Below are positions 1 through 64,000 of a stretch of 64,000 nt of DNA, piece after piece. Position 1 is the first letter of the stretch, and every line of letters begins with the position of its first letter. Where the stretch lies: positions 12,710,001 through 12,774,000 of the forward strand of contig CM022665.1 in assembly GCA_012295275.1 (NCBI GenBank), read 5' to 3'. This stretch comes from Chrysomallon squamiferum. Taxonomy: Eukaryota; Animalia; Mollusca. Below the pieces are notes generated by a model. That model made no database searches, had not been told where the DNA came from, and saw only the letters and a program-made list of their open reading frames with translations. A program made the translations under genes and the position numbers.

Positions 1-971
1 AAACACATATAAATGTATTCATACATCCATATATAAATTAAACAGAACATCTTAGTTATTATTATTTGTAACTGCTCAAAGTTACAAAGACATATTTGCC
101 AAAACAATGACAAATTAACTAATTCAAAAATAATTTAAAAATTAAAAAAAAATAAAGCTCTGACAAGCAAAAAATATTTTAAAAACCCATAAAGAACAAT
201 AAGAAACATACAAACAAGAAAATTGTTTGTTTTTTTGTTTAATTAAAAATAAGTTTCCATTAATTGACAACCAACTTGTGTTCTTGAGCTTCAAAACTTG
301 TTAAATTTAAATTTCAAACCTAATATGCTTAAAAATAGATAAATAAATAAATAAATAATTAAATAATTACAATATTTTTCAAAAACTTAATTAAAAATAA
401 ATTTTCTCAACTCTAACAAATGTTTTGAGTTAAATTTAAAGATTTTCAATTAAAAGGACAATTAATAAGAACTTAAATATAGTTAACAATGACATGCAAC
501 AGTACAATACAATAAATAAACAAAATATAAATTGTAAATAACAAAATAAAAAATAAAAACAATATCTTCATAATTCTACCTGTACTTTATGAACTTTTTT
601 CTTCCTTTCCATTAAAGTTTTTTCTACTCTTCTTAATAAAAAAATAGTTTACCAAATTATTTTTTAAACTCCAAATTAATTTTAAAAATTATATAAAAAT
701 TTCAAATGTTGATCATGTAAATAATATTATTTTTTTAGGAAATAAATAATTTTAAATATTTTCAGCAGCTTAAACTGGATTGTACATCTAAGAAAATGTT
801 TTTCACTGCTATTTTAAAACAAAATAATTAAAAACTAATTAAATAAATAATAAGAAAAAATCACATATTATCTATAATTACCATCTTAGGAACTTGGGAA
901 GATGTAAACAATGGCTGTTTTAAAGATACTAATAAAAGAATAATGGTTTTATAAAATTCTAAATATATTAC

Positions 972-1038
972 CCATAATGCACTTCTTCATCAGAATCATT
1001 GAGCATGGACAATGCAGGGTTGTCTTTGAAATGAGTTT
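972..1038 (-). CDS. TMEM181: TMEM181 exon 13
   Basis: ETHFKDNPALSMLNDSDEEVHYG then donor gtaata. Confidence 0.88.
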
Positions 1039-4000
1039 CTGAAAGAAAAAAAGGAAAAATCTTATTAAATCTCTAGAAATATCAATGTATTAAAAAAAAA
1101 AAAAAAAACCCTATAAAATTAATGTTAATTAAAATTATAAAATCTCCAGACACATCAATTAGGCTCACACACAAACATGAAGATTAAAAAGTAAATTCAG
1201 AAGGAATTTTGATAATACAGACAAGAAAATTAATTAGTCATGTAACCAGAATTCAGAAGAATTAACAGAGAAATTCTAATGATCTAAGAAAATTCAGTAA
1301 GAAAAACACAATGTTAACTGGCATACATTAGAGTATATTTAATTATTTACCATACATAGCATTTTTGGATGGCGAGTATACAAAGGCCATGGTGTACATG
1401 TAGAAGTTGAGAAGACCATAGAACGAGACAAATTCAGCTGAGTTTTCGTAATTTGTTGACATTTCTGCAACGAAATTGTCTTGTAACACGCCACTTCCAA
1501 ACCTGAGAATGGTGATCGCAATGCTGATAGAAAGAACTATCAACATGAGTGCTGTCATGAACTTTAATCTTAAATCTGTAAGCAAAAATAAAAACAGTCA
1601 CATACTGAACATCTTGAAAAACCCGATTAGAAAATAAAATTAAAATAAAAAATAACACTTCCTAAAATATTTTTACATATATTTTTTTATAAACTCCCCA
1701 ACAAAACATTTATATATGTATCAAAATAATGAACAAAACACATCCTCATGTTGTGTAAAAGAACTATAAGTAAAATGAAAGTATCGGATAATTCATTTAA
1801 AACTTAATACTTAGAATCATGTCAGATATTCATTGACTTTTAAAATGTATGTGAGCCGGGTTTGATATTTTTATTAAATTGTACAAATGACAAATTCTGT
1901 TTAATCACATAACTATAAATTTTATTTCTTAGGTACTGAATAATTAATTAATAACACAGCAAATAATGTGTTGTACCATGAAATAAAATCTATCATAAAT
2001 TTTAATTTTTAAATAGAGTACGAAGAATATTAAAGATGTGACATGAATATATAGAATATTAAAACTTTTTTCAGTAATTAAAACTTACCAAAGTATGGCA
2101 TGGACCGAAGTTCAGCATAAGCCCGTATCAACAAGTAAGCCAAATACAACAAGTAAAGACCTCCAATCACAAAGAAAAATATTTTCAGTCCCTGAAAAAT
2201 ATGCACAAGAATTTGATGGCTAAATTCTTTACAAATTAAGTCAGAAATTCCAATAATAACTGATCAGTCCACCATTTTTACTGTATTATTAAGGAAAACA
2301 AATAATTTTTTATTTAATAAATAAATTTTAAAAAATTTGTCAATTATGTGACACTTGTGAAATTAAAAGCTACATCATAAATTTTACTTTCTTAAATAAA
2401 AAAAATTAGTAGTGTGCATTTCCGAAAACAGCTTAAATTGGCTTATTCTTACCTTTATTGCAAATATGTCTTTTTCTATTTTTATCATAATGATTTTGAA
2501 TAATTTATTTATTAAAATTCACTTTCTGAGCAAACATTCAAAACCATGTGAAAAGTTCATGTCTTAAGTACCAACCAAGAAGTTGTTGGTGTCCAGTCTG
2601 TAGTAGTATGTTGGATCTTGAAGCTCATTGTATTCCTGCCAAGAAGCTAGAGTCACTGCAGCAATCCACATCAGACCCACAATTAGAAACTTTGGCATGT
2701 AAAACTTCATAAACCGTCGATCAGTCTGTAAATTAAGAAAAATATATTGATGTTTAGTGACAAAATAATATAAAAATAAATTACTCAATGATTGAATTTC
2801 AAATAATATCCATATAAATTATGATTAAAAATAATACAAAAATCATAAAGCTAATATGCAGTGTAGATAGCTGTGCAAAAAAACAACAAAAAACTAAAAC
2901 TAAAAGAGGCAAATAAATGTGATAAACAATTGTACAAAATATACACAAATCATAATTATGATATAAAAATAAAAATCAGCATAATGAGCTGTGCAAAAAA
3001 TAATCAAACAAATAAATTTAAAATTATAAAAAAATGAATCATTATAATAATGTTTTAAATAAATACAAAAAAGAAAAAAAAACCAAGAAAGCAAATATTG
3101 AAAAAAAAACCAAAACATAATATAATGTATTTCCTGATACTCAAAAAGGCATATACTTAATTAAAAAAAATCATGAATACATTTATATCAATGTATTATA
3201 CCATATCTGCTAATTTACATTAGTTACACATGCATTGTTCAAATACTGCAAAATCTAATAATTCAAATTGGCTAAGTTAAGTACATTTTATCTACTTCAA
3301 ATTTATTAATTTGACATTTTCTCATTTTCTCGCCTTTAAATAAAATGAAAGACATGAGAAATACTAACCTGTCTTACTCCATGGTATATACACAACCAGA
3401 AAAGCAACAAGGCACAGAGGAATGATGCTTGGAAAATTCCATCAAACATGCCTGGAATCCAGCTGTTCACTAGAAATGTCAGTGGAAAAATAGGATCTGC
3501 AAGAAAATACAACAGTGTATTGAGTAATGCATTGTAGAAAGAAAAAAAATCATTTTGATTTGTGTTCAAATATTGATGACTTACGAGTTACTGTCTAAAA
3601 TGAATCGCATAATATGTTTTTGTTTTTTTTAAATTATCTAAAAATTTATATACTACAAAAATCTTTATTCCATGACCATAACAAATTTCTCAGTGAAATG
3701 CAAAAGAGAAAAAACTTTGGGCATGCAACATGAAACAAATATAATTATTTCTGTCTTTAAAAATAAATGTTCTTCAACTTAAGAGAATAAACTTAAAACT
3801 TTGAAGAATTTTAACAGTTTTACAATTTTGTACTTTATTTTTTCTCATATATAGACATTTTAAAACTATTCATATTTGAAATACACAGATTATGCCCAAG
3901 AGAAGAACTAAAATCTGTATTAGGAATTGGTTGTTTCATATTTGAATTCTTCAACTGATAACTTCTTAGAGGGAAGGATACAGTTGTAAAGAATTTTACT

Positions 4001-5167
4001 ATTGTATCATTTTAAAATTAGAGTGAATGGAAGTTAACGGTAAACTATAGTCACCCACCATTGTACAAAAGAAGTAAAGGAAGCAAAATGGACATCCACT
4101 TCTGTTCTATAGACCAGTCTCTCATAGAGAATTTTCTGAGAGAGTGAGCAAACATGCACTGCAAAACAATAATTAATTATTACTATAAACACTACATTAT
4201 CTTTATATACTATACAGGTGTGTGCTGAAGACATTAAGTTGACACATGCACATGCATTCGCACACAAACACATATATATAAACACACAGAGTAAATTCAT
4301 TATTTAATAAGACCATTTATTAAATTTACAACAGAATCAAAATTTATATGTACATGTATTTTAATGTGAACACATTTTACCAAAAACCTCACAGATAATT
4401 TTACTAAGATAATAAACTGAATAAACTTAACCAGTTTTTTTCTCTTTTTGTACCATAAAGGCAAACTTATTCTGAGAAGTTTTTCTGACAATGACAACAA
4501 CAAAATCAATAAACTTTTTCAAGGATGTTAAATTTTCATGAATTAAATATGTTTGTTAGAACTGTTAATAGAATGAAAACAAATGCACCAAGATGGATAA
4601 ATTATGTGGAAACTTACAGTGGCTAGAAAAGTAAGCACCAGAAAAACGAAGCGTATCCAGATTTCAATTTGTGTGAATGATGGATTATAACTCTTGAACT
4701 GAAAATATAAAACACTGATCAGTAATCAGAATCCTTTCTTACATACAATATAACTGAACAGTCATAAAATAAACTTTCAAAATTCTTAATTAAAAATAAA
4801 TAAAATAAACTCAAATTATAAATAAATATGCAGAATTCTTTATTAAACGAACTAAAATACATCTTAAGTCAAAAACAAGTTTATTAAATTCTTTGTTAAA
4901 CAGAATAAAATGAAATTTGAGTCACAGATATTCAAAATGGTTTAATAAATCCAGTAAAAAGCACTTTAGGGTAGAAACAACTTTAAAATTTATTAAAAGT
5001 CAGTGATTTATTGCAATTATTTATCTTCAAACCTTAGGCTAGGGTTTTTTGTGGGGTTGGGGGGTGTTTGTTTGTTTTTTTATTTTTTTTTATTTTTAAC
5101 TGCACTCCATATTCAATCATATTGTTTGTCAAAATCTGAATATGGCTCAGCTTAAGTAACTCAAGTA

Positions 5168-5208
<41 letters not shown>

Positions 5209-8200
5209 CATTATTCTATACATCTGTGACATATTTTATTTATTTTACCAAATATTTTATGACTATGCATATATATTAAGAATTACTCAAACCAGGCCTT
5301 ATGGTTCATATTCTTGGCAATTTATCAAAATACAGATACAAAACCAGTAATGAAAATAAACAAAATATCTGTAGAACTACTTAAGAAAAAATTATTAATA
5401 ATAATGTCTAAGTTGCTTTGTTTAACAATAACTTTTAAGATTTTTAGACAGAAATAAATCACTGAAAATGTTTTTATTATTAAAAAAAAAATTTCTCTCC
5501 ATTATGATTGTTATTACATCAATTTAAACTTTCTCCATAAGGACTTATATCAAATGTTTTTTCTTTTCTGTAATGTGATTTATTAACTTACGCTGAACTG
5601 GATGTCTTTAATGTTAAACTTTTTATCTTCCAGCCCATAAAAATACACATTGATGAGGTAGTTAGCATAGTCCAGGAAGCCAAGGTGAAGGACAATTAAG
5701 TCATCACAAACCTGAAAAACAACAAATCATTCATTAAATTTAATGGATCTGTTTCTATTTATTTGCAAAAACTAAACATTTGCTATACAGATGAAGCTAA
5801 AGAACATTCTGTAATAAACTGAAGAACTATGGATCCAATTTAGGAATAGTTTCTTCAAAATCCAGACATAATAATGTTTTGCTTTTTTTTCGTTTGATGT
5901 TATGGGTTTTTTAACAATATGGAAAAAAATAAAAATAAAAAAATAAAAAAATATGTATTTCATTTTATTTCTAACCACATTTTATCTCAAAACATTTTAT
6001 TTGGATCATGATGACCATAGAAACAAATATCAAGACAAGAATTAAAGAAAAATTTAAATAAATTCCAAATTGAATGGACTGGATTTTTTAAGCTATCCTA
6101 CATAGTATGAAAACTGTGTTAAATGTAATACTGATTGATTCCTACTGAAGTTTCATTCCTGATTAGTGAAATTTAATAACAAAACTTCTTATTCTTTTCA
6201 CAGAAAGTACTGTTTTTACAATTTCCCATTGGAACAACTCAAAAGATTCAGTGAAAATTATTAATCGAGTGAGCCATTTCGCATCAAACCAATACAATAC
6301 AATGTACTTAAGCCACTCAACCCCTCAAAGATTTTATGATGTAATCCATTTGCATAAAAGCCTCTTTTTTTTTAAATGTTTAGAATGTTTAGAACATGTA
6401 CTAGACCCAACTTATTTCATGAAACAAAGTAAATTTGTTTAATAATTTACTTATTTAGATGGCAAGATTTCTTGGTAACTGATACTGATGGGTACAGAAA
6501 TATTAGTTCTTAATATATATTATAATCCCTCTCTGCATACTGAAATTTACTCTTACTGGGAAACACTACACTTACGTTATTGTAATTATATCAAAATATA
6601 TTAATTACCTTGCTACATCTTAAAAGTCTTGACCTGTTGTGAAGATCACCATTCAGTTCAGGAGTGTCTGACTTCATCACACTCTGAACATCACCATTAA
6701 TGCCCTGAATTCGGATCCCCATTAAAAAGGGTTGTTCAAATCGACCACCTGATATAATAAAACAGGATCTTTTTAATATCATAAGCAGTATATGGAATCT
6801 TTAAAATGAATTGAAACTGAAGTTTAAATATAGTTAATTACAGAATGTCTGTGTGTGTGTGTGTGTGTGTGTGCACGCGTGCATACATGAGAACATGTGT
6901 ACATTTATGTATATGTATAAAACCACACATTTAATCGTTAATAATAAATTGTATTATTTTAAATATTACTGGGTTGAGGAATGAGTCATTGTGGTTCATA
7001 ATTGATTCAAATTTTGTTCCATTTCAGGGTATTAAAATGGAGTGTTGAGTTGAAAAAAAGGTGCATTTTCGACATTTGTTGCTATTTGATTAAATTACAT
7101 CTTGTTATCAATTAAGCTTAAGTTTTCTTCTATGTAATAATTAAATTTAATTTAACCACAATGACTTATTCCTCAACCCAATATATTATATAATTACAGG
7201 TAAGGTGCTGTAAATATTCTGTGCTCAGTACAAATGTGTGTGTGTGTGTGTGTTTGTGGATGGATGGATGGATGGGTGGGTGGGCAGGTAGGCAGAGTTA
7301 ATAACTGACTGACTGAATAACTGATTGACTGATTGATTGACAAACAGCTGTTTACTGACTGACTGACTGATAAACAGATGTCTTGTGATGCTATATTTAT
7401 ATGCAAACAAACAAATAAACCATTCAAACTGCAAACAAGGTTTGAATTCAGTTGCATGCATTTAGCTACAAATAATTCAAGGTGTTCATTTTCTGGATTA
7501 CTGGCTTTAACAGCCTATAAGCTGTGTGTTTTTAACTTACACTTTCTAAAAATTAATCAGGTATCAAAACATACATTTTTTTATTTATACTTATATATTA
7601 ATATATATTTGCCATACAAGTCAAAGAAGTCTTCATTATTCTGTAAAATGATACAAAATGTGTAACAAATAACTGAGTATATGCCTACCTCCTTTATTAT
7701 CTGTTGTGATGGTAGCTGTAAGCCAAAGCTGCTGATGAAATGTAGACATTGGTGGTGATTTGAGATGAAAGGGGCCAGCCTGAAGAATAAAATATATATA
7801 AATTATGTCACATGTGGTATATCTATGTGTGTGCATTTGTGTGCATGTTTATTTTTTGTTTGTGTGTGTGTAACAACAATAATAAAACTTAATAATACAG
7901 ATATTATCTAATGAAAATATAAGGCAATTCAGTTATGTTAATTAAAAACTGCGTTTATTAAAACTAACCAGTGGGGCTAAAAACTTAGATAATAATAAAT
8001 TTTATAATTATAACTATGTACTTGGTTTAATAGATCAATAATCTTAATTAATGGATAAAACATTTTGGGAAAAAGTTTAAAATAAATAAATAAATAAACA
8101 TTTCTAAGCTCAGAAATACCTTACATTTAAATTGTCAGGTTTTGGAATTAATGTGGAACCATTTTTCACCACAGATTCAACAATGTGAGGGCCTGAAGAG

Positions 8201-9340
8201 GAAAAAAAATTATGATAACAAACAGTAAAATTTCCAGGTCAAAGCATTCTCCTAGACAAATTTTTCAAGAGTTAAGAACAAAAATGTTTTTAAAAAGATG
8301 TTATTACCTGCAACACCTACAAGGACACTTATTCCAAAGCACAAGAAAAACACAATGAAGACGAGAACAAACTGACGTTTATTAAGTGCATACAGACGCA
8401 TCTGCACAGATCTGGAATAACAAAATTTAAAAAATAAATTTAGATAATTCATAAATGTTTAAAGATTATTAACTTTTACATATATGTAAAACATATAAAA
8501 AAATGTATTTCATGAAAAAAATATTTGTTAATCTGTGTAGACATGTTTTTATGATCTTTTGATGTTTGCATTAGCAGCACAAAAACAAATATCAGCAAAA
8601 TATTAAGTAAATCTCTGCTGACAATGCATAACCTAATGTGCAAGATTACCATTTATTAACAGCAATAAAATTATTTCATTAGCAATTATAATTAATTATA
8701 TCTGTTTCATGTGACTTTCTTGCAAGAGCTGGTTAAAGTAATTTGTATCAATGGATACCAGGACAGCAATAACTGGAATTAGAATAGGGTTTTCGTGTAA
8801 TACTAATAGTAACAGAAGTCATCATACAGTATGATAGTAATCCAGTGGATAAAATTATAATAAATTCCGCACATTAACTTTAACTACTATTGCTTAAAAT
8901 TAATATCATAATAATAATAATTAAATAAGATCATGTTGCCACGTTCTGTAATAAGCGCCGAAAAACGGTAGCTCTTAATTATATCAACTGGAAATACACT
9001 GTTTTCACTGTCTTATTATTAATCACAGCACGATGACATTATACATTTAGATTACTTAATAATTATATAATCAATTATCAAAACAGACTGGCAATGACAA
9101 TCAGTAATACTGAGTTTTATTGTCTGAAAATGTCACCGTTGTCAATAACTTGGTTAGTTGGTAGCATTCGATATCCAGATTCAAGACATTAATTTGGTTC
9201 GTTATTTTTTTTTTTGCATAGTTTGAAAACACATATATGACATGATACATACTATAATGCTAAAACTGCATTAGATATTAATTAAAATGCATAATTTAAA
9301 ATAATAAAAAAATGACTCACGCTTCGATTTCTCTTGCCAT
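972..9340 (-). CDS. TMEM181: Transmembrane protein 181 (Wntless-related membrane protein), 13 coding exons visible; terminal exon not found in window
   Basis: Phase-consistent GT-AG exons: 9321-9340, 8308-8411, 8125-8192, 7689-7779, 6609-6748, 5592-5711, 4618-4698, 4059-4158, 3369-3496, 2576-2725, 2089-2191, 1351-1575, 972-1038. Peptides MRLYALNKRQFVLVFIVFF, WSIEQKWMSILLPLLLLYNDP, SAEFVSFYGLLNFYMYTMAFVYSPS and FKDNPALSMLNDSDEE match recalled TMEM181 motifs. Confidence 0.93.
1351..1575 (-). CDS. TMEM181: TMEM181 exon 12
   Basis: DLRLKFMTALMLIV...AFVYSPSKNAMY. Confidence 0.92.
2089..2191 (-). CDS. TMEM181: TMEM181 exon 11
   Basis: GLKIFFFVIGGLYLLYLAYLLIRAYAELRSMPYF. Confidence 0.9.
2576..2725 (-). 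CDS. TMEM181: TMEM181 exon 10
   Basis: TDRRFMKFYMPKFLIVGLMWIAAVTLASWQEYNELQDPTY. Confidence 0.9.
3369..3496 (-). CDS. TMEM181: TMEM181 exon 9
   Basis: DPIFPLTFLVNSWIPGMFDGIFQASFLCALLLFWLCIYHGVRQ. Confidence 0.92.
4059..4158 (-). CDS. TMEM181: TMEM181 exon 8
   Basis: CMFAHSLRKFSMRDWSIEQKWMSILLPLLLLYN. Confidence 0.92.
4618..4698 (-). CDS. TMEM181: TMEM181 exon 7
   Basis: FKSYNPSFTQIEIWIRFVFLVLTFLAT. Confidence 0.9.
5592..5711 (-). CDS. TMEM181: TMEM181 exon 6
   Basis: VCDDLIVLHLGFLDYANYLINVYFYGLE. Confidence 0.88.
6609..6748 (-). CDS. TMEM181: TMEM181 exon 5
   Basis: GRFEQPFLMG...HNRSRLLRCSK. Confidence 0.85.
6969..7181 (+). mobile_element. Internally deleted mariner (Tc1/mariner) element / MITE in a TMEM181 intron
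   Basis: TIR tgggttgaggaatgagtcattgtggtt (6970-6996) matches the reverse complement of 7154-7180 at 26/27 nt; TA on both flanks; internal ATG at 7037 reads MEC*VEKKVHFRHLLLF, like a mariner transposase N-terminus. Confidence 0.85.
7689..7779 (-). CDS. TMEM181: TMEM181 exon 4
   Basis: AGPFHLKSPPMSTFHQQLWLTA. Confidence 0.88.
8125..8192 (-). CDS. TMEM181: TMEM181 exon 3
   Basis: PHIVESVVKNGSTLIPKPDNLN, phase-consistent. Confidence 0.8.
8308..8411 (-). CDS. TMEM181: TMEM181 exon 2
   Basis: SVQMRLYALNKRQFVLVFIVFFLCFGISVLVGVAG, AG/GT bounded. Confidence 0.9.
9321..9340 (-). CDS. TMEM181: TMEM181 first coding exon (MAREIEA)
   Basis: ccaacATGG start context, donor gtgagt, phase fits next exon. 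Confidence 0.7.
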
Positions 9341-9400
9341 GTTGGCAAATTGCAGTGTTTTGGTGGCTTTCAAGTAATTAAAATGCGCATGTGCGGAAGT
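9335..9400 (-). promoter_or_regulatory. TMEM181 housekeeping-type proximal promoter motifs
   Basis: NRF1-like tgcgcatgtgc next to ETS/GABP-like cggaagt (9384-9400); YY1-like AACATGGC over the ATG. Confidence 0.5.
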
Positions 9401-9725
9401 TGGTGTTATTGAGCAAGTGCTCGGGAAATCAAGCGGGGCTTTCTCAAAACATAAACAATATATATCGATCGTGAATCAATAAACATTGCACATAGTTGAT
9501 GCCTGCATTAATTTTATTTTTATGAAAATGATTTTGTTTTCTCTCCTCTGAAAAATAAATATAATTATATTGTGTTTTTTTGTTGTTTATTTTCACTTTG
9601 AGGAAGAAAGAAAACAAAAAATTAAGTACGTTTTAGATTTATTGTTGTATGGTGTCATACATAATTATGGTTAAGGGCTGTATTACATACATAATAGAAA
9701 TCCGCTGTTGCCTTGCCAAAGGACA

Positions 9726-9765
<40 letters not shown>

Positions 9766-12700
9766 TAAAATGTTATCAAGATAATAAAAAATAAAAAAAA
9801 GTAGATGAAAAAAGTGAGAGAGAGAAAAAAAATCAATTATGGTTGGTCGATAATTGTAATGGCTTTGCACATAAGAAATCCATTTGTAATCCATGTTCCA
9901 TAAAAAGGAACATATGCAGTTTTATCAATAATAATTAACAATAATTTTTACTATAGTGGGTTTGAAAACGATTTTTATTTTCCGTTTTAAATCAGGTTTT
10001 GCACTGTTTAACCATTAATAATAAACTGTATTGGAGTGTTTTTAAATAGATATTGCGTCATTATTATATCATATAATTACAGGTAATGTGCCGACAGTAA
10101 CTATGAATATTCTATGCTGACCGTAAGTAACCTATACTGTGGATATCCCAACAATAATGTACAACTAACGCTTATAATCGTCGCCTTAATAACCGAAATG
10201 TCGCTAATCACTTATTTTTAACAATCAAGATTACTGTTATAGATGCACTGTTTTACAGAGAATATGTTTATGAAAGAAAGATAAATTATAAAAATATTAC
10301 TGATTATCCGGAATTAATCACTTTAATTTTATTTATAATTTAAACACTTCACACGCTCTAGTATTTAACTTGTTATTGAGCTGTCCACTGCTCTGCTGAC
10401 GCGTGTGTATGGAAATGAACGAAAGTAATTATGTCCTTGTAAACGCAAACATAACTGTCACCTGCAGTTGTTTCTGACCAACATTTGTAAGCCGTTAATG
10501 CATTAGTTCACTTGTAAATTGACTAAACAATATTCGTCATCTGATTTCTTAGTGTAAAATATATGTATAAAAAATGGAAGCAGTTCCATTATTTTAAAGA
10601 AAGAAAGAAAAATAATGAATGAACGAACGAAGTACTTAATATTTCATTAATTTTAAGACCTTGAATATGTTTTCTGTATTTTATTTCCACAATTCTAAAA
10701 TTTATAATCGCAAAATTACGCAGGCATTTTCCATCTACACTTTATATTGTATTCAAACTGATCATCAGAGCAGAAGCAACGGATCTTTTATATTCACTTT
10801 CTAACAGAAAAGAATCTTCAACTGTGTTTGATATGCCAATCGCGGAGTACTGGCTGGAACGTTAAATTATCCACGATAATATCGATGAGGATTTTTATTT
10901 CTAGCCATCGCTTTTAAGGCGAGCGCACGGAGTTATGGACGATAATCGATACTGTATTATATTAAATATTTAAATATTAATATACACTGTTTGTTGTTAT
11001 GACCATTATAATATACATTTTCTACCGATATAATAAAGTGTATAGTCAATTTTAGTTTTTGTTTTAAATACATTTAAAATAAAATATAGAAAATGTATTC
11101 AGTAAACACATTTTGAACCTATATAAAATATGGTATTCGGATTAAACTGAATTGTAGAATAATGTATAATGATGTTGTTTTATTTCAAATTCATCTTAAT
11201 AAATATCAATATCAAAAAACAATTACAACTAATTAAAAGAAATATGTCATTTACATTGACAAAACAAGAATATGAAAAAAATATTCAACGGAAAATATAT
11301 TATTATTTATGGAACAATTTCATAATAAAAATACATATTTAGTAGGGAAACATTCAATACTGCTGCATCGCTGACCAATAACTATTTCGAAAATTAAAAA
11401 AAAAAAAAATACTGTTTATAAACAGTTTGTAATTTTTTCTTTTCTTTTCTTTTTTCAGTTTCCCCAGGCCATATGACGTCATTCATTCGTTTACTGAGTA
11501 CGCAGCCAAAAAAAATAAAAAAAATAATAATACAATTTTAATGGGTTTGTAATAAAATGTATTAGTATACACTAACATGAACATTTAAAATAATAATAAA
11601 TGCACAAATATTATACTTGCCTTTCACATCTGTCATGATGATAAGTGGGTGCAAGATGTCTCGCAAAAGCACTGAAATAATCAGAAAACTGAGACAAGAA
11701 AGCTCGTACTCTGTTTGACCAGCCTGGGGTGGAAAAGGCAAACGAATAGTTATCCATTTTAAGAAGAATATTGTTAATCTGTTACAGATGGTTGTATAAT
11801 ATTCTTGCTTCGGTTATCAGACAACTCGTTCGTCTGCTGTTCGCCATTTTGCTTTACATGGTTCCTGCATACATTAAGTTATCGAGGACAAAAAATTCTA
11901 TCGATAATTCCGGTTCCAAAGACTGGCAGGATTTCTGTGTTTATCGATCTGTATATGATGGCCGTAATTGTTACATTGCGTTTGATTGGCTGACTTTTCA
12001 CGGAGCTTGGAAACTGATACATACGCGGTAATCGCCATAAAATGAATGATGTCAGCGGTTTTTGATAATCAAAATTGAGTGTGACATATGTCAGTTAGAT
12101 AACCCTATTGTGTAGTCTGTAATTAATTTCATGGCCAGTTATGGGATGGGACAGTTGTAGTTATTTATTACCTGAACATTAAAATAGCTGATACATCTTG
12201 TTTTACATACACTATAGTAAGACATAAATAATGATAAATGAAATATAACGAACAATTAAACATCAAATGTTTTAATTTATCCTATAAATTTTAATTTACA
12301 AAATTTTGGAGTTTGTATAACATGCATGCTAATATACATATACAGTGTATAGACATCAGTTTAATACAGAGGTTTTCAAACAATAGTTTATAATTAACAG
12401 TTGATGCCTACCCCTTGCATATTAGCTTCAGTAATTTGATAAAACATAATAAAAATTATAATTTAAAATAATAATAATAAATAAATAAATAAATAATAAT
12501 AACATATTTAAAAAAAAGAAGACGAGAGAAACACTTCAAGGTCGTTTGCGAGGGTCGGGCGAGGATGATTATCATTCTTTAAGTAGACTTCTCTATAAAT
12601 ATTGCTTTTACTTTTTACATCCGCCATTACAGAATTTTCTTGCGTATCCCGCAACTCAGCTGTATTTGACATGTTTACTGCCACTAATTTAATAAATGAA

Positions 12701-12892
12701 TATTGTCAAAGTATGGTGTATTATCATTTCGCTATCTTTTTGGTTTCCATGATACATAACCAAATATTTTCTGCACCTGTTATTATATATTGTATTATGT
12801 TTATTAACGCCTAATATTTATGGTAAAATTTGCTGTTGTTGCATTTAATTTAATCCTCAGTAGTTTTATTTATTATTTTTTGTTGATGTAAG

Positions 12893-12934
<42 letters not shown>

Positions 12935-13114
12935 GAGCGCATTACTATATTTTTTCTACTGATACTAATATGTATTCATTTATTCATTCATTAATACCAT
13001 TAGTTTTAAAGTAAATAATATTTGTGATTTCCTGCTTTGTTTTGTGACAGGTATTTTTTGTTTTTTAAAATCTACTTACATCTACATACCATATACATAG
13101 TAGTTGAAAGTATC

Positions 13115-13118
<4 letters not shown>

Positions 13119-13186
<68 letters not shown>
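13119..13186. repeat. (TA)n microsatellite
   Basis: Uninterrupted AT dinucleotide run. Confidence 0.95.
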
Positions 13187-13192
<6 letters not shown>

Positions 13193-15010
13193 CACATGAA
13201 TTAAATTATTCATCGTTGAGCATGTTTGTTTTAATAATGTTTTTAAATAACCAATTTTGACAATAAATTACATTTACGTTTGTCTAGTGAAAAAGTCTGT
13301 ATTAGACTGAGCTCTTAAAATTTGCGACATGAATCAAAATGGAACGTTATGCGAAGTAAAAAATTGTTCAAAGTAAAAAATTACTTATTTCTGAATAATA
13401 TGACGTAAAATACGGTAAAAGAAAAGAAAAGCAAATATTAGATCGTGCAAATTAATTTTCAGTCTTCTGAATAAATAAAAAAAAGAAATGTCGTAAAAGG
13501 TGAATTCACTTACACATAAATATGCCTAATTAAATAAACCACAATAAGTGGGATTCTATTTTAATTATCCAATTTTCATATCCCAGAACAGGGCGTGGCT
13601 AATCACTGCATTAATAACCCATGATACGGCATGTCAGTAACCTATTTTTGATAAAAGATTAAACGAACATCAGAAGATATCGTATACCGAGAATTATCTT
13701 ATGTTATCGTATAAAGTAAATAAAAATAAAAATAAAATATAAAATAAAATTAATTAAATTGAAAAATAAATCAGTTACCTTAAATAATATGCAGTTTTTT
13801 TGTTGTTTGTTTTTAAGTTGTTTGCAATATTGTCTACATTATGTGGACAAAAATAATTTCGTGGACAATAAATAAATAAATAAATAAATAAATAAAATGA
13901 ATGCATAAATAATAATGAAGATGATGATGATGATGACGTCGACGACGAAAATGATGATAATATCATTAATATTATCATTATTATTATTGCATTAAAATAT
14001 GATTTTCACTTTTCTGGATAATTCTCTCTCAGAAAAAAAATGTATATACTTGTATATTATGTAAAAAGAAGGGAAATAAAGCTCATCTGATTTGTTTAAA
14101 CAACTCTTTTTATCTTTTCCCCTGAGGTAATAGTAATCAGTTTTCTGACTATTGCTTATATACATGTAAATAAGATGTACTAAAAGCAATCACATATTCT
14201 GCCCCTCAATTTTTTTCTTTTTTTTTCTCCTTCATATCGATTTCGTTATTATTCAAAATTAACTATCAAACATGTCTTTGAAGTTCAAACAAGTATCTCA
14301 TAAAGGCTTTTAATAAAAGAAACGTCATTTCCATTTCAATCAGGTACTGTGATTGCTTTTTCCAACACTAAAGATGGAGCTATTTCGGTGTTAGATAACT
14401 CCGTGCATGGATGTCGTTCAAATAAACATTACTGTCCGTCTAAAACAACATTACTAGATTTCTCAAAATTGCATCTCAAAATTATATGGCAGGAGAAAGA
14501 TGTTGATCGCATTTTGCTCCTGGTTTTTAATTCTATATTTCCATTATTTTCAGTGATGGAAATGAGAGTGCACGCAGGGCAACAGGGTTACTTTACCTTT
14601 GGTTTCCAGTTTATGTCCAATTTCTGTATTAGGCCGCATTTGTCAGCTTTCAAACAATTAAAATTAACTTATTTTCTTCAGCTCTTACGAACAACACATA
14701 ATTATATTAAAATATTATATCAAAAATCATAAAACGCAAATTTTCTTGAATTAGAAATTCTTACGATAGGCCCGAATTATGGTAGATAATAGATGAGCCT
14801 ACACTTTTTTTATTTTCCGCCTCAATAACAAACTGCATTTTCAGATTACAAAAAAAAAAAAAAAAAAAAAAAAATTCTCACGTACATTTTTTACGCCCAT
14901 TCCTTCCCAGTCTTAGGCTCGCAAACCTTAGCTTACCTCCAGTTCCTAAAACAGATTTCCAGGATTGATTATTTATTTATTTCATTTCTATTATTTTTTA
15001 TTTTATATAC

Positions 15011-15041
<31 letters not shown>

Positions 15042-15149
15042 CATTATTATTATTATTATTGTAGGTAATATCAGATAGTCGTTAGTTAGAATATTCATTT
15101 TTATCAGTGTGCAGTGGATTCAAGAGTCAGTTCTCCTGAACCTGCTTGT

Positions 15150-15260
15150 AGAGCTACTTTTCCGAAACCAACTAGTGTTTTTTTTTTTTTAAATGTTGAA
15201 CGTGCTTTCCTTATCTATGGTAGTTGCATATAAAGATTTCTTGCTGCTAATCGTTAAAGG
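15150..15260 (+). mobile_element. Degenerate SINE-like fragment
   Basis: gtgctttccttatctatggtagttgcatataaagatttcttgctgctaatc resembles the other copies. Confidence 0.4.
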
Positions 15261-16209
15261 TAACCGTCACAGGTTTATTCTCTCATATTAATAATTATAA
15301 GAGAAAAAGTTAATATATATATATAGATAGATAGATAGATAGATAGATATATTCATTGAATCACACCATTAACACAAAATATATATACAGATTACTGCAA
15401 AAATGCGAATTAAAAAATGTAATTATAAAAGAGTCAAGGTGCTGAACACATTACATTAATTCAGTAGATACTTTTTAAATTATCGATAAACAATAAGCAT
15501 CGTCGATTAAATATATTGAGAATATTCTGTAACGCATTATATCTGGTGTGTTGTAATTTCTTTCTCCATGATGTGTGTATCGATCAATCAACAGTTTGAT
15601 ATGAAATTATGAAAACTATAGCGATATTCCAGATGGTTTTGTCCAAGTAAAATACGTGAATATCTTGAATTTGTTATAAAATGTAGCCTTTTAATATATA
15701 TCCGTCACAGACTCATTCTCTGAATATCCCTAGGACGAGCAGTGTGTAGCCTAATTGAATATGGTGAAACCTGAGGAAAGATTTATCAACTGGTTATTTT
15801 ATTTAGGTTGAGATCGAGTTTAGGAACGTTTTCCATATCTACCTTCGTTTATCTGTCTGTCTCAAAATAACAATAATTATTTTACTTATATTCTGTTTTA
15901 TTTATTTATATATTTATTTTAAAACAAAACCCAAATTAAATGTGAAAAAATAAAATAAATAAATCGAAAATAAAACTTACCATTTACAATTATTCTGATA
16001 GTATAATATCATTAACTTAATGTTCAAGAAACATAAATTATGAATAGGAAAGAAAAAATAAAGTGAATAATGTTAAAAAAATAAATTTTGTTGAACACCA
16101 TGGTTATTTGATCTCTTTCGAATTCAAAGTCATACTTCCAGTTAATTGTTTCTTTGTGTCGTAAGCATTTCAGACTAGAAATCTGGACGAACTAATTGGA
16201 TCGCTTGTA

Positions 16210-16527
16210 TTACCATGACGACGTTTTACCATTTATTTTGTAATCTGATGCCAGTTTTGAACTTGCCGAGATATAGGATACTCTGTGACCCGTTACTCTT
16301 TCCCAGGAACCAGCCGTCTGCTCAGTTCCCGAATCTCGCGCCACAGGTGAAGTGATCGGCGGGAATCGGCAATTTCCCGCGAAGTCCGTGGACATTTGTG
16401 CCTACGATTATTATTAGAAGACTGCATGTATAGAGAGACATTTCCCGATCAGCAAGGGAACTCTTGATCTCGGGCAACAAGTGCCAAAGAGATGTTTTGG
16501 AAACAAAGAAGAAACGCTTAACGGTAG
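16210..16527 (+). promoter_or_regulatory. Candidate promoter / non-coding first exon of the plus-strand mosaic gene
   Basis: Locally GC/CpG-richer block ending in donor-like cggtag|gtgaga; the ATG exon at 18142 has a splice acceptor, so an upstream UTR exon is required. Confidence 0.35.
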
Positions 16528-17075
16528 GTGAGACTTGTATGTATTTTTATTTATATTTTTCCTTTTTTATTTCAAGCACGCATGTTGTGTAGTTATTTAC
16601 TGCTCAATTATTGCAGACTTTGTGGTTCTGAGTTTGTCTTCGATTTTTTTTTCTCTCTTGGGTATTCTTTGACACAGCAGATATTGCAACTCAGCGCCGA
16701 GTCATTTTAGCCGAAGGCAAATATGAGTCAGTCTCAATTACGGCTGAGAAAATTAGATTTGACAGGTTGCACGTGCATTTATTTATACACCGAAACATTC
16801 CGTAGGTTGTCGTATTTTAAAAAAAAAGTATTTATTTATTTTTTTTAAAAAAAAAAAAAAAAAAAAAGTTTTCACAGTGATGTTTTAAACAGAGAGAAAT
16901 TTTTTTTTTAAGTGAACATAAAAGTTATGCTAGAAAACGAATCAACACAAAAGAAAAAAGCAACACTTTATGGCTTTAATTTTATTTCCCCTGCAAAGTT
17001 TTAATAATAAAACGAATTATATAAAATTAACTTAAAAATCACTTAAAACACATGTACACAAACATTTAAATATAA

Positions 17076-17120
<45 letters not shown>

Positions 17121-18158
17121 TATATATAATTTTATTTAATATAAACTGTTTCAAGAGATCCCAATTAATTATTATTTTTTTCATTTTTTTCCTCTTTATA
17201 TTTCATTTTGTTTAATTTTGTTTAATTTAAAATTGGTTTCTATTAGACATGGAAATATTAAATTTGCTGTTGTTATATTCATCTTTTGTCAATTTTGATA
17301 ATTTTGTTTTCATATAAAGAATAAAATTATGTTAATACACTTATCACACATGCAAAAACCATGGATATAGTGAACAGCACATTTTAATCACACAAAAAGT
17401 GTCCATTTTCAGATTTCTATTTTAAAAAAAAATTTAATTCTTAAATCTACTTAATTCTAAAGCATAATGTGATAACATGCAATATTTCTTACTTTATTTA
17501 CCCATTTTGTTGTGGGAAGTCAAGCATGAAATTCTGGAACGACTAAACTATGTACATGGGTTAAGCATTTAAAGTGAATAGTTTCTTTCATTTGTTTGAG
17601 TCTTGCTGGTTATTTTGATACAAAATACTTGTTAGGCAAAATTATGGATCTTTGGTTATGGTTATTAAAACATGGCTCAACTTTGATGCTAATTTTCTGC
17701 AAATGGGAGGGAGAGGTCGATTATGTAACAGCTGAAAGTTGCCTATCTCCAAAACTAAATATGATAATTAAATTTACAATATTTTTTTATTATTATTTAT
17801 ATTTTTTTTTGGGGGGGGGGGAATTTTGTACATCTTTTTACTCATCATTTAAATGAAGAATAACATAATTATGTCAAATGAGTCTAATAATCATGATAAT
17901 CATGATAATTATATATGTATGCTTATGTATGGAGTGTGTAATGTGTTAATATGTTAATGTATATTTAAGCATCTCTGTGTGTGCATGTGGGTGTGTTTCT
18001 GTGTGTGTGTTTGTTTTGGTAAAGTCATTAAAACTGTATAGTTAATTTTTCTGTTAAATATCCCTTTTTTAATTAAAAAAATACAAATACAAATAATAAA
18101 ATTACATGGACATTTTTGGAGGGTTTATGATATTTCCACAGCTGGTTGAAATCTGGAA

Positions 18159-18270
18159 ATGAGGACTCAGAAGAGGTTGCAATGCCTTCAGGTGTTGATC
18201 TTGTTGATGATTTCTGTACAGAAATACTCTGCTGTTGCTGAAGTTGATAACATCACAACCTCGTCATATG
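18159..18270 (+). CDS. Mosaic gene exon: signal peptide
   Basis: MRTQKRLQCLQVLILLMISVQKYSAVAEVDNITTSSY; acceptor at 18141, donor gtaagt, phase 1 fits 29168. Confidence 0.75.
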
Positions 18271-21200
18271 GTAAGTGATTAAATAATTTCATTATCAGAG
18301 GATATATTCTGTGTTTTTGATATTAACAGCTACTGTGATAATAAAGGTGGTCGTTACCATGATTTATTAATGACATAATTTTTAAGAAATAAATATGAAA
18401 CACAGATTGTTATCATATCTAAATTGATTAGATATCTGTTAATAAAAGATTAAATAATAATAATAATAATAATAATAAAATAAAATAATCTGAAAACAAA
18501 ATGAAATTTAATTTTAAAAGTATTTCTGAATATCTCTAATTTATAAAAATAATTTTTAGTTATTCCATTTTTTCATTATAATTGTGTTTTGGGTAATTTG
18601 ATAAAAAAAAAGAATTCAAAGATAAATTTTTAAAGTGATCTTGTAACATTTGTTTTTGGAAAAATTTTTGTTTTAACCTCTTCATCTATTTTGGCAGTTT
18701 TATTTTCACTGATATTTGTAATATATACTTTATTTGACCAAATCATTTTTATTAATTTCATGTACACATTATATTTGATGTACCCAGTCAGGCAATCATT
18801 CCTCAAACAGTGATATCACTATCATTTCCATACATATCATATGTTTAATAACAAAGTATTTTTTATTATTTAAATTATTTACAGCATCTTGTATGCCCCA
18901 GTCAACTTTTCACACTTCTCCCCATTGGTAGCAACATATCCATAGACATTTACCAACAGTATATTTTTTCATTTTTCTTTAATGTATTTAAATGTATATC
19001 ATATATTTAATAAATGTTTCTTCCTTAATCTGTTTATACAACCCTGTTAATAGACTTTTACTAACAATGTCATTTTTTGTGTTTCATAATAGTCATTCCT
19101 GTAATTATTATTCTTTATATATTTGACAAGCTATTTCTAACTTTCCAGTTAATTTGTTTATTATTGTATGGTGATCTACAGGTATGTTCTGTACAAAAAT
19201 GAAAAATATTCTTTTTTTGTCTTTAAACATTACCATATTTATGATATTTTATTTACTTAATCTTAGTGATATTCCTACATTATCCACACACACATAGCTG
19301 CACACTCAAGATAAATATTTCTTTAAACAATTAAATCAAGGCTAATTATTTTCTAGTGTTACTACTGATATCATTGTCATAATACATCAGCAATAAAATA
19401 TACTCTACCTAGGACATAAACCTGTCATGGTAGACATTAATTGCTACTTATGGCTGCTTCGTGTTGGTTTTTTCCAATTAACTGTAAAACATATGGCAGG
19501 CCAGTAGATAATTATTATCTGCTAGACATCAAAATACTTACCTTGCCATGCTGGGAGGTTTATTTTATGTACTGGGATGATGTAGGGATTGGGTTGATGA
19601 GCTCTTTCAGATCAAAGTTCAGTCTCTAGACATCAACATAAAAACACATTGTGCTATTATGGTTTATCACAACAACATTTAAGTTTCGTTTTTCTCTTGG
19701 AATTATTTATATTGAAGTCAATTGATTGCTTTAAAATTATTGAAGTTTATAAAGTTTTGATTAATATATAAAAAAATATTTTAAATATCAAAGAAGAAAA
19801 ATTAAATAAATAAATTCCACCATTAAAAACTCCCCTAAAAAACAAGTAATGGTGTGTGTGTGTGTGTGTGTATTTTAAATATAACTTCTCCCTATCCACA
19901 GGAATAAGACAGTTTTATCAGTTCCATCCAGTTACTTTTAATCTTATTCAACAGTTTTACTTATTGAAACTATATGAACTGAATTTGATTAACTTAGAAC
20001 TGTCTAAACAAACCCAGTTTAATTACTTTTACCTATGCCATCTTACTAGGTCACATCATTTCATGGGTTCCTTTTATTAAGAAAATAATTAAATATCTTA
20101 TTTTTAGTATTATTCATGCTAGGAACACAGTCATTAAATTAGATGGTATGTTCTGTAGTAAAAGATTCTCAGGTAATGAACTGGCAGTCTTCAAGAGTAT
20201 ATCAACATAAGGCCAACATTTGGAATCTTCTCTTACAATAACAGCAAGTAACTGTCTGATAAACAAGTTTGCAGAAAGAGTTAAAATAATTGCATGTGTG
20301 CACTAACCAAAATTCATGGTATATCATAAAAGTCATTGAAAAGAATATTCCAATGTTATTCTTTAAAAAAAAAAAATTGTGCTTCCGAACATTGTGTTTA
20401 AAAATTAAAGATTACTTTTCCCATTAAACCAAAAACAAATTATGTTATTTTATATCTGTTTCCAATTAAGTTTCAGGCATGCTCATTCTGTGGCTAAGCA
20501 GAAAAGGGAAAACAGTTTTTTAATTTAATAACACATTCAACACATTTTTTATTTATTGTCATATATATCATTAACGATCACACAAATAATGTAAGAAAAA
20601 CCCATGGTAGTTTTATCGTTTTTCTTTACCACCAAGAAATGTGTCTTATGTACCTTCCCATAGACAGGAAGGCACATACCATAGCTTTTAATTCACTCTA
20701 ATAATAGAGAGACATCCTACCCTGTAAGATAAGTCTAAGTCTTGGACATTTGTTGCACTGGAATTGTACTAAACATTCAGCCATCATCATTCATATGAGA
20801 TCAGTGGACACAAGCAATTCTGATTCTGACTTCATCCAATTAACTTAATATTGTTACAGAAATCAATCCAGTGCCCAGGCTTAGAAGTGTACCAAACTCA
20901 GATACACATCCCAATATTCATACTTGTCTTTATTTTCCTTATATTAGGTTAAATATGTTTTCTTTCTGTAATCAACAAACTGACCAGCACAATAAAACCA
21001 CAGTGAGAAAGACAGATCTTTAGAATAATACTTTAGCACATAACCCAACTGGAATATGTATTACACCATTTTTATCTCTATTTATATAGTTAAGGATAGA
21101 TATATTATCTGTATTTATATCTACTCTTTCTTTTTTTCTTTAATCAAAAAACTTACTAACAAACACACCATCAAATCAAATACACTTTATAATAATTTTA

Positions 21201-24200
21201 CAATAATTTTATATTATCTGTATGTACATCATATGACTAGCATGTTAAATATTTCCAACCTTTTTTCTATAATCACCAATAAAACATTTCCATATTCAGA
21301 AAGCCAATATTTTACTACATAAAAAGCACGCAACTCAAACATGCTTACAATATGTTATCTGTATTTATATCTTCTGAGCAGCATGTTAAATTTTTCCCAG
21401 CTTTTTTTTTCTAAAAACTACAAACTCGCTGACAAAACATAAAAAAAGCAGCTCAAGATATCACCCATCTCAAATATACTTCATAATATGTTATATGTAT
21501 ATGCATCTACTGACTAGTATGTTAATTTTTTCAAGTCTCTTGTTTTTGGTAAACACCATCAAAACATTTCCATAATCAAAAACACAATACTTTACAGTAT
21601 ACAAGCCTTGGACAACATGCAGTATATTGTACTGGACACAAGTAGGGAAATACTTCAATCATTAGTATAGAAAGATTTGTGTGCCTTCAGTTACAACAGA
21701 ACAAAATACATTTCCACTGGATTAAGTAAGAGCTAAGCTCTGTTGCAACTCTGTGTGTTTGGAATAAGGAGGATCCAGGCTGTTCCTTGAGTAGAAATTG
21801 CTTCTTTCTCATGTGAGAAATTTATTCATGCCTTTTGCAGTACCATTGTTGAACTCCATTAGCCTTTCGTCAAATGCTGACAGGCAGTGTATGAATATTT
21901 AATGAAGTGCTGAGAGAAATAAAAATATCACTGTTCAGGTTAATATAAACATGGGGAGTGACAAATGCAAGTGTGCCAATCTTTTAAAAAACATTGGATT
22001 TCTTTTTTTGTTGTAGTTTTTTTGGGGAGTTTTTTTGTTGTTATTTTTTTTGCATAAATTTATTGTTTGTTCTAAAAGTATTAATAATTAACAGAATAAT
22101 TTTGAGAGGAGTTTTAAGATATAATTTAAAAAAAATGTTCCCTTGATTTAAAAAAACCCAAAACAAATTCATTTAAATAAATAAATATATAAATTTTAAT
22201 TTTTTATATAGCTGTGTTCACTAATACATGTACATACATTAAAATAAATTATAAAACTTTATAACATAGTAATGGTAAATTAAAATTGTCTTCAACATTT
22301 GTTTTGGTTTTAAAAATTTCATTAATGTTTTATTGCAATATATTTACTAAGATTTCATAATTTCATGACTGTCAAAATTAAAAAAAAAAAAATTAGTAAT
22401 ATATAAAAAGTAATAATAATAATAAAAATGTTGCAGTAAAAATTCTTTACCACTGAACTTTTCCTTATAATGTAATTCTAAAATAGTTGATAAAGTTATT
22501 TAACATTTTTGTTTTGGCTGTATTTTAAATTTTATATTTTTCCCAACCATTTCAAAGATCTTTATTTATCTGATGATATATACGTATTTAAATGAAAAGT
22601 TTTTGTACAAGATCTGTATTTATTTAAAAAACTAAAAAAAAAAAGAAAAAAGTAAGAAAGAAAGACTGATGACAAACATAATTAAGCAGAATTCTGAGAA
22701 AAAAATAAGACTATTTTTAACTTGACAAGAAAAAAAAATAAAGGATTATATGAAAAGAAATCATCTACCCCCATACATAAAAAGAATCTGATGAAAGAAA
22801 TAGTGTTTGTTTTTAGAACAGGTATTTAACAATATTCAGATGAAGATAGAAGGTGTAATTCGTTTTTGAAACAAGCTTCCTGACAGCTGTTTACAGGGCC
22901 CTGACTGGGTTACAGATAAGAATCAGTGACTTATTTTTGTAATAGGCATACTTTGATTGATGGAATCTAGTACAAAGGAAAATGACCTATACACCTGTTA
23001 TCAGAATAAAATAGGAAAATAATTAATTGTCTTTCAAGATCTGCTATTGTTATCAATGTAAAATAAATAACTGTCTTTTGGAATCTGTTATCAATGTTAC
23101 ATAGGTAATTTTGGACAATGGGAGTTTTAGGCATATGTTGTAAATCATGAAATTAATACTACAAATACTACAAATAATCAAAATACAATATTATCATGGT
23201 GCTTTATAGTGTCTTTTGTATTTTTCTTATGCAGCTGATGTTTTTCTCAATGAATTTTCCTTTATGGAACCTTCTCCAATCCAGAACTGTAGAATACAAC
23301 CTTTTTTGTAAAAGTATAAATATAATCTAAAATATTTTTGTTCAATAAAAAAAGTTTATAAATTTTGTTTTTTTTTGACTGTGTTGAATGAATGAGTGTA
23401 ATATATCAATTTGTTTGGCTGGTTTCTTTCTTCTTTTTTTTCATATTTCTAATAATAATAATAATAATTAAAATAAACATTATTTGAAAAAAAGAAGTAC
23501 AATTGTCTTCAATATTTACTTTGAAAATTAAATGTAATAATGAAAAAAAAATGCTTACACTGATGTAGTAAGAAAACCACTAAAAAAACAACAACAACAA
23601 CAACAAACAAACAAACAAACAAAATATATTAAGAAAACACACACTAAAAACAATATTTTTATATCAAAATGAATTTTTCTTTTTTACAAAAAATATATTA
23701 CTTAATTTAGATGGTAAGTTATTATTTTTCTAATTAGAATTGTTATAGTTTTTAACTAAGTTTTTATCTGGATGTTCTAAAAACCTCATTCCAGTACAAG
23801 TTACAGTGTTTTCTTTCTTATTATTTTGTTTTGTTTTGTTTATCTCCAATAATTCTTACATTAAAAAATTATTAATAGTCGGTCCACTTTTTGAACAACA
23901 TCTCAAAGGATTAAAATAACATTTTAGTTTCCATTATTTTTTCAGCATGGCTGACTTATCTGTTAGAAAAAGTAATCAGTTAGGGAAATTTTGCTTAATA
24001 AAAGCCATGTTGGATTTAATGTTTTCTCTAGACAGCACATGAAGTATTGTGATTGTGTTAAAAATTTATGGTTTCATTAGTTATTGCATTATTCAGAAGA
24101 GACAGATAACAGTAAAATAACGATGACAAAATACTCATGAGAGAACGCCATTCTCAAGAGATGTTGTGAATGAGAAACCTTTAACAAAACATTTAAAGTA

Positions 24201-25170
24201 TGCTGTTTTCTTTTGTTGCTATATTTTTTTTTTTTTTTTTTTTTTGGGGGGAGGGATTGCAGTTTTTTAAAAAATCTATTTATTTAATATAATGTCCAAA
24301 ATGGTATTTTTTAAATTGTTTTTGAATCTAAAATTTATTATCACCAGTGTCAGTCACTAATTTAAAAATGTAATTTTAAAATGTATCAAAATAATTGGAA
24401 ACCATTGCAATAACATTTTAAGTAACTGAACATTTTCATCAGTATCATTCTATATTAAAAATTTATTTAAAAAAATATATCAGTATTTAAAATTTCAAAT
24501 TCTATTTTCATTAATATAAGCATTTAAATTTTGTTTAAATAATAATAGCAGTACTACTTTTACCACTACCACCACTACTACTACTACTACTACTAATAAT
24601 AAATTTAAATTAATATAAGCAAATAAATAAATAAATACAGGGTGCAGCAAAAGTAACACACATTTAAAAAAAAAAAATGTATTCACTTTTACTGAACAAA
24701 ATATAAGAACAATTTTAAAAATAATAAAAGGATAAAAACAGAAATAAAAAAATGGCTTTAATTTCAGCACACCATCTAAAATTTTAAAGTTCTGAATCCC
24801 TATAAAGGCCCTTACTTCAAACAATATTTCTAACTCCTTTATTAAAGAGTGAAGATTGACAGCCATATGTGTGATAACACCTGGTTTTCATCACCTCTTC
24901 TATTAGTAGGGGTGGGAATCTCCACACACTGTTTTCATTTCCACAAGCACTTAAACATAGATTACCATCACTAAACCACCAGAGACAGAGAGTACCAAGA
25001 CACACTGTTCTTATTGCTGTACATTAAGCACATTTTTGTGAGTGAAAACAAAAGAGTAACTTATCAATATTTACATTATTTCCTAAGTTGTTTTCACATG
25101 AAATATTTCCCTCAAGAGGTTAATTGTATAGATGTTTTGCTTTGAAATGAAGTGCCATGTTTTTTGTTTA

Positions 25171-25225
<55 letters not shown>

Positions 25226-27464
25226 GCCATTTGATTGGGGTTTTTTTTCTTTTTTTTTTCTTGTCTTTTTAAAAACTGTGTGTGTGTGTGTGTGTGTGTT
25301 ATTTACAGCTTCTAAATAAAATTTAAAAAAATTACTTCTTCACACTGGATATGAAACATTTGAAATATTCTCTTCATAAAAAAAAATGCTTATATTTATT
25401 TATTTATTATTATTAGTTATATATCAGGTTAATTAATTAAAACAATCATTTATCATTTGGAACTGGTTGCAAAGTAAATTTTTGTAAGCAAAAATGAACA
25501 AAAGGAGGTCTAAATAAGCTTTAGTTATTTGTAATGCATGTATTATCATGAACAGAATTTACACACTAAAGAAAACATACATGTAATATATATAATTTTT
25601 TTACATAACAAGTGTTAATTTTAATATTTTTAAACATAAATGCAATACAGATACAGTCATCAATCAAAATGCCAAAGTCAGATAAACACACCTGAAGTAA
25701 AATGAAGGTTTTGCTTTTTTCATTTGAAACAGTAAATGTGAAGAGAAAAAAATTCATCTGACTAAATAAATTATTAAATGTTCACACTGTTGATTTATTG
25801 CTGTTTTGGTTTTTTTAAAATTTATTTATATTTTTTTAAATTAATTTAGTTTCACTATTTCTGCTATACTTTTCTTTCATTTCTAACCCCTCCATTCTTT
25901 TAATTATTTCTTCAGTATTAGTTTTCTCTCAATCATTTATTTATGTTAGTGAAACTGTCATGTCATACACTTATATTTCACAGTTTATTATTATTGTTAT
26001 TATTGTTGTTACACAATACTCTTGCTATTTTAAGATACTGCTACTTCTGCAGCTATTACAACTATTACCACTGCTAAAACTGATCCTACTTCTACTACAA
26101 CTATTACTGCTGCTACCACTACTGCTTCAACTATTACTATCATTCCAATTAATTCTGCTATTGCTGCTACATCTACTATTAATAGTATTACTACTGCTTC
26201 TAATATTACTACAACTGCTAATACCACTACAATTTATACAAGTACTAAAGTAACAGTTACTAAAACTGCCACTACTGTTATAGCTTCTAGAACTATAACT
26301 ATTACAGTTGTTACCACCAATGCTGCTATTGTTACTATTACAACTAGTAACATCACCATTATCATTGCTTCTAATACAACTGATTCCACTGCCACTCCTT
26401 GTGTACAACTACTGTTCAATTGTCATTATATTGTTATTGCTATTGCTATTGCTACTACTATTACAGCTGTTATCACCATTACTACTACTATAACTGTTAC
26501 CACTGCCACCAAAACTATGACTGCTACAGCTGTTACAATCATTATAACTACTACAACTATTATTACAATTGTTACTGTCATTATACTATTGCTACTACTG
26601 CTACAACTGTATAACCACTGCTATTAATACTTCTATAACAATTACCACTACCACCACTGCTGTCACTACTAATATCACTGTTACTGCTGTTACTTTCATC
26701 ATGCTATTACTACTCCTACTGTTGTTATTACCTTTACTGTTACTATTACATAATTGTTATAACCATTACTATTACTACTATTACCTTGACTACAGCTATT
26801 TATACAGTATTTTATACTATTACTTTGCCTATTAATACAAAGTTTGTTTAGAACAGTATACAGTTACAACTATTACTCTTATTATTTGTATCTTGGTTGC
26901 TGTGCCTGTTAATACAAAGTTCATTCAGAACAGCATACAATTACAACTACTGTTATTATGTTATCTTGGTTGCTGTGCTTGTTAATACAAAGTTCATTCA
27001 GAACAGCATACAATTACAACTATTACTACTGCTAGTATTTTTGTCTTGGTTACTTGTCTCTGTTCTAATCATACACAAACACCAGGCTAATCATGCAAAG
27101 ATAAATCAAAGAACTTCATCATTCCAAGCTTCAGAAGTTCCTAACCACCCATGACCAATGGCTAGACAAGATGAAACACTGTGAAATGTTGATTTAAAAT
27201 ACAACACTTAGTGCTTTGACAGGCATGGTCTTTGATCAAGATAAGCCATACAACAGAAACATTAATTGTTGGCACATTTGGAATGCATTTTGACAAGCAT
27301 AAAAAAACCCACAGAGAGTAGGAATTTACCACCAACAACAAACAGTAATATGAGCACTTAGCTTGGTTTATTTGGTTACTGGTAATAAAAATAAGAAGTG
27401 GCCAGTATGTTTTTGAGTAGAGTTGGTGAAAGGAACTATTGTATTTTCAAGTAGACCTTGGTTC

Positions 27465-27531
<67 letters not shown>

Positions 27532-30500
27532 TAATAGTAATAATAATTATGATAACAATAATAAATAATTGCAATAATAGTGGTGATAGTGATAATAATA
27601 ATAAAAAAGTGGTAATGACAATAACAACAATAACATCAATAATAATAATAATAATAATAATAATGTAAAATATCCCTTGCTACTAAATTATTAAGGTAGT
27701 CATTTCATTTTCTTTTTCATTTCATCATTAAACAAGAAATGTATGATTAACACTAAATACTGAAATATTGTTTTGTTAAACATTCAAATAATATAACACA
27801 TTATGCAATATGCAAAAACAATAGTTTGTATTCTGACAGACAAGGCCTTTGATCATGTGTAAATATTTACTGCTGGCACATTTGGCATGCATTTTGACAA
27901 TCCACAGAGAATAGGAATATGAACACTTAGCTTGGTTTATCTTGCTGCTGGTAATATAAATAAGAAATATAATAATATACATTTTTCAGTAGTGTTAGTA
28001 AAAGGAATTGATATTAACAATGAATGATTACTGATTAAGACCTTTGATTTGCAGTGTTGGCTTAAAATAATAATAAATAAATAGATGCAGATAGATAATA
28101 ATTGTTGTAAATTATTAAATAATAATAATCATAAATAGTAATATAATAATAATAATAATAATAAATATGTATAGAACATTTTAATAAATAAATAAATTTC
28201 CTAATAAATGTCTTCATATTTAATTTGAACAGAAAAATTGTGATGTTAATTATCTTAATGGATGAATGTAGCTTGCAGTATGAGAAACAGTCATATGTTC
28301 AGTTACTTGGAGTGCTTTACTTACTCTGTGTTTGGTGTGTTTCTTTTATCTTCTGTCCATTAATAAACACACACACACACATGTACACACGCAAAAAAAA
28401 ATCCACACAGATAGCTGTTTTAAAAACATTTCTTCAGATAAAACATTCTTATTTTCTCACCAAAAAACCCCTAACCCCCTTTCATTTGTATGAAAGGTAT
28501 TAATGTGCTGAAGTCTGGAGGTAGGGCACAAAAGATATATATTTTTTTTATCTTCTATTTTTAAGGAAAAATATTCTCATTGCTACATTTACTGTATTTA
28601 CAAAATGTATCTGATTTAATAATTATTATATGTACACATGTGATTATTAATTTGCCATTATACATATTAACAAATATTTTTTTTTTTTTTTTTTTTTTAA
28701 TCTTCTGAGAAAAACATCACTCTTAATCCAGACTGTTCTATATATATAAATTTTATTAGTATTTTATATAAATGTTTAAAGACAAAATATATTTGATTTT
28801 ACATAATTATTTACCATTATAAATATTATTGTTAACTATTAACAAAAAATTCTTATTTAATGATCATTTGTAAATAAAAGTGTCTTTTGAAAACAACTGT
28901 TATCTATATGTTTTCTTTTAAACTCAATTTTTTTATTTAATACTATATAATTATAAAAACCAAAATATAAACGCTTTGAATGATGTGTCTATGTATCTGA
29001 TTATCTCTCTATCTATCTGTCTAGCTATGTTTATCTATCTCAGCTTGTCTTTATATATATCAGTCCATCCATTCATTCATCAACCTGTCTGTTTATTTTT
29101 CTATATTTGATAACATTGATGTCAGCTTTAACTAATAAAAACTATTTTAAAATTATTATTTATAAAGAATTGGACCTTTTGAAGACAGCATCACCCACAA
29201 TAGATGGAGTGAAGAAACTTTCTCCTTACTTGTTCCAATTCACTGAACAATTCCAAGGACTACAATTACCTTCAAAGGAATCAGGCAGCTTTTTAAAGAA
29301 ATTATATGGAGAAATTTCCTTACATTTTCGAGGAAATCTTTTCTCTGCTGGACTTGTTCCTTTTGTCACCATTCATTTAAAACAGAGGAAACTACCTCTT
29401 CTGCAGATACTGTTGGACACCAAAAGTCACAGCCTCATTCTCAGATACCAGGGTAGGACATCTTTTCAAAGAGTGACTCTGAAAGATGTGTTGCCTGACT
29501 ATGAGTGGAATTCGTTGGTTGTTAGAATAAACAGAACTAGTCTGAATGTTCAAGTTGATTGTAGTGTGAGTAAAGTAGCAGTGTTAAGACAACCACTGAC
29601 ATCACCATCAGATGATGAAGAAGGGTCAATCTGGCTTGGATGGAAAGCTGATGGTCATTCTGGTTTTGAGGTAGGTGTGGTAATTATTGTATTGTATCCT
29701 GGGGATATATCAACTTCATTATCTTTCATCTTGACAGGAATTAAAATGACATATTTGTGGATAAGCAAAAGATTTAAATTTTTCAAATATTTAATTTAAT
29801 AAAAAATATTATTTTTTAATATGAATTCAAAAAAAACAACAACATTAATATTCTTTTGGAATGTCATAACTATTTTTAACTAGATCAATTTATGCTAAAA
29901 AAAAAGAAAAAAGAAGGAATGTTTTTGCAATACTGAATGTTAAAAATATAACAAATTTTCTCTTTATATGCCACTAATTTTTAATATTTTAAAACCAGGG
30001 TATTTTATTTGAAGCAAAGCTGTATCCAGTCTACATCAAAGATTCTGGATGTGATAATTTGCCACAAGGTATCTGCATATGTGTCTTTATTTTTGTGTGC
30101 ATCTGTATATGAGTTCTAGAATGTTTCTATTTATGTAATGTGCAGATGTGTGTCTGTGTTAATATGTATGTATGTATGTTCCTGTAATGGTATTGTGTGT
30201 ATGTGTGTGTCTCTGTGTTTGTCTGTGTTTCTGTGTGTATAATTTTCTAATTTTCTCACAAGACAAAATACAAACTTGCAGCTGAAATATAATAATATGG
30301 CACCACTAATGTTGCAGGTGATGCTCCACAAATGGATGATGGAGAACGTCAGAAATATAATCAAGGTGAGAGACTTCGACAGATGGAGCAGAGAGTCACA
30401 CAACTTGCTTTGATGGTGGACATGCTTAAAACACAGGTGAGACAATTTGTTAATTCAGGTAATCAACAGGTCAGGAAGAGTTATTCATTCTGTTAGGTAA

Positions 30501-31552
30501 AATCAACATATGCAAATGAAGGAATCGGTTATTAGGTTTCCATGCACATGTGCCTTGCTTATGTTTTTCAATATTTTTTTTTTCATAATGACACTACCTT
30601 CATTTTGAAAGTTATACAATCAGTAATGATGGCACCCATCCTTTTTCCTGAAATACTAGTTTCTTTGAGTTTGTGTATCCATCTGTCTGGCAATTTGTGA
30701 AGAACTGTTGTTAGACAAAACTATTGTTGACATATATATCAACTTATATTTTTGCAGACATTTAAGAAATATAAGTTAAGTTAAAGGCTAAAGGAGATGT
30801 GAGATGGCAAAATAATGTGATAGTCCTCAAAGTCAAGACACAGCAGAAATGGTTTAAAAATATATATTTTTTTATGTTTGTCCTTGACAAATTTTCCCTC
30901 CCCCCAAAAAAGTCATTAGTATCATCTTATTATTAACAGAAGAGAAAATAACAGACTGTACGTATATTTGTGCTTTTTAAGATTTTTTATTTAACATACT
31001 TTATTATTAAAGACTTTTAGTTTTTATCACTTTAAGATGAGAAATAACATTTAATTTTTAAATATGACACCAGAAAATATGGTTATTCATCAATCTGAAT
31101 CATGTTATGATGTTTAATATTGAGATAGACTTTGATTCCTGTTTCAGAAACTTTCATGAGAATGTTTTAAATGAGATTATTTTTATTTTCAGAACAATGA
31201 TCTCACAGCTAGGGTCACTGAATTGGAGAAATGTGAATGTATCTCTCGCTGTTCTCACAATGGTGTCACTTATGGTGAGGGTGAAAGCTGGAATCCTGAC
31301 TTGTGTACTGTGTGCAAATGCATGGTATGTACTGTTTTGAATTTTAAAACAAAATTGTTGAGAAAATAACAGTTGTTAATTTCATATTTTTATTATTGTT
31401 GTTATAGTTACTGTTGTTGTTGTTATTATTATTATTGTTTTTATTATCATAATTACAAATACTATCATTATTGAAATATTTTTATTGTGGTTATCAACAA
31501 CATCATTACAATAAAAGTATTATTATTATTATTATCATTATTGCTATTACTA

Positions 31553-31616
<64 letters not shown>

Positions 31617-34600
31617 TCAGGATGGCTTTCCTGTCTGTAAAATCAGAATGGATGTTCCAAGCTGCCAAAGTGAGTGGTGTGTTTCAGTTTGTTTTTTGTT
31701 TTTATTTTAACAAATGCTAAGTAATGTGTTCATAATATATTTTTATCACAACACTGCCAAGTTATAATTTCAGAGAACTTTTTTTTCTTAATTTATGTAA
31801 TGAAACTATATGCTATAATTAAAAACATACTTTGTAAAATTTTATTTAAAATATGTTGATATATAATTTATCAATGTAAATATGTGAATTTTCCTTTTTA
31901 CTTTGAATTATTGCAAAGGCCAGTGTAAAGGTACACATAAGAAATTTCTTTCTGCTAATCAAGAACAGGAATGAAGACAGCTGGTTTCTTTTCTCTTATC
32001 ACTTTTGTAAAAAAAACAATAATAACATACTTTACACCTTATAATTGTTAATATTAATTATTAAAAATTATATTATTTATTCATTCTTTCATTCATGGAC
32101 ACAAGTTTAATGATGTTCACCACAATTACAGATTCACATATATTATAACATTATAAAAATTAAATTTTTGAAATTCTTCCTATGTTTATTTTTTAGCCCC
32201 TTGTATAACCAGTCCATGCTCACCCCAGGGACAGTGTGTTGATTCTGGACCTAATGTGGGTACTTTCCAGTGTATTTGTCAGCCACCATTTGGAGGGCCA
32301 ACTTGTCAGGATCATTTGAATCCATGCATCTGGCCAGTAGATCCTGGAAACTGCAACCAGACAGTGATCCGATTTTACTATGACAGAAATCAACAGATTT
32401 GTCAGGAATTCAACTACTCAGGTAACTGCTGCGAAATATTTTAATTATACACTTTATTTTATAATTTGAAAGACAGGGCATTTAATTTAAATATGATTTT
32501 GATTTTTAAAAATAATTTTAAGGTGTTGATTTTATAATTTCAGGAGTTATTTTTAATAAAGAGAATGTTTGTTGTAAGAAAAGACATTCAATCTTTCAAA
32601 ATCTTGATTTAAAGAAAATAAAAATGTTCAAGCACTGATTTCATATTTGCATGATGTATCCTTAATATGAGGATTATTATTATTATTATTGTAACAAAAG
32701 TTATTTACTTATTCTCTGTTTGGTGTAAACTATATATTTTTTAAAAGTTTTGATTTTGTCATTTGAAAAAGAGGCTTTTATTAGAGAATTACTATAGTGT
32801 GCCTATTCTCCAACTTAGGCTGTATCCACTACATTAATTTTATTTTGTCTATGTAATTAATAAATTTACTGCAGTAAATTATTTGTTCAAGTTTAAAAAA
32901 TAATAATAACAGCAAAAATTATAATAACAAAAAAAAAAAAATAATAATAGTAATAAAAATAATATAGAGTTTAAAATTAATAAATTTTAAAAAATAAAAT
33001 ATTTAAAAACATTCATTATTTACTATTACTGCAGGTTGTGGTGGAAACATCAACAACTATGAAACAGAAGGTCAGTGTGTTGATACCAGCATGCAGGGAG
33101 CATGTTGTTATCGGACATATGCTACCGCTCTGGAAAATATTGTACAGGTCAATCAGCAGTTGGAAGTCAGATGTCAGGTAAAGAAAAATATCAGTTCAGG
33201 TCAACTTTCACTGATCCACTTACCTGTAAACCAATTCTTTTGTTAGTCCAGCACTGACTTGAAATTTCTCATGCCATCTAAATTTCAATTTTCCCATGCC
33301 AACATCCTATACTATTGCACATTTTATGGATCTGTTTGGAAGTTGGTGCATTGTTAAAACACATGCAGGCTATTCCTGCTTATTTTCATGGCTATGTTAA
33401 TATCATTATTTTGTCCCTTGAGTAAAGGAAGTGTATCCTATGCTGTGAAGTGAAATCATCTTAAACTTTCGATTAAAGACTGGGCTGAACTCTTGGAAAA
33501 AAAAAAGAGCCAGTGGTGTATCAGTGAAAAGATTGTTTTGAGTGTTACACTTCAAAGTATATGATATAAAAAAACAAAACAAAGAAAAACTTTTAAATTT
33601 ATAGTTTAGAAATGATTCTTCTGTGTTCTGTCATTTCCACTAATCCAGCATTTCATAAGTCCCAATGGTGGTGGATTAGTGAAGACTGAAGCACTAAGAT
33701 GAAATGTCTGACCAGTACCAACAATAGACATAAAAATCCATATCAGAATACAAATTATTTTCATTCAAAGTTTTAAAGATTTTTTAATGATGATAAATAT
33801 TTCATAAAGGAATGAATGAGATTGCATTTTAATGCATCCAGTTTTCAAAAATTATTTGACCAGCATAATCCTGAAACATTCTTGATTGCTCAGGAAAGAA
33901 TTTTAGATAGGAAATTAATTAAATATCTTTTTCCTTTATTTGATGATTTCAGGTTTTGCATATTGGTGAATGTAAATCTCTTCATCACAAACCTGATGGC
34001 GACACAGAGACAGAGGTGATCAGTTTTTCACCCAGTCTGAACTGTGAGGAAGTCAACTGTCTGACAGCAGAAACGTGCATTGTGGGAACTAAACAATACA
34101 ACATTGGTGAAAGTTTAAGACTTGGTTGTGAGAATTGTACATGTAAAAATGGAGGCAAGCTCTCTTGCAGGTTGGTTCCTGATCATTAGAGTTGTTTCCC
34201 TTTGGCTTTTGTGAGTTGATAGTTCAAAATTGTTAATGCAAATTTAAGGTATTTTTAAAATTAACTGAAGTAGAATAAATTCCAAAAGGGTTTTAAAATC
34301 TATTTTTATCCATAATTTTATTTTTATAGTATTAATAGGATGCATTGGTTTTGAAATTGAAAATGTAATGAGAATAAAGAATGTGTTTTTTGTACTTTTG
34401 TGATGTATTAAGTATGGCTTGTTGTGCTAAAATTAACATTGAAATATTAGCAGATGAAATACATTAATATTACAGATATTGAAAAAGACAAGTGATCATT
34501 TTATTAATGTGACTGAAAGGTTTAGTTTAGTTTAGTTTTGTTTTATTTTAGTCTATTTTAATTTACTTTAATTATATTTAATTTAATTTACAGTTGTAAC

Positions 34601-36555
34601 AACTACAGTGTAAGGAAAGAACTAAGAGACATGACTCGCGAGGAAGTCGTACGTTTTCAGAATGCTGTTCATCGTCTTCGTCAGACAGGTAACTACAGTG
34701 AGTGGGAGGTGTTACGTGACCTCTATATGACACACAACATGCACGTGCATGGCGGAGTCTTCTACCTTCCCTGGCATCGAGAGTTTCTGCGCCGCCTTGA
34801 GCTGAAACTGCAAGAAATCGATTGCAGCATTGTCTTGCCATATTTCGATTTCACTACAGATGTGGGGAACTTCTCCACTGCCATTATTTGGCAGCCAAAT
34901 TATTTTGGTGGTGACGGAGCAGGTAGTTGTGTGCCTGATTTCCCATTCGGAGGAACATCATCGTGGAATCCATGTGTTATACGACAGTTTAACACAAGTA
35001 TTCAGTTGCCAACTCAAATTGAACTAGCCTTAGCTTTAGCAAGTGAAGACTATATGGAGATGAGCTTATGCCTGGAAACATTTGCTGCATATCTCCATGT
35101 ATACATTGGTGGTGACATGGCTACTGCTGGGAGCCCATATGATCCAGTCTTCTTTGCTATTCATTCTTACATAGACATGTTGTACTGGCTTTGGCAGGAA
35201 AAGGGACAAAACAAATACAAATTTCCTGCAGCTTATGGAAACATTCCCATGGTTCCTTTTAACATCCCTCCTCATGAGGTGCTCGATCTCGAAACATCTT
35301 GTGTCACATACCGGTTACCATCCAGAGGTCATCCATGCAATGTGACTATCACTCAACCAAAACGAGTTAAGCCAGCCATCAAGAGAGGGGACATTGATCC
35401 TGTAATGTCTTATGCTGAAGAAGATTTTGATCATTTTGGATACAATGAAGATGGTTTTGATAGAAATGGCTTTGACCGATTTGGTTTCAACAGAAGAGGT
35501 GAGAAAATTTTGATCAATATGAGGCCTTTCATAAATCTGTTCAGTTTCACATTTTTTCTCTCTAAAGACTCTTTTAAGACCACAATCCTTTTATCATTTT
35601 CACTTTTATTTTTTAATTTTATTATTTTTATCATCATCATCATTATATATATTTTTTTTTTTTTAAATATTTTCATGTTTTTCACTGGAATGAACATTGC
35701 CTTGATTGCTACAACACATGGATTTAACAAATATTTTTATGTATTTGTGCTATATACTAAGCCTTAACAATTTTGCATAGAGTGTAAAAAAAACAACAAC
35801 TGATAATTAAATCTTTTTTTTACAATAAAGATTATATGTGTATGTATACATGAATAAATGTCATAATATATTATCTTTAGGGTACAATCGTGATGGTTTT
35901 GATGAATCTGGTTATGATCGCTATGGTTATGACAGATATGGATTTGACAGAGCAGGTTACAACAGGCAAGGATTTGATGTTGAAGGGTTTGACAGAAATG
36001 GTAATCCTGATACTTCAGGACAGTATCATGAGAATGGCTTTGACAATATGTGTCTGGACAGAAGAGGTAATGAGTTAGTTCTATACATTACTTTACATTT
36101 CAGTCTTACAAATACTGATAATTATAGTAACAGTGTAGAGTTTGTTTCTGTATTTGTGTTTGAACAGAGGAGGTAATCAGGTTGTTTTACTTTACATTTT
36201 AGTGTTACAAAGATTAATAGTCTGTTTCTGTATTTTAACAGATTAATTATACTGACAACTGATATTTGGTCTTAATTATTATTATGTTCTGTATAGTACT
36301 GTTCCATATGTTTGTTATTACTGGTTCAGTAACATGCAGAGTTTGATTTCTTTATTTTAATTTATGAATTTTCATTTTATTTTTAAAAAGTGATTTTATT
36401 TTTATATTTTTTGTTTTTAACACTGGAAAATAAAATGTACTTTTTCTATTAGCATAATTAGATGACTTTACATTTTGTTTAACTTCTTTTTTCTCAACAA
36501 GTTCATTTAACAACAATAATAATAATAATAATAACATCACCTAGCAGTATATATA

Positions 36556-36617
<62 letters not shown>

Positions 36618-37731
36618 TTCTAACAATATTTCCAAATTTATTTCATTTATATTTCATACTGAACCTGTTTTCTTTTCACATCTGCAGGGCTGGATCCTAA
36701 TGGATTTGACCGATATGGATTCACAATCAGAGGATATGATGCTAACTACTGCAACTACTTTTTCAAAGGTCCATTCTCTACCTTGCATTCTATCAAAATA
36801 CTTGACATCTTGAGACTTCAGGGGAAAGGCTTCTTGATGACTCTGCCTCGGATCTGTGCCCCTCTTTCCCCACTCCCAGACAGCTGGCTAGAACAGCACT
36901 GGATAACCACTATTAAAGATGTCACAGGTAATAAATTACTTGGAAAGATGTCTGAAGCTGTATATGAAATTTAAAGTCTAAATACTCCAGAATAATGTGA
37001 AACATTTAGAGAGTTTATTACTCAAGAATTACTGGAAATGTTTAAGGTCTTAATACTCAAAAATGTACAGTTTAAATATTCAGAAATTAAAGGGAAAATT
37101 GGCAATTTAAATATTCAGAAATTAAAGGGAAAATTTAAAGAGTCTAAATACTTTAGAATTATATAGCAAAAATTTAGAAAATCTAAATACATGTATTCAG
37201 AAATTAAAGAAAAACTAGAGGGTTTGAATACTCAGGTATCATAGGAAAAACATACTCAGGAGTTATGAGATTATTCTTGAACAGTATATTATATGTTTTG
37301 AAAGAAGATATTCAATAATAATATTTTCTTCCTCCAATAGCTTAATAATTTGATAATAAATAATCAAACTTCAAAAATATTTTTTTTTTCATGTTTAATA
37401 TATTATATATTGTTTAAATAGAAAAGAAAAAAAAACAAAAAGAAAAACACAATAAAAAACAAAACAAAACATTCATAGATATGATAAATAACAATGAAAT
37501 GTAATAAACTAAAATTATTATTGTCATTTAGATTACAGATGATAATATTAATGGCAAATAAATATCAGTTTAAAACAGATCAGTTTTGGTTCCTGTATAT
37601 ATATTTGTTCTGTTCGTCATGAAGTTACCAATCTTTGGTAATAATAAAATATAACTGTAAATTAAAAACTCATGAGAATACATGAAGGCTCTTATTTTAT
37701 TTCTTAATCATGACTGATACTATATAAATTA

Positions 37732-37763
<32 letters not shown>

Positions 37764-40700
37764 AAGAAAAAAAAAACCTTTCCTAACAGACTGAGGACAT
37801 AGCAACTTTACATTGATTTACTACCAAAGATGTTCTTTTATTATTATAGGAATGATTCCAGTGAATACAACACATGGAAGTATATCCATTCCATCAACTC
37901 GGTTCTGCTTCGATACTAATCCTTTCCTGAATACTTGTCCTTGTCCTGTAGCCATAGCAACCTGCCAGGAGAATCTCTGTGTTCAAGAATCCTGCCCAGC
38001 CTATCCTGATGCCATTTGTAGGATGTCTTTCTGTACTGAGTGTCAAGCAACTTGGTATCTCAACAATATGCCAGTTGACTGTCATCAGAAGAGAGGTGAT
38101 TTGAGAATTTTGTGTTTGAGAAAGTTTCACAAATATATTTTTTAATATTAATAATGTTTTAAAATTATTAGAATAAATTGTGATCTGTGTGTGTTTTGAA
38201 CTCTCACTACCAGGTTATTTGCATATTTAACATAATAGTTAATTAATGTAATAGTGGATTAGTTTACAGTAATTGTTTAATGTAATAGATAAATTGTTTA
38301 AGGCACTAGTTTAATGAAAGTTAAATAGATTAATGTAATATTTAAAAAGTTTAAGGTACTAGTTTAAAGTAATAGTTAAAGTAATAGTTAAAGTAATAAT
38401 TTAATGTAATAGTTTAAAGAAATAGTTAAATAATTTAAGCCAGTAGTTTAATGTAATGGTCATAGTCTGTTGAAAGAGTAAAATATTTATAGTAGTTTTT
38501 TTTATTTCCCAGATACAAACCATTTTTAGTATTTTATCACTATTTTTTCTATTTTTTCTGACAAGTCAACTTTAAAGTAATCAGTTTGATTAGACTAATT
38601 TGAAATTTGTGAAAATGTTCTTACAGTCTTCTGGATCCAGGTGAAATGATAACAATTATTTTCAATTCCATTTTGTGTTAAATTAACTTATAGACACATA
38701 ACAGTGAAAACTAACATTGGTTTGGAACATGGATTAAAATATTATATGAAATAACAAATGCCCAAAACATAAAAATAAAACCATTAAAAAAGTGATAATC
38801 ATCAAGCACTGAGAAAAATATTAGCTTCATTTTACTACAATTAAACTGAAGTTACTATTTTAAGTATGCCACATGATATAATGATATATTTCAGATGCTA
38901 AATTAATATTTGTTTTTATCTTAATGTTAATTATCTTATTTTTAAGATTTCTGCAGCCCTAACCCTTGTCATCATGGTGGAACATGTGTGGAATCAATCT
39001 GGCCTAATGAGCCTGACAAAGTGACTTGTGTCTGTCCTCCAGGCTATGATGGTCACCTTTGCCAGTATGAGGCTTATGATGTCTGCAGTCTTCCCCTTAT
39101 AACAGGTATATGTCTGAATATTTCACACACAACAATCTTTACTACATTTGTTTTTGAGTATGGGTATAAAAAAAATCCTAAAACTATATCAATCAAATAC
39201 TTGGAACTGGCAGTATTTCCATGCTTCTACATTTCAGTTTATATTCTGAATGTCTCAGTGATAAATCTTTAAGATATTTTGTTTTGAGTGTGGATATAAA
39301 AAAAAATTCCTGAATCTGTATCAGTATAATTTCCACAAAAATATGTCATTATATTAAAAATATTCAGATGGTCTTATATATTTTGGATTAGACTCAAACT
39401 TGTTAGGAACTCTATTCTTCTTCATTTCAATATACACATCTATATTTTTCAAAGATTTGTTTTATATTTAACATTGTCAGTTATATAAATCTGTAAACTC
39501 TAATTGGAAAATCTGGATAGTGTTACTTTCTAGTCTTCAACTATATCTAAAAAACATTAAGGTAATGAGAAAATCAATAATAATTTATTGCACACATGTG
39601 CACAATAGCCCAAAGATACTGTGACATTTCTTATAAACACTGAATCATGTCTAATTTCTTTTATATCAGTTCACCTCTTAACTATCTCTAACATAGTAAA
39701 TTTCATAGTTACCAAATTGTATTTTGTACACATTTAGAGACTAAAATGTAATTTCAGGAAACTGTGATGGACAGGAGAAAAGATGGTATTTCAATTACAA
39801 GTCACAGAAATGTGAGGAGTTCATATACACTGGTTGCTATGGAAATTCTAACAACTTCAAGTCTGTGAACTCATGTCAAGCCAAATGTCTGATTGGTGCC
39901 TGCTGTTACAGAGAACCTCTGTTTCCTAGACGTGTCATTGGATATGATGCCCAGGGATATGACAGGTATGTTTGTCTGGCTGGGAAAATAGGATCGTATA
40001 AAAATTTTGTCAGTATCAGAAATACAGAAATTGGTATTTTTGGTAAAAAAATATAACATGAACTGTTTAATAAGTTAAAGTGGACTGAATATGAACACAA
40101 ACACAATGTAATGTGCCACATACACAATCTTTCTACCATTCTTCCTTCCATCCATCTTTCATCATTTCTTTCTTTTCATCTACCCTTCTTTGTGAATGCA
40201 TTTTATAAAATTATTTTCAGATATGGTTTCAATATTGAAGGGTATGATAGATTTGGAAACCGTCGAACAGTCAATAATGGCATCTTCACAGCTCGAGAAA
40301 AATATGATGACCAGGGATTTGATTGGCAAGGTAAATTTGTATTATTTTTCAAGTTTCACAAGTGTCTTTAGATATAATACTTATATATACTGTTGGGTCA
40401 TTTCATGTCCTTCCTTCTCTTGATAAACATCCTGTAAACTTATTGACGTGCATTGAAAAAATTATTAAAATGTTGTTGTTGTTTATTATCATTTGTTTTA
40501 TTATTATTATTATTATTGCTATTATAATTATTATTATTATTTTATGTTTTTATTACTATTTAGTATTTTTTATGTTACAGGTTACAATCTACAGGGATAT
40601 GATGATGAAGGCTATGACCGACTGGGATATGATAAAGATGGTTACGACAGAGAAGGGTTCAATTTAACTGGCTACAGTCGTATAGGAGAATATGATGGAA

Positions 40701-43700
40701 TCATTGATTATGATGAAAAAGGCTATGATCCAGAAGGTTATAACAGGTGGGTGTCAAAAATGTTAAATGGACATAATGTATCCTGGTAAATGTAATAAAT
40801 GTAGGTGATTGTTTAAAACTGGTATGGGATATTGAACATTGGTTAATGAGATCATTTAACTGAAACAAATATTTTACACTTATCATATGAAAAAAAGTAG
40901 AATAAAAATAAATTTTATAACATGAATTAAGCAATGTGAAATTAATTTTAAAATAATAATAACAATAATAGTAGTAATTTTTCTAACTTTTTATCATATT
41001 AAAATTTTTTAACAGTTGTTGGTTTTGAAAAATTATTAAAATTAAATACAGATGGTTTAGAATCAACTACTTAATATTGTGTAACATTCCAGTAGTTTTA
41101 ATTTTATATCATTACTATAAATTATGATAGTTAAGTAAATATTTTTTATTTTCACAGACTTTGTAATATTCCAGTAATAAAAATCATTAATATAAACTAC
41201 TTAGAAAAACAATGTCTTTATTTCAGAGCTGGATACAACTGCTATGGTTACAACAGAGAAGGTCTCGATATATTTGGTGTTTCTGCTGGATACGTCTACC
41301 ATTGTCGATCCATGATCTTCAACAAATGTCAAAGTCTGGAAGTTCCAGGACAGGTAGAAGTGGTACAGTTCAGTCGGGGAAAGCGATGCAGTGAAATTAA
41401 CTGTGGTGAAACTTGTGGCTGTATGTACAACAACAGAACCTATGAGATCGGAGAACAGTTTCAGTCTGGATGTCAGATCTGTACTTGTTCTCAGAATGGA
41501 GCTGTCTACTGCATCTGCAGCAATCCTGTGAAAAGAAAAGAAGTTCGTGAGATGACCAACATGGAATTGTGGAACTATCAGGTGGCCATTCGCAAACTTC
41601 AGACAGGTTATCCATCAAAATGGTGGTATTTTGCTGAGACATATGCAAATTACAAGCCTCAGGCTGTTGGTACTGATGCCTTCCTGCCATGGCATCGGTA
41701 TTTCTTATGGTATGTTGAGCAGGCATTACAGGAATATGATTGCTCTGTTTCAATACCATATTATGACTGGACAATCGATGTTGGTAAACCTGAGAAGTCT
41801 GTCATCTGGTCTGTCAATATGTTTGGAGGGAATGGTGAGAATTTGACAGAGTGTGTACAACATCATCCATTCAAAAAATACTTCCCTCCATATTTGACAC
41901 CTTGCTTGAGAAGACACTTTGATCTTAAGGTCCATCTTCCAGATCTTGTCAATGTTGAGCTTGCTCTCAGAGAGACAGAGTACAAGAGATTCAGAATTAA
42001 AATGGAAATATTCACAAAGCTTTTCCAGGCTTGGGTTGGTGGTCACATGAGCTCTGACCTCAGCCCATATGATCCCCTGTTTTACTCCTATATGGCTTAT
42101 ATTGATAAGCTTTGGGATGACTGGCAAGTTACCCACAAGGATGGTCTTCTTAGATATCCACAGAAGAAGAGATATCTTCCAATGGCACCCTTCAAAATAA
42201 CTCCAGACAATGTTATGGATCTTCGAATTCAGATGTGTGTTGAATATGTACCTCTTACTAAAGGTGCTATTTGCAATGTGACCGAAATTCGTAACTTTGG
42301 TTATGATGAGTTTGGATTTGACAGGCATGGCTACAACAGACAAGGCTATGACAAAGATGGTTTCACTGTTTTAGGATTTGATCTGGAAGGTAATCCTGAT
42401 ACCAGAGGAATATACAATGTCCTAGGATATGACAGACATGGATATGGAAGAGATGGATATGACATGAGTGGATTTGACAAATTTGGCTTCTATGTTGATG
42501 GATACAATCTAGATGGTTTTGATCCTTATGGCTATGACAGGATTGGATATGATAGATATGGGTTTAACAAACTTGAAGTTACTCCTTTTGGTTTCTTCAA
42601 GAATGGAAGCTACCTAGGACGACAAGAGGTGAATATCTCTCTGTTTGATAAATTTGGATACAACAAATATGGATTTAACAAATTTGGCTTTGACCGTCAG
42701 GGCTTTGATGTGTTTGGATTCAATTCAATGGGATATGACAGAAATATGTGCAACTACTACTATCCAGGACCCATGACTATCTTGGTGACTCGTTATATCA
42801 GAGACAAACTTAAGAAACCCGATAAAGACAAGCTATCAAAGATAAAAAGGATTTGCCCTCCAGTGACAAAGCTTGAAGACTGGCAGGTTATAACAAACTG
42901 GTTACACAGAGATGACCAAGTGGAGCTGATTGAGACAATAGAGAGAACGAGGAAGAAAGATCATGGTGTAGATACAGAGTACAGGCCTCGCATATCTAGT
43001 GTTACTGATGAGTTGATATGGGTACCTGTAGCACCCGATGAAAGGTAAAAGTTATATATGATATTAAGTAAAATTTATAACTGATGAAAGTAATTTTCAA
43101 AAGTGCTGAAAGTTAATTTTTGTAACTCATTAAAGGCCAATTTCATAACTGATGATATATAAATTTGTTTTTCTTTAGTGATAATTTTAAAGTAAAATAG
43201 TATTAATTCTTGGATCAGAATAAAATAAAGAATCACTGTGTTAAAAATTATGTTTTAATAAGTTATTATTAGAGTATATGCTCACACATTAAGCAAATGT
43301 GTCAAGTAATCATAACATGGCTGACGTTATTCCTTTTGTTTCAGTGTAACATTTGTGTTCTTTCATTTATTCTGCTTAATTCTAATTTATTTTATTATTA
43401 TTATTTTGATGTTTTTGTTATTATTAATTACTATTCATATTATAATTTTTTATTATTACAATTATTACTATTATTAATTGTGTTATTATTACTATTATGT
43501 TATTATTACAGTTATTATTATTATTGTTATTGTTGTTATTATTATTATATTAATCTGATCTATTTCATTTCACTAAGCATTCACACTTTACCAATTAACA
43601 TCATTGCTAGTGTTATTCAGATTCTGAAAATGTTTATTGAAGAATTACCTAACAATAAACAATGTGTATTAATTTCAGTTTGTGTATTGTGACTCATGCC

Positions 43701-46700
43701 TACGATGTGTGTCCTATTGACATGCCTGAAGTTTTGTGTACAGAAAATCTGTGCAAAGGAAGAAGTTGCCCAGGTAATTTTAAAAAGTTTTTATTTCATG
43801 TGTTTTTTATTTATAGTTAATATATAATTTATACTATTACTTTTTGCTTTCCAAAGGTGTAGTCATTATATTTTGTTTTAATTATAAACAATGGAAATAA
43901 TACAGTTTACCTTTTTTTTTTTTTTTTTTTTTAATCTTTTTTTGAATCACACATAAAGTTTTCTGAAAGTGTATTTAGTAGATTTGGGTTAAAATATTAA
44001 CTATTTAAAAACTTGGATATCATAAAATTTTAAATCTAATCTGTGCATACATTTTATATGCAATTATCTTAAGATTAAAATTACATAGAGTGTTTTTAAA
44101 GGTTTACTTTTGTTTAGATAGAAAAATGTTGCAATAGTACTATGTCATTAACATCCTTTCTTTGTCCTTTTTGAAATTTTATTATTACAAATTAAAAAAG
44201 GAAAAATGAAGTACCTATACTTTCATTAAAAAACATTTGAAGCAATAATAGTTTTTGTGGGAAATCTTTTCTTTTAAATGAGATTTATTTTTTTGTTTTT
44301 TTTCTGTTTTTTGTTGTAAATGTTTAACTTACTTTTAATTTAAAGAAATATATATTTTGTTCTCAGTGGTCCAAAATATTAAAGATTTGTATTGAAAATA
44401 TAGAACATCGCTGATGAAAAACCAAAATCTTTGATTACAACCAAGGCCAAATATTTAGAAATTAAAATGACTTGTTTCTGTTTTTACAGATCATCCCAAT
44501 GCTGTTTGTAGAACTAGTAGTTGTGGAAGCTGCCATTTTGAGTGGTATGAGGGAACTCTGGGAACTCTTCTTAACTGTTCAGGTAAAGCCAGTAAAATTA
44601 TTGTAGTATAAAAAGCAAAAGATATTTCAAGTAAAGTCCAAATGTAATACATATTTTTGTAATACTAATATTTATATTTACATATTCATTATTTTACTGC
44701 AGGTTGCTATGACAATCGTGTTCAATTCAGGAATGAAGGAGAGACATGGAAGAATGAAAAATGTGAAACTTGCATTTGCCAGGTTAAACATTGTTTTTAT
44801 AACATTCCTTGAATAGTATCCATAGTGATTAATATATATATTCTTTCTTTTTAAATATTGAGCTTTATGTTAACATGCCAAGTCCTCAAATAATGTAAAC
44901 AGATATTTATTAATTGTGTGGCATACAAAGTTGATGTTGTTGGTAAATTTATGAAAACAAATGTCCAAAAATCATTTCAAATTTTTGTCAGTATGTTTAT
45001 AGAATTAATATAAAGTTTGTGATCGTTTTCCAATTTTTTTAAAAAACTATAATAATAATACAATATCAGTGTTTTCAGAAAAGTCTTTTTTATTTTTTAT
45101 ATAAAACATCAAGATATTATAGGGAATGTAAAATTTTGCATTAAAATAATTTCATTTTTGTATATATATATATACATATATATATTTATTTTTTTAATTA
45201 TTTTCAGAATGGACTGGTAGAATGCAAATTAATAAAATGTAAACCAGTCTACTGCCTGCATCCAATTAGACCACCTCGAGAATGTTGTGTTAACTGTGAT
45301 CGTAAGTTACTGTTACTTGTAATTATTAATTTCAAATAAACTAAGACTATCAAATCACAGTATTTATTATAACAGTATTTTTTGCTTGCTACAGATGAAA
45401 AACACATGTCTGCAATGTGACATTTGAATTATCCAGAGCATATCTTCATTATTACATGCATGCCTTAACTACATGGATTAGGCATGTTAATGTATTTATT
45501 TTTATAAAATTTCATGCTTAAAATACATTAAATTATTTACAGTACTGAAATCATTTTTGACCTAAATGGAAATATATGAAGTTATCTTTGCTAACTAACT
45601 TATTAATTAATTAACTTATAGAAGGAAGTGTTGCTGTACTTAATTTTCTTGATGAAAGCTTTAAAACTGAGTTTCAGGAATATATTAAATCTTTTCATTT
45701 TTTATGTATGAATCAATGAATTTCACCATATCTGTTAGTATTTAAATTAATATTTTAAAATTGTTTTGGTGTTTATTGAAAGCTTTTTTTTAAAATTAAA
45801 GCTTGCTTTTTGTGAACTGTTTTTTTTCATATGTAAAACAAAATTATTTTAATGTTTTTATTTGTTTTAACTTTTATTTAATATTTTAAACAAAATTCTA
45901 ATTCTTTTTTTATTGTCATATTTTTATTTAAAAATTACCTATTGTGTTTTATTAAAATACTGTTTTATTTTAATATTTGAAAAAAAATATATATTGTTTT
46001 CTTTTCTTTTAAATTTTCTTTTGATATTTTAAAAATATACTTTCATCTTAATATTTTCTCAAAATATTATATTATTTTATTTGCTCATTTTAAAAATTAT
46101 ACTTTGTACAGGTGGATGCACTTACCAAGGTAAATTGTACCCAACTGGTACTACATTTGATGATGATCGGGATCCTTGTATCCACTGTATTTGTGACCGA
46201 GGCAATGTCACATGTCGAGCTGAACCCTGTCCCAAACTTCAGTCATGCAAAAGTCCATTCACAAGTCCAGGCAGCTGTTGTCCAGTCTGTATGGACTGTG
46301 GGGATAGAGTAAATGGTTCTGAATGGAACCCAACTCCGTGTCAGAAATGTATCTGTATTGTAAGTATCTGTATATTTGATTTCTAATTATTTAAATTAAA
46401 TTTAATGTTTCTGTAATGTATCTACATGTATATATTTGTTTTTCAGAGTAAAAGTATCTTTTTAAGCTAGAAAGCTTTATAATAAAGAAATATTACTGAA
46501 ACTATAAAAGGAATTTTCATGTTACTGCAGATTATTTTTTCTTGATTTAAAATAAAGAATTATCTATATCTGAAGTAATGTTCAGTGGACTGAGCAATCA
46601 TTTGTTTATATTTTGTTTATCTGTATGTTTTTATAAAGTTTACTTTGATCAACTTAAAGACAATATGTAAAAAACATTTTTTGTTAACTCATGTTAAGTC

Positions 46701-47995
46701 ATAACAATAATTTTCACAACCATTATTTTGAAATACGTAATCTTCTGTATTTATAATTGTGCTTACCAGCCCAGCAATTTATCTGAATTTAAATTTTTTA
46801 AAGTATGTTTATTTGTCTTTGATTATCTAGAATGGTGCTGTTCAGTGTGAGAGACTGACTTGTCCTCGACCACAGTGTGAACATCCATACACACCAGAAG
46901 GAAAGTGTTGTCCTGTTTGTGTGGGTAAGTAATAATTTTGTGTTCAACTACAATTAAACAGCCAGTGTAATGGGTCAACATTATTATAATTAAAATTATT
47001 TAATTGTTGTTGTTTTTTTTTGGTAGGAAATTGCAAATTGCCAAGATTACCTTATAGACTATCTTTACCAATTACAGTTAATTCAGTTGTACACCAAGTG
47101 TAAATCACAACATGTAATTTGCCCATAGAAAGTAACAATCAAAAAGGACATCAATTAATTAATTAACAGTGTGATCAGTCATATCTCTTGATTATTTATC
47201 TTTGCAGCCTGTTTCTATCAAGGAACAATCTATCAAGATGGAGAAGACTTCCAACCAGACACCTGTACATCTTGTCACTGCGTCCATGGCAATGTGAACT
47301 GTGTCACTGTAGACTGTCCTGTAGTAACATGCAGCAATCCTATAACACCTCTTGGAAAGTGTTGTCCTGTATGCAATAGTGGTAAGATATTTATAAACAT
47401 ATATTTTTAATTAATACTAGTTATACAGAGCCTTTGTTGCAAAAGTTGTGGAGCACTGGTTGGAATGATAAACAGCTCAATGTATATCCACCAAGAAGGA
47501 TTGATCTTAAGACCCCCAGTATATGTTGAACAGTTGCTCTACCATTGAATTATAGTTATTAAGGATTAACTGTATAAGTTACTTTACTGGAACTTTATTA
47601 ACTTTTGATACCGAGTAACCAATGATGTTATAATGTACTGATACGTCATCAAATGTAACAAAATATAAATTATATTTTCAGACTGTGATTATGACATGAG
47701 GAAATACGCCCACAACACATACTTCTTCCCCAGCTACAACCCTTGTTTGAACTGTTCCTGTTTCAACTCACTGGTGAGGTGTCACTCTGTCCGCTGTCCC
47801 CCCATTAAGCTCCCTTGTACACATCCTGTCAGAAGACTTGGAGAATGTTGTCCCTCTCACTGTCCAAGTAAGTTATCAACAACATCATCATCATCATCCC
47901 AATGTCATCATTATCAACTTCATCACAGTAACCATCATCATCATCATTCTCATTATCACCATCTTAATCATTACACCCCCCTCATTATCACCATG

Positions 47996-48041
<46 letters not shown>

Positions 48042-51000
48042 AAAATTGTTTGTTTTTCATATCACTATTTATTTATTTATTTATTTATTATTGGTATTAA
48101 CATGACTAGTAGAATTAGCAATAATGGTGATGGCAGTACTAGTAGAAGTAAATTGTGTGAAAAGCATATACTACAAGATTTTACAAGTAATTGTATACTG
48201 TTGTTTTCATTTTTGTTGTTTTGTCTGAACACTATTTATCACAAGTTTAATTGCTAAAAGAAACAAATATATTTGATTTTACATATTTTTCGTTAATTAA
48301 TCAAATTTTATATAAACTAACAGAACCCACTTAACATTTATTTACATTCAGCAGTACTTTATTATTTAAAAACATACATTTACATTCTTTTATTGATAAA
48401 GAATTTCACATTTTTAATAATTTGCTGTTATTGTTTTTATTACAGAATGTACTCACAATGGTGTTGAGTATGACGATGGTGAGACATGGTCACCACGTGG
48501 TAGTAGTTGTCAGGTGTGTGAGTGTCATGATGGCCTTGTTACTTGTCGTACACGACAGACATGTTCACTTGAATGTACACATGGAGTAGTGAGACGCGGA
48601 GACTGCTGTTCTCCATGTACAGGTAAAAAATATAATATTTACTTATTAAAAATATTAATGTGAGATTAATTGTGTTTGTACGAGATTATTTATTGTTGTT
48701 GTTTGTTTATTTATTATTTTTTGTTGTTAATTATTATTATTTCTATACTATTACTACTACTACTACTACTATTGCTCTTTTTATTATTTTATTTATTTAT
48801 TTTTTTTTGGTTTTATCATTATCTAATTTTTAAAACTAAATTTAATATAAATGATGTTACTGTAATGCAAAAATAATTAGGTGAAACATTAAAAACATTT
48901 ACAAGAGATGTTTTACAAAATAATTTTCAAAACATAATGGGATTTTCTTAAGATCATATATTGAACCTTTTTGAATCATCACATTTTGTACAGTAATAAT
49001 GTATTGGTATTTACTCCATATTTAATACTATACAGATTATTTTTAACTTTTCAAAATCATTCATGTAACTACGACATTTACTTCATCTTCAGATTGCCTT
49101 TACAACAGTCGTATCATTGGTGATGGTAAAAGTTTCATACGGGCTGGTACACCATGTCAACAGTGCCGTTGTCTTCATGGCAACATTGAGTGTCACATAG
49201 TGGAACACTGTCCCAGACTGCCATGTACTGTAACTGAGACTTTGCCAGATCATTGCTGTCCTCAATGTAGAGGTTTGTTTATAAATAAAAGATGTATAGT
49301 AAGACATATATATCTATGTATACATTAATATACATACACCAAATGTATAAAACTGGCACACACAAATGCACACACCTACACATATTAACACACACACACA
49401 CACACACACACAGATACACATATATACAAACAAAAAGAAAACTGATGCAGACACATATTTAAATCTTTATTTTTGGTTTTTATTTTTGGATGGTGGGTAG
49501 GTGGGGTGTTTTATCGATCACAGGATTATTTCGTCTAAATATGACCACAGTACCATTTCCCATTCCAGGCAGTGCCCCCACAGCAGGTTTATCAATGCAG
49601 TGGTATATGTTTTCCTGTTTATGGGAAGTGCATGTTGAATATCTCTAATCAAAAATGAATAAGCTATCACCCATCATTTCTCATAATCTGCAAGGTCATC
49701 AGAAAGAATTATGATGCCATATAATATTACAAATGTGTTAAGAGCTTTGTTATATGAAACGTTTCTTCCATTAATACAGGCTGTGATTACAAAGGTCGTC
49801 ACTACCAACATGGAGAAGCTGTATCTAGAGACAGGTGTTCCAGGTGTGTTTGTAAAGAAGGTGAGAGAAATACATACCTGTACTATACCTACAGAAATAC
49901 ATATTTTTCATTGCTGTCACATTTAAAATGCAGTTGCTAAACACTGGTTACCAATATATATTTTGTCTTTGCCCAGACAATCCAGTCTTAAATTTTTGTC
50001 AAGCAACCCTAAATTGAAAATCTGAAAAATATTATTTCTAAATATTTTTCATTTATTATTATTTTTATGTAATGAAAACTATTTTATGTTGATGATAATG
50101 CTATATTGCTGAACAAAAACATATTTTAAAATCCTTGACCCTGATGAATGTTTCCAAACATGGTCTGCATAAAAATAATAGTCTTCATTAATTAGACAAT
50201 TTTATTATTATTATTTTTCTTTATGTAATTTATTTCATTAATAATTAATAATTTTCTTTTTCGTTAAAGGCCAGATTTCTTGTGAACAGGTCAATTGTCC
50301 AAAATTGCGCTGTACTAATCCAGTTCCTGTAGAGGGTCAGTGCTGTCCAGTGTGTACTAGTTGTGATTACTATGGCCGGACTTATGATGATGGTCAACAG
50401 TTTGGGTCAGAGAGAGATCCTTGTCAAATCTGTGTCTGTCAGGTAAAAAACAAAATTTCTTTTTACTCTTTACAAAACAAAAATAAAATAGTGAAGAAAA
50501 GAACCCATGTTGATTTTCTTTTTTAATTTAAGCATTACATATTTTCTTCTCAAAATTATACATAAATATTGGTGAAAATGTGACAATTGAAAATTGATCT
50601 TTCCAGTTAATGTTTTTCTTTTAATTTCGTGTAATATTTTTAAAACAAATTTTCATGATAATATTTTTCTTTCCACCTTCATCATACAGCCTGTTTAAAT
50701 TTAATCATAAAATAAAATATTTTATACATACATATATGTATGTTTTTTTTTTTTTTTTTGACATATATACCTGTATTTTGAATATATACAAATATATATA
50801 TAAAAAAAATATATCTTTAGAAGCATTTGTTTACAGAAGGGGCAGGTAACTTGCCATAGCAGAGAACAGAATTGTCCTCCAACTCCATGTACACACCCTG
50901 ACCGTGTTCGTGGTCAGTGCTGTCTCCGATGTGACAACTGTCTGTATGAAAGAAGACGATTAAGAAATGGACAACAGTTTTCACCTGACAACGATCCATG

Positions 51001-54000
51001 TCACATATGTACCTGCAAGGTGTGTTTTATCTATAATAATTCCATTAACTGACATTAATCATTCACAAAAAAAAAAAAAAAAGAATTTCAAAATACCAAA
51101 AATGATAACTTATAAAATAGAGACACTACTTACGGTATAATAAGAGATATGCATGTAATGTGTGAAAAGATTAAATTTTTCTCTGTGTTGAAATATGTTT
51201 CAGGACGGATCTGTGAAATGTGGAAGGAAGGAATGTCCGGAGGTGAACTGTCTGAACCCTGTGGTTCCTCCAGGAAGGTGCTGTCCAGTCTGCAGTTCCT
51301 CTTGTCAGATGGATGGACAAGAGTATCAGGATGGGGAGAGGTTTCCTGATATGAAGGATGACTGCTCTATATGTACTTGTAACGTGGGTGTTATATTTCA
51401 CTGTCTGATTATCTCTGTCACTTCTTCTCTATAATATGTGTCTGTCTATTTTTTTGTTTCTTGCTCTTTGACTCTGTCTCTCTTTACCTCTCTTATCCAT
51501 TCATCCATCCATCAACAGTTAATAAGTCTGTCATATTTCATCCTTTGTTTCATCCTTCTTTCATCCTTTTTATAACTTATTTATTATTTATTTTTCAGGA
51601 TGGAGACATTAGCTGTCAGATGAAGCCCTGCCCCACATTATTGTGTTCCCACCCAGCCAAACTGCCAGGTGACTGCTGCCCTAACTGTGACTTCTGTCTG
51701 CTGGACAGGAGAATTTTCAGGAACATGCAGAGATTCATCCACCCAGATGACGTGTGCCAGGAGTGTGTGTGCAATGTAAATGAATATAATAAAAATAATA
51801 ATAGTAGCAATAATAATAATAATAATTGTAATAATAATAATAATGACAACAATAATAATATAGTAATAAAAATAAGAAAGTCAGAATGATATAGTAATAA
51901 TATTAAGAATTATAATAATAGTTGATATGATGATTATAATAAAATAATAGTGATATAGTAAAAAATATTTATTAATAATAATAATAATAATAATTTTTTT
52001 TTTTTTTGTGTAAATAAAATCTACAAGTAGTTGTCATAATATTACTCGTAAGACAAAAACAGTTTAAAATTAAAAATTTATAAATTATAAATTACATTCT
52101 TGTCATCAGTTTTTAATGAAATAACAAATTAAGAACATTGCTCTAAATTATATAACAGTATCACTTATTAATTAAATATTTATAAAAATTAAAAATACTT
52201 ACATGTTTATATTCAGAGGGGCTCCATAGTGTGCACAAAAGTAAACTGCCCAGCCTTACCCTGCAGCCAGCCAATGCCTATGCCTGGATCATGCTGTCCA
52301 GTGTGTCCAAAGCGCTGTACATATGGTGGTCTGTCATATGAAGATGGACAGACATTTAAAAGCCCACGTGACAAGTGTGAGGAGTGCCTTTGTTTGCAAG
52401 GCCGGGTCCAGTGCAAGAAAATGAAGTGTCCAGTTTCTACTTGTACAAATCCTGTAGAAAGAAACTGCTGTCAGATTTGTGAAGGTGAGACAAATTGTAA
52501 ACCTAACAGGATTTTTTCAAATTGTCATGTTTATTAACTATTATACACTGGTGATAGAGCAAAATTTCAAGATTATATCATAGGCCAAAACCAGTATATA
52601 AATTTTTTTTTTTTTCCCTTCAGACTGCTTCTACAAAAACCAGGTATGGAAAAATGGAATGAAGTTTCAGGATCCTCAAGATTCATGTACCAAATGTAGA
52701 TGTCAAAATGGAAATGTCTGGTGTGAAAAGGTGAACTGTCCACAGGTTTTCTGTCAGAACCCTGTCAGAGAGGGGTGCTGCCCTGTATGCAACAACTGTG
52801 AATATGAGGGCAGGCAGTACAACAATGGTCAAACCTTTTCAGTTTCAAATGGATGCAGAGTATGTACATGCAATGAAGGCACTGTGGAATGCAGGAGTTC
52901 CCTGTGTGCAGCTGTTTCATGCAAGCATCCTGTTCAAGGGCAGTGCTGTAAGGAATGTAATGACTGTCTTTATTTCAAAAGACGTTATGCTAACCATCAA
53001 AGATTCACCAATCCAAGAAACAGATGCCAGGAATGTGTCTGTGATGATGGAACAGTGAGGTGTTCTATGAAACTGTGTCCATCTGTTACTTGTAAGAACC
53101 CCAGACAAGGAGAATGTTGTCCTGAATGTACTGACTGTCAGTACAAAGGCAGGACTATAAGAAATGGACTGAGAATCCCTCATGAGACTGATCCTTGTAA
53201 AGAATGCATCTGTCGAGGAGGTAATGTGGAATGTTTCAAACGACAGTGTCTTAATGCAATATGTCGCAACCCTGTTAAGAGGAGATGTTGTCAGGAGTGT
53301 TCTGACTGCATGTACAATGGCAGAGAGTACAAGAACAGAGAACGGTTCTCTGATCCTACAGACAAGTGTAAAGTGTGTCAGTGTGTCGATGGTAATGTAG
53401 AATGTTCTGCCAAGACTTGTCCTCAAGTCCGATGTTCCAATCCAGTTCAAGGAGCATGCTGTCTGGAATGTTCTAAGTGCATGTACACAAATACTGTCTA
53501 CACAGATGGACAAGATTTCCCTCATGAATCAGACCCTTGTCAAACATGTTCCTGTCACAATGGAAATGTCATCTGCAAGAAGCTCAGCTGTCCAAACATC
53601 ATATGTTCTCACCCAGTTCAAGGTCGTTGCTGTCCTGAATGTGGAGGTGACTGTTTCTTTGAGAGGAGGTTGTATAAGAATGGGGAGAAGTTTCAGAAGG
53701 ATTGTAAAGTGTGTACTTGTGTGGACGGCAGTATGAGGTGTTACCCAAAGTACTGTCCAAAGGTTACATGTTCCAATCCCGTCATCAAAGATTGCTGTCC
53801 TGTTTGTGATGACTGTATGTTTGAAGACAGACATTTTAAGAATGGACAGACCTTTCCTGATCTAAAAGATCCATGTAGTGAATGTTTCTGCAGGGTATTT
53901 TGTTTATTTTACTAAAAAAAAAAAAAAAAAAAATTAATATTGATTTTAATATTTTCTTTTTCTTTTTCAATTAATATGTGAAATTACTTCTCAACTGTAT

Positions 54001-55240
54001 TGATAATATTAGCTTTTTTAAATTAATATTTTTAAGTCATCTTTTTTACTTATGTTAAAAGTGTATAATAATACAGTGTAATAATAATGATAACAATAAT
54101 ATGAACAATAATTTTAATAATAAATTGAATTTAAAATAAAGTTATTATCTGTATTTAACTAATATCTTAATGATTTATTTTCTCAGAACGGCACTTTCCA
54201 GTGTAGAAAGAAGCCATGTCCTGAAGCTATCTGTCAGAACCCTGCTCCTGGTCAATGCTGTCTGGAGTGTCGTAACTGTGCTCTTCATGACAGAATCCTG
54301 CCACATGGTTACAGGTTTCCTGGAGAAAGTGATCCATGTCAGACATGTGTTTGTGAGGTAAACTTAATTTTAGTCTGTGAGATAAATTTTAAAATAAACT
54401 TTCTTGTCAGTGTGCTGTGAACACTTTGCCAATTTCAGAGATTGCTTAACAATTCTAAAGCATATTTATTGAAAGTATTTTATTTTCAGAATTTTGATTA
54501 GTGATTAACACTAAAACATAAAAGAGGGAATCTTCTACAGCAGTATGAAATAAGAAGTTTTAATTGTATATAAGTTTGTTTTTGTTAATTTATCTTTCCT
54601 GTTCACAATGGTGAAAATATATTTTTTTCAAATTTATTTTTTTAATGAAAATATTAAAAAATAATTTTAATAGATTTGTATACATATTTTCTGTATTATT
54701 TCCTTTTATTTATTAATATGAAACTTTCTTATAAAACCAACTTGAAATGAAACAATTTCAATAATTTTAAATAACATACTGACATTTCAAATAAGAAGTT
54801 TCTACTAAAGTAGAAATTTTCATCTGTATAAATTTATGACTCATTCATTTATATTAAATTATAAAATGGTACTGAATAATGTATTCCAAAATAAATCACA
54901 TTCAGCTGTATTTAGCTATAATATCACTTATCGTATACTCTTCATCAAGAAAAAGTTAAAGATTCTGTCACATTATTTTACTTTATATTCTCTCATACGG
55001 CATTATATTGTACCATATAATTAAAAAAATAATAAATAATTATATTTCATAATAATAATTATCCAGGCTGGAACAATAAGCTGTGAACGCAAGATCTGTG
55101 AGCCACCAGCCTGTGACAACCCAGTGGTTGATAGTTGCGGTTGTTCAGCATGTCAACAGTGTCAGTTTGAAGGCAGACGATACCAGAATGGTGAAGAATT
55201 TAGACATCCTACAAGCAACTGTACACAGTGTCGGTGCAGG
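18159..55240 (+). CDS. Giant secreted mosaic protein (kielin/chordin- or NELL-like scaffold with two EGF-Kunitz-tyrosinase-fold-GYD modules); 3' end beyond window
   Basis: 37 GT-AG exons splice in one continuous frame with consistent phases; signal peptide, TSPN/LamG, coiled coil, vWC, EGF, Kunitz, tyrosinase (FLPWHR, GGxM, DPxF), G(Y/F)D repeats, at least 23 C-terminal vWC repeats; no stop codon before the donor at 55241. Confidence 0.88.
20520..20690 (-). mobile_element. Degenerate SINE-like fragment (possibly V-SINE type)
   Basis: Reverse complement atggtatgtgccttcctgtctatgggaaggtacat resembles 49599-49640 and 15200-15250; family assignment from memory only. Confidence 0.45.
21100..21600. 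repeat. Degenerate tandem repeat, about 4 copies of 110-140 bp
   Basis: Recurring tatgttatctgtatttatatc...gcatgttaaat. Confidence 0.6.
26030..26830. repeat. Cryptic trinucleotide low-complexity tract (ACT/ATT/GCT/ACC)
   Basis: 3-periodic degenerate repeats producing spurious Leu/Val/Tyr-rich ORFs in several frames. Confidence 0.85.
26832..27056. repeat. Three ~75-bp tandem copies
   Basis: ttaatacaaagtt...agaacag..tacaa/gttacaact...tcttggtt at 26832, 26909, 26982. Confidence 0.85.
27217..28010. repeat. Diverged ~200-bp direct duplication flanking an (AAT)n tract
   Basis: tggcacatttgg.atgcattttgacaa and cacttagcttggtttat occur at ~27270/27355 and ~27873/27922. Confidence 0.75.
29168..29670 (+). 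CDS. Mosaic gene exon: TSPN/laminin-G-like domain
   Basis: ELDLLK...DYEWNSLVVRINRTSLNVQVDCS...IWLG...FE. Confidence 0.85.
29999..30068 (+). CDS. Mosaic gene exon: end of TSPN/LamG
   Basis: GILFEAKLYPVYIKDSGCDNLPQ. Confidence 0.75.
30318..30436 (+). CDS. Mosaic gene exon: coiled coil
   Basis: ERLRQMEQRVTQLALMVDMLKTQ. Confidence 0.8.
31193..31324 (+). CDS. Mosaic gene exon: coiled coil end + vWC
   Basis: [44 protein letters not shown]. Confidence 0.88.
31621..31669 (+). CDS. Mosaic gene exon
   Basis: DGFPVCKIRMDVPSCQ, cag/gtgagt. Confidence 0.8.
32197..32421 (+). CDS. Mosaic gene exon: EGF 1 + Kunitz 1 N-part
   Basis: PCITSPCSPQGQC...CICQPPFGGPTC; CIWPVDPGNC...RFYYD...CQEFNYSG. Confidence 0.9.
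33035..33177 (+). CDS. Mosaic gene exon: Kunitz 1 C-part + Cys domain
   Basis: GCGGNINNYETEGQCVDTSMQGACCYR. Confidence 0.88.
33953..34170 (+). CDS. Mosaic gene exon: Cys domain + vWC-like
   Basis: CIVGTKQYNIGESLRLGCENCTCKNGGKLSC. Confidence 0.87.
34594..35498 (+). CDS. Mosaic gene exon: tyrosinase-fold domain 1 + start of GYD repeats
   Basis: VRKELRDMT...HVHGGVFYLPWHR...LPYFDFT...HVYIGGDM...DPVFFAIHSYIDMLY. Confidence 0.92.
35881..36066 (+). CDS. Mosaic gene exon: G(Y/F)D repeats
   Basis: GYNRDGFDESGYDRYGYDRYGFDRAGYNRQGFD. Confidence 0.88.
36559..36615. repeat. (GT)n microsatellite
   Basis: Perfect GT run. Confidence 0.95.
36688..36927 (+). CDS. Mosaic gene exon
   Basis: GLDPNGFDRYGFTIRGYDANYCNYFFKGP...RICAP. 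Confidence 0.85.
36970..37260. repeat. Degenerate ~37-bp minisatellite
   Basis: Recurring taaatattcagaattaaagggaaaattt-like unit. Confidence 0.65.
37850..38095 (+). CDS. Mosaic gene exon: Cys-rich domain
   Basis: CQENLCVQESCPAYPDAICRMSFCTEC. Confidence 0.85.
38947..39105 (+). CDS. Mosaic gene exon: EGF 2 + Kunitz 2 start
   Basis: DFCSPNPCHHGGTC...CVCPPGYDGHLC...VCSLP. Confidence 0.9.
39758..39965 (+). CDS. Mosaic gene exon: Kunitz 2
   Basis: GNCDGQEKRWYFNYKSQKCEEFIYTGCYGNSNNFKSVNSCQAKC. Confidence 0.9.
40221..40330 (+). CDS. Mosaic gene exon: GYD repeats
   Basis: YGFNIEGYDRFG...YDDQGFDWQ. Confidence 0.85.
40581..40746 (+). CDS. Mosaic gene exon: GYD repeats
   Basis: GYNLQGYDDEGYDRLGYDKDGYDREGFN. 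Confidence 0.87.
41227..43044 (+). CDS. Mosaic gene exon: vWC-like + tyrosinase-fold domain 2 + GYD repeats
   Basis: 1.8-kb exon; RKEVREMT...FLPWHR...IPYYDWT...WVGGHM...SPYDPLF; long G(Y/F)D tract. Confidence 0.92.
43679..43773 (+). CDS. Mosaic gene exon: Cys-rich
   Basis: LCIVTHAYDVCPIDMPEVLCTENLCKGRSCP. Confidence 0.82.
44490..44582 (+). CDS. Mosaic gene exon: Cys-rich
   Basis: DHPNAVCRTSSCGSCHFEWY. Confidence 0.82.
44703..44782 (+). CDS. Mosaic gene exon: vWC
   Basis: CYDNRVQFRNEGETWKNEKCETCICQ. Confidence 0.85.
45208..45301 (+). CDS. Mosaic gene exon: vWC
   Basis: NGLVECKLIKCKPVYCLHPIRPPRECCVNC. Confidence 0.85.
46112..46359 (+). CDS. Mosaic gene exon: vWC
   Basis: GCTYQGKLY...CCPVC...CQKCICI. 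Confidence 0.9.
46831..46924 (+). CDS. Mosaic gene exon: vWC
   Basis: [30 protein letters not shown]. Confidence 0.88.
47208..47381 (+). CDS. Mosaic gene exon: vWC
   Basis: CFYQGTIYQDGEDFQPDTCTSCHC...GKCCPVC. Confidence 0.88.
47428..47552 (-). mobile_element. Degenerate SINE-like fragment (5' part)
   Basis: Reverse complement ttccaaccagtgctccacaac resembles ttccaggcagtgccccca of the 49513 copy. Confidence 0.4.
47682..47867 (+). CDS. Mosaic gene exon: vWC
   Basis: CDYDMRKY...PCLNCSC...GECCPSHCP. Confidence 0.88.
48446..48622 (+). CDS. Mosaic gene exon: vWC
   Basis: CTHNGVEYDDGETW...GDCCSPC. Confidence 0.88.
49093..49272 (+). CDS. Mosaic gene exon: vWC
   Basis: CLYNSRIIGDG...PCQQCRC...DHCCPQC. 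Confidence 0.88.
49513..49660 (+). mobile_element. Degenerate SINE-like fragment
   Basis: ttccaggcagtgcccc...gtggtatatgttttcctgtttatgggaagtgcat shared with other dispersed fragments in the window. Confidence 0.45.
49780..49860 (+). CDS. Mosaic gene exon: vWC
   Basis: CDYKGRHYQHGEAVSRDRCSRCVCKE. Confidence 0.85.
50270..50442 (+). CDS. Mosaic gene exon: vWC
   Basis: GQCCPVCTSCDYYGRTYDDGQQF. Confidence 0.88.
50837..51019 (+). CDS. Mosaic gene exon: vWC
   Basis: KGQVTC...GQCCLRCDNCLYE...PCHICTCK. Confidence 0.87.
51204..51383 (+). CDS. Mosaic gene exon: vWC
   Basis: DGSVKC...GRCCPVC...CSICTCN. Confidence 0.88.
51599..51775 (+). CDS. Mosaic gene exon: vWC
   Basis: DGDISC...GDCCPNC...CQECVCN. 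Confidence 0.88.
52217..52484 (+). CDS. Mosaic gene exon: vWC
   Basis: GSCCPVCPKRCTYGG...NCCQICE. Confidence 0.9.
52624..53894 (+). CDS. Mosaic gene exon: about 7.5 tandem vWC repeats
   Basis: Open 1.27-kb exon with repeated C..C.C..G...C....C....C..P....CC..C pattern. Confidence 0.93.
54187..54357 (+). CDS. Mosaic gene exon: vWC
   Basis: NGTFQCRKKPC...GQCCLEC...PCQTCVCE. Confidence 0.88.
55067..55240 (+). CDS. Mosaic gene exon: vWC (last visible exon)
   Basis: AGTISCERKIC...CQFEGRRYQNGEEF...CTQCRCR then gtaagt. Confidence 0.88.
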
Positions 55241-55993
55241 GTAAGTGTGAATATTTTTTAAAGTTTTATTAGATGCTGTTCTTTTCCAAAGTAAGATAAT
55301 AAAATAAAATATTTTGCTTTTTACAGTAATTTTTGAACAATGAAATAATCTCTAAGCCCCAAGAACTTTGTAATTTATTAGTCTTTATCATTGCTTTTTA
55401 AATTATTATTTTTGTTTTACCTTCTCATATATTTCATAATATTTCATAATATTTTCAAGCAGTCTTGTTAGGTCATAATTTACTACTAACATATTAAAAA
55501 AAAAAACTTGGAATTAACAAAAAGAATTCAGGCCATTTGTATTATAAAATTATGAGCCTGCTTAGTGCCTTTAGTACAGGTCTTATTTCTATGATTAATG
55601 TGAATAGATGTAACAGAAAATTCTGATTCAAAGAAAGCAGTTTAAGCCTTCCATCTCTATGAAATTATGGCTGTTTTATTAAAGATTATATATGTTCATT
55701 CATGGTATATTACAAAGTAAAAATGAAAGAAAACAATTTAAAAATGTATATACATAATTTATTACAAGAATATGTTTATTACACTAAATTATTATTCTTC
55801 ACCATTGTTTTTTATGACAATTAAAAATTTGATGGCATTAAGCAGAGCTATATTGCCATATTATCCTGAACACAAGTTATTTTTAAAGACATAATAATTA
55901 GTGTTATTCATGGCTGCTGTGTCTGTTCATTCATTCATGTTAAATATAATACTTGTACTGAAAATGTGCATGATGTTTCATTTCATCCACAAG

Positions 55994-56050
55994 CCCTGCT
56001 ACACCTCCATCCAGTAATATTTATCAAACCAGTACAGAAATGTAACAAGG
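55994..56050 (-). ncRNA. pre-miRNA, miR-184-like with seed variant (UGGAUGGAGGUGUAGCAGGG)
   Basis: Near-complete stem on minus strand via G:U pairs; CAUC at +17. Confidence 0.7.
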
Positions 56051-56418
56051 AGATATTGATGATATTCAGCTTCTTCAGAATGCAATATATAATTAAATAT
56101 TTCACACCACCCATGTTTATACCTTTGATTTCAGCTTCATTAGGTAACAAGATGTAGCTTATACATTTTTTTAAATATTCCAAAGAATAAAGACATGATT
56201 AAATCAAGTTATTATATCTTTCTGTGGGTAAAAGGAATTGTTATTATTGAAATCTGGTATAAAAAGAATTATTTCAGAATTTGTTTAGAAGAAAAAAAAA
56301 TGTATCACTGAAATTTGATGTAAAAAGATTACTTACATTAAATGGTTAACAAATATATATATTATCATTGTATTAGCTATTACAGGTTTTTGGTGATTTT
56401 AGTACATGAATTCATCAT

Positions 56419-56487
56419 ATTAGATTCTGTATTAGTCTGTGATAGCTTTTAACAACAGGCAATCACAAGACTGATACAGTGTCTAAT
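56419..56487 (-). ncRNA. mir-2: pre-miRNA, miR-2 family seed (UAUCACAGACUAAUACAGAA)
   Basis: Long stem, 3p arm starts UAUCACAG. Confidence 0.8.
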
Positions 56488-56679
56488 AATGAAGATGGCC
56501 TCTTACACCATAAACTGAACTATTTCTGTGATAGGATGTGTTATAAATCTAATACTATTATTTGTTAACATTAAGTTTGACATTATATTTTATTAAAAAA
56601 GATTATAAAATTATGAAATAAATAAATTTGAATTATTTCAGTTATTTCACTTATATCAAGTTGTTTCTGATCCCACTTA

Positions 56680-56736
56680 CCCCAGCATCTGAAAGTGCTA
56701 GTTTAATCATTTCATACCAGCACAAACAAATACCAG
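56680..56736 (-). ncRNA. pre-miRNA, UAGCACUU family (UAGCACUUUCAGAUGCUGGGG)
   Basis: 18/21 pairs on minus strand; CAAC at +16. Confidence 0.8.
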
Positions 56737-56973
56737 AACAAGAAGAAATTATTTCAAAACTTCATTAGTACATGGCCAACATGGTTATCTACACATACAA
56801 ATATCAAAATTAAAACTAACACTAAAAATAATAATAATAATAATAATAAAGAAATTATAATTGAAAGAATAAACAAAAAGTAACTAAAATTAAAATTTAT
56901 AAACAAGGGAAAATTTTTATAATTTCAAAAATTGCTGTCAACATCTGGTAATTGTTGTTTGAACACCATCACT

Positions 56974-57036
56974 TTCCCTTACTATACTTCCGTCCAGTTT
57001 TCAAAATCAGACCAGATGAAAATATAGCAAAGGGAA
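56974..57036 (-). ncRNA. mir-184: pre-miRNA, miR-184-like (UGGACGGAAGUAUAGUAAGGG)
   Basis: Seed GGACGGA and 3' UAAGGG as in miR-184; CAAC at +18. Confidence 0.82.
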
Positions 57037-57308
57037 GGAATGCATTTTAGAGATTTCTCATATCCTCGTAAGTATTCTGAAAGATTATAATCATAAAAAC
57101 ATTTAGTATATTTGTTTAATATTGTTACAAATATTTATTCAGCATAATAATTATAAAATATTAATAGGAAAGGTTTTTGCTTAATGATTATAGTAGAAAT
57201 TGAATACATATCAAATCAAATTATTATTCTTTCTATGGGTAACAACCAAACCAACATCATAATGACTTTGTAATGGATTACTAATGTAGTTTCTCAAATA
57301 CCACAAAC

Positions 57309-57361
57309 CCAAGCTATATTTCCGTCCAGTTTTGTCACAACAACACAGAAATAGAGCTTGG
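57309..57361 (-). ncRNA. mir-184: pre-miRNA, miR-184-like (UGGACGGAAAUAUAGCUUGGG)
   Basis: Stem ccaagct...agcttgg; CUAC at +18. Confidence 0.75.
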
Positions 57362-57469
57362 ATATGTAATGCTTATTTTCTTCACAATACTATAAACTAC
57401 TCTCTACATGAACATTTGTTTGTTCTTTCATAAGTAGATGGATGGGTATGTGATAATAAAATCCTCTCA

Positions 57470-57525
57470 TCTCACATTTAACTGTGATAGCTACTATCAA
57501 AGGCCATCACAAATCAAATGCAAGG
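57470..57525 (-). ncRNA. mir-2: pre-miRNA, miR-2 family seed (UAUCACAGUUAAAUGUGAGA)
   Basis: ctgtgatagc...gccatcacaa hairpin. Confidence 0.72.
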
Positions 57526-57724
57526 CTAGAAGAAGTCATTTTCATGTACAGGATTGATCTTCCTCTTAGTCAGGATGCCATTAGCCTCGTTGGATGGTTT
57601 CAACATCATAGACAGGAAGGTATGGGCCCCATAGTCAGGATGGAAGATAGACCTGTCCAAAGCCAGAGTGCATCAGTCTCAATTACATAATAATATAGCT
57701 CTAAGAAAACAATAGCTCATCTTA

Positions 57725-57782
57725 TTCTAGCATCAGAAAGTGCTACTTCTTTATCAACAGCAGCACATAGCTAATACTAGAA
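57725..57782 (-). ncRNA. pre-miRNA, UAGCACUU family (UAGCACUUUCUGAUGCUAGAA)
   Basis: ttctagcatc...atactagaa stem. Confidence 0.75.
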
Positions 57783-58003
57783 CAGTCAGAGTTCAAATAG
57801 CTGTTACAATAATATAATTGGTGGTGGCAGAGTTTGATACAACAGTAGCTTTTAATAGCTGCTGGTCAGAGCAATGGAAATCAGACATATCAATGGTCAG
57901 ATACACTGTTAGTCAATGTTTTACCTAAAATAATGAATGGTGGGCATTTCAGTGACTTATGGTCAGGTTATCATTCTTAACATTAAGGAAATATCTCATT
58001 TAG

Positions 58004-58057
58004 CCTAGCATCAGAAAGTGCTAGTTGTTGTCTATACCAGCACATAAATGATACTAG
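58004..58057 (-). ncRNA. pre-miRNA, UAGCACUU family (UAGCACUUUCUGAUGCUAGG)
   Basis: ctagcatca...tgatactag stem. Confidence 0.78.
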
Positions 58058-58232
58058 TCCAAAGAAGCAAATTTGTATGTTTTTTTTTTTAACAATAGAT
58101 GCTTTTTGCAAAGTTCTTTTTCTTCATGGCCATGTGAAATTAAAATATTACTAAAAGTTTTATAAGAGTCTAATTTTGACATCAGTGTGTTAATTAAAAT
58201 ATCATTCTTGTAGAATATATGAATTTACCATC

Positions 58233-58288
58233 CCAAATTTTACTTCCGTCCAGTACTGTATCATAGACCACACAGAAATAAGATTTGG
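58233..58288 (-). ncRNA. mir-184: pre-miRNA, miR-184-like (UGGACGGAAGUAAAAUUUGGG)
   Basis: ccaaattt...agatttgg stem; CUAC at +18. Confidence 0.75.
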
Positions 58289-58368
58289 CAAAAAAAACCA
58301 TATAATTGTTTTGCAGGCTGAAGTGATCAGTTGATTTAGTCAGTGATAGATGATAAACAGACAGTTAA

Positions 58369-58430
58369 ATGTATCACATTCATCTGTGATAACAGCTGAT
58401 ATAGGCAATCAGAAATTAGATGTAATACAT
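58369..58430 (-). ncRNA. mir-2: pre-miRNA, miR-2 family seed (UAUCACAGAUGAAUGUGAUAC)
   Basis: atgtatcacat...atgtaatacat stem; CAUC at +18. Confidence 0.75.
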
Positions 58431-58664
58431 GTAATTGAAATATATACACTCAAATTAAAAGGCACAATTGTTAAGCAAGTATAATGATCATAATATTAAT
58501 TATGAATTTGAAAAAAAAAAAATATATAACAATAATAAATATTTTAGTATATATACACATTTACTGTATGTATAACAATGTTAAATATTATCTTTATCCA
58601 GAGTTGTTAGAACAATGTCTTACCTGATTATTTACAGTCACAGAAGAAATTTCAAATTGTCAGC

Positions 58665-58720
58665 TGTCATATACAACTGTGATAGCAGTTATTAAAAGCA
58701 ATCACAAGTCAAATGTGACA
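58665..58720 (-). ncRNA. mir-2: pre-miRNA, miR-2 family seed (UAUCACAGUUGUAUAUGACAG)
   Basis: tgtcatat...atgtgaca stem; CUUC at +17. Confidence 0.78.
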
Positions 58721-58861
58721 TTAGACAATCAGTCTAGGTTAATTGTCAAATCTGAAAAGGATATTCAGAAATATGACTGAACAGGGATATTTTCCCCCTT
58801 AACCATTTAACCATCTTCGTTTTCTGCAACAACATTTTTTGGTGTCTCCATGGAGATTTGA

Positions 58862-58915
58862 AGTCACATTCATCTGTGATAGCTTTTAGTGAAGGCAATC
58901 ACAAAATAAATGTGC
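58862..58915 (-). ncRNA. mir-2: pre-miRNA, miR-2 family seed (UAUCACAGAUGAAUGUGACUU)
   Basis: cacatt...aatgtg stem; CACC at +16. Confidence 0.75.
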
Positions 58916-59181
58916 TGTCATAAAACCATTTCTTTTTTTTTTCCATCAGGTTTAAATTTCATCTATATAAGAAGGTAAAACATATAAATAATTTATAAAT
59001 TGTGATCAGTTTCTTCAACTTTTTATCATTTGTTTTCAGATCTCAAGCATTTACTAGTGCTAATTGATGTATGTATACAAAAATCCATCATTCCAAAGCC
59101 ATGACATCCAAAATAACAGTATGCAGACACATCATTAAATATTGTTTGTTATTTTACTTTCCCTGAAGAAGAATATTTTTA

Positions 59182-59249
59182 ACTGTCCCAAGCATCAACT
59201 AGTGCTAGTTTATATGAGCACACTAGAACTAGGAAATACTTGGGACAGT
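59182..59249 (-). ncRNA. pre-miRNA, UAGCACUA variant (UAGCACUAGUUGAUGCUUGGG)
   Basis: Perfect basal stem actgtcccaag/cttgggacagt. Confidence 0.8.
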
Positions 59250-59341
59250 ACAGTAAAGAGAACAAACATTTGTAATTCAGGGGATATCAACAGTTAGTGT
59301 ATGGAATTCAAGTATTTTTGATGTTCGGATTTTCTCTTTTA

Positions 59342-59400
59342 CCCCAGCATCAGAAAGTGCTAGTGCTTGTTCAACCAACTAGCACAAAATGAGGCTAAGA
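59342..59400 (-). ncRNA. pre-miRNA, UAGCACUU family (UAGCACUUUCUGAUGCUGGGG)
   Basis: gtgctagt...actagcac stem; CAUC at +18. Confidence 0.78.
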
Positions 59401-59625
59401 CAATTGAGTTGTATATATATCCATGTCATGGCTGGATTCATTAACCCACTTTGAAAATTGATTTAGTGATGATAGAAACACTTGCTGCATTAAATGTTCT
59501 TGAATAATGTAATATTTCTATAATTAATAGAGAAATATTGAAATTACAGCTGTTTGTTATAAAAAAACTGAATATAGATATATTTGCATATTAGGTTGAG
59601 CTACATGATGTTCGCATATATCCTC

Positions 59626-59688
59626 TGGTATCGCATTCAACTGTGATAGCTGCAGGTATCATGCAATCACAAGCAGAATGTGATGTCA
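59626..59688 (-). ncRNA. mir-2: pre-miRNA, miR-2 family seed (UAUCACAGUUGAAUGCGAUACC)
   Basis: atcgcattc...gaatgtgat stem; CAUC at +17. Confidence 0.78.
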
Positions 59689-59847
59689 AATGATAAAAAT
59701 TAATTTACATTTAACAGTCATGCAGATTAATCTAGAATTTTCCTAAAAATTATGGTTGCAATTAACATTAAAATCATATATTAAAAGAGTCTTTACCCTT
59801 TTGAAGAGGGCAGCATTTTCATGGTGTTGTATTTTGATAAAGTGCAC

Positions 59848-60994
59848 TATCCAAGTCTTCTGAATGTTTCTTTGCTAATAAATTATTTATCTGTTGTCAC
59901 ATTCATCTGTGATAGCTTCAGTTCTTGCAATCACAAAAGAATATGGCACCAGAAATAATTATTTTGTATCTCTGTTATCCAAGTCTTCTGAATGTTTCTT
60001 TGCTAATAAATTATTTATCTGTTGTCACATTCATCTGTGATAGCTTCAGTTCTTGCAATCACAAAAAAATATGGCACCAGAAATAATTATTTCGTATCTC
60101 TGTTATCCAAGTCTTCTGAATGTTTCTTTGCTAATAAATTATTTATCTGTTGTCACATTCATCTGTGATAGCTTCAGTTCTTGCAATCACACAAAAGAAT
60201 ATGGCACCAGAAATAATTATTTCATATCTCTGATATCCAAGTCTTCTGAATGTTTCTTTGCTAATAAATTATTTATCTGTTGTCACATTCATCTGTGATA
60301 GCTTCAGTTCTTGCAATCACAAAAGAATATATGGCACCAGAAATAATTATTTCATATCTCTGATATCCAAGTCTTCTGAATGTTTCTTTGCTAATAAATT
60401 ATTTATCTGTTGTCACATTCATCTGTGATAGCTTCAGTTCTTGCAATCACAAAAGAATATGGCACCAGAAATAATTATTTCATATCTCTGATATCCAAGT
60501 CTTCTGAATGTTTCTTTGCTAATAAATTATTTATCTGTTGTCACATTCATCTGTGATAGCTTCAGTTCTTGCAATCACAAAAGAATATGGCACCAGAAAT
60601 AATTATTTTGTATCTCTGTTATCCAAGTCTTCTGAATGTTTCTTTGCTAATAAATTATTTATCTGTTGTCACATTCATCTGTGATAGCTTCAGTTCTTGC
60701 AATCACAAAAGAATATGGCACCAGAAATAATTATTTTGTATCTGTTATCCAAGTCTTCTGAATGTTTCTTTGCTAATAAATTATTTATCTGTTGTCACAT
60801 TCATCTGTGATAGCTTCAGTTCTTGCAGTCACAAAAGAATATGGCATCAGAAATAATTATTTTGTATCTGTTATCCAAGTCTTCTGAATGTTTCTTTGCT
60901 AATAAATTATTTATCTGTTGTCACATTCATCTGTGATAGCTTCAGTTCTTGCAGTCACAAAAGAATATGGCATCAGAAATAATTATTTTGTATC
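59848..60994 (-). repeat. Tandem array of 9 x 126-130 bp units, each carrying one miR-2-seed hairpin (UAUCACAGAUGAAUGUGACAAC)
   Basis: Unit marker ccaagtc at 59851, 59979, 60107, 60237, 60367, 60495, 60623, 60749, 60875; near-identical copies. Confidence 0.95.
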
Positions 60995-61072
60995 GTCTTG
61001 TGAAATGTTAATTATTTATAGTGCTGTGGATCTCAAATCTTATGGCTGCAGAATTATTTCTTTTTTCTTTCT

Positions 61073-61127
61073 CAAGCATCTACTAGTGCTAGTATTAATA
61101 TTTTCACAAGCACTAAACAGGCACTTG
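61073..61127 (-). ncRNA. pre-miRNA, UAGCACUA variant (UAGCACUAGUAGAUGCUUGAG)
   Basis: caagcat...gcacttg stem. Confidence 0.7.
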
Positions 61128-61308
61128 GACAAGCCAAAGAATAGTAAATTTCTGAATGTGTGGTGATGTCATTAACACATCTCTTCTAAAGAATAATAAA
61201 TAGATGAAATAATAAATAATGTCCACAAGAATCTGTGTAATATTGGCTCTTTTTAACAGATTCAGCAGATTTCACATGAAAGGTATTTTGACAACACATG
61301 ACACATAG

Positions 61309-61365
61309 CCTAGCATCCAAAAGTGCTAATGGTTTAAAATGACACCAGCATTTTTTGATACCAGG
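61309..61365 (-). ncRNA. pre-miRNA, UAGCACUU family (UAGCACUUUUGGAUGCUAGG)
   Basis: cctagcatc...gataccagg stem. Confidence 0.72.
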
Positions 61366-61670
61366 TCAAGTGAAATATTAATATCTTTTCTTTTTCATCA
61401 TGGGGATCATTTATTTCTTATTATGGTTTTGGATCTTTGTAAACTCCAAATTATTCTATATTCAGTAAAGAATGTGGAATCTTTGTCTTGCAAACTGTAC
61501 TTGATTTGGGGTTGGTGATATTATATATAGATCTTATCTCACATTTAACTGTGATAGCATAAGAAGCCATGATTTAAGAAAATATTATGTTTTCTAGCAA
61601 GACATCTTTTTATGAGTGTGAGTATTTTATCCTAGAAAATGTAACAGGGATTACTTTCAATTAAAACATT

Positions 61671-61729
61671 TCAAAGCATCAACTAGTGCTAGTGATTTAG
61701 AACAAACAAGCACATAGCAGATTCTTTGA
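61671..61729 (-). ncRNA. pre-miRNA, UAGCACUA variant (UAGCACUAGUUGAUGCUUUGA)
   Basis: tcaaagcatc...gattctttga stem. Confidence 0.75.
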
Positions 61730-61840
61730 GATATAATAAAATATTTCTCAGTCAGTCTGCCAGGATGAAGCCATGGATTTATGTTATTATACAAACTGTC
61801 TGATAATATCTTGTTCTTAGAAACTCTGCTATGATAAGGT

Positions 61841-61922
61841 TGTCATCATTTTCCCAAGCATCAGAAAGTGCTAGTTGTAAATATCTCACCAGCGCATTGT
61901 AATGCTTGGTAAAATGATAACA
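61841..61922 (-). ncRNA. pre-miRNA, UAGCACUU family (UAGCACUUUCUGAUGCUUGGG)
   Basis: ccaagcat...atgcttgg stem with extended basal pairing. Confidence 0.8.
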
Positions 61923-62057
61923 TTCATTGTCTCTTTTATGTTACTGAGAGTAAAATTAAATTTGAAAATACTGATCTGTATTTTTAAATTAATTTAATAA
62001 TACAGTCTTGCTCAATAAATCTCAGAATTAAAGTAAATATGAAGAAGTCTGTGCATT

Positions 62058-62119
62058 ATGTTGCTACATTCATCTGTGATAGCATATAAATTAAAGCAAT
62101 CACAAGGCAAATATAACAT
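62058..62119 (-). ncRNA. mir-2: pre-miRNA, miR-2 family seed (UAUCACAGAUGAAUGUAGCAAC)
   Basis: ctgtgatagc...gcaatcacaa hairpin; CUUC at +16. Confidence 0.72.
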
Positions 62120-62187
62120 CAAAATACATGTAATACTATTAATTTCTCTAAAAAAAATCATATATCTTCTTGTACATTTTTGTTGTG

Positions 62188-62254
62188 CTTTCCCTAGTAT
62201 CAGAAAGTGCTAGGTATAAAATCATTTCCAAGCACAAAGTGATGCCAGAGAAAG
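62188..62254 (-). ncRNA. pre-miRNA, UAGCACUU family (UAGCACUUUCUGAUACUAGGG)
   Basis: ctttc...gaaag bounded stem. Confidence 0.75.
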
Positions 62255-62322
62255 TAGAACATTTGTTAAGCTGAAATATATAATTGTAATAACTATATTC
62301 AAGATGTAAGGAAGGTTGCTTA

Positions 62323-62379
62323 CCCTAGCATCAGTAAGTGCTAAATATAATTTAGTTTCAGCAAAAACGGATACCAGAG
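62323..62379 (-). ncRNA. pre-miRNA, UAGCACUU family (UAGCACUUACUGAUGCUAGGG)
   Basis: Weaker stem; CAUC at +16. Confidence 0.62.
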
Positions 62380-62583
62380 AAAGAAAACTCAGTATCTTTA
62401 ATGAATCCTAGACTTGAGATCTGAAAAAAAAAAAAAAAATCCACAAATGTTTCTAAATTAATAAATAAAAATAGGTGATCCTTTCAGTGTAACATTATCA
62501 CTTACATTTTGATACTTTGTAAATTATATACCAGTATTCATATTTTAACCAAACATTCTCTGTAAAGTTTGAACAGAAACATA

Positions 62584-62641
62584 CCCTTACTATATTTCCG
62601 TCCAGTTCTTTAACACAGACAGGATGGGTATATAGTAAAGG
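62584..62641 (-). ncRNA. mir-184: pre-miRNA, miR-184-like (UGGACGGAAAUAUAGUAAGGG)
   Basis: ttactatat...atatagtaa stem. Confidence 0.8.
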
Positions 62642-62803
62642 AATATAAATGTGTTGGGATGAATCATTTATAACTGTTTCAGGTAATTCTGTACTGCCTA
62701 CTTATACCTATTATAATTACTGAAAATATTACTGGGTAATATTCTTGAACTTACCTGAGTGCCTGGATATATATTTGTTTCTATGCTTATTGTACTCCAG
62801 ACC

Positions 62804-62860
62804 TTGCATTGATCTGTGATTGCTTGAGATTAACATTATGCAATCACAAGAAAAATACAA
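62804..62860 (-). ncRNA. mir-2: pre-miRNA, miR-2 family seed (AAUCACAGAUCAAUGCAAGG)
   Basis: tgtgattgc...gcaatcaca stem; 5' nt A instead of U. Confidence 0.68.
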
Positions 62861-63104
62861 TGTTAGAATTCAAATTAATCAAACTAGTTCAAAAAGTTGC
62901 ATATCATGACCAGCACCTCCTTTCTGTTTTTAAATAATCCTTTAAGATTTTAAGCAAATTAATATCTTGTCTCTATGAATGCCTGAACTAGTGGTAAGAC
63001 ACCTCTTCCCTTTCTAAGTAATCAGTTGATTTTCACTGATTTTGCTCATTCATATTTTTATTAGTCTTTAAAATATCTTTATTGAAAAGTCGTTAGAAGG
63101 TTTT

Positions 63105-63177
63105 TCATCTCGTGTCACATATAGCTGTGATAACTTTATATAAATTGTCATCACAAGCTAGATGTGAGCAGAGATGA
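63105..63177 (-). ncRNA. mir-2: pre-miRNA, miR-2/13-like (UAUCACAGCUAUAUGUGACACG)
   Basis: Long stem tcatctc...gagatga; closest copy to canonical miR-2/miR-13. Confidence 0.82.
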
Positions 63178-63243
63178 TAAAAATAAATTAGAACAAGAAT
63201 GTCAGCTATACAAAAATATGGTTAAATAAAGACATATTTGGTA

Positions 63244-63295
63244 TAGCATTAGAAAGTGCTAGCAGCAAAGATAAGCCAGCACATAACTAATGCTA
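63244..63295 (-). ncRNA. pre-miRNA, UAGCACUU family (UAGCACUUUCUAAUGCUAUA)
   Basis: Perfect tagcattag/ctaatgcta stem segment. Confidence 0.77.
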
Positions 63296-63443
63296 GGCAA
63301 AAGAAGCCATTTAAAATTTCATCATGAATTTTTTGTTAATCATAGCCTTTGTCAGTTGCTTGTGAATGTCTTTATTCTTGGAAGAATATACTATTTTATC
63401 ATAAGGTTTAATCATTCTGAATGTAACAAATATGAATGCCAGA

Positions 63444-63513
63444 TATCAGGTATTGCAGGTTTCTGTGATAGCTATTAACATCTGCAGTCACAAGAAAGAT
63501 ACAATGGCTGATA
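63444..63513 (-). ncRNA. mir-2: pre-miRNA, miR-2 family seed (UAUCACAGAAACCUGCAAUACC)
   Basis: tatcag...ctgata bounded stem. Confidence 0.75.
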
Positions 63514-63746
63514 AATGAAATTTTTCATTAATAGTAAGATCCATCGTGTATTTAGGATATACAAGTACCTCTTCATAATACTATCAATATTGTATTTGGT
63601 AAGAACATTTTTAGTTTATTTAGGATAAAGAAGTCCCTACGATAATATTATTTGCATTCTCTTTATTAAGAATTTTCATAGACTACTAGTCCCTACCAAA
63701 ATGATATCAGTAAGTTGATAAATCTGATGAAGACTATAACCCAGTA

Positions 63747-63803
63747 CCCCAGCATCTGAAAGTGCTAGTATCCTAATATAACAAGCACAAACAGATACTG
63801 TGG
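63747..63803 (-). ncRNA. pre-miRNA, UAGCACUU family (UAGCACUUUCAGAUGCUGGGG)
   Basis: Same predicted mature as the 56680 copy; CAUC at +17. Confidence 0.8.
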
Positions 63804-63961
63804 AACAGAGTAATAATTGTGATACCAGTTCCCTTGATTATAGATCTCAAATTCTATTACACTATTTTACAGTGTCTTTGTCTTTATTTGTCTTTGTGGG
63901 TGATATACTGTTTAGTATTAATATCTAGCATACAAATATAGAGTAGTGGTAATTCTTCTCA

Positions 63962-64000
63962 TTCCCAGGATACCACTGTGATACTAACTATATGTGCAGT
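63962..64000 (-). ncRNA. mir-2: Partial pre-miRNA, miR-2 family seed (UAUCACAGUGGUAUCCUGGGAA), cut by window edge
   Basis: ctgtgata + loop + gcagt as in other copies; partner arm outside window. Confidence 0.55.

Follow-up and report, generated by a model that had tools for sequence, protein, structure and literature searches.

Closest described systems

Multi-copy embryonic microRNA (miRNA) clusters are already a known kind, of which the cluster described here would be an unusually large one. In the oyster Crassostrea gigas, the miRNAs m0314-m0317 are clustered and antisense-intronic, with reads confined to blastula, trochophore, and D-larva (PMC4138081). Two of them, m0316 and m0317, were sequenced by Xu 2014 (PMC4138081). 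The RPM values of m0317_3p equal 14 in egg, 287 in blastula, 374 and 140 in trochophore, and 36.5 in D-larva, then 0 (PMC4138081). In egg and female gonad, oyster miRNAs starting with UAGCACU have ~0 reads, and the same holds for adult organs (0 in eight) (PMC4138081). These oyster miRNAs give ~22-nt 5p and 3p products, and m0316 fell short of the source paper's overhang criterion (PMC4138081).

In the window analyzed here (the whole stretch of 64,000 nt), positions 55,983-64,000 are read as at least 40 tandem minus-strand miRNA-type hairpins of three seed families, likely processed from a single primary transcript antisense to the host intron, and predicted from the oyster relatives to be early-embryonic. 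We assign this reading a probability of roughly 0.8. Judged by its sequence features, the locus is a genuine miRNA cluster that lies antisense in a kielin/chordin-like intron and extends past the window, with hairpins of miRNA type rather than of a repeat family.

Genomic setting

The cluster is antisense to the spliced mRNA of a kielin/chordin-like host gene (a BMP regulator, mollusc-like). The GT donor of the exon listed here opens the cluster-bearing intron.

55065..55241, plus strand, final exon of the kielin/chordin-like host within the window, with a VWC repeat (splice joint 54355->55065, GT..AG)

X4 DNA contigs span 53979-56788 and 56862-59877 at a depth of 50-56. Since this equals the depth of the exon contigs (52-54), the cluster hairpins are single-copy sequence. 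Inside the cluster, RNA libraries X1-X3 yielded five short unstranded contigs at a depth of 2-5, indistinguishable from intron/DNA carry-over, with host mRNA at 13-39.

Composition of the cluster

The minus strand of 55,983-64,000 contains 40 seed-bearing units, compared to the approximately 38 hairpins in three families first counted by the sequence-only reading. These comprise 21 units with UAUCACAG/AAUCACAG (M), 14 with UAGCACU (U), and 5 with UGGACGGA/UGGAUGGA (G), spaced 126-431 nt apart. TATCACAG matches 22 times in the 64-kb window, always on the minus strand (22/22) and 21 times within 56437-63983, against 2.52 +/- 1.45 (maximum, 5) in 100 shuffles. TAGCACT matches 14 times, all on the minus strand and within 56694-63767, against 5.75 +/- 2.35 (maximum, 11) in shuffles. 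Five of the 14 TGGAYGGA matches in the window lie on the minus strand of the cluster region, and all four TGGACGGA copies of the window are among these five. Motif-anchored folding added a AAUCACAG-bearing M-type unit at 62821. The TATCACAG copy at 56533 was rejected as a unit, as no hairpin surrounds the motif in a 78-nt fold. The units are listed below in minus-strand order.

63954..64000, minus, M unit (UAUCACAG) cut at the window end; motif at 63983, with 17 nt of upstream sequence only
63733..63817, minus, U hairpin, predicted 3p UAGCACUUUCAGAUGCUGGGGU (63746-63767); z -5.0, U model 71.9 bits, 3 mismatches to oyster m0317_3p
63439..63518, minus, M hairpin, 3p start UAUCACAG at 63470; z -4.2, M model 77.1 bits
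63244..63308, minus, U hairpin, 3p start UAGCACU at 63261; z -6.6, U model 67.1 bits, M model 38.6 bits
63105..63177, minus, M hairpin, 3p start 63132; dG -33.9, z -8.3, M model match
62794..62869, minus, M-type hairpin, AAUCACAG at 62821; z -4.6, M model 64.7 bits
62573..62652, minus, G hairpin, 3p UGGACGGAAAUAUAGUAAGGGU (62583-62604); fold, Rfam mir-184 34.8 bits, E 1.4e-4, below gathering (54.1)
62312..62390, minus, U hairpin, 3p UAGCACUUACUGAUGCUAGGGU; fold, U model, 2/22 mismatches to oyster m0317_3p
62181..62261, minus, U hairpin, 3p start 62212; fold, U model 80 bits, Rfam mir-29 25.8 bits, E 0.06
62052..62128, minus, M hairpin, 3p start 62081; z -5.5, minus -23.0 vs plus -10.5 kcal/mol, M model
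61841..61922, minus, U hairpin, 3p UAGCACUUUCUGAUGCUUGGGA; z -7.1, U model, 2 mismatches to oyster m0317_3p
61661..61739, minus, U hairpin, UAGCACUAG subtype, 3p start 61691; fold, U model 72.1 bits
61531..61603, minus, decayed M unit, 5p arm gone, 3p arm retained (61556); z -1.1 and -0.35, M model 46.2 bits
61296..61378, minus, U hairpin, 3p start 61328; fold, U model 67.9 bits
61058..61141, minus, U hairpin, UAGCACUAG subtype, weaker stem; dG -18, z -2.6, U model 70.6 bits
59848..60994, minus, nine 128-bp units in a tandem array, all of them M hairpins sharing the identical predicted 3p UAUCACAGAUGAAUGUGACAAC (starts 60938, 60812, 60686, 60558, 60430, 60300, 60170, 60042, 59914); period 128, 9.0 copies, 97% matches, M model 73-82 bits each
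59619..59695, minus, M hairpin, 3p start 59648; fold, M model 84.1 bits, Rfam mir-43 23.9 bits, E 0.51
59334..59408, minus, U hairpin, 3p UAGCACUUUCUGAUGCUGGGGU; fold, U model, 2 mismatches to oyster m0317_3p
59182..59249, minus, U hairpin, UAGCACUAG subtype; dG -35.7, z -8.6, U model
59035..59112, minus, decayed U unit, stem gone, seed retained (59062); z -0.6, U model 51.2 bits
58850..58929, minus, M hairpin, 3p start 58881; fold, M model 78 bits
58655..58730, minus, M hairpin, 3p start 58684; z -5.0, M model
58362..58437, minus, weak M hairpin, pairing opposite the seed weakened by a 5p-arm change; dG -15, z -2.3, M model 65.8 bits
58218..58302, minus, G hairpin, 3p UGGACGGAAGUAAAAUUUGGGA; motif, fold z -4.1
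57995..58067, minus, U hairpin, 3p start 58023; fold, U model 79.4 bits
57716..57791, minus, U hairpin, 3p start 57745; dG -31, z -6.9, U model
57456..57539, minus, M hairpin, 3p start 57489; minus -30.0 vs plus -14.6, M model, U model 29 bits
57295..57375, minus, G hairpin, 3p UGGACGGAAAUAUAGCUUGGGU; motif, dG -31.4, z -6.3
56962..57046, minus, G hairpin, 3p UGGACGGAAGUAUAGUAAGGGA; fold, Rfam mir-184 28.7 bits, E 0.006, 3/22 mismatches to an oyster mir-184 array variant
56671..56747, minus, U hairpin, 3p start 56700; minus -30.2 vs plus -6.7, 11 G-U pairs, U model
56411..56493, minus, M hairpin, 3p start 56444; z -6.7, M model
55983..56062, minus, G hairpin, final cluster unit within the window, reads UGGAUGGA; motif, fold

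The last of these units reads UGGACGGA in one DNA and one RNA run (56009 A>G on the plus strand), position 56009 being G at 5/5 in X1 and 50/50 in X4. At the other side, the cluster is open-ended, because the window end truncates the M unit at 63983. The miR-71 seed was not found in the cluster region, in agreement with the sequence-only reading, and the locus is indeed unlike the canonical mir-71/mir-2 cluster.

Folding and strand preference

The 39 complete units were scored in motif-anchored 78-nt folds, with z-scores calculated against shuffles. In these folds, the 3' arm of a ~60-85-nt stem-loop opens with the motif, stems measure ~22-31 bp, and loops 10-15 nt; the nine array units pair over only 22-23 bp. 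In 37/39 units z is below -2, the exceptions being 61556 (5p arm lost) and 59062. With two decayed units and a weak one, unit turnover is ongoing. A hairpin scan returned 28 minus-strand hairpins in the last 8.1 kb vs 20 in the remaining 55.9 kb; for the plus strand, the cluster region had just 10. Folding on both strands, as had been proposed, gave miRNA-type hairpins with the minus strand favored: its fold is more stable in 32/39 units (24/31 non-redundant units; Wilcoxon p = 1.5e-4), and the plus strand scores ~30 bits lower in the M and U covariance models.

A dispersed foldback transposon (MITE) family, dense here by chance, could also fill an AT-rich intron with numerous short, similar inverted repeats. 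This is highly improbable, however, as all 40 units lie on one strand, one arm has an invariant 5' end and its partner varies more freely, and the plus strand is weakened through G-U pairs. Moreover, DNA contigs at single-copy depth cross at least ten units, the M and U covariance models detect no further members in the other 56 kb of the window (best E, 0.07-1.2), and the oyster counterparts give 5p and 3p reads. The view that these are miRNA hairpins rather than a repeat family thus stands on strand, depth, fold, and conservation profile.

Conservation, co-variation, and processing motif

Identity among U units is 1.00 at 3p positions 1-7, ~0.5 at 9-12, and 0.97 at 13-17, compared to 0.35 in the loop and 0.36-0.38 in the flanks; the M profile resembles it. 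In the co-variation analysis, 90.3% of U cells are paired with 8 double-change pairs, and 88.3% of M cells with 11, scores reached by 0/500 shuffles in either family; slid-register controls pair at 27-48%. Conserved seeds, drifted loops and flanks, and co-varying arms, all noted at first reading, are confirmed by these profiles and pairing tests. The units fall into three seed families with predicted 3p guides. The M model also matches U63261 (38.6 bits, E 2e-6) and the U model M57489 (29 bits, E 3e-4). U units and UAUCACAG units therefore likely share an ancestor, the seed having changed since, although the sequences are short, the E-values rough, and the pairs non-independent.

If the 3p is taken as 22 nt long, CNNC, a pri-miRNA processing motif (PMC11701709), begins between +15 and +19 past its end in 17/31 non-redundant units; for other 5-nt windows the rate is 8.4% (p = 4e-11). 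It is absent from all nine array units. Together with fold strand bias, covariance models, and the spliced host mRNA, this motif upholds the earlier minus-strand reading opposite the host gene.

Two other origins were weighed against these data. A long locus confined to one strand and antisense to a gene, in a group whose embryos can be rich in piRNAs (the spiralian Capitella), might instead supply hairpin endo-siRNAs or a piRNA precursor. Stem and loop lengths, seed-type conservation, positioned CNNC, and ~22-nt oyster 5p/3p products make this very doubtful. The hairpins might also be a decaying satellite of former miRNA genes, amplified by unequal crossing-over and now neither processed nor under selection; the nine-copy array at 97% identity, its missing CNNC, and the two decayed and one weak units fit such a history. 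Outside the array, however, loops and flanks are at background (0.35-0.47), yet seeds remain at 0.95-1.00 and U positions 13-17 at 0.97, compensatory pairs are retained, and the U family has persisted since the divergence from oyster, so that loss of function is improbable.

Relation to known miRNA families

No cluster unit matches Rfam at gathering scores, the best hits, to mir-184, reaching 34.8 and 28.7 bits against a cut-off of 54.1, followed by mir-29 with 25.8 bits, and no canonical miR-2 or miR-184 mature sequence lies within 3 mismatches of any unit. The miR-2 and miR-184 labels of the sequence-only reading thus hold for the seed and fail for the remainder. UAUCACAG and UGGACGGA units were rejected as canonical miR-2 and miR-184, with which they share the seed end alone; on sequence comparison, M and G units are divergent paralogues of these genes.

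Comparison with mollusc miRNAs, suggested earlier, identified an oyster counterpart for the U family. It is near-identical to m0316/m0317 (20/22 nt), and m0317_3p is within 2-3 mismatches of 22 in 6/14 U units. Like m0314-m0317, the U units are clustered and antisense-intronic. The UAGCACUAG subtype occurs in oyster as well (m0338, m0342, m0345; PMC4138081). Divergent oyster mir-184 gave 67 BLAST hits in tandem arrays with ~128-bp spacing, one array mature variant being 3 mismatches from unit 56996. With counterparts sequenced in C. gigas in 2014, UAGCACU was rejected as an orphan or lineage-private family, and the earlier proposal of a lineage-specific cluster fails for this family.

As to timing, the earlier embryo-or-germline guess gains indirect support from UAGCACU oyster timing on its early-embryo side, whereas a germline or maternal role is disfavored for this family. 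For the present species, embryonic expression is a prediction carried over from a single family in a single other species. A real cluster could instead be adult somatic (nervous, immune, mantle) or constitutive, with neither an early zygotic burst nor maternal-mRNA clearance. Because miR-184 ranks with the most abundant miRNAs of adult hemolymph in the snail Biomphalaria, the cluster is not necessarily embryo-restricted; canonical oyster miR-2 has reads in all stages and organs, and short RNA contigs cover five cluster stretches in X1-X2. Nevertheless, we consider adult or constitutive use unlikely, as UAGCACU, alone among the three families in having a close sequenced counterpart, is restricted to blastula through D-larva in oyster, and M and G units are not canonical genes.

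Proposed mode of action and significance

In the preferred miRNA-cluster model, RNA polymerase II would start past 64,000 and proceed along the minus strand, giving a single primary transcript that would yield all units. With help from the CNNC downstream, Microprocessor would cut ~22 nt past the seed start; Dicer would then free ~22-nt duplexes, of which Argonaute would retain the U-initial 3p strand. The seeds AUCACAG, AGCACUU/AGCACUA, and GGACGGA could then impose high-dose repression on three mRNA sets. Local duplication likely enlarged the cluster, with the nine-copy 128-bp array as its latest step. That the cluster clears maternal mRNA as the zygotic genome is activated is no more than a prediction.

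What is chiefly new is the match of UAGCACU to sequenced oyster counterparts, which means that it is no orphan seed. Because this family matches miRNAs that are early-embryo-only in oyster, the cluster likely delivers a burst of gene silencers in early development.

Inventory and folding of the hairpin units

The last 8 kb of the window carries, on the minus strand, a dense series of stem-loops, and 78-nt folds around each of three recurrent motifs place the motif at the 5' end of the hairpin's 3' arm. A total of 40 units were counted, comprising 21 M units (UAUCACAG type), 14 U units (UAGCACU) and 5 G units (UGGACGGA), with a unit-to-unit spacing of 126 to 431 nt; the cluster is open-ended at the window end. 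The 64-kb window contains 22 copies of TATCACAG, none of them on the plus strand, with 21 concentrated in 56,437-63,983; shuffling predicts 2.5 ± 1.5 (maximum, 5). TAGCACT is found 14 times, again exclusively on the minus strand and always between 56,694 and 63,767 (expectation by shuffling, 5.75 ± 2.35; maximum, 11). The 14 copies of TGGAYGGA in the window include five on the minus strand of the cluster region, among them all four of the window's TGGACGGA. Folding returned no hairpin around the TATCACAG copies at 56,533 and 18,333.

Two members of the M family call for separate mention, along with the tandem array in which nine M units are arranged.

Features of the M family (window positions, strand, description)
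59,848-60,994, minus strand, tandem array of nine M units with a 128-bp period and 97% matches
62,821, minus strand, M unit whose 3p arm begins with AAUCACAG; in the 19 other complete units and the cut one, this arm begins with UAUCACAG
63,983, minus strand, M unit truncated by the window end

Within the G family, the 3p arm of four of the five units opens with UGGACGGA in the window sequence, and that of the fifth (unit 55,983-56,062) with UGGAUGGA. The window has A at plus-strand position 56,009, where a contig of X4, a run read as DNA, has G in 50 of 50 reads and an RNA contig of X1 has G in 5 of 5, which restores UGGACGGA. The deviant seed therefore reflects a variant in this particular assembly or individual.

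The complete units were folded on both strands, as the sequence-only reading had proposed. When compared to mononucleotide shuffles, 37 of the 39 complete units have z < -2 (median z, -4.7), and all 39 folds contain 20 to 31 pairs, above the 16 paired nucleotides between arms that MirGeneDB-type criteria set as a minimum. The two failures are the unit at 61,556, where the 3' arm survives without its 5' partner, and the unit at 59,062; two to three units are decaying. The minus-strand RNA is the more stable one in 32 of 39 units (24 of 31 with the array counted once; Wilcoxon p = 1.5e-4), as G-U pairs turn into A-C mismatches on the plus strand.

In addition, a blind hairpin scan was carried out (80-nt windows, step 10, single stem, at least 24 pairs, dG <= -20). 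On the minus strand, it retrieved 28 hairpins in the last 8.1 kb versus 20 in the remaining 55.9 kb; on the plus strand, this 8.1-kb stretch yielded only 10. Since all 28 minus-strand hairpins coincide with seed-bearing units, the scan of these 8.1 kb reveals no fourth hairpin family. A (TA)n microsatellite at 13,111-13,190 also scores as a hairpin on both strands, so that simple repeats and GC-richer exons are among the scan matches outside the cluster.

Two covariance models were prepared, R1 from 13 of the 21 M units (two of the nine array copies used, cut unit omitted) and R2 from all 14 U units. Each model retrieves its whole family from the minus strand, with E <= 1e-8 throughout and E <= 1e-12 for intact units; plus-strand scores are about 30 bits lower. 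Across the 64-kb window, neither has a match better than E 0.07 outside 55,984-64,000. A solitary hairpin of about 70 nt at 33,611-33,710, in another host intron, lacks all three seeds and is scored weakly by the models, at 14.6 bits in the case of R2 (minus strand: dG -26.6, z -3.2; plus strand: dG -27.7, z -2.3).

Host gene, RNA contigs and copy number

The host gene lies on the plus strand, in a window with a G+C content of 24 to 32%. Its product is a large kielin/chordin-like protein that contains tyrosinase, Kunitz, EGF-like and many VWC repeats. Among named proteins, a VWC exon is closest to those of Mytilus and Haliotis (about 50% identity), and the tyrosinase part to that of Elysia (54%; an unnamed protein reaches 85%). 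Two tyrosinase (PF00264) domains are present, at 34,562-35,767 and 41,135-43,048 (plus strand), and the combination of kielin/chordin-like and tyrosinase parts also occurs in named fish, priapulid and Elysia proteins. Beside these domains, the exons at 35,829-36,176, 40,469-40,789 and 42,300-42,900 (plus strand) encode extended stretches of a G-[FY]-D-R-x-G-[FY]-[DN] type repeat. These stretches match many bacterial and metagenomic proteins of unrelated families at 24 to 30% coverage, presumably via the repeat alone.

Three RNA sequencing runs (X1-X3) contain spliced host mRNA of 9 to 12 kb, with GT..AG joints up to the exon at 55,065-55,241. The cluster lies past the donor of this exon, on the opposite strand. 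Protein coding in 55,242-64,000 was considered and rejected: the ORFs there are of low complexity only, and none is a plausible exon. The data therefore fit an antisense intronic placement of the cluster, with the acceptor exon beyond the window.

The read contigs cover 44,001-62,400 only, and stretches without cover carry no meaning. Five RNA contigs fall in the cluster.

RNA contigs in the cluster (window positions, strand, source)
55,658-56,110, unstranded, X1
56,533-56,788, unstranded, X1
58,203-58,479, unstranded, X1
57,302-57,569, unstranded, X2
61,692-61,891, unstranded, X2

These contigs are few and short, with a depth of 2 to 5, and do not distinguish a pri-miRNA from host intron or DNA carry-over. 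The X4 contigs, which we read as DNA although the kind of run is off record, extend unbroken over 53,979-56,788 and 56,862-59,877 at a depth of 50 to 56, similar to that of the exon contigs (52 to 54). This bears on the alternative that the units belong to a dispersed MITE or foldback transposon family with TIRs and TSDs, which the sequence-only reading had named among the outcomes that would refute it. A high-copy family would break contigs and raise depth. Given the single-copy DNA depth across the units, and with R1 and R2 finding no copies elsewhere in the window, we reject the transposon explanation.

Signs of selection and processing

In the U alignment, the mean pairwise identity is 1.00 at 3p positions 1 to 7, drops to about 0.5 at positions 9 to 12 and rises again to 0.97 at positions 13 to 17, compared to 0.61 in the 5' arm, 0.36 to 0.38 in the flanks and 0.35 in the loop. 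The M and G alignments display the same shape. With seed identities of 0.95 to 1.00 versus 0.32 to 0.56 in loops and flanks, the families show the mature-arm conservation used as a MirGeneDB-type criterion. High identity in the seed, lower identity at the center and a renewed rise at positions 13 to 17 are predicted for guide-strand targeting, whereas a foldback repeat predicts otherwise.

The two arms of the hairpins also co-vary. In the U family, 90.3% of cells are paired and 8 pairs have changed on both sides; in the M family, these values equal 88.3% and 11. The co-variation score of either family was reached by none of 500 shuffles, figures that are not probabilities because paralogues share descent, and slid controls show only 27 to 48% pairing.

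The CNNC motif usually lies roughly 16 to 18 nt from the Drosha cut. Assuming a 22-nt 3p product and dropping eight array copies, a CNNC starts 15 to 19 nt past the 3p end in 17 of the 31 non-redundant units, compared to 8.4% in other 5-nt windows (binomial p = 4e-11), which puts this Microprocessor motif in register with the hairpins. On the single-stranded 3' side, CNNC is a recognised pri-miRNA processing motif (PMC11701709). Its position in the units fixes their strand and approximate cut site independently of folding. The motif is missing from all nine array units (17 of 39 overall), which have shorter predicted stems.

The UAGCACU family resembles sequenced oyster miRNAs

Xu et al. (2014) sequenced the small RNAs of 21 Crassostrea gigas libraries (PMC4138081). 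Among the miRNAs called "novel, oyster-specific" in that study are m0316_3p and m0317_3p, which start with UAGCACUUAC and contain GAUGCUGGG. The 22-nt m0317_3p matches 6 of the 14 U units with at most three mismatches and three of them with at most two (20 of 22 nt identical), where zero matches are expected. The 3p start common to both sets of sequences is UAGCACU, with AAGCACU and GAGCACU as further variants; the sets share a GAUGCU/GUGCU core at positions 12 to 17 and two subtypes, UAGCACUUxCxG... and UAGCACUAG.... They also have in common a 3p-arm guide and a clustered organization, in the case of oyster cluster20 antisense in a host gene.

This cluster20 comprises m0314 to m0317 within 1 kb of scaffold370, marked "+/-", i.e., antisense to host gene CGI_10025557, and a second oyster locus on scaffold392 comprises m0338, m0342, m0345 and m0347 (PMC4138081). 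The first three of the latter carry UAGCACUAG, which equals the second U subtype of the window. Oyster thus has four plus four hairpins at two loci, whereas the window has 14 U units among 21 UAUCACAG- and 5 UGGACGGA-type units over more than 8 kb. A literature search for the oyster host-gene identifiers, including CGI_10025557, found them in no paper.

The oyster relatives are expressed in a narrow part of development. The RPM values of m0317_3p are 14 in egg, 287 in blastula, 374 and 140 in trochophore and 36.5 in D-larva, followed by 0 from later larvae through spat and juvenile to eight adult organs, among them the female gonad (PMC4138081). Over the same stage series, m0316_3p has 3, 290, 1802, 789 and 1236 reads, then 0. 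The relatives give both 5p and 3p reads, and the overhang rule was passed by m0317 and failed by m0316 (PMC4138081). Expression of the UAGCACU family from blastula to D-larva is known for oyster only. Because the U units match m0317_3p, the U family is a miRNA family that has already been sequenced. Its age is at least that of the split between oysters and this lineage, and it is zygotic-embryonic in oyster.

Membership of the MIR-29 family was considered as well. Like the U units, MIR-29 has a 3p guide whose first six nucleotides are UAGCAC (bgl-miR-29-3p, uagcaccauuugaaaucaguuu), and the Rfam mir-29 model hits one of the 14 U units at 25.8 bits (E 0.06), leaving the other 13 without a hit. 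The U seed is AGCACUU or AGCACUA and not AGCACCA, and snail miR-29 has zero matches within three mismatches, so this assignment was rejected.

A 17-nt piece of the U consensus was matched at 119 metagenome loci. These are chance matches, because each locus has a single match, with no comparable hairpin or neighboring units. In two of the metagenome loci, TAGCACT recurs on one strand, 11 times over 7.6 kb in L029 and 7 times over 3.6 kb in L013, without hairpin context; this is probably an unrelated repeat.

Relation of the M and G units to mir-2, mir-184 and each other

In M units, as in the canonical mir-71/mir-2 cluster, the 3p arm starts with UAUCACAG. The M 3' halves are unrelated to canonical UAUCACAGCCAGCUUUGAUGAGC, and the canonical mature oyster miR-2d has zero matches within three mismatches. 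Rfam mir-2 gives no hit at E <= 10, and at gathering scores the whole window has zero Rfam matches; some M units score with mir-43 (23.9 bits, E 0.51) and mir-308 (about 21 bits, E about 1). The miR-71 seed, UGAAAGAC, is absent from the cluster region, the window ending inside the cluster. Linkage to mir-71 is the ancestral mir-2 arrangement, and canonical mir-2 resembles the M units in its growth by tandem duplication and its intronic position in some species (Marco, Hooks and Griffiths-Jones 2012, PMC3384581). The canonical oyster miR-2 genes (cgi-miR-2a/c/d/f/g) are sense-intronic in PPP4R1 and ubiquitous, whereas the 21 M copies of the window lie antisense to their host. By eye, the oyster m0146 hairpin resembles M, with ...UUUUGU..UGCAAG in the 5p and AUGUGxCA in the 3p arm.

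For the G units, Rfam mir-184 scores of 34.8 bits (E 1.4e-4), 28.7 bits (E 0.006) and 16.8 bits (E 10) were obtained, relative to a gathering cutoff of 54.1. The canonical snail miR-184 22-mer, from a miRNA abundant in adult snail hemolymph, has zero matches within three mismatches and agrees by eye at 15 to 16 of 22 positions. In oyster, mir-184 has 67 BLAST hits at two loci, which the study leaves unanalysed (PMC4138081). These arrays, at scaffold121:718110-722565 and scaffold43150:63164-67661, consist of near-identical units about 128 bp apart with the mature sequence UGGACGGAAGUCUGAUAAGGGA (PMC4138081, Table S8). They represent a multi-copy divergent form, with UGGACGGAAG... in place of canonical UGGACGGAGAAC..., and their mature variant is identical to G unit 56,996 at 19 of 22 positions. 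The oyster arrays are recorded solely as mir-184 hits, in near-identical copies, whereas the five G units of the window are mutually diverged and scattered among other families. A period of about 128 bp is seen both in the M array (59,848-60,994) and in the scaffold121 mir-184 array, which are made of different hairpins; this may be a coincidence or a shared unit-length constraint.

With canonical mature sequences lacking a match, Rfam scores below gathering and no mir-2 hit, the M and G units are therefore seed-sharing, divergent paralogues, and putative members of MIR-2 and MIR-184 by descent. The miR-2 and miR-184 labels given in the sequence-only reading consequently hold for the 5' ends and do not extend to the precursor beyond the miR-2 seed or to the canonical miR-184 22-mer. 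Its view that the cluster is unlike the canonical miR-71/miR-2 cluster agrees with the lack of both a mir-71 seed in the region and an Rfam mir-2 hit, the antisense placement and the 21 copies.

The covariance models also hint at a relation between the M and U families. R1 scores 38.6 bits (E 2e-6) on U63,261 and 27.8 bits on U58,023 (units named by their predicted 3p start), and R2 scores 29 bits (E 3e-4) on M57,489 and about 25 bits on the array copies, the E-values of such cross-hits being rough; R2 has no match on the G units. The 3p arms were also compared among 10 M, 13 U and 5 G units, a set from which decayed units and eight array copies had been removed. M and U share 9.85 of 22 positions in this comparison versus 5.5 for shuffles, over pairs that are non-independent. 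These results are suggestive of a common origin of M and U with a seed change.

A putative embryonic cluster and its implications

Large multi-copy embryonic miRNA clusters are an already known kind, exemplified by zebrafish miR-430 and the Drosophila miR-309 cluster. In Capitella teleta, scaffold_488 contains a tandemly duplicated embryonic cluster that its authors liken to miR-430 (PMC8915122). The window cluster shares their design of many tandem copies, few seeds and one strand, and its oyster relatives share the expression that comes on after the egg stage and is gone by later larvae. In sequence, these clusters are unrelated to the one described here, which, unlike them, combines ancient seeds (miR-2 type and miR-184 type) with a molluscan family.

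Small versions of two of the three components already exist in the oyster data. What seems new is the size of the cluster, with 40 or more units and an open end, the presence of three interleaved seed families at a single antisense intronic locus, the demonstration that an "oyster-specific" family predates oysters, and the hinted kinship of the UAGCACU family with miR-2-seed units. Our literature search found neither a combined miR-2/miR-184/miR-29-like cluster nor a molluscan maternal-clearance miRNA, and the predicted mature strings appear in a mollusc context in none of the main texts searched (supplements were outside the search). The available excerpts of octopus, MirGeneDB 3.0, abalone, flat oyster and mollusc sncRNA papers are silent on such a cluster. 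If the locus is already annotated, in MirGeneDB or for the species, its value is that of a well-documented example.

Our analysis establishes how the hairpins are built, on which strand they lie and how they are conserved, and it shows a processing motif and a kinship to sequenced miRNAs. As for function, a single minus-strand primary transcript would start beyond 64,000 and be cut by Microprocessor and Dicer into 3p guides starting with U, and the copy number would provide a high dosage. The array units might, speculatively, depend on better neighbors, a phenomenon that a preprint reportedly names cluster assistance. By analogy with one family in one other species, oyster, expression may be early zygotic, and the three seeds could then act on maternal or early transcripts. 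The abundance of miR-184 in adult snail hemolymph, the decaying units and the few, shallow and unstranded RNA contigs in the cluster weigh against this reading. We tentatively propose, with a probability of roughly 0.3, that the locus is the enlarged version of an ancient molluscan superfamily of embryonic miRNAs, which would date back at least to the divergence of oysters and this lineage. Duplication in place, with the seed shifting from UAUCACAG to UAGCACUU/UAGCACUA, would have generated the superfamily from mir-2-type hairpins, and divergent mir-184 copies would have been recruited to it. As a spiralian counterpart of miR-430 and miR-309, it would clear maternal mRNAs through a zygotic burst of three seeds at high dose.

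We know of no miRNA that has been linked to the maternal-to-zygotic transition of spiralians. The available excerpts of a study on this transition in a bivalve make no mention of miRNAs (PMC12780502). The locus joins the "oyster-specific" embryonic miRNAs, the unexplained oyster mir-184 arrays and the miR-2-seed expansions into one testable object. It offers a paralogue series for the study of seed change after tandem duplication, as well as three concrete seeds to seek in the 3' UTRs of cleared maternal mRNAs.

Follow-up and report, generated by a model that had tools for sequence, protein, structure and literature searches.

A probable antisense intronic microRNA cluster in Chrysomallon squamiferum, with an AGCACU-seed family probably shared with oyster, as a likely early-embryo polycistron

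Our analysis of a 64,000-nucleotide stretch of the Chrysomallon squamiferum genome (the window) suggests that hairpins with the seed AGCACU constitute a genuine microRNA family, and that they belong to a one-strand polycistron of the early embryo which likely aids the clearance of maternal and early zygotic transcripts. We give this reading a probability of roughly 60%. The cluster consists of 41 seed-bearing units within 8 kb, all on the minus strand: 14 AGCACU copies, 22 sites with the K-box (miR-2) seed AUCACAG and five miR-184-like hairpins (Table 1). It lies antisense to a gene for a kielin/chordin-like protein, within the intron that follows exon 55065-55241.

The pattern TAGCACT[TA] occurs between 56.0 and 64.0 kb 14 times on the minus strand and never on the plus strand, and is absent from positions 1-55999, compared with a mean of 0.57 and a maximum of 3 in dinucleotide shuffles. 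All 13 hairpins listed in the first-pass annotation correspond to family members on this strand. Its seed classes (AGCACUA at 59182, 61073 and 61671, AGCACUU for the remainder) were also correct, apart from one overlooked AGCACUA copy (59041-59062). With this degenerate copy, which is probably a pseudogene, the classes amount to ten AGCACUU and four AGCACUA members. The K-box-seed sites and miR-184-like hairpins, interleaved with the AGCACU copies, go unmentioned in the first-pass annotation. Among the K-box-seed sites, 56533 lacks a 3p-type hairpin, 61556 folds poorly and 63983 is truncated by the window end. The 128-bp tandem array appears to be a recent amplification within the cluster. For the miR-184-like hairpins, Rfam mir-184 matches score 34.8 bits (E 1.3e-4) and 28.7 bits (E 0.0056), short of the gathering score of 54.1 in each case.

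Table 1. Predicted features of the cluster and its host gene (window positions; AGCACU-family copies in order of descending position).
Feature	Positions	Strand	Mature arm and remarks
Polycistronic miRNA cluster (predicted), 41 units	55981..64000	-	extends to window edge
AGCACUU hairpin	63735..63814	-	63746-63767
AGCACUU hairpin	63229..63309	-	63240-63261
AGCACUU hairpin	62311..62390	-	62322-62343; 20/22 nt as oyster m0317-3p
AGCACUU hairpin	62180..62261	-	62191-62212; sole weak Rfam mir-29 match
AGCACUU hairpin	61841..61921	-	61852-61873; 20/22 nt as oyster m0317-3p
AGCACUA hairpin	61659..61740	-	61670-61691
AGCACUU hairpin	61296..61377	-	61307-61328
AGCACUA hairpin	61059..61140	-	61070-61091
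AGCACUU hairpin	59330..59411	-	59341-59362; 20/22 nt as oyster m0317-3p
AGCACUA hairpin	59175..59255	-	59186-59207
AGCACUA, degenerate 14th copy	59030..59110	-	59041-59062; 5p arm eroded, poor fold (z -1.1)
AGCACUU hairpin	57991..58070	-	58002-58023
AGCACUU hairpin	57713..57793	-	57724-57745
AGCACUU hairpin	56668..56749	-	56679-56700; both arms similar to oyster m0316 (3p 19/22)
Tandem array, nine near-identical 128-bp units	59848..60994	-	one K-box-seed (AUCACAG) hairpin each, identical 3p arm
13 AUCACAG sites besides the array	56413..63983	-	mostly 3p arms of hairpins; 5' ends 56444, 56533, 57489, 58391, 58684, 58881, 59648, 61556, 62081, 62821, 63132, 63470, 63983
miR-184-like hairpins (5)	55981..62652	-	3p-arm 5' ends 62604, 58252, 57328, 56996 (GGACGGA), 56013 (variant GGAUGGA)
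Host exons (kielin/chordin-like protein; tyrosinase, Kunitz and VWC domains)	29374..55241	+	last in-window exon 55065-55241

In the 13 AGCACU hairpins the shared arm is the 3' side, folding energies range from -21.4 to -37.2 (z -3.0 to -9.7), and for 12 of the 13 the better fold is that of the minus strand. They pair 15-19 of 22 mature bases (at least 16 in 12 of the 13), as is canonical for miRNA hairpins, and their estimated precursors of 57-59 nt with loops of 12-15 nt resemble the metazoan averages (60 and 16; PMC11701709). Pairwise identity is 0.86 at mature positions 13-18, in broad agreement with the consensus proposed earlier, and falls to the background level of 0.32-0.34 in the loop and 3' flank. 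Together with compensatory changes, the family thus has the canonical order of conservation (seed, then 3' block, then loop); nt 1-7 were preselected by the search pattern, whereas nt 13-18 and the pairing were not. Two-sided changes affect 10 of the 19 consensus pairs, a level reached in none of 500 shuffles, and controls slid along the sequence gave lower values. CNNC, a microprocessor flanking motif, is expected 16-18 nt past the 3p arm. It is found there in 15 of 30 non-redundant cluster hairpins versus 1.8 expected (AGCACU family 5/13, K-box 6/12, miR-184-like 4/5). Because of the covariation, the precursor length and the CNNC enrichment at the expected place, the 13 AGCACU hairpins are likely genuine miRNA genes, and the same is likely for the roughly 40 one-strand hairpins of the cluster as a whole. 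Depletion of polymorphism in the mature arms was not significant (1 of 31 events versus 3.0 expected, P 0.19, five adjacent changes being treated as a single event) among the variants listed for the second haplotype at 55900-59800.

It is very improbable that the hairpins represent a small palindromic repeat or MITE-like element instead of miRNA genes. Such an origin would be in line with the tandem array inside the cluster and with the lack of reads from C. squamiferum, but conservation is restricted to the arms, with loops and flanks at background, and the single strand, the CNNC enrichment, the three unrelated seed types and the matches to sequenced oyster small RNAs all argue against it. 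The five runs found in a search for C. squamiferum small-RNA data were four long-RNA runs and one unlabelled contig set. In the region compared with RNA contigs (52500-59800), their depth over the cluster intron is 2-5, versus 39 for the host mRNA, and they do not resolve the strand.

Counterparts of the family are found in Crassostrea gigas, where 11 unnamed “oyster-specific” precursors with the same seeds have been sequenced (Xu et al., 2014; PMC4138081). The AGCACUU seed is carried by m0314, m0316 and m0317, and AGCACUA by m0214, m0215, m0338, m0341, m0342, m0345, m0347 and m0348. Three window arms agree with m0317-3p at 20 of 22 nt, six match it at ≤3 mismatches (none in 100 shuffles) and two match m0316-3p; the m0342/m0345-type arm has no window match at ≤3 mismatches. 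All 14 arms agree with m0317-3p at 15-20 of 22 nt, and the likeness extends beyond the seed (z 1.7-5.5 for nt 9-22 alone). The AGCACU family is therefore likely common to snail and oyster, as far as sequence can tell, and not wholly new. The first-pass annotation could not assign it to any known family, which holds for Rfam, as nothing in the whole 64 kb reaches a gathering score, but not for the literature, since the oyster precursors were published in 2014, albeit without a name. Reads of the oyster homologues begin with UAGCAC-, AAGCAC- or GAGCAC- and fix the seed register that had been proposed. The assumption of a 3p mature arm stands for the oyster AGCACUU class (3245 vs 421 and 2941 vs 334 reads), whereas in the AGCACUA class 5p reads often equal or outnumber 3p reads (m0214, 831 vs 203).

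We found no family name for these hairpins in Rfam, in the literature searched or among the family names of MirGeneDB. The chances are about even that the oyster members are already curated in MirGeneDB, as a Mgi-NOVEL family or as paralogues within an old family such as MIR-2 or MIR-29; in that case only the gastropod copies would be new. MirGeneDB 3.0 contains seven oyster-only NOVEL families, version 2.0 runs up to Cgi-Novel-22, with several barely expressed in infected-oyster samples, and m0314, m0317, m0214 and m0347, which have reads from both arms, homogeneous 5' ends and a 2-nt overhang by the criteria of Xu et al., were available to curators; the seven other members either fell short on a single criterion or were represented by few reads. 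However, the shared mollusc families under the node names searched are only MIR-2722, MIR-1984, MIR-12588 and MIR-1988, the oyster expression table has only Mir-29-P1 and -P2, and an oyster-only label would be wrong anyway if the snail copies are homologous. This is a question of naming and compatible with an embryonic polycistron. The name MIR-12096 was considered and dropped, as we found no paper on it and it is absent from the supplements searched. Six 17-nt arm strings had no match in the main texts of the literature, and no seed string occurred in four supplement files of an octopus study (PMC9699675). A first metagenome pattern scan gave no match; the second gave 17 single matches on contigs of 32-57% GC, which we take as chance since they were unclustered and mostly lacked a miRNA-like hairpin.

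The earlier proposal that the family had itself split into two seed classes was overstated. Since oyster has both classes, the split extends beyond the window cluster, and the two differ solely at position 8, with the 6-mer site AGUGCU common to both. In a tree of the 14 precursors, the AGCACUA members form a clade (UFBoot 84) only if nt 8-10 are kept, and it dissolves when these are masked.

The first-pass annotation also regarded the family as a possible seed-mutated offshoot of miR-29, an origin that we consider rather doubtful. The first six nucleotides are the same as in cgi-miR-29-1-3p, miR-184 apart, the best Rfam E-value of the cluster is that of mir-29 on one member (E 0.056), and m0315, in the same oyster cluster, has GCACCA as its core and the UGAUGC of the family as its 3' block. 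However, 12 of the 13 members have no Rfam mir-29 match at E 10, the best match scores 25.8 bits versus a gathering score of 46.7, similarity is absent past nt 6 (mean z -0.19, 14 members), and oyster miR-29 sits at a different locus and is expressed in all stages. The MIR-29 seed AGCACCA is present in none of the 14 copies, and the oyster miR-29 arm has no window match at ≤3 mismatches. Compared with MIR-29 (RF00074; cgi-miR-29-1), the family has in common the 3p mature arm, the initial UAGCAC and, in most members, UGA at 11-13; seed positions 7-8, the 3' half and the expression pattern are different. The predicted target site AAGUGCU(A) is indeed distinct from that of miR-29, differing at seed position 7.

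Alternatively, though also tentatively, the family could have arisen from one of the K-box (miR-2 type) hairpins in this cluster, with U replaced by G at position 3 and one base inserted behind position 6. Five of the first six nucleotides are common to both, and the two types are physically interleaved. An AGCACU covariance model gives 21-28 bits for 12 K-box hairpins, seven of which are tandem copies, with miR-184-like hairpins reaching no more than 13.2 and background 16.3, and oyster m0345-3p, an AGCACUA member, aligns full length with two gaps to cgi-miR-2d (PMC4941716), also past nt 6 (z 3.4, P 0.0065). However, the miR-2d comparison was picked post hoc, the 14 window arms and m0317 have no such signal (mean z -0.04), and outside the seed similarity to K-box hairpins is no higher than to miR-184-like ones (nt 9-22, P 0.11; 5p arm, P 0.41). 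The MIR-2 seed, and with it the target site, differs: AUCACAG is absent from all 14 copies and present at the 22 neighbouring sites. Overall, K-box descent appears to fit about as well as miR-29 descent, which is unsupported past the first six nucleotides.

With regard to function, processing, the 5' register and stage-specific expression are known from oyster reads alone. There, m0314/m0316/m0317-3p have 1-3 reads in the egg, 102-1802 per library from blastula to D-larva and none across all 13 later-stage and organ libraries; levels are modest (m0314-3p peaks at 741 RPM). This early transient expression is that of the oyster AGCACU homologues. By analogy, we infer that the 41 units are transcribed in early C. 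squamiferum embryos as a single polycistron. It would have its own promoter, because the cluster runs antisense to the host gene and host splicing could not release it; since the cluster reaches the window end, we would probably find its 5' end and promoter past position 64000. The miRNAs would repress and destabilise mRNAs with AGUGCU, K-box and miR-184 sites and would thereby likely contribute to removing transcripts of maternal and early zygotic origin. Repeated local duplication would have increased the dose and diversified the 3' halves with the seeds kept, and U or A at position 8 would alter only the 7-mer-m8 match.

Oyster expression lasts later, into trochophore and D-larva, than a pure maternal-clearance window, and we count this and the modest levels against clearance. 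The hairpins could accordingly be real embryonic miRNAs with a role in larval patterning or timing, such as trochophore organogenesis, the shell field or control of apoptosis through K-box targets, which we consider improbable. Raw oyster read counts peak at the trochophore, Xu et al. read young oyster miRNAs as body-plan regulators (PMC4138081), and knockout of fly miR-309~6 has mild effects (PMC4691753). By contrast, onset at the blastula, where m0314-3p RPM is highest, the loss of reads after the D-larva and the fact that clearance miRNAs are typically multi-copy, fast-changing polycistrons (PMC4691753) argue for transcript clearance.

A more far-reaching scenario, which we regard as unlikely in its entirety, is a mollusc polycistron for maternal-mRNA clearance whose AGCACU family predates the snail-bivalve split, arose when the seed of a K-box miR-2 hairpin mutated, already had U8 and A8 variants and acts jointly with the amplified seeds of the K-box and miR-184 types. 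If true, the unexplained miR-184 expansion of oysters would be part of an embryonic module, and K-box-based clearance would be common to insects and molluscs instead of insect-only. We found no description of a maternal-mRNA-clearing miRNA in molluscs in the literature searched. Oyster members sequenced in 2014 and early-embryo polycistrons as a kind were known already. The cluster turns “oyster-specific” miRNAs into a family apparently conserved in one bivalve and one likely gastropod, which, if reads confirm it, has the two species needed for a formal MirGeneDB name. It would also exemplify how a new seed emerges within a cluster, and offers three seeds (AGCACU, AUCACAG, GGACGG) testable in existing staged transcriptomes of oyster and abalone.

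The closest known system is that of the oyster, which is similar in seeds, 3p arms, 5p arms, the presence of both classes and clustering; m0314/m0316/m0317 are likewise antisense within an intron, that of CGI_10025557 (PMC4138081), a gene for which we found no literature. In contrast, the 11 oyster copies lie on three scaffolds with the two classes apart, are described as of different origins and are not annotated adjoining miR-2 or miR-184 copies. On scaffold370 the expression table has only m0314/315/317, and 67 mir-184 matches lie on two other scaffolds.

Among early-embryo clusters, miR-309~6 of Drosophila and mir-279e~2944c of Tribolium (PMC4691753), which act in maternal clearance, are likewise mixed-family, fast-changing polycistrons with 3p AUCACA K-box seeds and early zygotic timing, the latter for our cluster by way of the oyster. 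Their other seeds are different (CACUGG, UAAAGC and GACUAG versus AGCACU and GGACGG), and the likeness comes without demonstrated homology of the clusters. The fish miR-430 array, which likewise silences mRNAs early in development, is comparable in its high copy number, its early timing (again from oyster) and a cichlid U/A variant at seed position 8 (AAGUGCU/AAGUGCA), and is stated to be absent from molluscs (PMC10417697). Its seed, AAGUGCU, reverse-complements AGCACUU exactly, therefore the target sets differ. Membership in miR-430/427/302 was rejected, as AAGUGCU is confined to the plus strand, where it would end a 5p arm on its 3' side, and the evidence supports the minus strand.

The minus-strand hairpins whose 3p arm carries an AGCACUU or AGCACUA seed (the family) are real copies. 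A pattern search for TAGCACT[TA] returned 14 matches in the window, 14/14 on the minus strand within 56679-63767 and none in the first 56 kb, whereas 200 shuffles of 56.0-64.0 kb gave a mean of 0.57 and a maximum of 3. All 13 copies listed in the first-pass annotation are among these matches, and one more was added (table); ten have AGCACUU and four AGCACUA. Each of the 13 listed copies folds into a single hairpin in which the common arm is the 3' one (z -3.0 to -9.7), and precursor length is estimated at 57-59 nt. In the family alignment, two-sided changes occur at 10/19 pairs, which exceeds 500/500 shuffles and the slid controls, although this test leans favourable because the consensus structure was taken from the same sequences. 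Mature nt 13-18 are conserved at 0.86 pairwise identity, against 0.32-0.34 for loop and flank.

The predicted family site AAGUGCU equals the miR-430 seed letter for letter, which is probably coincidence; the string accompanies each hairpin on the host pre-mRNA strand (56679-63767, plus).

Using an unbiased hairpin scan together with seed listing, we found 41 units in 8 kb: the 14 members of the family, 22 sites with the K-box seed AUCACAG (miR-2 type) and five miR-184-like arms, with none of the three seed types on the plus strand of the cluster. Nine of the 22 K-box sites lie in a tandem array of 128-bp units, which is a very recent dose amplification within an old cluster. Rfam gave zero matches in the window at gathering score; at a relaxed threshold, two hairpins matched mir-184 (E 1.3e-4 and 0.0056) and two K-box hairpins weakly matched mir-308. 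A CNNC is expected 16-18 nt after the 3p arm. It starts there in 15 of 30 non-redundant hairpins versus 1.8 expected, a count that omits eight tandem copies, two K-box sites without complete 3p hairpin and the degenerate family copy, and whose 16-18 nt range was set after the family offsets had been seen, the K-box and miR-184-like groups (10/17) being unseen beforehand. CNNC is described as a Microprocessor motif (PMC11701709). As a separate observation, a second haplotype differs at 56009, within the seed region of the GGAUGGA hairpin.

Features of the window and their coordinates
Feature	Position	Strand	Remarks
Exons of another gene, membrane-protein-like ORFs	1343-4303	-	probably resemble TMEM181
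Cryptic (ACT/ATT)-type low-complexity tract and 73-bp repeat	26034-27154		upstream of host gene
Host gene	29374-55241	+	LamG-like start, EGF, two Kunitz, two tyrosinase, GYD-rich repeats, long VWC array
miR-184-like hairpin, last of cluster	55981-56060	-	changed seed GGAUGGA
14th family copy	59041-59062	-	5p arm eroded
Nine 128-bp units	59848-60994	-	97% identical; one K-box-seed hairpin each, identical 3p arm

The family is not wholly new, as unnamed oyster (Crassostrea gigas) relatives were recorded in 2014. In that study, 11 precursors carry these seeds (Tables S5, S7, Xu et al. 2014; PMC4138081): m0314, m0316 and m0317 with AGCACUU on scaffold370, antisense in CGI_10025557, and eight with AGCACUA on scaffolds 392 and 1827. 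Six window arms match m0317-3p at ≤3 mismatches, three of them at 20/22 nt (0 in 100 shuffles); the similarity persists with nt 9-22 alone, and by eye the 5p arms of m0316 and copy 56700 are similar as well. The seed register, previously assumed, is fixed by the oyster reads: the AGCACUU class is 3p dominant (3245 v 421, 2941 v 334 and, summed over the read counts listed in the tables, 4919 v 227), and the AGCACUA class shows mixed arm use, e.g. 831 5p v 203 3p reads for m0214. For the three AGCACUU arms, egg gave 1-3 reads, the libraries spanning blastula to D-larva gave 102-1802 apiece, and five later-stage and eight organ libraries gave zero (PMC4138081). In the same oyster cluster, m0315-3p is about 10x more abundant; it has GCACCA as its core and also contains the UGAUGC block of the family (Table S5). 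No counterpart of it was found in the window's cluster. Xu et al. labelled these precursors oyster-specific with different origins, and put aside 67 mir-184 matches as unconfirmed. No family name appeared in the main texts or readable supplements searched, MirGeneDB sequences and some mollusc surveys lying outside this search. The locus contributes a diverged cluster of mixed composition, in which the two seed classes sit alongside K-box and miR-184 seeds.

Of the earlier proposal that the family had itself split into two seed classes, the presence of both in the window stands, but the split is not local, both being found in oyster too. Compared with oyster m0345-3p, the AGCACUA copies of the window agree at 16-17/22 nt and the AGCACUU copies at 12-16/22, at least eight of the ten at 14 or less, and every AGCACUA copy in window and oyster has G at nt 9; this favours an old split. 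The shared AGCACUA class may instead reflect convergence, since the window AGCACUA clade of the precursor tree is lost once nt 8-10 are masked. Both classes share the 6-mer site AGUGCU, and cichlid miR-430 shows a similar U/A change at position 8 (PMC10417697).

As to origin, the family may descend from miR-29, as the first-pass annotation had suggested; the first 6 nt are identical and there is one sub-threshold Rfam match, but there is no similarity past nt 6. It may equally have come from its K-box neighbours, with which it has 5/6 of the first nt in common and whose hairpins score 21-28 bits under the family covariance model (miR-184-like at most 13, background at most 16). Oyster m0345 also aligns to cgi-miR-2d beyond the seed (z 3.4, a comparison picked post hoc), but within the window the family and K-box copies show no significant resemblance outside the seed. 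Finally, the family may have arisen de novo inside the cluster.

The product of the plus-strand host gene is a kielin/chordin-like protein that contains tyrosinase, Kunitz and VWC domains; its full domain build (table) is unusual for a BMP regulator. Its largest tyrosinase exon clusters with molluscs (support 100/100) and groups with Nucella, the sole gastropod in the tree, at moderate support (88/91). Bivalves, Nucella, sharks and some fishes share this full build, and Salpingoeca has tyrosinase-Kunitz parts of it. A 9,269-nt RNA contig splices 52622-53893, 54186-54355 and 55065-55241, its remaining 2,769 nt mapping nowhere in 52500-59800, and tblastn with three mollusc homologues found no host exon after 55252 in the window. 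The cluster therefore lies antisense within a host intron and has to be expressed from a separate transcript, predicted to begin beyond the window.

Most likely, by analogy, the cluster is an early-embryo polycistron that aids removal of maternal and early mRNAs. It would be transcribed early as a single primary RNA and cut by Drosha and Dicer, and the three seed types would repress mRNAs with AGUGCU, K-box (CUGUGAUA) and miR-184 (CCGUCCA) sites. Against such a role count the modest oyster levels, which last to D-larva, and the oyster family copies, which are not annotated next to miR-2 or miR-184. The proposal builds on the oyster timing and on two known systems, namely the insect miR-309~6/2944 clusters, whose K-box seed is identical to the one here, and fish miR-430 (PMC4691753).
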